24,000 nt of DNA from Vibrio sp. Of14-4 (GTDB lineage Bacteria > Pseudomonadota > Gammaproteobacteria > Enterobacterales > Vibrionaceae). Where the stretch lies: assembly GCF_022347625.1 (NCBI RefSeq), contig NZ_JAKRGI010000002.1, positions 132,561 through 156,560 on the forward strand. Direction: 5' to 3'. Each line of letters begins with the position of its first letter. Positions within the stretch are counted from its first letter, which is position 1. Below are positions 1 through 24,000 of the stretch, one piece after another. The notes beneath the pieces were generated by a model. It worked only from the letters and a program-made list of their open reading frames with translations, did not search any database and had not been told where the DNA came from. A program made the translations under genes and the position numbers.

Positions 1-10
1 GTTTGTCTTT

Positions 11-226
11 TTAATTGCCTGAGTCTTGAGTCTGTTCGAGTGACTCAATCACAGTGTCATAGGCGCCTACAATTGCTCTTGTTAGCTTGCCATCACTGCC
101 ACCCACAAATGAGAGTAGAAGCACAGACATGGCCGCAGCTAAAATTGCGTATTCAATCGCTGCTGCCCCACGTTGCTTTGTATTACGTAACATTAATAAA
201 CTCCTGAAAATGCTGTTCAGTCTCAT
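11..226 (-). CDS. flp: Flp/Fap family type IVb (Tad) pilin precursor
   Basis: 71-aa ORF. A basic leader (MRLNSIFRSLLMLRNTKQRG) is followed by the Flp processing motif G|AAAIEYAI (Gly then xxxxEY) and a hydrophobic helix (LAAAMSVLLLSFV). Size is typical of Flp pilins. No clear SD. It starts 6 nt after the stop of the upstream lipoprotein gene. Confidence 0.8.
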   Translation of the reverse strand: MRLNSIFRSLLMLRNTKQRGAAAIEYAILAAAMSVLLLSFVGGSDGKLTRAIVGAYDTVIESLEQTQDSGN

Positions 227-232
227 TTAGAC

Positions 233-2803
233 TTAAGGTGTTGCGATAAAACGGTATAGGTATCTATCATTAAGTAACGATACTTGTTTAACCTCTCCGA
301 GAACGAAATCAAAATAACTACGTGTACTTTGTGTAGAAAAATCAGTGAAGTATTGTTCGCGGATAAGAGTGCCGAATGGATCTTTTACATCGTTGTAAAT
401 CAATACATTCTGCTCAACAGGAATTAGATTACCTAACTCACTAACGCTGGGAAGACGCCAATTCGACAAGCCACAAACTTGCTCTGATGTTTGAGCGTCT
501 AGATTTTCTGTGAGGTCCTCATAATCAACCCATCGTGTGTCTCCGCGCTTATCAAACAGTTGCCAAACATGGCCAGTCATTAGATTTTTTGCGCAGCTTG
601 CCTCTGCGCGGTTTTCCACCAACCCACCACTTACATCCAAATATTGCCATTGATTAGGTAAAGTGTTTTCACTCACAAGACGCACTAGAGCCGCCATGTT
701 GTTAGCAGGAAAGGACTTAGATTCCTCGCTGTTACTTGTTGATGCATAAACATACGCTGTTTGTTCACCCTCTTTGCCTGGCTTAGCAGACCAATAATAA
801 ACCGGCTGATTGTGCGGATGATTAACAAATACATCAGTGTCGATGCTAAGACCTTTATCACTAGAATATTCTGAGTATTTAACATATCTAGAGGCCAAGC
901 TTTGTAACTGAAGTATAGTGGGCACTCTCCAATCACTGACTCCGCAAAGTGCCTCTTGGTTGACATTTGAAATATACCCTTTGGGGCCTAACACATTTTT
1001 GCTTTCATCACTGCTGCCTTGATACGCGAAATAGTCAAGTGTGTTTGCTTCAACCTTGGGCAGTAACATCCAAATTCGTCTTCTATCGCCTGAGCCAAGT
1101 TCTAATACGCAGCGCCAACCTTGCTCGTAAGTGGAATTTTGGGCTAAATACAGCCCTGCTTTGTCCAACTTGGCATACTGTTTACCGGCTGCATCAACAA
1201 TAATGGCTTGAAATTGCGAGACAACCGCCCCTGAGTTTTGTGCTCTTTCTCGTGCCGCTACAATAAGTTGCTCTATATTTTCCTTGTCGTAGTGACTTAA
1301 CAAATCGTATTTATCTATCAGCGCCAAGGCACCACTACTTTTTAGGTTTGGTAGACTCTCGAGCCAAGCCGTTAGCTCAGCCCTTAATTGCTGAGAAGTA
1401 AAAAAGGCCTTGTGGAGACGATTAGCGCCAATCTGCTGTTTTTTACCGTCCTGTGTCCCATCCAGTGCAGCTATACTACTGGCAATAATAGAGTTTTGCT
1501 GATGAAGCTTAGCCAGACTATCAACCGCTTGCAGCTCTTTGAGTAAAGCTGCTGCGACTAAAACGTTATACTCATATTCACGCCAGTCACTAACATAGTT
1601 GTCCACCTTTAACACAAACTCTTGGCTTTTGCTGTCGCTACGATTTTTTGCTAAGAGCGCTCGCTGAACAAAAAAAGTGATCGCGGGTTGGTGCCCAGAA
1701 TAGATATCTTGCCATGATGCCAAGGCGCTGCTTAATAGAGTTTGATACTGGGCGTTGTCAGCACTGAGTCTGGTGTAATCAACTTCGGTATCATCTAACA
1801 AGCTTAGAAGGTTCACCACGGCATCACGAGCTTGTTGTAAACGAGCAGCTTGTTCACTTAATCGAAGTTTCTGAGTAATCTGGGCACCATCAATCTCATC
1901 GACTAGCTGAGCACCAGCAGGCAAAGACCATACAGCAAACCATTGGTGAGAGAGATCGGGACTAATATCGCCTTCACCTGATTCTTTGATAGAAACAAGA
2001 GTACCATTTCGCTTGGCGACTAGAGGGCCTGAAAAGCTATTGATTACAAAGCTTCTGACTTTTTCATCAACTGTACGACTGCGTAACCTTTTCGCTGCAT
2101 CAACCTCGATAAGTCGCGACCCCTTAATATTACAAGCATTCATTGCAGACACTTTATCACTCAGCTCATCGAACGTTTGCCGGTTGTAACTTTGGCTCTT
2201 GGCCCAAAAAATAGGCTCACCAGATCCATCTGGATTATATTCTGCAACGCAGTTCGCTCGCGTGTAGTCCCAGCCCTTATCTCCAAAGGTAATCACTTTG
2301 TTTATATTATCCATAGGAACAAATTGCAGTGCTACAAACTCACCTCGACTGGTGCTAGTGGCAAAAAGAGTCTCGCTAGCCGGAGTTGGCATGCCTTCAA
2401 GAGCATTTTGTTTTACGCGTATACCAACCTTATTTTTTGCGTATGCTTGTGGGCCAATAAACTGAGGTTTGGAAACTACCGTCTGCCAAGTACTTCCACC
2501 ATCAGTGGTATATTCATAGTGCTCGGGTTGATCGAATGTGACTGGAGAGTTCCAAATACTCACACTGAGGTCGTCCCAAGAAATCATATTCCCGTAGATA
2601 GGGTTATCATCTGACGTCGATAGAATGTCCATTTTTTCTGGTGCTGGGAATTTGGGATTATTATTAGAAGAGACATTATCTGTCGTCGTGTTAGCGGCAA
2701 GGTTAGTAGCGTCAAGCTTAGGATCCGACTCATTGCCTCCTCCACATCCAGCAATAAAAGCCGCACAGGCCATAATACCAAAGGTTTGAGCGACTATTTT
2801 CAC
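233..2803 (-). CDS. Large lipoprotein with two C-terminal DUF1566 (Lcl C-terminal-like) motifs
   Basis: Uninterrupted ~857-codon ORF. Signal peptide ends in lipobox FIAG|CGGG. Two copies of the C-G-x-S-[DN]-W-R-[VL]-P-[ST]-x-x-[QE]-L motif (CGVSDWRVPTILQLQSL, CGLSNWRLPSVSELGNL) are typical of DUF1566. Probable GTG start at 2803, with AGGAG (complement of 2813-2817) 9 nt upstream. The ORF track's TTG at 2809 is only 3 nt from that SD. Confidence 0.75.
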   Translation of the reverse strand: MKIVAQTFGIMACAAFIAGCGGGNESDPKLDATNLAANTTTDNVSSNNNPKFPAPEKMDILSTSDDNPIYGNMISWDDLSVSIWNSPVTFDQPEHYEYTTDGGSTWQTVVSKPQFIGPQAYAKNKVGIRVKQNALEGMPTPASETLFATSTSRGEFVALQFVPMDNINKVITFGDKGWDYTRANCVAEYNPDGSGEPIFWAKSQSYNRQTFDELSDKVSAMNACNIKGSRLIEVDAAKRLRSRTVDEKVRSFVINSFSGPLVAKRNGTLVSIKESGEGDISPDLSHQWFAVWSLPAGAQLVDEIDGAQITQKLRLSEQAARLQQARDAVVNLLSLLDDTEVDYTRLSADNAQYQTLLSSALASWQDIYSGHQPAITFFVQRALLAKNRSDSKSQEFVLKVDNYVSDWREYEYNVLVAAALLKELQAVDSLAKLHQQNSIIASSIAALDGTQDGKKQQIGANRLHKAFFTSQQLRAELTAWLESLPNLKSSGALALIDKYDLLSHYDKENIEQLIVAARERAQNSGAVVSQFQAIIVDAAGKQYAKLDKAGLYLAQNSTYEQGWRCVLELGSGDRRRIWMLLPKVEANTLDYFAYQGSSDESKNVLGPKGYISNVNQEALCGVSDWRVPTILQLQSLASRYVKYSEYSSDKGLSIDTDVFVNHPHNQPVYYWSAKPGKEGEQTAYVYASTSNSEESKSFPANNMAALVRLVSENTLPNQWQYLDVSGGLVENRAEASCAKNLMTGHVWQLFDKRGDTRWVDYEDLTENLDAQTSEQVCGLSNWRLPSVSELGNLIPVEQNVLIYNDVKDPFGTLIREQYFTDFSTQSTRSYFDFVLGEVKQVSLLNDRYLYRFIATP

Positions 2804-2860
2804 GGCCAATTACTCCTAAAACTTTGTGTTCCCTACAAAATCAGGCCGAGATAGTAATGC

Positions 2861-2887
2861 AAATGATATTTACTATCAATATCATTT
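2861..2887. promoter_or_regulatory. Perfect 9-bp inverted repeat (AAATGATAT-N9-ATATCATTT) containing a Fur-box-like 19-mer, in the divergent lipoprotein promoter region
   Basis: Read directly: 2861-2869 AAATGATAT and 2879-2887 ATATCATTT are exact reverse complements. The 19-mer at 2862-2880, AATGATATTTACTATCAAT, matches the Fur consensus AATGATAATNATTATCATT at 15 of 18 defined positions by hand count. It lies ~60-75 bp upstream of the minus-strand lipoprotein start and ~85-105 bp upstream of the plus-strand one. Confidence 0.4.
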
Positions 2888-2965
2888 GATCTTTTATTTG
2901 CACAAGTGATTAAATAAGCGCACACGATAACACTTTAAACCAAATTTGGTAAACAATTGATCAAA

Positions 2966-5098
2966 ATGAACAAACCACCATCACCTCACTTGGTTGCAAT
3001 CGCTGTTTCAGCAGCAATCTCGCTTTATGGATGTGGCGGCAGTGATAGCTCAGAAAGTACTTCGCCTACCACGAGCTATGCTCACTACAATCAAAAAGCA
3101 TGCGCTGATACAAACTTTGATGGCCAATGCAGTCAATATGAGCAAAAATTATTACTGGCCAGTGGTTACCCTAAGATGCTCAATGTTGGTGGCGCTATTC
3201 TGACCGCTCCCGGCGAACTTGATATTATTTCTCCCTTTACAACCTTAATACACAGCGAAATGCTTTATAACCCCTTGGTTCAAGGTCAAGTCGTCAATGC
3301 CAAAGCCTACTTACAAGCCAAATTAGGCAATTATGTTGGTGTTAATTTCGACACGCTCGATATCAATTACGGGCCTAAAAATGAGAGCCAAGTCTTGACT
3401 GAATCGCTTATTCAAGCACAACAAAGCGGTCCAAGTGGCGCTTCTCCTTTGGTCAAAATCGCTCACGCCCTCGATATGATGATAAAGTACAAAACGCTGG
3501 ATCTGAGCTCAATAAACTTAGACAAAGAGAGTTCACAACAGCTGAACCTTGATGGAGCGGTTCTTATACATGGGTCTCAGGAGGAAAAGGGACTCAAGTC
3601 ACTTAAATCGATTGCACTAAACCCAGCCAACAATAAACTCCTCTATCTCGACGACTTAGATACGGTTAAAGAACTGAGTACTTCAGTCAAAAGAGCAGCT
3701 GGCTTAGCGACTTACCAGCAAGCGCCCTCAGAGGGAGCAATAGCCCCAAGTTCAATAACAAGAGCAAGTCTCAGAAATGATGACCATCACGAATCAGACC
3801 ATGATAAAGAACACGACGATTTTGGTGGTAACGCAAGTAACCTACCGGATTTTGAAAAGGATGCTTCTCGAGAGCTAAAGCAAGTATTGCCTGCATTAAA
3901 TGGCGTACAATCCTATAAGCTTTATAACCCCCAAAACCACGCTATCCAAGTCGATGCATGTGAAGCGAGTGGCGGCAATGGTATTTTACTAACCAGCCTG
4001 CAAGATAACACTGGCCACGACAGCTCTTCAGAGGCTCCTGACATAATCACAATTCAACCTTCTGCGGCTATTGATACTATCGGCGGGGCATCTGGCAGCG
4101 AGTTACCGACCTTGCCACCAGCTCCAGTGGTGATTGAGCCCTCTTCTGCCGCCTGTTACAACGATAACTTTGAATGGATGAAGCCCCTATACAGCCAGAG
4201 TAGTATTCTGGCCCGTTGGGATAATGGCTTAGATACAAAAAAGGACCAGCTCTGGCTTTTGGATGAAATAAGCCTAAATAAATTATCACTACTGGATCAA
4301 GTCTCTGAAAAAAAAATCCTTATATCTAAAGATGAGCAAGACATCCTGCTCATTGCGGATAGTGACAGCCAAACAATTGGCACATTAGAAGCTAAGTTGA
4401 TTCCACTGAACAATCGAAGTTTTGGCTCCCCATCAATGATCAAACTTCAAAAAGACGACAGTTACCCGATTATTACTACCGCCAGTTTCGCTGCCAACCA
4501 GCAGATTGTATTTGCTTTACAAGACGAAAATACAACAAAACACAAAATCATTTGGATAAATAAAAGCGCGCCGACCAAACCCTTATCTAGTATCCAAGGC
4601 CAAGGGCAAGGGCAAGGGCAAGGGCAAGGGGTTATAAAGTATTTAGAATCATCGCCCGATGGTAAGTTTACCGTTGCAGTTACGAAAAAAAATATCTACT
4701 TACTTGATAATCAAACCCAGCGGATTTCCAAAACAATCGACTTTGATGCAAGCAGCATGACAGACTTATTTGTCCAGAATGATAAGGCGATTGCAATTGG
4801 AGAAGGCAAAGTTGATTATTTCCAGTTTGCTAATATTTCTGGCCCTCCGCTGATCGTTGCTACTCACTTAATTACCAAACAATTAGTCAATCAATGGGGC
4901 AAAGCACAGCTAGGTCCAATTACTTTGTATGATATGTTAAACCAAACCCCTCAATACACTAACTTGGCAGCTCATAACATACTGACTCCATTTAAAAACA
5001 TTAACTTAGAATGGAATGTATTAGGTGGCCAGGTTAGAAGCGTGAACATTAGTGGCACCTACAGGGGAGAAGATATTGCTATCACCAAGCCTCTATAA
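2966..5098 (+). CDS. Lipoprotein of unknown function, with an Asp/His-rich acidic segment and a (QG)6 repeat
   Basis: Long ORF. The ATG at 2966 gives MNKPPSPHLVAIAVSAAISLYG|CGGSDSS, a lipobox (the track's TTG at 2957 is less likely). It contains DDHHESDHDKEHDD (3779-3820) and QGQGQGQGQGQG (4595-4630). The C-terminal part has short beta-strand-like repeats (possible beta-propeller, a guess). No recognisable family. The SD is weak. Confidence 0.7.
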   Translation: MNKPPSPHLVAIAVSAAISLYGCGGSDSSESTSPTTSYAHYNQKACADTNFDGQCSQYEQKLLLASGYPKMLNVGGAILTAPGELDIISPFTTLIHSEMLYNPLVQGQVVNAKAYLQAKLGNYVGVNFDTLDINYGPKNESQVLTESLIQAQQSGPSGASPLVKIAHALDMMIKYKTLDLSSINLDKESSQQLNLDGAVLIHGSQEEKGLKSLKSIALNPANNKLLYLDDLDTVKELSTSVKRAAGLATYQQAPSEGAIAPSSITRASLRNDDHHESDHDKEHDDFGGNASNLPDFEKDASRELKQVLPALNGVQSYKLYNPQNHAIQVDACEASGGNGILLTSLQDNTGHDSSSEAPDIITIQPSAAIDTIGGASGSELPTLPPAPVVIEPSSAACYNDNFEWMKPLYSQSSILARWDNGLDTKKDQLWLLDEISLNKLSLLDQVSEKKILISKDEQDILLIADSDSQTIGTLEAKLIPLNNRSFGSPSMIKLQKDDSYPIITTASFAANQQIVFALQDENTTKHKIIWINKSAPTKPLSSIQGQGQGQGQGQGVIKYLESSPDGKFTVAVTKKNIYLLDNQTQRISKTIDFDASSMTDLFVQNDKAIAIGEGKVDYFQFANISGPPLIVATHLITKQLVNQWGKAQLGPITLYDMLNQTPQYTNLAAHNILTPFKNINLEWNVLGGQVRSVNISGTYRGEDIAITKPL
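4595..4630 (+). repeat. In-frame hexanucleotide tandem repeat: CAAGGC followed by 5x CAAGGG, encoding (Gln-Gly)6
   Basis: Read directly: caaggc caaggg caaggg caaggg caaggg caaggg inside the 2966-5098 CDS. Confidence 0.95.
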
Positions 5099-5107
5099 AA
5101 GATAAAT

Positions 5108-5149
5108 GTGTTGGTCCTCTCGCTACTTAAAGACCAACACCCTTTTATT
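5108..5149 (+). terminator. Rho-independent terminator after the lipoprotein gene
   Basis: 9-bp stem GTGTTGGTC (5108-5116) / GACCAACAC (5132-5140) with a 15-nt loop, followed by CCTTTTATT. It begins 10 nt after the stop codon. Confidence 0.7.
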
Positions 5150-5276
5150 CTCTAGTTCCAACAAACCGATTAGTTCGCCTTTATAAGAACCGACCCAAAT
5201 TCCACAACATGGCGACTAGACATAAGAGCCTACTGTCGATATGTTTCTCAATCATTAGGTTATAAAGGATGTTCTG

Positions 5277-5999
5277 ATGACCCCGACTATAGAAACAATT
5301 TTATCTCATCGTTCCATTCGTAAGTTTACCGAGCAAGCGATTGACCCTGAGCAGCTAGATACCATTATCCAATCCGGACTTGCTGCATCTTCATCAAGCA
5401 TGCTTCAAGTGGTCTCTATTATTCGCGTCACCGATTTGGACAAACGTAAAACCTTAGCAAAGCTCGCTGGCAATCAACCTTATGTAGCAAGCGCAGCGGA
5501 GTTTTTGGTATTTTGCATCGATTATCACAGGCATTTTACTATCAACCCTAAGGTCAATGCTGAGTATACAGAACTCACTATCATTGGAGCGGTAGACTGT
5601 GGAATTATGGCTCAAAACTGCCTTTTGTCTGCTGAATCGCTAGGGTTAGGAGGCGTCTATATTGGGGGACTCAGAAATTCGGCATCTGAGGTCGATGAAC
5701 TTCTCGAATTACCGCAGCATTGCGCCGTTTTGTTCGGATTGTGCCTTGGCCATCCTGATCAAGACCCGCAGATCAAACCTCGACTACCAGCGAAAGTGAT
5801 CATGCATGAAAACAGCTATCAAGCTATAGATTTATCCAACATTGAGAGTTACGATAAAAAGATGCAAGACTACTACGCAAGTCGCAGCGCCAATCAAAAG
5901 CAAAGTATTTGGTCTCAAGAAGTGACTAACAAGCTTGCTGGTGAGTCCCGTCCACACATCAAAGGCTACCTAAATCATAAAGGGTTAACCAAACGCTGA
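5277..5999 (+). CDS. nfsA: Oxygen-insensitive NADPH nitroreductase (NfsA / flavin reductase P family)
   Basis: 240 aa. MTPTIETILSHRSIRKFT..., SSSSMLQVVSIIRVTD, AAEFLVFCIDYHRH, AESLGLGGVYIGGLRN, LPQH...LFGLCLGHP...KPRLPA...HENSY and ESRPHI are colinear with E. coli NfsA as I recall it, at the same length. AAGGA SD about 8 nt upstream. Confidence 0.9.
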   Translation: MTPTIETILSHRSIRKFTEQAIDPEQLDTIIQSGLAASSSSMLQVVSIIRVTDLDKRKTLAKLAGNQPYVASAAEFLVFCIDYHRHFTINPKVNAEYTELTIIGAVDCGIMAQNCLLSAESLGLGGVYIGGLRNSASEVDELLELPQHCAVLFGLCLGHPDQDPQIKPRLPAKVIMHENSYQAIDLSNIESYDKKMQDYYASRSANQKQSIWSQEVTNKLAGESRPHIKGYLNHKGLTKR

Positions 6000-6018
6000 G
6001 TTCACGATGAAATAAAAA

Positions 6019-6076
6019 GCAGCACTAACCGCACGTTCTTAGGGGTGTTAGGAGCATGTTTCAATGCTAGTGCTGC
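6019..6076. terminator. Bidirectional hairpin between nfsA and the divergent sORF transcript
   Basis: Outer stem GCAGCACTA (6019-6027) / TAGTGCTGC (6068-6076) with an inner mini-hairpin AGCAT-gtttca-ATGCT (6053-6068). On the minus strand it is followed immediately by TTTTTATTT. On the plus strand it is followed by ATAAGTTATTTATTTT. The loop is unusually long (40 nt), so the structure is uncertain. Confidence 0.5.
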
Positions 6077-6127
6077 ATAAGTTATTTATTTTGTGGTTTC
6101 AGTTTATCTTAAAGCCTTCCAACCAAA

Positions 6128-6253
6128 TCAGAATGACCATTGGCATAGGTTAATCAAGTTCAAAATAGCACGACGCTCCCATTTAGACTGGGCAAGCTCT
6201 AGCCTGGCATAATAATAGGTCGCCATCTGGTTATGCTTATTCGTATTCATCAT
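6128..6253 (-). CDS. Unannotated 41-codon small ORF (or the coding part of an sRNA) divergent from the SgrR-family regulator gene
   Basis: My own translation of the minus strand: ATGATG...TGA = MMNTNKHNQMATYYYARLELAQSKWERRAILNLINLCQWSF. SD-like GAGAGGA lies 5-6 nt upstream of the ATG. A -10-like TAATAT (complement of 6277-6282) lies upstream. The hairpin plus U-tract at 6076-6010 lies downstream. The ORF is below the 60-aa cutoff of the supplied track. Confidence 0.35.
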   Translation of the reverse strand: MMNTNKHNQMATYYYARLELAQSKWERRAILNLINLCQWSF

Positions 6254-6432
6254 TTTGTCCTCTCTGATTACCTCAGATATTATCTCGCCATATAGGGAAA
6301 CTTAAAACTGAGACATTTCAAAAATACCTTTCCTAATTTTGATAAAAATAACCATAACTTCACTAAAATCGACTGTATTCTGATAAAATAGGGAAAATAA
6401 CACTTCAATAAAATGCTTGTTTTGGAGCCCAA

Positions 6433-8184
6433 ATGTCAGATCTCAATTTGCTGCGCTATTACGCACGCCTTGAACCATTAGGTGTTGGGGAGGACATTAA
6501 AACAGCGCTACCGGATATCGCTGAACGGCTATTTACTAGCCATCGCCATGCAAGAAACTTACTCAATCAAATGCAACAACTAGAGTGGCTATCATGGGCC
6601 CCCAAAGTGGGAAGGCATCAAAGGTCAACTCTTGTGCTCAACTTAACACTGACAGACCTCAAATCTCAGTTGGCAAGCAAACGCATACGACAAGGTCAAT
6701 ACGAACAGGCCTTAAGCATTCTCGATGATGATCAAAAAGCGTTTGGGCGTTTGCTACAAAGTACGTCAGGGGCCACAATACGTGAGGGACTACTGCATAT
6801 ACAGCTGACTTATAAACGCTCTTTTGAACGCATAGTGCCACACCAATTACAGCGCTCGAGCGAACGTTATCTACTCAGGCAGATATACTGCTGCCTAGTG
6901 AGTAGTGACCTAGAAGGCCACTTGAAGCCTCAACTGGCTCACCACTGGCAATGCGAAAACAAGGGTCATGAATGGACTTTCTACCTTAGGCCTGCATTGA
7001 CCTTTCATAATGGCGCCGCTATTGATGCCGATAGTATTGTGAGTCTTTTTGCTAAACTATCGACATTGCCAAACTACCGGGACGAGCTGGCTCATTTAGA
7101 AAGCGTCACTTCACCACAGCCGAATAAGGTCGTATTCGAATTTTCAAAACCCGATCTTGGGTTTGGCGGTTTGGTTTCAGGAGTAAAGTACGCCATCCAA
7201 CCTACCAGCCAAGTCAATAATGCAAACCATTATGGTGTCATCGGCTCTGGACCATTTGAAGTACGAGAACACAGAGAAGATCGCCTTTGTCTGCAAGCAT
7301 TCGAGCGCTATTACGGCTGCCGTGCTTTAACTGACCAAGTCACTATCTGGAAATTGGACGAAAAAGAACTGACGAATAGACAAATTCAAACCAACCAACC
7401 TGGCGTACAAGGCAATAACGAGTGTGAATACCACCTTTCTCATACAGATGACGCTCAACTTCACAGCAATAGCCACAAGTCACGACTCGAAGATGGGTGC
7501 ATGCTAGTTTTATTCAATCAATCGTCTCCTTCTGCGCTTGATGACAACCAAAAACGCTATTTATCATGCATACTCAATCCACAGCGTGTTTATGACCAAC
7601 TCAAACTTAACCAAACACTGTTTGGTTGCAGCAAAGCATACAACATACTTCCTGCATGGCCACCAGTGTTAAGGCCACAAGAGCCAGAGGCTGATCTTCC
7701 CCCACACATAGACATTGCTGTCTATGACTACAGAGCGCTGATAGACTGTGCTCTCGCCATTAAAAGCCTATTAAATAAACTGGGTATTGAAACTAGAGTC
7801 AGTACCTACTCTTATCGTAAGCTTTATGAAATGTCACAAAACAACCAATTAGCCGAAACGCTAGTCGTGACCAATATCAATTTGGATGATAATCGACACT
7901 CTTCAACCTTTTATAACTTATACACTAATCCAGTACTTCATACTTGTATTGGTCACAAGGCCAAACAGTGGCTCATACACTCGCTAGAACAAATTCGTGA
8001 AACGACACCTCTCGATCGATATCTCGATGCAATAGAGCCCATTGCTTCAACCTTTATTCATCAGTACTGGGTAACACCTTTATTTCACCACCGACAGACA
8101 CTGCGCTTTCATGGTGTACTTAAAAATGTTGAGCTAACCAACTGGGGTTGGCCCGATATCAAAAATGTCTGGTCAACAGACTAA
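6433..8184 (+). CDS. SgrR-family transcriptional regulator (N-terminal winged-helix SgrR_N plus solute-binding-protein family 5-like domain)
   Basis: 583 aa. The N-terminus SHRHARNLLNQMQQLEWLSWAPKVGRHQRSTLVL parallels E. coli SgrR ([33 protein letters not shown], from memory). The remaining ~480 aa have the length and character of a periplasmic-binding-protein-like sensor domain. TGGAG SD 6 nt upstream. Orthology to sgrR itself versus a paralogue cannot be decided here. Confidence 0.8.
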   Translation: MSDLNLLRYYARLEPLGVGEDIKTALPDIAERLFTSHRHARNLLNQMQQLEWLSWAPKVGRHQRSTLVLNLTLTDLKSQLASKRIRQGQYEQALSILDDDQKAFGRLLQSTSGATIREGLLHIQLTYKRSFERIVPHQLQRSSERYLLRQIYCCLVSSDLEGHLKPQLAHHWQCENKGHEWTFYLRPALTFHNGAAIDADSIVSLFAKLSTLPNYRDELAHLESVTSPQPNKVVFEFSKPDLGFGGLVSGVKYAIQPTSQVNNANHYGVIGSGPFEVREHREDRLCLQAFERYYGCRALTDQVTIWKLDEKELTNRQIQTNQPGVQGNNECEYHLSHTDDAQLHSNSHKSRLEDGCMLVLFNQSSPSALDDNQKRYLSCILNPQRVYDQLKLNQTLFGCSKAYNILPAWPPVLRPQEPEADLPPHIDIAVYDYRALIDCALAIKSLLNKLGIETRVSTYSYRKLYEMSQNNQLAETLVVTNINLDDNRHSSTFYNLYTNPVLHTCIGHKAKQWLIHSLEQIRETTPLDRYLDAIEPIASTFIHQYWVTPLFHHRQTLRFHGVLKNVELTNWGWPDIKNVWSTD

Positions 8185-8227
8185 GCCGTTGGAGAACTGA
8201 ACAAATATTGTTATAGGACTCATCACT

Positions 8228-8250
8228 TAAACGACGATTCGAGTCGTTTA
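8228..8250 (+). terminator. Hairpin downstream of the SgrR-family gene (weak terminator candidate)
   Basis: TAAACGAC (8228-8235), 7-nt loop, GTCGTTTA (8243-8250), about 45 nt after the stop. There is no U-tract after it, hence the low confidence. Confidence 0.25.
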
Positions 8251-8360
8251 TCACGTAACGAAGACCAACTCTTTATCCTAGATTTGAAATTTGAGTCCTG
8301 TCACAAGGCATCCCTTGAATTTCATACTTGATTACCTATCATTTCACACAAAGACACTGT

Positions 8361-9308
8361 ATGGATAAACAGTTGAAAGAGAGAAAGCTTCAGTTTCACT
8401 ATTATTTTAATAATGAATCTCATTCTATGGATGCCATAGTTCGCAACCAATGTGAGACAGAGATCATTTCAATACTGTATGAAATAGCCAATATTCTTGA
8501 TGTGTCAGTGACAATAGAGAGCGAAGCTCGCCAAGAAGGTGGACTGCGTGATATTTGGAGGTTAGCCAATTCAAATGCCGGCATTCTATCTGTCATCGTT
8601 GGTGTTGCTTCGATCGCGATACCTTTGCTTCCCAAATCAGATTCAGAGTTAGAACGGCTACAAAAAGAAGAATTACGCCTAAGTATTGAAGAGAAGAGAC
8701 TTAGAATACAGACATTAAAACAGCAGGCGAACAAGGATAAAATCGAACCTAAAACCATCAAACAAGTGGCAGAAGTGGTCAACGAAAGTCATAAAGTGAT
8801 CACACGCCGCTCAAACCTATTTAAACATCTTTGTGCCTATTCAAAAGTCACCCAGGTTGGAGTTAGCGAACTAGATTGCCATGGTACGCCTTTGATCCCA
8901 GAGTCATTGATCAAACGATCCAAATTCAAAAGATTTGTTTTGCCCTCCCATCGATTACCAATACAAACCTTTGATGATGCCACCATTGAAATCATTGCAC
9001 CTGTACTCGGAGAGGGTAAATATAAATGGAAAGGAATATGGCAAGGTCAACATATCAACTTTGCCATGTGTGATAAAGACTTTAAACAAAGGGTTCTAAG
9101 CCAGAAAATGAGTTTTCAAAGCGGCTCTACTATACGCTGCATACTAAAGCTGAATTCGAAGTTAGATCAGCTAGGAGATATTGTTATTACTGGTTACTCA
9201 GTCACTAGCGTACTCTCATTCGGAGTCGATGAGACGCCGAAAGGCAAGATACACCGCCAGCAGAAAAAATTCGAACAAGCGCAGCTCGAGTTGTTTGAAA
9301 ACGCATAG
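8361..9308 (+). CDS. Hypothetical protein: N-terminal domain, one hydrophobic segment, coiled-coil, C-terminal beta-rich domain
   Basis: Long ORF. The ATG at 8361 (MDKQLKERK...) is preferred to the track's TTG at 8328. One hydrophobic stretch (GILSVIVGVASIAIPLL) is followed by a heptad-like charged region (ELERLQKEELRLSIEEKRLRIQTLKQQ). I recognise no family or motif. The SD is weak. Confidence 0.55.
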   Translation: MDKQLKERKLQFHYYFNNESHSMDAIVRNQCETEIISILYEIANILDVSVTIESEARQEGGLRDIWRLANSNAGILSVIVGVASIAIPLLPKSDSELERLQKEELRLSIEEKRLRIQTLKQQANKDKIEPKTIKQVAEVVNESHKVITRRSNLFKHLCAYSKVTQVGVSELDCHGTPLIPESLIKRSKFKRFVLPSHRLPIQTFDDATIEIIAPVLGEGKYKWKGIWQGQHINFAMCDKDFKQRVLSQKMSFQSGSTIRCILKLNSKLDQLGDIVITGYSVTSVLSFGVDETPKGKIHRQQKKFEQAQLELFENA

Positions 9309-9320
9309 CCCAAGTACAAT

Positions 9321-9698
9321 CTAAGCTGATAAACCCATGGGAATGGTGACACGAATACGATGCTCATCTGGGTCCAACGCAACAAAACTAACCCCGTACG
9401 ACAGTTCTTTAGGCTCTTGAGCAAAATCAACCGATTGATTTTTCCAGCTTTGGTATAGAGACTCGAGCTTTGTTTGGTCTTCAACCAATATGGACAACTC
9501 GGTTCCACCACCTGTTATACAACTTGTTGGTACTAAATTTGAGTTCTGTTTTAGTAACAATGTTGTATCGTTTGCAAACTTAATTTCCATACAGGTCGGT
9601 GAGAGGGCTCTCGACTCACAACCAAGCACCTTGGTATAAAAACCTTGGCTAACGTGAATGTCCTCTACATAAAGAACATAGGCATCAATAGTTAACAT
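9321..9698 (-). CDS. VOC (glyoxalase / bleomycin-resistance / dioxygenase fold) family protein
   Basis: 125 aa. The N-terminus ...YVLYVEDIHVSQGFYTKVLG is the usual first beta-alpha-beta unit of the VOC fold. The C-terminus ...GVSFVALDPDEHRIRV is the typical last strand motif (F-x-D-P-D-G/E-H-x-I). GAGGAA SD 6 nt upstream. Confidence 0.8.
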   Translation of the reverse strand: MLTIDAYVLYVEDIHVSQGFYTKVLGCESRALSPTCMEIKFANDTTLLLKQNSNLVPTSCITGGGTELSILVEDQTKLESLYQSWKNQSVDFAQEPKELSYGVSFVALDPDEHRIRVTIPMGLSA

Positions 9699-9869
9699 AT
9701 TATTTCCTCAACAGATAAAGTAAGTGAACAGTGGAATGACTATAATCCACCTAACTGTCAGAACCTGTCAGGAGACTTGAGTAAAGTTGGAGATATAATC
9801 GACATTAGAAATGCGTTGGACATCCATTCAGAAGTAGAAATGGTGCTAGCGCTTGACTGGGCAATAAAG

Positions 9870-10871
9870 CTACTCAATCGAGTTTTCGTCTTTAAGACTC
9901 CATTTGTGATAAATTTCTTTAATCTCACTTTCTAAGCCTAAAAAGGTATCCACCATATGTGGGTCAAAATGTGAGCCAGCGTTATTTTGTATTTCACTTA
10001 ACGCGTCTTCAATTGACCACGCCTCTTTATAAGGGCGTTCCATAGTCAAAGCATCAAATACATCACAGATAGCGACGATCCTAGCGCCTTGTGGTATTTC
10101 CTCCCCAGCTAAGCCTTCTGGGTATCCTGTTCCATCCCAGCGTTCATGATGAGATTTGGCTACCTCAGCACCCAACTGGAATACAGGGTTAGAAGACATA
10201 GATAATATTTCATGACCAATTTCAGAGTGCTTTTTCATCACTACCCATTCATCCTCAGCTAAAGGTCTTGGCGCTTTAAGTATCGCATCAGGTATGCCAA
10301 TTTTCCCCGTGTCATGCAAAGGGGCTGCAAGTTCTAATAAGTTATAATTTTCATAATCCCAACCCACAGCTTTGGCTAATAACTTACAGTACTCGGCCAT
10401 GCGCCAAATGTGACTACCTGTGTCAGTATCATTATAATGGCCAGCAACACCCAGCATTCGAATCGCCGATAGAGCCAAAGAATCAACTTCAGCTAAACGA
10501 GTTAGAGATAGGTGAGTGGCAACACGACGAAGAACAATAGCCGGTGAGAAAGGTTTGGTTATATAATCAACGGCGCCTAGATCAAAACCCTTGGATTGAT
10601 CATCTGTGTCATCTTTAGCTGAGATAAAAATAACCGGAATATGAGCCGTTTCTGGCTCACACTTAAGCCTTCGACAGACTTCAAATCCATCCATCTCTGG
10701 CATCATAATGTCGAGTAAAATAATATTAGGCTGAGGCGATGTGTTTGCGAGCTTCAGCGCTTTCTCACCACTTGTGGCTGCCCTTACTGAGTAATTGCCT
10801 TTCTCCAATACACTTTTCAGAATTCGGATATTGTCTGGAACATCGTCAACCACTAAGATTGTTTTATCCAT
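9870..10871 (-). CDS. Response regulator with HD-GYP c-di-GMP phosphodiesterase output domain (RpfG type)
   Basis: REC domain (ILVVDDVPDN..., LLDIMMPEMDGFEV, phospho-acceptor Asp present, ITKPF). HD-GYP domain with intact motifs (APLHDTGKIGIP, KKHSEIGHEIL, SHHERWDGTGYPEGL, ICDVFDALTMERPYK). The ATG at 10871 (MDKTILVVDD) with a GAGG-type SD is preferred to the track's TTG at 10889. The gene starts 21 nt after the kinase stop. Confidence 0.9.
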   Translation of the reverse strand: MDKTILVVDDVPDNIRILKSVLEKGNYSVRAATSGEKALKLANTSPQPNIILLDIMMPEMDGFEVCRRLKCEPETAHIPVIFISAKDDTDDQSKGFDLGAVDYITKPFSPAIVLRRVATHLSLTRLAEVDSLALSAIRMLGVAGHYNDTDTGSHIWRMAEYCKLLAKAVGWDYENYNLLELAAPLHDTGKIGIPDAILKAPRPLAEDEWVVMKKHSEIGHEILSMSSNPVFQLGAEVAKSHHERWDGTGYPEGLAGEEIPQGARIVAICDVFDALTMERPYKEAWSIEDALSEIQNNAGSHFDPHMVDTFLGLESEIKEIYHKWSLKDENSIE

Positions 10872-10892
10872 TCTAGCCTCTAACCTCAACTC

Positions 10893-13613
10893 TTATATGC
10901 TAGATAGTATTTTATCTAGACATTCTAGCGCTTCGTCACTGTCGTATATTTCAATTGCTTCATTCAAGCGCTCTATCTCACCTGCTGCAACTTGTCCTTG
11001 TAACATGGCAACTAAGCTTGCAATGCTTTCCTCTTCAAATTCGCCTAACTCTAGCTGTTCCCTGATTTCCTCGCTCAGAGCTTTCACTTGTTCAAGGTCA
11101 AATTCCTGAGACACAATGGGGGAAGCATCAGTTTGAGTGTCAATAAGCGCAATAGATTCGAGGACCTGCTGCAAGGCGGATGAAAGTTCATTCCATTCCT
11201 CTGGCAGAATGTCTTTAGCCTGCTGTTTAAACGCTTGCTCAAAGGTAAAAGCAACCTGTGATAGGCGGTGCGCCCCTAGCGATGCTGAGGCCCCTTTCAA
11301 GGTATGTGCAGTAATCTCACCCTGCGCATAATCTTTGTCTTGCCACGATGCTTTTAAATCAGAGAAAGTCGTTTGATTATTTTTCGAAAAGCTAGTGAGG
11401 AGTTTGGTATACAAAGCTCTATCCTCATTGACTCTAGATAGACCTTCTTCAGTATTGATACCGCACAGTTCTGGTAGTGCTGACTCTTTGTCAATCTCAT
11501 CACTCTGTTGAGTCGGTGAACATTCAAAATTCTCATCTTTAAAGCTGGGATCAATCCACTTGAGCAACTTACTATATAACTCACTGGTATCTATCGGTTT
11601 AGCGATATGATCATTCATGCCCGCTTCGGCACACCGTTCTCTATCCTGCTGCATCGCATTAGCTGTCATTGCAATAATGGGGATGTCTTGGTGAGTCGGT
11701 TGTTCTCTCAGCACACTTGCTGCTTCTAGACCATCCATCACCGGCATCTGTAAGTCCATTAGAATCAGCGCATACTCACCATCAAGAGCCTTGTCTACCC
11801 CTTCTTTACCGTTGTTCGCCACTTCCACATTCAGGCCAACACTTTCCAATAACTCTACAGCAATAATTTGGTTGACTTCATTGTCTTCAACCAAAAGTAC
11901 CGGTGCCCCACGAACCGACGCAAAGCTTTCGAATAAGAGTTCGGTTTCATTTTTTTGCCCTGCACTATCAACAACCACTGCTTTACCCATGACTTCCATG
12001 ACAGTGTCCAACAAAGCCGATGCGCTAACAGGCTTAACCAGAAAACCATCGATCTTAGCCTCTGCAGCCTGAAGAACCACTTCCTCTCTGCCGTATGCTG
12101 TCATTAAAATGATTTTTGGAGAACAGTCGAGCGTTTTAATGATTTCCGATGCCTTAATGCCGTTCATTTCAGGCATTTGCCAATCCATTAAAACAAGTTC
12201 ATAGGGTCGATCCTCCGCCATGGCTTTTTTAACTTTATCAATCGCATCAAAGCCATCTATCGCAGTGGATATATCAAGAGCATAGGAGTGGAGAAGTTCC
12301 TTGTTGATATCACGAGCACTCTTGTTATCGTCCACAATCAAAGCTTTCATTCCTTTGAGCTTTTTCCAGTTGTAAATACGCTCTTGCTGATTTTCTATCT
12401 CATTATCAAGCACTCCGAATTCAGCAGTAAAAATGAAGCTACTTCCTTGCTGATAAACACTCTCTACCCAGATATCACCATTCATCAAGTGAACCAGGTT
12501 TTGACAAATACTAAGCCCTAAGCCCGTTCCGCCATATTTTCGAGTGGTTGAGGTGTCTGCCTGACTAAATGCACTGAACAGCTTTTGTATTTGTTCGGGT
12601 TTCAAGCCAATGCCCGTATCTTTGACCTCAAACTTTAACTTCACTCTGTCATTTGATTGTTCACAGTGAGTGATCTTAACGATAATTTCGCCTTGTTCAG
12701 TGAACTTAATTGCGTTGTTGCATAGATTGGTGAGTATCTGGCCAAGGCGTAAAGGATCTCCAACAAGTGAGTTGGGCAGTTCAGGTGGGGTTGAGAAAAT
12801 CACCTCGATGCCTTTTTCCTGTGCTTTTAACGTAATGATGGTGCACAGGTCGTCAAAAACTTTATCAAGCTGGAACGGAATATTTTCCATTTCCATTTTA
12901 CCAGCCTCAATCTTTGAAATATCGAGAATATCGTTGATGATACCCAGTAGAGCGCGCCCCGCTGAGTTTATCTTACCAATATAGTCATACTGCTTTGCGG
13001 TTAATTGCGTTTTGAGAACCAGCTCACTCAAGCCAATAATGGCATTCATCGGGGTGCGTATCTCGTGACTCATATTGGCCAGAAAATCGCCTTTTGCCAC
13101 ATCGGCCTCTTTGGTTCTTTCCAGCGATATTTGTAGCTCACGCATCAACTCTTGTTGCGAAAGCTGATTGAGTTTATGGCGTTGAAACTCAGTATTCTCT
13201 TGTGGGTTAAAGGAAAGATAAGGAAAGCGCTTAAAGGCCATCACGGTGTGAGAATGATTACTCGCAGTCTCGATACTGAAAGAATCAAAGATGTAGTCAT
13301 AATTCATAGATGGAAGCGCCCCAATAGCGCTATGAAACTCGAGTTTTATCCCCCAATTATCAGTAATCCGTGAAAAAGAAAGTGACGCATTGAAGCTATC
13401 GCATGTCGATAGCATTTTGTGACAAACTTCAGAGACCGCTGTGGCCACACGAACGGCGTTGACTCTAGAAAAATGACAATCAAGAGCAAGCCTTTTGACT
13501 TTATTTCTGAAGTCAACAACCGATGGGCTGTCTTCTATGCTACAGTCGGCAAGCTTGATATTGTCTTCGTCAGACGCTTGCTCCATTTCTTTTAGGACCG
13601 TTTCGAGATTCAT
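10893..13613 (-). CDS. Cytoplasmic hybrid sensor histidine kinase: novel N-terminal domain, HisKA, HATPase_c, REC, REC, Hpt
   Basis: H-box FLANMSHEIRTPMNAIIG. N-box LTNLCNNAIKFT. G-boxes VKDTGIGL and GGTGLGLSI. Two receiver domains (LVLMDWQMPEMNG, LILMDLQMPVMDG, each with ...KP). C-terminal Hpt (ITAHTLKGASASLGA). No hydrophobic TM segments. The ATG at 13613 is preferred; the track's TTG at 13634 abuts the rsbX stop codon (13631-13633). Confidence 0.9.
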   Translation of the reverse strand: MNLETVLKEMEQASDEDNIKLADCSIEDSPSVVDFRNKVKRLALDCHFSRVNAVRVATAVSEVCHKMLSTCDSFNASLSFSRITDNWGIKLEFHSAIGALPSMNYDYIFDSFSIETASNHSHTVMAFKRFPYLSFNPQENTEFQRHKLNQLSQQELMRELQISLERTKEADVAKGDFLANMSHEIRTPMNAIIGLSELVLKTQLTAKQYDYIGKINSAGRALLGIINDILDISKIEAGKMEMENIPFQLDKVFDDLCTIITLKAQEKGIEVIFSTPPELPNSLVGDPLRLGQILTNLCNNAIKFTEQGEIIVKITHCEQSNDRVKLKFEVKDTGIGLKPEQIQKLFSAFSQADTSTTRKYGGTGLGLSICQNLVHLMNGDIWVESVYQQGSSFIFTAEFGVLDNEIENQQERIYNWKKLKGMKALIVDDNKSARDINKELLHSYALDISTAIDGFDAIDKVKKAMAEDRPYELVLMDWQMPEMNGIKASEIIKTLDCSPKIILMTAYGREEVVLQAAEAKIDGFLVKPVSASALLDTVMEVMGKAVVVDSAGQKNETELLFESFASVRGAPVLLVEDNEVNQIIAVELLESVGLNVEVANNGKEGVDKALDGEYALILMDLQMPVMDGLEAASVLREQPTHQDIPIIAMTANAMQQDRERCAEAGMNDHIAKPIDTSELYSKLLKWIDPSFKDENFECSPTQQSDEIDKESALPELCGINTEEGLSRVNEDRALYTKLLTSFSKNNQTTFSDLKASWQDKDYAQGEITAHTLKGASASLGAHRLSQVAFTFEQAFKQQAKDILPEEWNELSSALQQVLESIALIDTQTDASPIVSQEFDLEQVKALSEEIREQLELGEFEEESIASLVAMLQGQVAAGEIERLNEAIEIYDSDEALECLDKILSSI

Positions 13614-13630
13614 AATGCATTTCCGAGCTC

Positions 13631-14209
13631 TCAATTAACTCGGATTACTAGACACGTGGCATCATCAGACGCTTTCGCGAACTTCCGAGTGATATTCTGG
13701 GCAATAGTTTCAGCATTATCAGTATAGATGTTTGGATAATCTTTTGGATCAAAATTACTCATAATTCCATCAGAATAAAGTATTAATATTTCTCCAGGCA
13801 CCATCTGCACCCTATTTTTTTTCGGCGTCCGAATCTGATAGCCGAGTACACCTTGTTGACAGATAAATCTTTGTACTTCTTTACCGACCTTACACATGAA
13901 GATGTTACCAATACCGACATACTCTAGGCACAGCGACTCCACATCCAGATTGGCAATAATGGCAACGCCGCCATTTGTGCTTCGTAAGTTGTTATGTAAC
14001 TGCTCCATTAATTCTGCAAGATCTGTCTGATAGAACTGTTTCAAAAAGCGACGAGTCGTACTAGCGATACTGTGCGCGCTTTTACCATGTCCAGCACCAT
14101 CAAATAAACTAATAAAATAATCACTGCCATTTTGCTGATAAAAAGCGTCGTCACCATTCACCTCTTCGAGCGGCTTTTCACCAATCGCGATCTCGATTCT
14201 TTCTGTCAT
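13631..14209 (-). CDS. rsbX: RsbX-like PP2C (SpoIIE-family) serine phosphatase
   Basis: ~192-196 aa, the same size class as B. subtilis RsbX. PP2C-type motifs GDDAF, LFDGAGHG, LYSDGI and DDATCLVIRV. The ATG at 14209 forms an ATGA overlap with the rsbT stop. An alternative ATG lies at 14221. Position directly after rsbT matches the canonical rsbR-S-T-X order. Confidence 0.8.
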   Translation of the reverse strand: MTERIEIAIGEKPLEEVNGDDAFYQQNGSDYFISLFDGAGHGKSAHSIASTTRRFLKQFYQTDLAELMEQLHNNLRSTNGGVAIIANLDVESLCLEYVGIGNIFMCKVGKEVQRFICQQGVLGYQIRTPKKNRVQMVPGEILILYSDGIMSNFDPKDYPNIYTDNAETIAQNITRKFAKASDDATCLVIRVN

Positions 14210-14610
14210 TGCTTTAGCCATTTCCTTACCGTGACAGCAGTGCCAACACCTAGTTCTGTATCTATATGAAACGAATCCATCAGTCGTTTAGTACCAGGTA
14301 AACCCACCCCCATGGTCCCACCTGTACTGTAGTTATCACTCAGAGCTTTTTCGAGGTCTCGTATACCTCCACCGTTGTCTTTAGCGATGATTTCGACCCC
14401 TATTTTTTCTCCTTCTTGGACAGATTTAAGGTACAAAAACCCCCGTCCTGCATGATTAAGGATGTTTCGGGTTAATTCACTGACCGCTATTGAAATCATA
14501 TATTGGTCCACAGTAGAAAAGCCGAGCTGCTGCGCAAAAAGTTTCGCATCTAAACTGGCATAACCGACATCTGAGTCAGTCACAATGTCTAGTTTGGCGT
14601 TTTCTTTCAC
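14206..14610 (-). CDS. rsbT: RsbT-like serine protein kinase / switch protein (GHKL HATPase_c_2 type)
   Basis: N-box AVSELTRNILNHA, G1 box AKDNGGGI, G2 GGTMGVGLPG. The GTG at 14610 (G-rich SD GGGGGG 4 nt upstream) gives 134 aa versus 133 aa for B. subtilis RsbT. The track's TTG at 14637 remains possible. Confidence 0.85.
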   Translation of the reverse strand: MKENAKLDIVTDSDVGYASLDAKLFAQQLGFSTVDQYMISIAVSELTRNILNHAGRGFLYLKSVQEGEKIGVEIIAKDNGGGIRDLEKALSDNYSTGGTMGVGLPGTKRLMDSFHIDTELGVGTAVTVRKWLKQ

Positions 14611-14664
14611 CCAGCCCCCCAAGAGTAGTAGGTTCAAGCACTTGGACTTTTTCCATCATCTTCA

Positions 14665-15036
14665 TTAATGAGAGCGCAAATATTCCAGTGCTTCTTCCAT
14701 ATTTCGTTTGGTCGTCAAACCTCCAATGTCCATATTGGAATCAATCATAGATGCTATGACCCCAGGGCTTAACCCCGTTATGGCAGCACGAGAGCCCATA
14801 ACTTTAACCATATTGACTAGCTTAATAAATACATTCCACAATGAACTGTCGACAATATCAACACCCGAAAAGTCTATGACAACACCTTTAACGTGTCGTG
14901 CTCCTAGCTTGTCCAACAGCACCTCTTGTACTCGCTTTGCATCATCAATCGACAGCTCTTCTTGTATTGGTACAATCAAGCAGCGACTCATATCATGAAC
15001 CACCACTTTAATCATATCTGCTGGAGTATTACTCAT
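14665..15036 (-). CDS. rsbS: RsbS-like single-domain STAS protein (stressosome scaffold / RsbT antagonist)
   Basis: ~123 aa STAS domain. It has the conserved phosphorylatable-serine context VIDFSGVDIVDSS (compare B. subtilis RsbS Ser59 in ...G...VDS). The ATG at 15036 overlaps the rsbR stop by 8 nt (ATGAGTAA). The track's start at 15054 adds 6 codons. Confidence 0.85.
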   Translation of the reverse strand: MSNTPADMIKVVVHDMSRCLIVPIQEELSIDDAKRVQEVLLDKLGARHVKGVVIDFSGVDIVDSSLWNVFIKLVNMVKVMGSRAAITGLSPGVIASMIDSNMDIGGLTTKRNMEEALEYLRSH

Positions 15037-16606
15037 GCCATTTGTCCTGATCACCTTGGCTTTCGCTTAGTGTGTACCCAGCGATTTTAAAGGAATTATT
15101 CACACCTTCTTTGAGCGTGGACTGAGTCACTATATCGTTGAGTTCGATACCAAGATTGACGATAGCTTGAGCAACTACTGGAGAGATGCCTGTCACAATA
15201 CATACACACCCCATCAGCCTTGTAGCCTTAGCAACCTTCAAAAGATGGTTAGCAACAGCGCTGTCTACAGTCGGAACTCCCTGAATATCAATAACAATCA
15301 CGCGCGCTTCATAATCGATCACTTTTTGCAGCACAGCTTCCATGATCATCTGGATTCGATTTGAATCAATCAGGCCAATCACTGGTAACATAAGTACTTT
15401 ATCCCAAAGCTGCATCACGGGCGTCGACATTTCCATAATCATCGAGGCCTGTTTTGCTCGTTCCTCAGACATTCTCTTACGATCAGTGATATCCGAGGCG
15501 ACCTTAAGCACTTTGTATGGTTCACCTTTGAGGTCTAAGACTGGGTTATAAGTGGCTTGGATATAAACTTCTCGACCATTTTTGGCAATGCGCTTAAATT
15601 CTCCCGAATTAAACTGTCCAGCACCGAGCTCACGCCAAAATTCTCTATACTGCTCAGTTTCACTGTATTCTTTGTCACAGAACAACCTATGGTGCTTACC
15701 TTGAACCTCTGCCAAGCTATAGCCCATAAGATCCAAAAAGTTCTTGTTAGCGGTAATGACTGTTCCATCAAGATTAAACTCTATTGTTCCCAATGATTTA
15801 TCAATCGCATCGGCTTTAGCCTGAGCTTCATTACTTATAGTTTTGAACTCGGTAATATCTGATGCAACTTTTAGCACCTTGACCAGTTTACCTTGTTCAT
15901 TGAACACAGGATTATAGGTCGCTTGTATAAAAACAGTTTGTCCATCCTTAGTCACGCGAACAAATTCACCCGAACTGTATTCCCCTTTACCCAAATTATC
16001 CCAAAATTGGCTATATGCCACGCTTTGGCGGTATTCATCTTCGCAAAATATTCTATGGTGCTTACCTTTAATTTCGCTGAGGGTGTAATGCATGAGGTCA
16101 AGAAAATTCTGATTAGCTGTAATGATGGTGCCATCTAGCTCGAATTCTATTGTCGCTAGTGATCGGTCAATCGCTTGTATATGTGCTTTTGCCTTGATGC
16201 TGGCAAGCTTGCTATCGGTAATATCATTGGCAACTTTAACAACTCGTATAGCCTTACCATTACTATCAAATACCGGGTTATACGTTGCCTGAAGGTAGAT
16301 TTCTTTCCCTCCTTTCGCAACACGTTTATATTCACCAGAATCGTACTCACCCTTGCCTAACTTAGCCCAAAAATCCTTATAAGCTTTGCTTCTAGCGTGT
16401 GCAGGCGTGACAAACATTCGATGATGCTTGCCTTTAATTTCATCCAGAGAATACCCAACAACATCAAGAAAATTTTGATTCGCATTATAAATAGTGCCAT
16501 CAAGCTCGAACTCTATAACACCTTGAGAACGGTTAATCGCGTTGTACACACTTTCATATAACTCTGCTTCTGTATCAAAACCTTTGTTTGTTTTTTTCAT
16601 TGCCAC
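15029..16606 (-). CDS. rsbR: RsbR-like stressosome sensor: three tandem PAS domains plus C-terminal STAS domain
   Basis: 525 aa. Three 122-aa PAS repeats (aa 23-133, 145-255, 267-377) each contain IEF-x-LDGT-x-x-x-AN-x-NFL...GKHHR-x-F...IQATYNPV...KV-x-DIT. The C-terminal STAS (aa ~393-505), VIVIDIQGVPTVDSAVANHLLKVAKATRLMGCVCIVTGISPVVAQAIVNLGIEL, is closely colinear with the RsbRA C-terminus as I recall it. AAGGAG SD 6 nt upstream. Confidence 0.85.
   Translation of the reverse strand: MAMKKTNKGFDTEAELYESVYNAINRSQGVIEFELDGTIYNANQNFLDVVGYSLDEIKGKHHRMFVTPAHARSKAYKDFWAKLGKGEYDSGEYKRVAKGGKEIYLQATYNPVFDSNGKAIRVVKVANDITDSKLASIKAKAHIQAIDRSLATIEFELDGTIITANQNFLDLMHYTLSEIKGKHHRIFCEDEYRQSVAYSQFWDNLGKGEYSSGEFVRVTKDGQTVFIQATYNPVFNEQGKLVKVLKVASDITEFKTISNEAQAKADAIDKSLGTIEFNLDGTVITANKNFLDLMGYSLAEVQGKHHRLFCDKEYSETEQYREFWRELGAGQFNSGEFKRIAKNGREVYIQATYNPVLDLKGEPYKVLKVASDITDRKRMSEERAKQASMIMEMSTPVMQLWDKVLMLPVIGLIDSNRIQMIMEAVLQKVIDYEARVIVIDIQGVPTVDSAVANHLLKVAKATRLMGCVCIVTGISPVVAQAIVNLGIELNDIVTQSTLKEGVNNSFKIAGYTLSESQGDQDKWHE
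15476..16540 (-). repeat. Three tandem 366-bp coding repeats (PAS1-PAS3) inside rsbR
   Basis: The period is exactly 122 codons (AINRS at aa 23, AIDRS at aa 145, AIDKS at aa 267). By my hand alignment PAS2 and PAS3 are identical at 69 of 111 residues. Synonymous sites differ extensively, for example attcaggcaacgtataacccggta / atacaagcgacctataatcctgtg / atccaagccacttataacccagtc, so the duplication is old. Confidence 0.85.
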
Positions 16607-16865
16607 TCCTTGGAATTATTGCGCCCAATAAAAACTTCGTTTAACCCGATAAGCTTAGTCACTAAACTATAGATTAATGCGAGAAAAACAGCCTAAATCA
16701 AACGCCGCAAAAATTTCACACCCGTTCGCCCTACTCAGCGCACAAATCATCACTTCCCCATCGTTTAAGTGCTTGATACCGCTATAACTTACTACTGTAT
16801 CTTAATAAAATTGGCTATTCTTAATACATAACTAAACGACATGTAAAATTAACAGGAATCAACTC

Positions 16866-18257
16866 ATGACTCAGGATAACTACAGCAAGCTTTCTGACAG
16901 CGAACTTGAGTATGTGGATGATAAAACCGCTGCCTTGTTACTCAATACCCCCGGTAGTGCCCGTATTATGCTTTGGGTAATGTTGCTATTTTTAATTTTA
17001 GCGGGGGTTTGGGCGTCTTGGGCGCAGATTGACAAGGTAACCGTGGGAGAAGGAAAAGTAGTCCCCTCTTCTCAAGTTCAAATCGTTCAAAACCTTGAAG
17101 GTGGTCTTGTTAAAGAAATTTTAGTACGTGAGGGCCAAACGGTTCAAAAAGGCCAACAGCTACTACTAATAGATGACACACGTTTTCGGTCCGACTTTCG
17201 CGAACGTGAGCAGCAAATTGCCAATCTCACCGCAAGTGTACTGCAATTATCTGCCTCAATTACGAGCGTGACCGTCAATGAAAAATTTAGCCCGAACTCT
17301 TGGCAAAAAAGCGTAGAAATTAATTTTAATAAATTGGCTTTTCCCCCTTCTCTGGTTGAACGACAACCACGCCTTGTTGCAAGGCAAAGAGCTGAATATC
17401 AGCAAGACCTCAACAACCTGAATAACCAAATTTCACTGATTGACCAACAAGTGAAGCAAAAGCAACAAGATCTGGTTGAAATACAAGCTAGGGTAAAAAA
17501 TTTACGTGAAAGTTATAATTTTGCCCTCAAAGAGCTCGAAATCACCAAACCATTGGCTGATGAGGGTGTGGTGCCGCAAATAGAATTACTGAAACTGCAA
17601 CGGCAAGTCAATGATACGCGGCGAGAAATGACTTCCAGCGAGCTTAAAGTGCCAGTACTCCAATCTGCTATTCAAGAGTCAATGCTAAACCGGATTGATG
17701 CTGCGCAAAAGTTTCGTTCCGAGCAACAAGAAAAGCTCAACCAAACGCAAGACAAACTTTCCGCACTAACAGAATCGAGTGTCGGTTTAGAGGATAGAGT
17801 CAACAGGACTGTCATCATATCTCCTGTCATTGGGACGGTAAAAACTCTCAATGTGAATACGGTCGGTGGTGTTATACAACCAGGCATGGACATTGTGGAA
17901 ATTGTGCCCAGTGAAGACACATTACTAGTGGAAGCTAAGATCGCTCCTCAAGATATTGCCTTCTTAAGGCCAAACTTAAATGCCATTGTTAAATTTAGCG
18001 CTTATGATTTTACTAAGTATGGCGGACTTGAAGGAAGCCTTGAGCATATTAGTGCTGACACCACAACGGATGAAGAAGGAAACAGCTTTTACCTTGTAAG
18101 GGTTAGAACCAAAGAAACAAGCCTAAATAATGATACTTCATTGCCCATTATACCTGGCATGACAGCATCAGTTGATATAATTACAGGAAAGCGCACAGTG
18201 ATGGAATACTTGCTAAAGCCCATTATCGGAGCCAAAAACAACGCACTTAAGGAATAA
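16866..18257 (+). CDS. lapC: HlyD-family type I secretion membrane-fusion (periplasmic adaptor) protein, LapC-like
   Basis: 463 aa. Cytoplasmic N-terminus, single TM (IMLWVMLLFLILAGVWASWA), then VTVGEGKVVPSSQVQIVQNLEGGLVKEILVREGQTVQKGQQLL (HlyD lipoyl/barrel motif), a long coiled-coil, and C-terminal PGMTASVDIITGKRTVMEYLLKP, typical of the HlyD family. Confidence 0.85.
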   Translation: MTQDNYSKLSDSELEYVDDKTAALLLNTPGSARIMLWVMLLFLILAGVWASWAQIDKVTVGEGKVVPSSQVQIVQNLEGGLVKEILVREGQTVQKGQQLLLIDDTRFRSDFREREQQIANLTASVLQLSASITSVTVNEKFSPNSWQKSVEINFNKLAFPPSLVERQPRLVARQRAEYQQDLNNLNNQISLIDQQVKQKQQDLVEIQARVKNLRESYNFALKELEITKPLADEGVVPQIELLKLQRQVNDTRREMTSSELKVPVLQSAIQESMLNRIDAAQKFRSEQQEKLNQTQDKLSALTESSVGLEDRVNRTVIISPVIGTVKTLNVNTVGGVIQPGMDIVEIVPSEDTLLVEAKIAPQDIAFLRPNLNAIVKFSAYDFTKYGGLEGSLEHISADTTTDEEGNSFYLVRVRTKETSLNNDTSLPIIPGMTASVDIITGKRTVMEYLLKPIIGAKNNALKE

Positions 18258-18302
18258 CAATGCCAGAAACTCTGCTTACTTATTTGCATAGACAGTGACG
18301 AA

Positions 18303-18965
18303 ATGAAACTTCTGTTCTCGCTTCTATTATTCATTATGGTCTCAACCACTTCACTGGCACTCAATACCCAAGAACAACGCTGGGTTGATGCGGTTAGGAA
18401 GACATATGGAGAGCGAGCAGGAAAAAGAGTCGAAACTTGGCGTCGTGAAATGGTCCAATTCAAAGGGCTGCCGGAGAAAGAAAAGCTGGTCAAAGTAAAT
18501 CGCTTTTTCAATCAACTTAATTTCATCAATGATAATAGGCTTTGGGGCAAGAAAGACTATTGGGCAACTCCACTTGAATTTTTGGGCAGTAATGGCGGCG
18601 ATTGTGAGGATTTTACTATCGCGAAGTATTTTTCACTGCTTGAGCTTGGGGTCTCAGATAAAAAACTCAGGCTAGTCTACGTTAAAGCAATAACGCTAAA
18701 TCAATTCCATATGGTACTGGCCTATTATTCGAAGCCAAGCGCAGAACCTATTTTGCTCGATAACATTGATCCACAGATTAAAAGAGCATCCAAACGTCGA
18801 GATTTATTACCTGTATACAGCTTTAACGGTAAAAATCTGTGGCTAATGAAATCGAAGAAAGGGCAACTGGCCGGAAAATCATCAAGACTAAGCTTATGGA
18901 ATGATCTCAGGGCCAGAGAGAAATCACTCAAATTGAATAAACCAATTTTGAAATACGATGAGTAG
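18303..18965 (+). CDS. lapG: LapG-type periplasmic transglutaminase-like cysteine protease (BTLCP family)
   Basis: 220 aa. Sec signal peptide (MKLLFSLLLFIMVSTTSLA|L). Catalytic Cys context GGDCEDFTIAKYF, His in FHMVLAYY, Asp in LLDNIDP. It lies directly upstream of a LapD-like gene, the canonical pairing. Confidence 0.88.
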   Translation: MKLLFSLLLFIMVSTTSLALNTQEQRWVDAVRKTYGERAGKRVETWRREMVQFKGLPEKEKLVKVNRFFNQLNFINDNRLWGKKDYWATPLEFLGSNGGDCEDFTIAKYFSLLELGVSDKKLRLVYVKAITLNQFHMVLAYYSKPSAEPILLDNIDPQIKRASKRRDLLPVYSFNGKNLWLMKSKKGQLAGKSSRLSLWNDLRAREKSLKLNKPILKYDE

Positions 18966-18970
18966 GCAAT

Positions 18971-20881
18971 ATGACTTTATATAAACAACTTGTCGCGGGA
19001 ATGATAGCGGTATTTTTGATGCTGATGGTTTCGGTTTTCATCATCGAATTTAACACAACGCGAAACAGCCTGATCCAGCAGCAACGGTCAGAAATGAACA
19101 ATACCATCAACACTGTCGGCCTTGCTTTGGCCCCCTACTTAGAAAGCAAAGATCAAGTAGCGGTTGAGTCGGTCGTAAATGCTCTATTTGATGGCAGTAG
19201 CTATTCCATCGTGCGTCTCATTTTCCTCGATAATGGGGAAGAAATTATCCGCTCCTACCCCGTCAAACCACTCGAGGTTCCCGACTGGTTTACGGGCCTG
19301 CATTTATTCGATCGTATTCATGATCGCCGGGTCGTGACCAGCGGCTGGATGCAACTCGCTGAGGTTGAAATTGTAAGCCATACTGGGGATGCCTACACCC
19401 AGCTTTGGAATGCATTTGTTCGCCTCGCCATAGCTTTTAGTCTTATCTTCTCCATTGGTTTAATGTCGATTGCTTTTATCCTCAAACGCGCACTGCGTCC
19501 TTTACACCTCATCGTTACCAAAATGGAGCAAGTAGCGCGCAATCAATTTGGAGACCCATTACCCAGACCTTCGACTAAAGACCTTATCTATGTTGTCGAC
19601 GGCATCAATAGTATGTCTTCCCAATTGGAGCAATCATTTAAAGCCCAAGCACAAGAAGCCCAAAAACTCAGAGAACGAGCCTACATTGATCCCGTATCAA
19701 AACTGGGTAATCGTGCCTACTATATGAATCAGCTCAATGCTTGGTTAGGCGAAGGTGGAGTTGGTGGGGTTGCCATGCTCGAGGCAAGCTTTATTCATGA
19801 TCTCTATGAAGAGAAAGGCTATAAAGCCGGCGACAGTATGGTCAGGGAATTATCTGACCACCTCACTGTTTCATTAACCTTCCCAGATATCACCATAGCG
19901 CGAATTTCTCCCGAAGAGTTTGCATTTATCATCCCCAACATGAGTGAAAGTGAACTAAAAAATATCTCTGAGAGCATCATTAATTATGTCCAAGGAATTA
20001 ACCCTGATCCAACTGGGATGGCGAAATCAAATGTGGCGCTAGGTGTTGTGTACAATGAGGTGCCTAAAGACACATCCAGCATACTGACTATGCTGGATAA
20101 CGCATTAGCGACAGCAAAATCGGACCCAGAAATTACTTACGGTTACGTCACCAGTGACAACTCTGACAATCTGATGGGTAAACAACAGTGGAAAGCGCTC
20201 GTTGAAGAAGCCATGAGTAACGACTGGTTCAAATTCCGCTATCAGGTCGCAAACGATGGTTCAGGGAAAACCTACCATAGAGAAGTTTTCTCTGCGATTG
20301 AAAGAGATGGCGAAAGATTCAGTGCCAATCAATATATGTTTGCTTTGGAACAGCTTCACGCCAGCCATCTATTCGATGAGTACGTGATTCAAACTATGGT
20401 TACTCAACTTGAACAGGGCGCTTTCTCTGATCCTGTAGCGATTAACATCTCACAAAGCAGTATTGCTGAGCCAAGCTTTATTCGCTGGGTTACTCAGATC
20501 TTAAGCCGACACAAGTCAACAGCCCCGCTACTGCATTTTGAAATTCCCGAAAACTGCTTTGTCAATACACCTCATCATACGGCGCTCTTTTGTAATGCGA
20601 TTCGTAATGCAGGCGCTGATTTTGGTGTCGATAACTACGGAAGAAATTTCCAATCTTTGGATTACATCAACGAATTCAGACCCGCTTATGTTAAAGTTGA
20701 CTATCTTTACACTCACCACTTAGACGAGGAAAAACAGCAATTTACCTTAACTTCAATTTCGCGCACAGCACATAACCTTGGGATTAAGACGATTGCATCT
20801 CGTGTAGAAACTCAGGCGCAACTCGACTTTTTAGCGGAGCATTTTATCGATGTATTCCAAGGCTTCATTGTAGATAAGTAA
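18971..20881 (+). CDS. lapD: LapD-type inner-membrane c-di-GMP receptor (periplasmic LapD_MoxY_N domain, HAMP, degenerate GGDEF, degenerate EAL)
   Basis: 636 aa. Two TM segments flank a ~120-aa periplasmic domain that contains the LapG-binding loop Trp context (TSGWMQL). HAMP follows TM2. The GGDEF position reads RISPEEFAF (degenerate). The C-terminal EAL-fold domain lacks a canonical EAL signature (HREVFSAIE) and ends ...FQGFIVDK. The gene starts 5 nt after the lapG stop. Confidence 0.85.
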   Translation: MTLYKQLVAGMIAVFLMLMVSVFIIEFNTTRNSLIQQQRSEMNNTINTVGLALAPYLESKDQVAVESVVNALFDGSSYSIVRLIFLDNGEEIIRSYPVKPLEVPDWFTGLHLFDRIHDRRVVTSGWMQLAEVEIVSHTGDAYTQLWNAFVRLAIAFSLIFSIGLMSIAFILKRALRPLHLIVTKMEQVARNQFGDPLPRPSTKDLIYVVDGINSMSSQLEQSFKAQAQEAQKLRERAYIDPVSKLGNRAYYMNQLNAWLGEGGVGGVAMLEASFIHDLYEEKGYKAGDSMVRELSDHLTVSLTFPDITIARISPEEFAFIIPNMSESELKNISESIINYVQGINPDPTGMAKSNVALGVVYNEVPKDTSSILTMLDNALATAKSDPEITYGYVTSDNSDNLMGKQQWKALVEEAMSNDWFKFRYQVANDGSGKTYHREVFSAIERDGERFSANQYMFALEQLHASHLFDEYVIQTMVTQLEQGAFSDPVAINISQSSIAEPSFIRWVTQILSRHKSTAPLLHFEIPENCFVNTPHHTALFCNAIRNAGADFGVDNYGRNFQSLDYINEFRPAYVKVDYLYTHHLDEEKQQFTLTSISRTAHNLGIKTIASRVETQAQLDFLAEHFIDVFQGFIVDK

Positions 20882-20898
20882 TAAGGTTACAGCCGTAA

Positions 20899-23013
20899 AT
20901 GCAAGATCCTTTACTCAATTCACTCATATACATTAGCCGCTACTTTGGGTTAGCGAATTCACCAGAAGCTCTGATCAATGGCTTGCCATTATCGTCTGGA
21001 AAATTAACCCCGTTTCTATTCCCTCGTTCAGCTGAACGCGCTGGGCTGGTCGCTAAGGAAAACCGCTCACAATTAACCGAAATATCAGAGCTAGTCCTCC
21101 CAGTTGTATTACTTCTTAAAGGTGGGGAGGCTTGTGTACTCAATACGATTAACCTAGAGAAGCAAGAGGCTGAGGTGGTCACTGGCGAATCAGGACTGGT
21201 GCCGATTTCGATATCGATTGAGGAGCTTAATGAGCTCTATATTGGCCGCTATTTTCTGGTGAAAAAGCAGTTTCGTTATGATGAACGCTCACCAGAAATT
21301 TTAAAAACTCGTCAAGGTCACTGGTTCTGGTCAACATTGTGGCAGTCAAAGAATATCTATCGAGACGTTTTTATCGCTTCGATAATGATCAATTTGTTTG
21401 CAATAGCAGCCCCTATGTTTACACGTTTGGTCTATGACAAGGTTGTCCCCAATTTAGCCTTTGAAACACTGTGGGTTTTGGCCAGTGGTATCTTTGTAAT
21501 TTTTCTTTTTGAACTCACACTAAAAATTCTTCGCAGCTATTTTATCGATGTGGCGGGGAAGAAATCTGACGTACTCATATCGTCAAAACTCTTCAGTAAA
21601 GTTCTCGGGATTCGAATGGAAGCCAAACCTCCTTCAGTCGGGGCTTTCGCAAGACACTTGCAGGAGTTTGAATCAATTCGAGAATTTTTTACTTCAGCAA
21701 CGATTGGCTCTCTTATCGACCTTCCTTTCGCACTGTTATTTTTGTTATTAATATGGCTAATGGCAGGAAACCTAGTCTGGATTCCTATCTTAGGCGTTGT
21801 GATCCTCATCATCTATTCCGCCATCATCCAAGGGCCACTCAAGCAATCGATTGAAGAAGGGTCGCGTTTGGCATCACAAAAGTATGCCAACCTCATCGAA
21901 AGTTTATCTGGATTAGAGACGCTCAAACTGTTTGGCGCTCAAAGTCAATTTCAGTTCAAATGGGAAGAAGCCGTTGCCCACATGTCGAATTGGAGTATAA
22001 AAAGTCGACGAATAACAGACGGTATTCACAACACGGCGGGCTTTGTTCAACAAGCCTCAAACGTAGGCATGATCATTCTTGGCGTGTACTTGATCGCCGA
22101 TGGCGAGCTTACTATGGGCGGCCTTATTGCTGCTACTATGCTCAGTAACAGAGCTATAGGTCCTATGGTTCAGCTATCACTCCTTTCCACTCGATATAAT
22201 CAAGCTAAGTCTTCGTTGTCTATTATAGAGCAAATAATGGCCATGCCAGATGAACAAGAAGAGGGAAAACGCTATATCCATAGGCCAATAGTGAAAGGTA
22301 AAATCGAGTTGGATAAAGTCACTTTCCACTATCCGGACTCTCCTGTCGCTTCAATTCGCGATCTAAATCTCACCATAAGCCCGGGTGAGAAAGTTGCTAT
22401 TATAGGCCGAATAGGTTCAGGAAAAACCACGCTTGAGCGGCTAATCCTAGGGCTTTATCAGCCAACTGAAGGCCATGTTCGCATTGACGATACAGACATA
22501 CAACAGCTTCATCATATAGACATCAGACGCAACATTGGGTGCGTTCCTCAAGACAGTCAGCTGTTTTATGGTTCGATACGTGACAATATCACCCTTGGTC
22601 GACCGCTCGCCGATGACCGAGATGTCATGGACGCCGCCAATCGCGCTGGAGTGACCGTTTTTACTCAACAAGATCCGGCAGGTCTTGAGCGACAAGTCGG
22701 TGAAGGCGGACTGCTGCTTTCTGGAGGGCAACGACAAGCGGTTGCGATTGCAAGAGCATTCTTACATAGGCCACCAGTCCTTCTAATGGATGAGCCAACC
22801 AGTGCTATGGATAATCGCTCTGAAATGCATATTAAACAGCAGCTTTCTCAGCTTAAAGCGTCAGAAACACTGGTTTTGATCACTCATAAAACATCCATGT
22901 TGGATGTGGTCGATAGAATCATCGTGATGGAGAAAGGCACTATCATAACCGACGGACCAAAAGCTGAGGTTCTCAATAATTTGAGACAAGGCAATATACG
23001 CGCAGTTAATTGA
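20899..23013 (+). CDS. lapB: Type I secretion ABC transporter (permease/ATPase with N-terminal C39-like domain), LapB-like
   Basis: 704 aa. An N-terminal ~130-aa C39-peptidase-like domain, six predicted TM helices, Walker A GRIGSGKTT, ABC signature LSGGQRQ, and Walker B VLLMDEPTSAMD. Confidence 0.88.
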   Translation: MQDPLLNSLIYISRYFGLANSPEALINGLPLSSGKLTPFLFPRSAERAGLVAKENRSQLTEISELVLPVVLLLKGGEACVLNTINLEKQEAEVVTGESGLVPISISIEELNELYIGRYFLVKKQFRYDERSPEILKTRQGHWFWSTLWQSKNIYRDVFIASIMINLFAIAAPMFTRLVYDKVVPNLAFETLWVLASGIFVIFLFELTLKILRSYFIDVAGKKSDVLISSKLFSKVLGIRMEAKPPSVGAFARHLQEFESIREFFTSATIGSLIDLPFALLFLLLIWLMAGNLVWIPILGVVILIIYSAIIQGPLKQSIEEGSRLASQKYANLIESLSGLETLKLFGAQSQFQFKWEEAVAHMSNWSIKSRRITDGIHNTAGFVQQASNVGMIILGVYLIADGELTMGGLIAATMLSNRAIGPMVQLSLLSTRYNQAKSSLSIIEQIMAMPDEQEEGKRYIHRPIVKGKIELDKVTFHYPDSPVASIRDLNLTISPGEKVAIIGRIGSGKTTLERLILGLYQPTEGHVRIDDTDIQQLHHIDIRRNIGCVPQDSQLFYGSIRDNITLGRPLADDRDVMDAANRAGVTVFTQQDPAGLERQVGEGGLLLSGGQRQAVAIARAFLHRPPVLLMDEPTSAMDNRSEMHIKQQLSQLKASETLVLITHKTSMLDVVDRIIVMEKGTIITDGPKAEVLNNLRQGNIRAVN

Positions 23014-23046
23014 TAGTTTTACATACTGAATATGAATAGAAACAAT

Positions 23047-23084
23047 CAGCCCAACACACGCAAATGCATTGGGCTGTTCTTTTA
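23047..23084. terminator. Rho-independent terminator between convergent lapB and ribA
   Basis: Stem CAGCCCAA (23047-23054) / TTGGGCTG (23069-23076) with a 14-nt loop, followed by TTCTTTTA on the plus strand. The T-tract overlaps the ribA stop codon. The upstream flank (aacaat, AT-rich) gives it some minus-strand terminator potential. Confidence 0.75.
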
Positions 23085-23690
23085 TACGGTTAATAAGTGG
23101 TTGCCGTGGGAAACTTTGGCTTTTAAGTAATGTTCATTGCCGTCTTTGATGTGTGCTGAAGTATTGACGACTTCCACAATTTCAATGCCATAAGCTGAAA
23201 GCTCGTTAATTTTTTTAGGGTTGTTCGTAACTAGCCTCACCTTGGTAACACCTAACGCTTTAAGCATTTGTGCCGCTTCTGTGAAATCACGAAGATCATC
23301 ATCAAATCCTAAATGATTATTTGCTTCATAGGTGTTCATACCTTGACTCTGAAGTCGATACGCATCAATTTTGTTGTATAAACCAATACCACGCCCTTCC
23401 TGTCGCAGATACAAAATAATGCCCCCAGATTCCCCCATTCGATTTATCGTTTCTTCAAGCTGTTCTCCACAGTCACAACGCGAAGAGTGGAATACATCGC
23501 CAGTTAAACATTCAGAATGCATGCGCACCAGAGGCACATCTGACGTTTTGTCCGCTTGTTTAAATATGACGGCTACATGTTCTTTTTCTGTCTTAAGACC
23601 ATGAAAAGATACTATTTCCGCATCGATATTACTTTTAAGCCCAACTTTAAAGTCTACTCGTGTACGTACATCTGACATATCTATACTCAC
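23082..23690 (-). CDS. ribA: GTP cyclohydrolase II (riboflavin biosynthesis)
   Basis: 202 aa. [25 protein letters not shown] (zinc-binding Cys cluster), [30 protein letters not shown] and [10 protein letters not shown] are colinear with E. coli RibA. AAGGTGAG SD upstream. Confidence 0.92.
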
Positions 23691-24000
23691 CTTAATTATT
23701 AACTATACCTAGCTTCCACATCCAAGAATTAAAGATTAACACCAGTGATGTGATAACATAACTAATTACAACTTACTTTATTAGACTAGATGAATATCAA
23801 ACCTGTATCAAATTTGTTTCATACATAGTTTATACTATTTTGTTTTGAATCAATATAACTATGAAAAGTAATCTATTTTTCTAATTGACCATAACTAAGC
23901 GACTAAACTTAATGTTTAAACTGCTCCGAATGGTTGCTGCAACTACCACATGAATAAAATATGTGATCACATCCTTAAACTCTCTTTAAGTTCAGTTCTG

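What the first reader, a model, noticed from the sequence alone, without database searches (positions are those of the whole stretch)
9870..23013. Stressosome-phosphorelay-HD-GYP operon back-to-back with a LapD/LapG c-di-GMP effector and T1SS operon: candidate stress-to-detachment circuit
Seen in the sequence:
- Six co-directional minus-strand genes with tiny gaps or overlaps (rsbR-rsbS-rsbT-rsbX-hybrid HK-REC/HD-GYP, 16606 down to 9870) share a 259-bp divergent intergenic region (16607-16865) with lapC-lapG-lapD-lapB (16866-23013).
- The terminal gene of the first operon has intact HD and HHERWDGTGYP motifs.
- The second operon encodes a LapD-type receptor with a degenerate GGDEF (SPEEF) and a degenerate EAL domain.

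Established knowledge:
- HD-GYP domains hydrolyse c-di-GMP.
- LapD holds the LapG protease only when c-di-GMP-bound. When c-di-GMP falls, LapG is freed to cleave the N-terminal retention module of a T1SS-exported RTX adhesin (Pseudomonas fluorescens LapA; Vibrio cholerae FrhA/CraA).
- RsbRST modules outside Firmicutes are coupled to non-sigma outputs, including two-component systems (Vibrio) and a diguanylate cyclase (Moorella).

Inference: the enzyme that lowers c-di-GMP and the receptor that reads that drop are genetically adjacent and probably co-regulated. That suggests a dedicated local pathway: PAS-sensed signal -> stressosome -> HK/Hpt -> HD-GYP -> LapD/LapG adhesin release. I do not know of a described stressosome-to-Lap link, so I treat it as a hypothesis.
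Basis: partly seen in the sequence, partly recalled or inferred. Interest (0 to 1): 0.78.

Follow-up and report, generated by a model that had tools for sequence, protein, structure and literature searches.

The report
Stressosome operon beside Lap operon
A Vibrio stress-sensing operon that ends in a c-di-GMP-degrading enzyme sits back-to-back with a c-di-GMP-controlled adhesin-release operon, but only in one Vibrio clade, so a dedicated stress-to-detachment circuit remains an untested hypothesis.

Summary
On the minus strand lie rsbR (three PAS domains plus STAS), rsbS, rsbT, rsbX, a hybrid histidine kinase and a REC-HD-GYP gene. They diverge across about 265 bp from lapC-lapG-lapD-lapB.

Both modules are already known. 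The first matches the V. vulnificus RsbRSTX-D1-D2 locus, for which c-di-GMP degradation has been proposed. The second is the ortholog of V. cholerae VCA1080-84.

The adjacency recurs in V. aquimaris, V. pectenicida, V. hepatarius, another Vibrio sp. and two metagenome contigs. There the whole 20-kb neighbourhood is collinear, so this counts as one event.

- The same six-gene cassette in Psychromonas, Gammaproteobacterium AS21 and an Oceanospirillaceae MAG has no lap genes nearby.
- Seven other Vibrionaceae lap loci, and V. cholerae by literature, have no stressosome nearby; pdxH is the usual left neighbour.
- Vibrio sp. THAF191d carries both systems at least 0.85 Mb apart.

A dedicated pathway is therefore not supported. 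Coupling through the shared c-di-GMP pool stays plausible.

By-product: the kinase's unannotated N-terminal domain is an RsbW/SpoIIAB/RsbT-like pseudokinase. It is a candidate docking module between the stressosome and its outputs.

The parts
15029..16600 (-). rsbR: three PAS domains plus a C-terminal STAS domain (stressosome sensor subunit)
   Evidence: Pfam finds PAS_3/PAS_4/PAS_9 three times plus STAS. The best solved match of the STAS region is the V. vulnificus stressosome RsbR, 7o0i_B, E 3e-40. An ATG with a GGAG ribosome-binding site lies at 16600.
14665..15036 (-). rsbS: single STAS domain, with the conserved DS serine in VDIVDSS
   Evidence: Pfam STAS; sequence. It overlaps the end of rsbR by 8 nt, as in relatives.
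14206..14610 (-). rsbT: GHKL Ser/Thr switch kinase with intact N box (ELTRN) and G boxes (DNGGGI, GVGLPG)
   Evidence: Pfam HATPase_c_2. It is 100% identical to the Vibrio sp. Of14-4 protein and has 126 homologs, several labelled RsbT by their sources.
13631..14221 (-). rsbX: single-domain PP2C feedback phosphatase
   Evidence: Pfam SpoIIE, E 5e-14. It holds the same position in every related cassette.
10893..13613 (-). Hybrid histidine kinase (D1 type): N-terminal domain, HisKA, HATPase, REC, REC, Hpt
   Evidence: Pfam. H box SHEIRTP, receiver aspartates and the Hpt histidine HTLKG are visible in the sequence.
13107..13613 (-). N-terminal 169 aa of the kinase: RsbW/SpoIIAB/RsbT-like GHKL fold lacking the N-box Asn and the G1/G2 ATP lid (pseudokinase), followed by a linker helix into the DHp
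   Evidence: No Pfam hit. hhalign against the RsbT family gives 96.4% probability, E 1e-9, and 97.0% with 56 sequences. Real score 61.9 versus at most 13.8 in 22 null runs. AlphaFold2 model with pLDDT 92.8. The top 18 Foldseek PDB hits are all RsbW, SpoIIAB or UsfX. The Asn position is variable across the family.
9870..10871 (-). REC-HD-GYP response regulator (D2 type), a predicted c-di-GMP phosphodiesterase
   Evidence: Pfam Response_reg plus HD_5. Best solved match is PmGH, 4mcw, E 4e-51, with metal ligands and HHERWDGTGYP conserved.
16601..16865 (.). Divergent intergenic region. The half next to lapC is conserved even in a stressosome-less Vibrio; the half next to rsbR is specific to the clade.
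   Evidence: Alignments A2 and A3. No Rfam match. Promoter-like matches are not above chance.
16866..18257 (+). lapC: HlyD-type T1SS periplasmic adaptor (ortholog of VCA1080)
   Evidence: TIGR01843, 443 bits, above cutoff. Gene order matches V. cholerae (PMC6890996).
18303..18965 (+). lapG: periplasmic transglutaminase-like cysteine protease (ortholog of VCA1081)
   Evidence: Pfam Peptidase_C93. NCBIfam LapG E 4e-63, though 212 bits is below the 320-bit equivalog cutoff.
18971..20881 (+). lapD: inner-membrane c-di-GMP receptor (LapD_MoxY_N, HAMP, degenerate GGDEF reading SPEEF, EAL reading EVF)
   Evidence: Pfam. Matches the solved V. cholerae LapD cytoplasmic module 6pwj at E 5e-206 over residues 222-636.
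20899..23013 (+). lapB: T1SS ABC permease/ATPase (LssB type)
   Evidence: TIGR03375, 965 bits, above cutoff.
23047..23076 (.). GC-rich hairpin between the convergent lapB and ribA genes, a likely terminator closing the lap operon
   Evidence: Terminator-like site with 13 pairs.

Best explanation
Two individually known signalling modules were placed back-to-back by a rearrangement in one Vibrio clade. They are most likely linked only through the diffusible c-di-GMP pool, not by a dedicated circuit.

Module 1 is a stressosome operon of the V. vulnificus RsbRSTX-D1-D2 type, with a tri-PAS RsbR in place of a globin RsbR.
- An unknown signal acts on the PAS domains.
- The RsbR/RsbS STAS core controls the switch kinase RsbT, and RsbX resets it.
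- The signal reaches the hybrid kinase. I infer this happens through the kinase's N-terminal RsbW/RsbT-like pseudokinase domain, which would dock onto a STAS domain or onto RsbT.
- Phosphate then passes His, Asp, Hpt and on to the receiver domain of the HD-GYP protein, switching on c-di-GMP hydrolysis as in RpfC/RpfG.

Module 2 is the ortholog of V. cholerae lapC-lapG-lapD-lapB.
- LapD holds LapG while c-di-GMP is bound.
- When c-di-GMP falls, LapG cleaves T1SS-anchored adhesins, which are encoded elsewhere in the genome.

Shown here: gene content, intact catalytic and phospho-acceptor motifs, orthology, the fold of the N-terminal domain, and the distribution of the adjacency.

Inferred: every signalling step, and any effect of this HD-GYP protein on LapD.
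For: - Domain content and motifs.
- LapD is the ortholog of the solved V. cholerae LapD, and the gene order equals VCA1080-84.
- The RsbR STAS domain is closest to the V. vulnificus stressosome. The published V. vulnificus locus has the same RSTX-D1-D2 order and a proposed role in c-di-GMP degradation.
- The six-gene cassette travels as a unit without lap genes in Psychromonas aquimarina, Gammaproteobacterium AS21 and an Oceanospirillaceae MAG.
- Lap operons in V. fluvialis, HDW18, Salinivibrio, THAF190c, V. campbellii, Photobacterium GJ3 and THAF191d have no stressosome neighbour. pdxH lies on the left in five of these seven.
- THAF191d has both systems at least 0.85 Mb apart.
- Within the clade the whole 20-kb block is collinear.
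- The lapC-proximal promoter region is shared with stressosome-less THAF191d.
- Pseudokinase domain.
Against: - The adjacency has persisted across species that differ by about 25% at the DNA level. That is compatible with selection to keep the two operons together.
- A c-di-GMP phosphodiesterase landing directly beside a c-di-GMP receptor is not the most likely outcome by chance.
- In AS21 the cassette also abuts a c-di-GMP gene, a GGDEF-EAL protein.
- Local signalling at LapD has a precedent in P. fluorescens, where the cyclase GcbC binds LapD (my own knowledge, not checked here).
- No expression or biochemical data were available.
- Docking by the pseudokinase domain is untested. Two weaker family members are not encoded next to a stressosome.
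Confidence: 0.6

Rival explanations
1. The two operons form a dedicated, co-regulated local circuit. The stressosome-activated HD-GYP enzyme lowers c-di-GMP specifically at LapD, perhaps by direct contact between the GYP motif and LapD's degenerate GGDEF domain. Stress would then trigger adhesin release.
For: - Divergent arrangement with a shared spacer of about 265 bp.
- Adjacency kept in at least five Vibrio genomes and two metagenome contigs.
- HD-GYP and LapD both look functional.
- Precedents from my own knowledge, not checked here: RpfG's GYP motif binds GGDEF proteins, and GcbC binds LapD.
Against: - All instances belong to one collinear block, so they count as one event.
- The cassette has no lap neighbours in five other lineages.
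- None of 80 broader stressosome loci has a LapG or LapC homolog nearby.
- Lap operons lack a stressosome in seven other Vibrionaceae and in V. cholerae.
- The two systems are unlinked in THAF191d.
- The lap promoter region predates the juxtaposition.
- V. vulnificus stressosome mutants changed motility and fleQ expression but not biofilm.
Confidence: 0.17
2. The HD-GYP output acts mainly on targets other than Lap. Candidates are flagellar and motility regulation (FleQ/FlrA type) or matrix regulators. Alternatively it hydrolyses 3'3'-cGAMP rather than c-di-GMP, in which case the Lap operon is merely a neighbour.
For: - V. vulnificus deletion mutants of rsbRSTX and of D1 lose motility and fleQ expression, with no biofilm change.
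- The second-best solved match of the HD-GYP domain is the V. cholerae 3'3'-cGAMP-specific phosphodiesterase 5z7c, E 6e-39.
Against: - The best match is the c-di-GMP enzyme PmGH, E 4e-51, with all ligands conserved.
- Any substantial fall in c-di-GMP is expected to reach LapD, as shown for V. cholerae dispersal.
Confidence: 0.2

Closest known systems
Vibrio vulnificus / V. brasiliensis stressosome locus RsbR-RsbS-RsbT-RsbX-D1-D2 (PMC9237108, PMC10014275, PMC4976288)
   Same: Same gene order, with rsbX directly after rsbT. D1 is a hybrid kinase with REC and Hpt, and D2 is REC-HD-GYP. The RsbR STAS domain is closest to 7o0i. There is no sigma factor and no RsbU. A role in c-di-GMP degradation has already been proposed.
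   Different: RsbR carries three PAS domains instead of a haem globin. The kinase lacks the internal PAS domain of VvD1. The RsbW/RsbT-like N-terminal domain is clear here but only marginal for the globin-type D1 (48% hhalign probability). The genomic neighbours differ.
Vibrio cholerae lapC-lapG-lapD-lapB, VCA1080-VCA1084 (PMC6890996, PMC7768729)
   Same: Same four genes in the same order, with the same lengths for LapG (220 aa) and LapD (636 aa). LapD matches 6pwj at E 5e-206. The adhesins and the TolC-like component are encoded elsewhere.
   Different: The left neighbour here is the stressosome operon rather than pdxH. By literature, V. cholerae is not among the stressosome-bearing Vibrio species.
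Xanthomonas RpfC/RpfG
   Same: A hybrid kinase with REC and Hpt domains feeds a REC-HD-GYP response regulator that hydrolyses c-di-GMP.
   Different: The input is the DSF signal through a membrane domain, not a cytoplasmic stressosome. RpfC has no pseudokinase N-terminal domain. This comparison rests on my own knowledge and was not tested here.
Moorella thermoacetica stressosome with a diguanylate cyclase output; B. subtilis RsbT-RsbU (RsbU_N)
   Same: A stressosome coupled to a c-di-GMP enzyme. An N-terminal adaptor domain on the output protein receives the stressosome signal.
   Different: The output here is a phosphorelay ending in a phosphodiesterase. The N-terminal domain has a GHKL pseudokinase fold, not the RsbU_N helical fold.
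RsbW / SpoIIAB / UsfX anti-sigma serine kinases (6m37, 1tid, 1th8, 8ih8, 8jzt)
   Same: The fold of the kinase's N-terminal domain. The conserved S-E-x-x-R helix aligns with the RsbT N box. All of these proteins bind STAS partners.
   Different: The Mg-ATP asparagine and the G1/G2 lid are missing, so catalysis is not expected. The domain is fused to a histidine kinase or to PP2C, GGDEF, EAL, cyclase or HD-GYP outputs.

Membership tests
Stressosome RsbRSTX module | RsbR with a variable N-terminal sensor and a C-terminal STAS domain | tested here: met
   Three PAS domains plus STAS. The STAS region matches solved RsbR chains 7o0i, 7b0u and 6qcm.
Stressosome RsbRSTX module | RsbS: a single STAS domain with a phosphorylatable serine | tested here: met
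   Pfam STAS. The VDIVDSS motif is present. Its equivalence to B. subtilis S59 rests on my own knowledge.
Stressosome RsbRSTX module | RsbT: a GHKL Ser/Thr kinase with N and G boxes | tested here: met
   HATPase_c_2. Invariant E54, N58 and G boxes in alignment A1.
Stressosome RsbRSTX module | RsbX: a PP2C feedback phosphatase directly downstream of rsbT | tested here: met
   SpoIIE domain, 196 aa, overlapping rsbT by 16 nt.
Stressosome RsbRSTX module | Assembly into a large RsbR/RsbS/RsbT complex | not testable with these tools
   Needs biochemistry or cryo-EM.
V. vulnificus-type stressosome-TCS locus (RSTX-D1-D2) | Hybrid kinase and REC-HD-GYP encoded directly after rsbX | tested here: met
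   The same order occurs in L083-L089, L091 and L093.
V. vulnificus-type stressosome-TCS locus (RSTX-D1-D2) | Globin-coupled (haem) RsbR sensor | tested here: not met
   The RsbR N-terminus is PAS three times. The globin type is seen in THAF191d, L091.
HD-GYP c-di-GMP phosphodiesterase (RpfG/PmGH type) | HD and HHExxDGxGYP motifs and a full set of metal ligands | tested here: met
   Alignment to 4mcw. Only the first ligand differs, Glu to Asp.
HD-GYP c-di-GMP phosphodiesterase (RpfG/PmGH type) | c-di-GMP hydrolysis, stimulated by phosphorylation of the receiver domain | not testable with these tools
   Needs an enzyme assay. 3'3'-cGAMP is a possible alternative substrate (5z7c match).
Lap system (LapD/LapG with T1SS) | LapD architecture: periplasmic LapD_MoxY_N, HAMP, degenerate GGDEF, EAL | tested here: met
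   Pfam. SPEEF motif. Ortholog of 6pwj. The NCBIfam LapD score of 287 bits is below its 1020-bit equivalog cutoff.
Lap system (LapD/LapG with T1SS) | LapG: a periplasmic C93 cysteine protease | tested here: met
   Peptidase_C93. LapG model E 4e-63, below the equivalog cutoff. N-terminal signal-like sequence and a DCED cysteine.
Lap system (LapD/LapG with T1SS) | c-di-GMP binding by the LapD EAL domain | not tested
   Inferred only from orthology to V. cholerae LapD.
Lap system (LapD/LapG with T1SS) | Cognate adhesin with an N-terminal retention module and an AAG cleavage site, plus a TolC-like LapE | tested here: not met
   Neither is encoded in the window or in the 37-kb V. aquimaris stretch. 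The same holds in V. cholerae, where they lie elsewhere.
Dedicated (local) phosphodiesterase-effector pair | Linkage of the two partners recurs across independent lineages | tested here: not met
   One collinear clade only. Absent from five other cassette lineages, 80 stressosome loci and seven other lap loci.
Dedicated (local) phosphodiesterase-effector pair | Physical interaction or shared regulation of the partners | not testable with these tools
   Needs two-hybrid or pull-down assays and transcript mapping.
RsbW/SpoIIAB/RsbT GHKL serine kinases (for the kinase's N-terminal domain) | GHKL alpha/beta fold with the N-box helix | tested here: met
   hhalign 96-97%. The Foldseek top 18 hits all belong to this family.
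RsbW/SpoIIAB/RsbT GHKL serine kinases (for the kinase's N-terminal domain) | Catalytic Asn of the N box and the G1/G2 ATP-lid motifs | tested here: not met
   The Asn position is K here and variable across the family. The G-box segment is deleted in the alignment. The domain is therefore a pseudokinase, not a kinase.

The most novel reading that the evidence does not exclude
In this Vibrio clade the juxtaposition would be functional. A PAS-sensing stressosome engages the hybrid kinase through its RsbW/RsbT-like pseudokinase domain. The phosphorelay activates the HD-GYP enzyme, which acts locally on the adjacent LapD to release LapG and shed adhesins. That would be a dedicated stress-to-detachment circuit.

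The first step stands or falls on its own. I put the chance that the pseudokinase domain is the missing adaptor between Gram-negative stressosomes and outputs lacking RsbU_N at about 0.45. The probability given below is for the whole dedicated circuit.
Probability: 0.15. Interest if true: 0.7.

Novelty: new member of a known kind. Interest (0 to 1): 0.42.

Why it matters
If the link were real, it would give the poorly understood Gram-negative stressosome a concrete physiological output: adhesin shedding and biofilm exit. It would also add a phosphodiesterase to the short list of enzymes that signal locally at LapD.

As it stands, the locus offers a convenient natural arrangement for testing that idea in V. 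pectenicida, V. hepatarius or V. aquimaris. It is not evidence for the idea.

The more useful result is the RsbW/RsbT-like pseudokinase domain at the kinase N-terminus. The V. vulnificus work reported no RsbU_N domain in D1, failed to detect an RsbT-D1 interaction, and left the coupling step open (PMC9237108). A STAS-binding fold on the output protein suggests specific experiments to address that gap.

Tried and rejected
- **Genome-contig scan with an RsbT alignment.** I reused them only as a broad control.
- **Word-indexed protein searches with the kinase N-terminus.** One fragment, then nothing. The exhaustive HMMER search was needed instead.
- **Single-sequence AlphaFold2 model of the N-terminal domain.** pLDDT 39.8, so I discarded it. 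The 57-sequence alignment worked.
- **c-di-GMP riboswitch or other RNA in the spacer or the window.** None found.
- **Promoter and terminator scans.** Counts were at or below the shuffled expectation, so I based no promoter claim on them.
- **LapG substrates in the window.** The two large neighbouring ORFs are lipoproteins without AAG sites or RTX repeats.
- **Extending the pseudokinase finding to V. vulnificus-type D1.** Only marginal: 48% against the domain profile and 0.6% against RsbT. I do not claim it.
- **The idea that the N-terminal domain always follows rsbX.** Rejected. Two weak family members, P0157 and P0158, sit in non-stressosome contexts.

Full report
**Observation**

The window most likely comes from Vibrio sp. 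Of14-4: its RsbT is 100% identical to that strain's protein. At the DNA level the region is 96% identical to V. aquimaris THAF100 chromosome 2, which is deposited as a 'plasmid'.

- Minus strand: rsbR (three PAS domains plus STAS), rsbS (STAS), rsbT (HATPase_c_2), rsbX (SpoIIE/PP2C), a hybrid kinase (HisKA-HATPase-REC-REC-Hpt) and a REC-HD-GYP gene.
- Plus strand: lapC (HlyD type), lapG (Peptidase_C93), lapD (LapD_MoxY_N-GGDEF-EAL) and lapB (LssB-type ABC exporter).

With start codons refined against relatives, gene junctions are overlaps or gaps of at most about 54 nt, and the divergent spacer is about 265 bp.

The quoted motifs are present: HD, HHERWDGTGYP, and SPEEF in LapD. The EAL motif of LapD reads EVF. 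Against the active HD-GYP enzyme PmGH (4mcw), all metal ligands are retained apart from one Glu-to-Asp change.

**Both halves are already known**

The RsbR STAS domain is closest to the solved V. vulnificus stressosome, 7o0i. The V. vulnificus locus has the same RsbRSTX-D1-D2 order, and its authors already propose that D1/D2 degrade c-di-GMP (PMC9237108, PMC10014275). The difference here is a tri-PAS sensor in place of a globin sensor.

LapD matches the solved V. cholerae LapD, 6pwj, at E 5e-206. The order lapC-lapG-lapD-lapB equals VCA1080-VCA1084, whose adhesins FrhA and CraA and whose LapE are encoded elsewhere (PMC6890996). This window likewise encodes no adhesin and no TolC-like protein.

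A full-text search for 'stressosome' together with 'LapD' returned one unrelated paper. The proposed link is therefore undescribed in the library I could search.

**Is the adjacency conserved?**

Within one clade, yes. V. aquimaris, V. pectenicida, V. hepatarius, Vibrio sp. GCA_038138445 and two metagenome contigs carry the same divergent pair. They also carry the same chiA, ribA, glyoxalase, sgrR-like and nitroreductase neighbours, in one collinear block of about 20 kb. That is one evolutionary event. No synteny breakpoints are available to show special retention of the junction.

Outside the clade, no.

- Psychromonas aquimarina, Gammaproteobacterium AS21 and an Oceanospirillaceae MAG have the same PAS-RsbR-S-T-X-kinase-REC/HD-GYP cassette with unrelated neighbours and no lap genes within 10 kb.
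- Two related cassettes, with a REC-GGDEF output or a lone REC output, also have none.
- Among 80 diverse stressosome loci, none has a LapG or LapC homolog. One has a generic GGDEF-EAL protein at 22% identity.

Starting from the lap side gives the same answer.

- The orthologous operon in Vibrio sp. THAF191d, V. fluvialis, Vibrio sp. HDW18, Salinivibrio proteolyticus, Vibrio sp. THAF190c, V. campbellii and Photobacterium sp. GJ3 has no stressosome gene within about 12 kb.
- pdxH lies on the left in five of these seven, which points to pdxH|lapC as the ancestral arrangement.
- V. cholerae is not among the stressosome-bearing Vibrio species listed in PMC9237108.

THAF191d is the most informative case. 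Its lap proteins are 84-90% identical to those of the window. Its own globin-type RsbRSTX-kinase-HD-GYP operon sits at least 0.85 Mb away on the same replicon, next to an MCP gene and a REC gene.

**The spacer**

Alignment of the spacer across the clade shows several conserved blocks. Adding THAF191d shows that the roughly 115 bp next to lapC, including TTTAAGTGCTTGATA, is conserved without any stressosome. The half next to rsbR is specific to the clade. The lap regulatory region therefore predates the juxtaposition.

No Rfam family, including c-di-GMP riboswitches, matches the spacer or the window. Consensus promoter and terminator counts do not exceed the shuffled expectation. A 13-bp hairpin at 23047-23076 probably closes the lap operon.

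**How it probably works**

The phosphorelay is complete on paper: H box, two receiver aspartates, the Hpt histidine, and the receiver of the HD-GYP protein. It resembles RpfC/RpfG.

The unresolved step in Gram-negative stressosomes is how the complex talks to the kinase. The V. vulnificus authors found no RsbU_N domain in D1 and failed to detect an RsbT-D1 interaction.

Here the first roughly 135 residues of the kinase have no Pfam match, yet they prove homologous to RsbT.

- Profile-profile comparison gives 96.4% probability and E 1e-9 over 112 columns. With 56 sequences it gives 97.0%.
- The real score is 61.9, against at most 13.8 in 22 reversed or shuffled controls.
- An HMM built from the domain hits RsbT proteins directly.
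- An AlphaFold2 model built on 57 homologs has mean pLDDT 92.8 and pTM 0.81.
- Its top 18 Foldseek matches in the PDB are all RsbW, SpoIIAB or UsfX anti-sigma serine kinases, with probability 1.00 and target TM-scores of 0.58-0.72. The next hits fall below probability 0.3.
- The S-E-x-x-R helix is kept, the Mg-ATP asparagine is not, and the G1/G2 lid is deleted. The domain is a pseudokinase.

An exhaustive search of 1.84 billion cluster representatives finds 58 with E ≤ 0.001. The domain is at or near the N-terminus in all of them. Among the 57 aligned sequences (56 of these plus the query), 41 carry HisKA. A few carry PP2C, GGDEF, EAL, nucleotide cyclase or HD-GYP outputs instead.

In every locus examined for a strong family member, the gene follows rsbX directly. 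This includes a PP2C-HATPase_c_2 protein. Two weak members (E about 3e-6) are not next to a stressosome. The globin-type D1 of THAF191d matches only marginally.

Every solved relative binds a STAS partner. I therefore infer that this domain docks the output protein onto RsbS or the RsbR STAS domain, or pairs with RsbT. That is inference, not demonstration.

**Verdict on the interpretation**

A fall in c-di-GMP caused by this HD-GYP protein would be expected to reach LapD, like any other c-di-GMP receptor.

Dedication, local signalling and co-regulation are not supported. The linkage arose once, is absent wherever else either module occurs, and the lap promoter is older than the junction.

V. 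vulnificus stressosome and D1 mutants changed motility and fleQ expression but not biofilm. This is weak indirect evidence against a primarily adhesin-directed output. A 3'3'-cGAMP substrate cannot be excluded either, given the 5z7c match.

**Novelty and score**

The locus is a new member of two known kinds of system: a tri-PAS variant of the Vibrio stressosome-TCS locus, and an ortholog of the V. cholerae lap operon. The adjacency hypothesis is testable but weakly grounded.

The pseudokinase adaptor domain is, within the literature I could search, undescribed. It makes an open mechanistic question testable. Overall interest is moderate, at 0.42.

Noticed in passing
window 13107-13613 (minus strand; kinase residues 1-169): The kinase's unannotated N-terminal domain is an RsbW/SpoIIAB/RsbT-like GHKL pseudokinase. 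It lacks the N-box Asn and the G1/G2 lid. It defines a small family of 58 cluster representatives fused to HisKA, PP2C, GGDEF, EAL, cyclase or HD-GYP outputs. Strong members are encoded directly after rsbX.
   Followed up: yes
window about 11000-16500, compared with L085 (Vibrio sp. GCA_038138445): Mosaic divergence. Flanking genes and lapGDB are 91-97% identical at the DNA level (93-98% at the protein level). The stretch from the kinase through rsbR drops to 70-81% DNA identity (77-85% protein), while the HD-GYP protein stays at 97%. This suggests allelic replacement of the stressosome core by recombination, or unusually fast evolution.
   Followed up: partly
window 16601-16865: Blocks conserved across the clade in the divergent spacer: AACTATAGA(T/A)TAA and AAAACAGCC near rsbR; ACTCAGCGCACAAAT, TTTAAGTGCTTGATAC, TAACTTACTACTG and AAAATTGGCTATTCTTAA near lapC. 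Only the lapC-proximal part is shared with stressosome-less THAF191d. No regulator was assigned.
   Followed up: partly
window 15029-16600 (RsbR): Each of the three PAS domains carries the same GKHHR(M/I/L)F motif, at the position where LOV domains have NCRFLQ. The weak solved matches are FAD-type PAS domains (3ewk, the Aer receptor 8dik). The cofactor and the signal are unknown.
   Followed up: no
window 233-2809 (minus) and 2957-5098 (plus): Two large predicted lipoproteins with a lipobox Cys near the N-terminus. One has two Lcl_C-terminal domains. The other has no Pfam match and contains a GQGQGQGQGQG repeat. Neither has a LapG-type AAG site or RTX repeats.
   Followed up: partly
window 23082-23690; L002 18238-20781: ribA (GTP cyclohydrolase II) lies between lapB and chiA in the stressosome clade. 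It is absent from that position in THAF191d, where chiA directly follows lapB. Both flanks of the lap operon have therefore been remodelled in this clade.
   Followed up: partly
L089 14869-17055 (Gammaproteobacterium AS21): A GGDEF-EAL gene, together with an SBP_bac_3 gene, lies convergent and immediately downstream of the cassette's HD-GYP gene. This is a second case of the cassette sitting next to a c-di-GMP gene, though not a Lap gene.
   Followed up: no
L095 1-16687 (V. fluvialis record NZ_AP028132.1): A complete Lap locus lies on an 83-kb record typed as mobilizable. It holds a giant Ig-like adhesin gene (more than 7.9 kb), TolC and OmpA genes, then lapC-lapG-lapD-lapB. It shows what the window's operon is missing in cis.
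   Followed up: no
L097 5358-8494 (Salinivibrio proteolyticus): A sensor kinase and a sigma-54-dependent regulator are inserted between pdxH and lapC. THAF190c and V. campbellii also have about 3.4 kb between pdxH and lapC. Different regulators appear to have been recruited beside lap in different lineages.
   Followed up: no

What the first reader, a model, noticed from the sequence alone, without database searches (positions are those of the whole stretch)
13311..13613. N-terminal input domain of the hybrid kinase resembles a degenerate (pseudo-kinase) copy of the neighbouring RsbT
Seen in the sequence: the kinase has no TM segments, and about 180 residues precede the H-box. A gap-free hand alignment of kinase residues DCHFSRVNAVRVATAVSEVCHKMLSTCDSFNASLSFSRITDNWGIKLEFHSAIGALP against RsbT QLGFSTVDQYMISIAVSELTRNILNHAGRGFLYLKSVQEGEKIGVEIIAKDNGGGI lines up FS-x-V, AVSE, a Leu six residues later, and the Gly before the G1 strand. 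The ATP-binding residues are replaced: N-box Asn and Asn-His become Lys and Ser-Thr, and G1 D-N-G-G-G becomes S-A-I-G-A.

Established knowledge: RsbT/RsbW-type GHKL kinases bind STAS partners and act by partner switching. In Bacillus subtilis, released RsbT activates its target (RsbU) through the target's N-terminal domain.

Inference: the kinase may receive the stressosome signal through an RsbT-like pseudo-kinase domain. That domain could heterodimerise with released RsbT, or dock on RsbS/RsbR STAS domains in competition with RsbT. Identity is low (about 25% over ~55 residues), so this could be over-reading.
Basis: inference. Interest (0 to 1): 0.62.

Follow-up and report, generated by a model that had tools for sequence, protein, structure and literature searches.

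The report
RsbT-derived pseudo-kinase input domain
The first ~130 residues of the histidine kinase encoded just after the stressosome genes rsbRSTX are a dead, lid-less copy of the RsbT kinase fold. The same undescribed domain heads many different output enzymes that sit next to stressosome genes, so it is the likely missing link between Gram-negative-type stressosomes and their outputs.

Summary

**Evidence for homology**
- The hand alignment alone is weak: 11/56 identical, and 7 of 1000 shuffles do as well.
- The N-terminal domain belongs to a conserved family with no Pfam, NCBIfam or PDB sequence match.
- Its HMM directly hits genuine RsbT orthologues (E down to 2e-11).
- It shows no similarity to ordinary histidine-kinase catalytic domains.
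- AlphaFold2 (pLDDT 82) gives a β1-α1-α2-β2-β3-β4-β5 sandwich. The top 17 Foldseek PDB hits are all RsbW, SpoIIAB or UsfX.

**Loss of catalysis**
- The N-box Asn is absent (0/56), G1 is lost, and a 19-residue deletion removes the ATP lid and G2.
- The S-E-x-x-R face of the N-box helix is kept.

**Context**
- All 16 loci examined place the domain's gene directly after rsbR-S-T-X.
- It is fused through a conserved helical linker to kinase, PP2C, cyclase, GGDEF/EAL or HD-GYP outputs.
- Most other Vibrio rsbRSTX loci carry an even more degenerate homologue.

**Function**
The domain is probably the stressosome-coupling input module. Its partner (STAS or RsbT) is untested.

Another first-reader note (e1-2469366) made the same observation on other DNA.

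The parts
13563..13613 (-). Kinase residues 1-17: an N-terminal extension specific to the Vibrio clade. It is predicted as a helix at low confidence. In most family members the domain starts at residue 2.
   Evidence: homologues start at query residue 19; pLDDT 54-65.
13221..13562 (-). Kinase residues 18-131: the lid-less pseudo-GHKL (RsbT-like) core. Elements are β1 18-26, α1 29-45, α2 50-68 (degenerate N-box helix, T58-x-x-S61-E62-x-x-H65-K66), β2 74-83, β3 86-95, loop 96-110 (replaces G1, the ATP lid and G2), β4 111-116 and β5 122-129.
   Evidence: hhalign; AF2; Foldseek; column statistics.
13098..13220 (-). Kinase residues 132-172: the family-conserved linker (consensus P-x-F-x-P-T-x-E-F-I...L-S-R-x-E-L). 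It comprises a short helix at 137-148 and the start of a long helix at 153-200 that runs into DHp.
   Evidence: Alignment conservation; AF2 of residues 1-270.
12900..13097 (-). HisKA/DHp domain (residues 173-238). The phospho-acceptor His183 (codon 13065-13067) lies on the same continuous helix as the linker.
   Evidence: Pfam PF00512, E 4.5e-20.
12423..12761 (-). The genuine catalytic HATPase_c domain of the kinase (residues 285-397).
   Evidence: Pfam PF02518, E 5.7e-30. Its family alignment shows no similarity to the N-domain profile.
10893..13613 (-). The whole hybrid histidine kinase gene: pseudo-GHKL, linker, HisKA, HATPase_c, REC, REC, Hpt.
13631..14221 (-). rsbX (PP2C/SpoIIE-type phosphatase), immediately upstream of the kinase gene.
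   Evidence: Pfam PF07228, E 4.9e-14.
14206..14637 (-). rsbT, an intact GHKL Ser/Thr kinase with N-box E54/N58, G1 D87-N-G-G-G and G2 G-V-G-L-P-G. It is the active relative of the N-domain.
   Evidence: Pfam PF13581; homologues named RsbT.
14665..15054 (-). rsbS (single STAS domain).
   Evidence: Pfam PF01740, E 8.7e-12.
15029..16606 (-). rsbR (three PAS domains plus a C-terminal STAS domain).
   Evidence: Pfam.
9870..10889 (-). REC-HD-GYP response regulator, the last gene of the operon and the probable phosphorelay target.
   Evidence: Pfam PF00072 and PF13487.

Best explanation
**What it is.** Residues 18-131 of the hybrid kinase are a catalytically dead, ATP-lid-less GHKL domain that descends from an RsbT-type partner-switching kinase.

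**Where it belongs.** It is one member of a widespread, unannotated domain family. That family always sits at the extreme N-terminus of the signalling enzyme encoded directly after rsbR-rsbS-rsbT-rsbX. A conserved helical linker joins it to the output domain. In this kinase the linker is one continuous helix that carries the phospho-acceptor His183.

**How it most likely works (inference).** The domain is the module that couples the effector to the stressosome, through a protein-binding surface inherited from RsbT.
- My preferred version is that it acts as a 'reader' of STAS phosphorylation.
- Two N-domains of the dimeric kinase would dock on unphosphorylated RsbS/RsbR STAS domains the way RsbT does.
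- Docking would use the retained N-box face (S61-E62), whose Glu would face the phosphorylatable Ser/Thr.
- RsbT (writer) and RsbX (eraser) would set the STAS phosphorylation state.
- Docking or release would change the packing of the linker helices and so switch autophosphorylation at His183 and the relay to the REC-HD-GYP regulator.

**Status of each step.**
- Shown: homology, fold, loss of ATP-binding motifs, conserved synteny, continuous helix.
- Inferred: that the domain binds a stressosome component, which one, and the sign of the regulation.
For: **Homology**
- hhalign of the domain family against the RsbT family gives 94.7%, E 6.2e-8, over 110 columns. Controls give 0.5% or less. With the linker removed the result is 95.0%.
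- The domain HMM run over 400 gammaproteobacterial genomes gave 10 hits: the two full-length domains, and 8 small GHKL proteins (E 2e-11 to 3e-6). All 8 are RsbT orthologues flanked by RsbR, RsbS and PP2C genes.
- There is no similarity to canonical HK catalytic domains (1.6%), whereas RsbT against those domains gives 97.7%.

**Fold**
- AF2 gives pLDDT 82.4 and pTM 0.74.
- The Foldseek PDB top 17 hits are all RsbW, SpoIIAB or UsfX, with probability 1.00 and TM (target-normalised) 0.56-0.72. The next hit has E 0.19.

**Pseudo-enzyme status**
- N-box Asn is present in 0/56 family members, G1 Asp in 3/56, and G1 Gly in 6/56. All three are 38/38 in the RsbT family.
- A 19-residue deletion removes the lid and G2.
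- S (55/56) and E (50/56, with 5 Asp) of the N-box are retained.

**Context**
- 8/8 metagenomic and genomic members looked up, with five output types, lie directly after STAS-STAS-HATPase_c_2-SpoIIE, usually with overlapping stop and start codons.
- So do all 7 Vibrio genomes that have the domain, and G258.

**Outputs.** HK, PP2C ('RsbU'), class III cyclase, GGDEF-EAL, GGDEF-HD-GYP and PAS-HD-GYP. The domain therefore occupies the architectural position that RsbU_N holds in RsbU.

**Linker.** Helix 153-200 is continuous through His183.

**Points favouring a STAS partner**
- The catalytic-base Glu is retained in a domain that cannot bind ATP.
- In L031 RsbT is fused to RsbX, which fits a writer/eraser pair better than a diffusible messenger.
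- P0011 has two N-domains in tandem, consistent with self-pairing.

**Literature.** No RsbU_N domain was found in the V. vulnificus downstream kinase, and no RsbT-D1 interaction was detected (PMC9237108).
Against:
- In every characterised stressosome pathway (B. subtilis RsbU, Moorella MtG) the released RsbT itself is the messenger and binds the effector's N-terminal domain (PMC12143880). By analogy that favours RsbT as the partner.
- The negative two-hybrid result for RsbT-D1 is weak evidence. The same study also failed to detect RsbT-RsbS and RsbT-RsbR pairs (PMC9237108).
- If the effector occupied RsbS sites it would compete with RsbT for its own substrate.
- The retained S-E could be structural.
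- Pfam's HATPase_c_2 model does not detect the domain.
- Foldseek TM-scores are moderate, with rmsd 3.4-4.9 Å.
- The AF2 models are monomers, so inter-domain geometry is not informative.
Confidence: 0.55

Rival explanations
1. Same domain identity, but the partner is RsbT. RsbT released from the stressosome binds the pseudo-RsbT domain, either as a GHKL-GHKL heterodimer like the RsbW or SpoIIAB homodimer or through another surface. Binding rigidifies the coiled-coil linker, exactly as RsbT does with RsbU_N in Bacillus.
For: - The domain sits where RsbU_N sits, N-terminal to a helical linker and the effector.
- RsbT-to-RsbU_N signalling through linker ordering is established for RsbU and proposed for RsbU_N-HK and RsbU_N-GGDEF proteins (PMC12143880).
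- An intact rsbT is present in every locus examined.
- Heterodimers between an enzyme and its dead paralogue are a common fate of duplicated enzymes (general knowledge).
Against: - No RsbT-D1 interaction was found in V. vulnificus (PMC9237108). This negative result is weak.
- In a dimeric effector the two tethered N-domains would be expected to pair with each other, which leaves the canonical dimer face unavailable (inference).
- The RsbT-RsbX fusion in L031 is awkward for a freely diffusing messenger.
Confidence: 0.3
2. The domain is only a dimerisation or scaffold cap for the coiled coil, or a substrate that RsbT phosphorylates transiently (the suggestion of Heinz et al.). It has no stable binding to any stressosome component.
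For: [quoted passage not shown]
- The nearly invariant Ser61 and other Ser/Thr residues exist.
- RsbW and SpoIIAB are homodimers (the structures hit).
Against: - Ser61 is equally invariant in RsbT itself (38/38), so it is more likely a structural N-box residue than a phospho-site.
- A mere dimeriser would not need to remain strictly linked to rsbRSTX across phyla and across five output types.
- The invariant R36-x-K38 and F109-D110 motifs suggest a specific interface.
Confidence: 0.1
3. The resemblance to RsbT is convergent or an artefact, and the domain is an unrelated α/β input domain.
For: - Pairwise BLASTP is not significant.
- Pfam, NCBIfam and PDB sequence searches are empty.
- Identity is only about 20%.
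Against: Four independent lines agree:
- profile-profile comparison with controls;
- HMM-to-sequence hits that are exclusively RsbT orthologues;
- template-free AF2 followed by Foldseek, with a clean break after 17 anti-sigma-kinase hits;
- genomic linkage to rsbT.
Confidence: 0.04

Closest known systems
RsbT, the stressosome Ser/Thr kinase (Pfam PF13581 HATPase_c_2), including the copy two genes upstream
   Same: - Closest relative by sequence profile.
- Same order of secondary-structure elements.
- Shared motifs: T-x-x-S-E-x-x-R in α2, the Gly before β3, [M/F]-D before β4, and Lys in β5.
- Always encoded in the same operon.
   Different: - No N-box Asn, no G1, no G2, and a 19-residue lid deletion, so no ATP binding or kinase activity is expected.
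- It is fused to an effector rather than free-standing.
- It has its own invariant motifs (R36-x-K38 in α1, F109-D110) and a conserved C-terminal linker.
- It is not detected by PF13581.
RsbW, SpoIIAB and UsfX anti-sigma factor kinases (PDB 6m36/6m37, 1tid/1th8/1til/1l0o/1thn, 8ih8/8jzt)
   Same: - Nearest solved structures to the AF2 model: all of the top 17 Foldseek hits, probability 1.00.
- They are the only solved relatives that the RsbT profile finds by sequence, and that search hit SpoIIAB chains only.
- They bind STAS partners on the nucleotide-pocket face.
   Different: - The domain profile does not detect them by sequence.
- They are active, ATP-binding, free-standing dimers that also bind sigma factors.
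RsbU_N (Pfam PF08673), the RsbT-binding N-terminal domain of RsbU, Moorella MtG and some proteobacterial kinases
   Same: - Same position and job description: an N-terminal module, followed by a helical or coiled-coil linker, in the effector encoded next to stressosome genes.
- Found on the same range of outputs: PP2C, HK and GGDEF (PMC12143880; PMC9237108).
   Different: - Unrelated fold. RsbU_N is a four-helix bundle, and this domain is an α/β sandwich.
- No PF08673 hit.
- The partner is not established.
VvD1 (VV2_0077), the kinase downstream of the Vibrio vulnificus stressosome genes
   Same: - Same operon position. It is reported to lack RsbU_N and to contain a PAS domain (PMC9237108).
- The 22 other Vibrio rsbRSTX loci analysed have an N-domain, 'EKSRDELM' linker and PAS protein whose N-domain is homologous to this family. 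hhalign gives 97.4% overall and 93.4% without the linker.
   Different: - That subtype is more degenerate: its direct similarity to RsbT is gone (1.5%).

Membership tests
GHKL partner-switching kinases (RsbT/RsbW/SpoIIAB; PF13581 HATPase_c_2) | Bergerat-type α/β sandwich with the order β1-α1-α2-β2-β3-(lid)-β4-β5 | tested here: met
   AF2 gives pLDDT 82.4 and the same element order in two models. The top 17 Foldseek PDB hits are all RsbW, SpoIIAB or UsfX, followed by a sharp drop.
GHKL partner-switching kinases (RsbT/RsbW/SpoIIAB; PF13581 HATPase_c_2) | Significant sequence or profile similarity to family members | tested here: met
   hhalign against the RsbT family gives 94.7%, E 6.2e-8, with controls at 0.5% or less. 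The domain HMM hits 8 RsbT orthologues at E 2e-11 to 3e-6. The curated Pfam PF13581 model itself gives no hit.
GHKL partner-switching kinases (RsbT/RsbW/SpoIIAB; PF13581 HATPase_c_2) | N-box Asn that coordinates Mg2+-ATP | tested here: not met
   Lys66 in this kinase. Asn is present in 0/56 domain-family members and 38/38 RsbT-family members.
GHKL partner-switching kinases (RsbT/RsbW/SpoIIAB; PF13581 HATPase_c_2) | G1 box D-x-G-x-G (adenine contact) | tested here: not met
   S95-A-I-G-A in this kinase. Asp is present in 3/56 and Gly in 6/56 domain-family members, against 38/38 in the RsbT family.
GHKL partner-switching kinases (RsbT/RsbW/SpoIIAB; PF13581 HATPase_c_2) | ATP lid and G2 box (G-x-G-x-G-L-x-G) | tested here: not met
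   A 19-column deletion is shared by the whole domain family. AF2 shows a loop at 96-110 and no lid helix.
GHKL partner-switching kinases (RsbT/RsbW/SpoIIAB; PF13581 HATPase_c_2) | ATP-dependent Ser/Thr phosphorylation of a STAS partner | not testable with these tools
   Predicted to be absent from the motif losses. An ATP-binding and kinase assay is needed.
RsbU_N (PF08673) | Four-helix-bundle N-terminal dimerisation and RsbT-binding domain | tested here: not met
   No PF08673 hit for this protein or for the 56 family members. The predicted fold is α/β, not a helical bundle.
Stressosome downstream (output) module | Encoded directly after rsbR-rsbS-rsbT(-rsbX) in the same orientation | tested here: met
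   True for this window, for 8/8 looked-up members, for G258, and for the 6 other Vibrio genomes that have the domain.
Stressosome downstream (output) module | Physical coupling to RsbT or to the RsbR:RsbS complex | not testable with these tools
   No multimer prediction or binding assay is available. The literature reports no detected RsbT-D1 interaction in V. vulnificus (PMC9237108).
Hybrid histidine kinase | HisKA with phospho-acceptor His, HATPase_c, REC and Hpt | tested here: met
   Pfam hits: PF00512 (4.5e-20), PF02518 (5.7e-30), PF00072 (two copies, 2.6e-49) and PF01627 (5.5e-12). The phospho-acceptor is His183.

The most novel reading that the evidence does not exclude
In the many stressosome systems that lack RsbU_N, which the literature reports as the majority of those it surveyed, RsbT is not the messenger. 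Instead the effector enzymes carry a dead RsbT copy that docks them directly on unphosphorylated RsbS/RsbR STAS domains. RsbT and RsbX then act only as writer and eraser of the STAS phosphorylation that this pseudo-kinase 'reads'. The stressosome would then be a phosphorylation-gated storage platform for kinases, phosphatases and cyclic-nucleotide enzymes.
Probability: 0.35. Interest if true: 0.85.

Novelty: new variant of a known kind. Interest (0 to 1): 0.72.

Why it matters
How stressosomes outside the Bacillus/Listeria group pass their signal to two-component and second-messenger outputs is an openly stated gap. Heinz et al. 2022 (PMC9237108) found no RsbU_N domain in most downstream proteins, including the V. 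vulnificus kinase, and detected no RsbT-kinase interaction.

This analysis supplies a concrete, conserved and structurally defined candidate for the missing receiver. It is an RsbT-derived pseudo-kinase domain present on kinases, PP2C phosphatases, adenylate/guanylate cyclases and c-di-GMP enzymes. It occurs across many lineages, among them Vibrio, Luminiphilus, Desulfobacterales, Nitrospina, Dehalococcoidia, Atribacteria, WOR-3 and a flavobacterial MAG.

The question becomes directly testable, because the domain boundaries, the invariant residues and two sharply different partner models are all defined. The work also defines a domain family that current Pfam and NCBIfam libraries miss. Finally, it gives a bacterial example of a GHKL pseudo-enzyme recruited as a signalling input.

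Tried and rejected
- **Pairwise BLASTP, N-terminus against RsbT:** not significant.
- **Pfam and NCBIfam on the N-terminus, and Pfam on 56 family members:** nothing.
- **phmmer and profile search against PDB sequences:** nothing relevant.
- **The search for related loci with the domain alignment:** I used the look-up of encoding contigs and the genome search instead.
- **PF13581 entries in precomputed domain lists of homologues:** these looked like N-domain hits, but in the one protein checked (P0200) the hit maps to the C-terminal catalytic domain.
- **PF13581 scan of the window's own genome:** it does not pick up the N-domain.
- **A second copy of the domain in this genome:** none found.
- **RsbU_N identity:** rejected on both the lack of a Pfam hit and the predicted fold.
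- **Similarity driven by generic GHKL motifs:** rejected. The domain profile shows no similarity to HK catalytic domains (1.6%), whereas RsbT does (97.7%).
- **Similarity to the V. vulnificus-type domains driven only by the shared linker:** rejected. The domain-only comparison still gives 93.4%.
- **Literature searches** for a prior description (stressosome with pseudokinase, RsbT-like, GHKL, or N-terminal domain): none found.
Full report
**Locus**

The minus strand carries six co-directional genes:
- rsbR, with three PAS domains and one STAS domain (16606..15029)
- rsbS (15054..14665)
- rsbT (14637..14206)
- rsbX, a PP2C phosphatase (14221..13631)
- a 906-aa hybrid histidine kinase (13613..10893)
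- a REC-HD-GYP response regulator (10889..9870)

The closest relatives of the kinase are annotated in Vibrio tetraodonis (93% identity over the first 175 residues) and V. pectenicida (75%). The kinase has HisKA (residues 173-238), HATPase_c (285-397), two REC domains and Hpt. The phospho-acceptor is His183. There is no transmembrane segment in the first 190 residues. Residues 1-181 hit nothing in Pfam, NCBIfam or the PDB sequence set.

**Checking the observation**

It has 11/56 identities (19.6%, not about 25%). The best ungapped 56-residue window lies on that same diagonal and scores 28 in BLOSUM62. That score is reached by 7 of 1000 shuffles. BLASTP reports only IFDSFSIET against LMDSFHIDT (E 0.44). 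That pair turned out to be the strand after the ATP lid, a first hint that the similarity continues beyond a deletion. On its own the pairwise evidence is only suggestive.

**A conserved family**

A full phmmer scan of 1.8 billion representative proteins found 66 relatives at E ≤ 1e-3, 23 of them at E ≤ 1e-10. In almost all of them the matched region begins at residue 2 of the protein. The 17-residue head of the Vibrio protein is therefore a clade-specific extension.

The family consensus is MIELGxIxIxDxxSIVEARNKIRxLAxDLxF....ATRLATxxSExxR...GLxLxF...FD....G...I.AFK..PDPxFxP..EFI...R..L..LSRxEL. None of the 56 aligned members matches any relevant Pfam family. The profile finds no relevant PDB chain by sequence.

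**Homology to RsbT**

- I aligned 38 RsbT homologues and compared the two profiles. hhalign gave probability 94.7%, E 6.2e-8, over 110 columns.
- Reversed and ten column-shuffled versions gave scores of 8-14.5 and probabilities of 0.5% or less. Removing the linker did not change the result (95.0%).
- Independently, I ran the domain HMM over 400 gammaproteobacterial genomes. It found the full domain in only two of them, this genome and G258. It also hit eight ORFs of 136-157 aa at E 2e-11 to 3e-6.
- Those eight ORFs carry intact ELxRN, DxGPGI and GxGxGLPG motifs. Each lies after RsbR and RsbS genes and before a PP2C gene, so they are genuine RsbT orthologues.
- The domain profile shows no similarity to the canonical catalytic domains of histidine kinases (1.6%). 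The RsbT profile matches those domains at 97.7%.

The link to the GHKL superfamily therefore runs specifically through RsbT-type proteins. It rests on features other than the ATP-binding motifs.

**Structure**

AlphaFold2, run with a 68-sequence alignment and no templates, gave pLDDT 82.4 and pTM 0.74 for residues 1-171. The elements are β1 18-26, α1 29-45, α2 50-68, β2 74-83, β3 86-95, a loop at 96-110, β4 111-116 and β5 122-129, followed by helices at 137-149 and 153-170.

In the Foldseek search against the PDB, the 17 best hits are all RsbW, SpoIIAB or the mycobacterial anti-σF factor UsfX. Their E-values run from 1.3e-4 to 1.4e-2, with probability 1.00 and target-normalised TM of 0.56-0.72. 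The next hit has E 0.19 and probability 0.2. The RsbT profile finds no RsbT chain in the PDB, only SpoIIAB. These proteins are thus the nearest solved relatives of RsbT itself.

**A pseudo-enzyme**

Conservation at the RsbT-defined columns:

| Feature | Domain family | RsbT family |
|---|---|---|
| N-box Asn | 0/56 (Lys66 in this kinase) | 38/38 |
| G1 Asp | 3/56 | 38/38 |
| G1 Gly | 6/56 | 38/38 |
| ATP lid and G2 box | removed by a 19-column deletion | present |

Several RsbT-family positions are nevertheless retained in the domain family:
- Thr (47/56), Ser (55/56) and Glu (50/56, plus 5 Asp) of the N-box helix
- the following Arg (38/56)
- the Gly before β3 (45/56)
- F-D in place of M-D before β4 (55/56 and 53/56)
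- the β5 Lys (40/56)

The family also has its own near-invariant residues: R36, K38, R55, F93 and F135.

**Context and architecture**

Eight members chosen for diversity and long contigs were looked up. They comprise GGDEF-EAL, plain HK, HK-REC, PAS-HK-REC, PAS-GAF-GGDEF-HD-GYP and PAS-HD-GYP proteins.
- All eight lie immediately after STAS-STAS-HATPase_c_2-SpoIIE genes, usually overlapping the rsbX stop codon.
- The same holds for G258.
- The same holds for all seven Vibrio genomes that carry the domain.
- That makes 16 of 16 loci.

Other members carry PP2C domains and are annotated 'RsbU'. Others carry class III cyclase domains. One protein has two copies of the domain in tandem.

A second AF2 model, of residues 1-270, shows that helix 153-200 is continuous. 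It runs from the conserved LSxxEL linker through His183. The domain therefore occupies the place that RsbU_N occupies in RsbU. RsbT controls RsbU_N-type proteins by ordering a coiled-coil linker (PMC12143880).

**Extension to the common Vibrio type**

Of 285 Vibrio genomes, 42 have an RsbT homologue, but only 7 have this domain at E ≤ 1e-5. The other rsbRSTX loci examined encode a different-looking N-terminus of about 115 aa, followed by an 'EKSRDELM' linker and a PAS domain.

An alignment of 22 of these matches the domain family at 97.4% (E 1.5e-11). With the linker removed it still matches at 93.4%. It matches RsbT at only 1.5%. The family described here is thus an intermediate that connects RsbT to that more degenerate type.

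The more degenerate type fits the published description of V. vulnificus VvD1, which contains a PAS domain and has no RsbU_N (PMC9237108). I could not name the genomes, so this identification is an inference.

**Mechanism**

Shown here:
- the homology and the fold
- the loss of the ATP-binding machinery
- the strict linkage to rsbRSTX
- the rigid helical connection to the output domain

Inferred: the domain couples the effector to the stressosome through a binding surface inherited from RsbT.

I prefer STAS docking, a 'reader' of the RsbS/RsbR phosphorylation state, at about 0.35-0.4 of the total. The reasons are:
- The general-base Glu and its neighbours are retained although ATP cannot bind.
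- Two tethered N-domains should pair with each other, which leaves the STAS-binding face free.
- RsbT is fused to RsbX in one locus.
- No RsbT-D1 interaction was found in V. vulnificus (PMC9237108). That negative result is weak, because the same assay also missed RsbT-RsbS.

The main rival, at about 0.3, is that released RsbT binds the domain, by analogy with RsbU_N. Phosphorylation of the domain by RsbT, or a purely structural role, is less likely.

**Novelty**

I found no description of this domain in Pfam, in NCBIfam or in the searchable literature. The most relevant paper states that no known receiver domain is present (PMC9237108). The stressosome system is known, and so is the idea of an N-terminal RsbT-responsive module. 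What is new is the module itself, a lid-less RsbT-derived pseudo-kinase, and its breadth. Another first-reader note of this scan (e1-2469366) made the same sequence observation on a V. pectenicida-like genome.

Noticed in passing
L009-L016 (gammaproteobacterial genomes G316, G340, G378, G247, G113, G037, G143, G310): These stressosome loci have a different layout. After rsbR-rsbS-rsbT comes a second GHKL domain, either free-standing or fused to the N-terminus of the PP2C phosphatase. Where I read the sequence (L009) it is intact, with ELGTN, DQGGG and GTGLG motifs. This is another way of putting an RsbT-like domain in front of an output.
   Followed up: partly
L031:4012-5004: RsbT and RsbX are fused into one 330-aa protein (HATPase_c_2 plus SpoIIE), directly upstream of an N-domain-HK-REC gene.
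   Followed up: no
P0011 (552 aa, metagenomic): Two copies of the pseudo-kinase N-domain in tandem (residues 1-130 and 131-269) precede HisKA-HATPase_c.
   Followed up: no
L046-L069 (other Vibrio genomes), downstream ORF starting about 2450-2480 in each locus: Most Vibrio rsbRSTX loci carry a more degenerate N-domain of about 115 aa, followed by an 'EKSRDELM' linker and a PAS domain. It is homologous to the family described here but no longer detectably similar to RsbT. This is probably the V. vulnificus VvD1 type.
   Followed up: partly
window 13613-13637: The long ORF of the kinase opens with a TTG at 13634 that overlaps the rsbX stop codon (AATTGA). The annotated start of homologues is the ATG at 13613, 18 nt further on. 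In most other family members the start overlaps the rsbX stop by 4 nt. The true start here is not settled.
   Followed up: no
window 15029-16606: RsbR has three tandem PAS domains instead of the haem-globin sensor described for V. vulnificus and V. brasiliensis RsbR. Other loci show globin (L032), RsbRD_N (L006) or bare STAS versions, so the sensor is swapped freely while the pseudo-kinase output head is kept.
   Followed up: no
window 14206-14637: The RsbT ORF as listed (143 aa, TTG start) is about 8-10 residues longer at the N-terminus than its homologues (133-136 aa, about 90% coverage). The real start is probably an internal codon.
   Followed up: no
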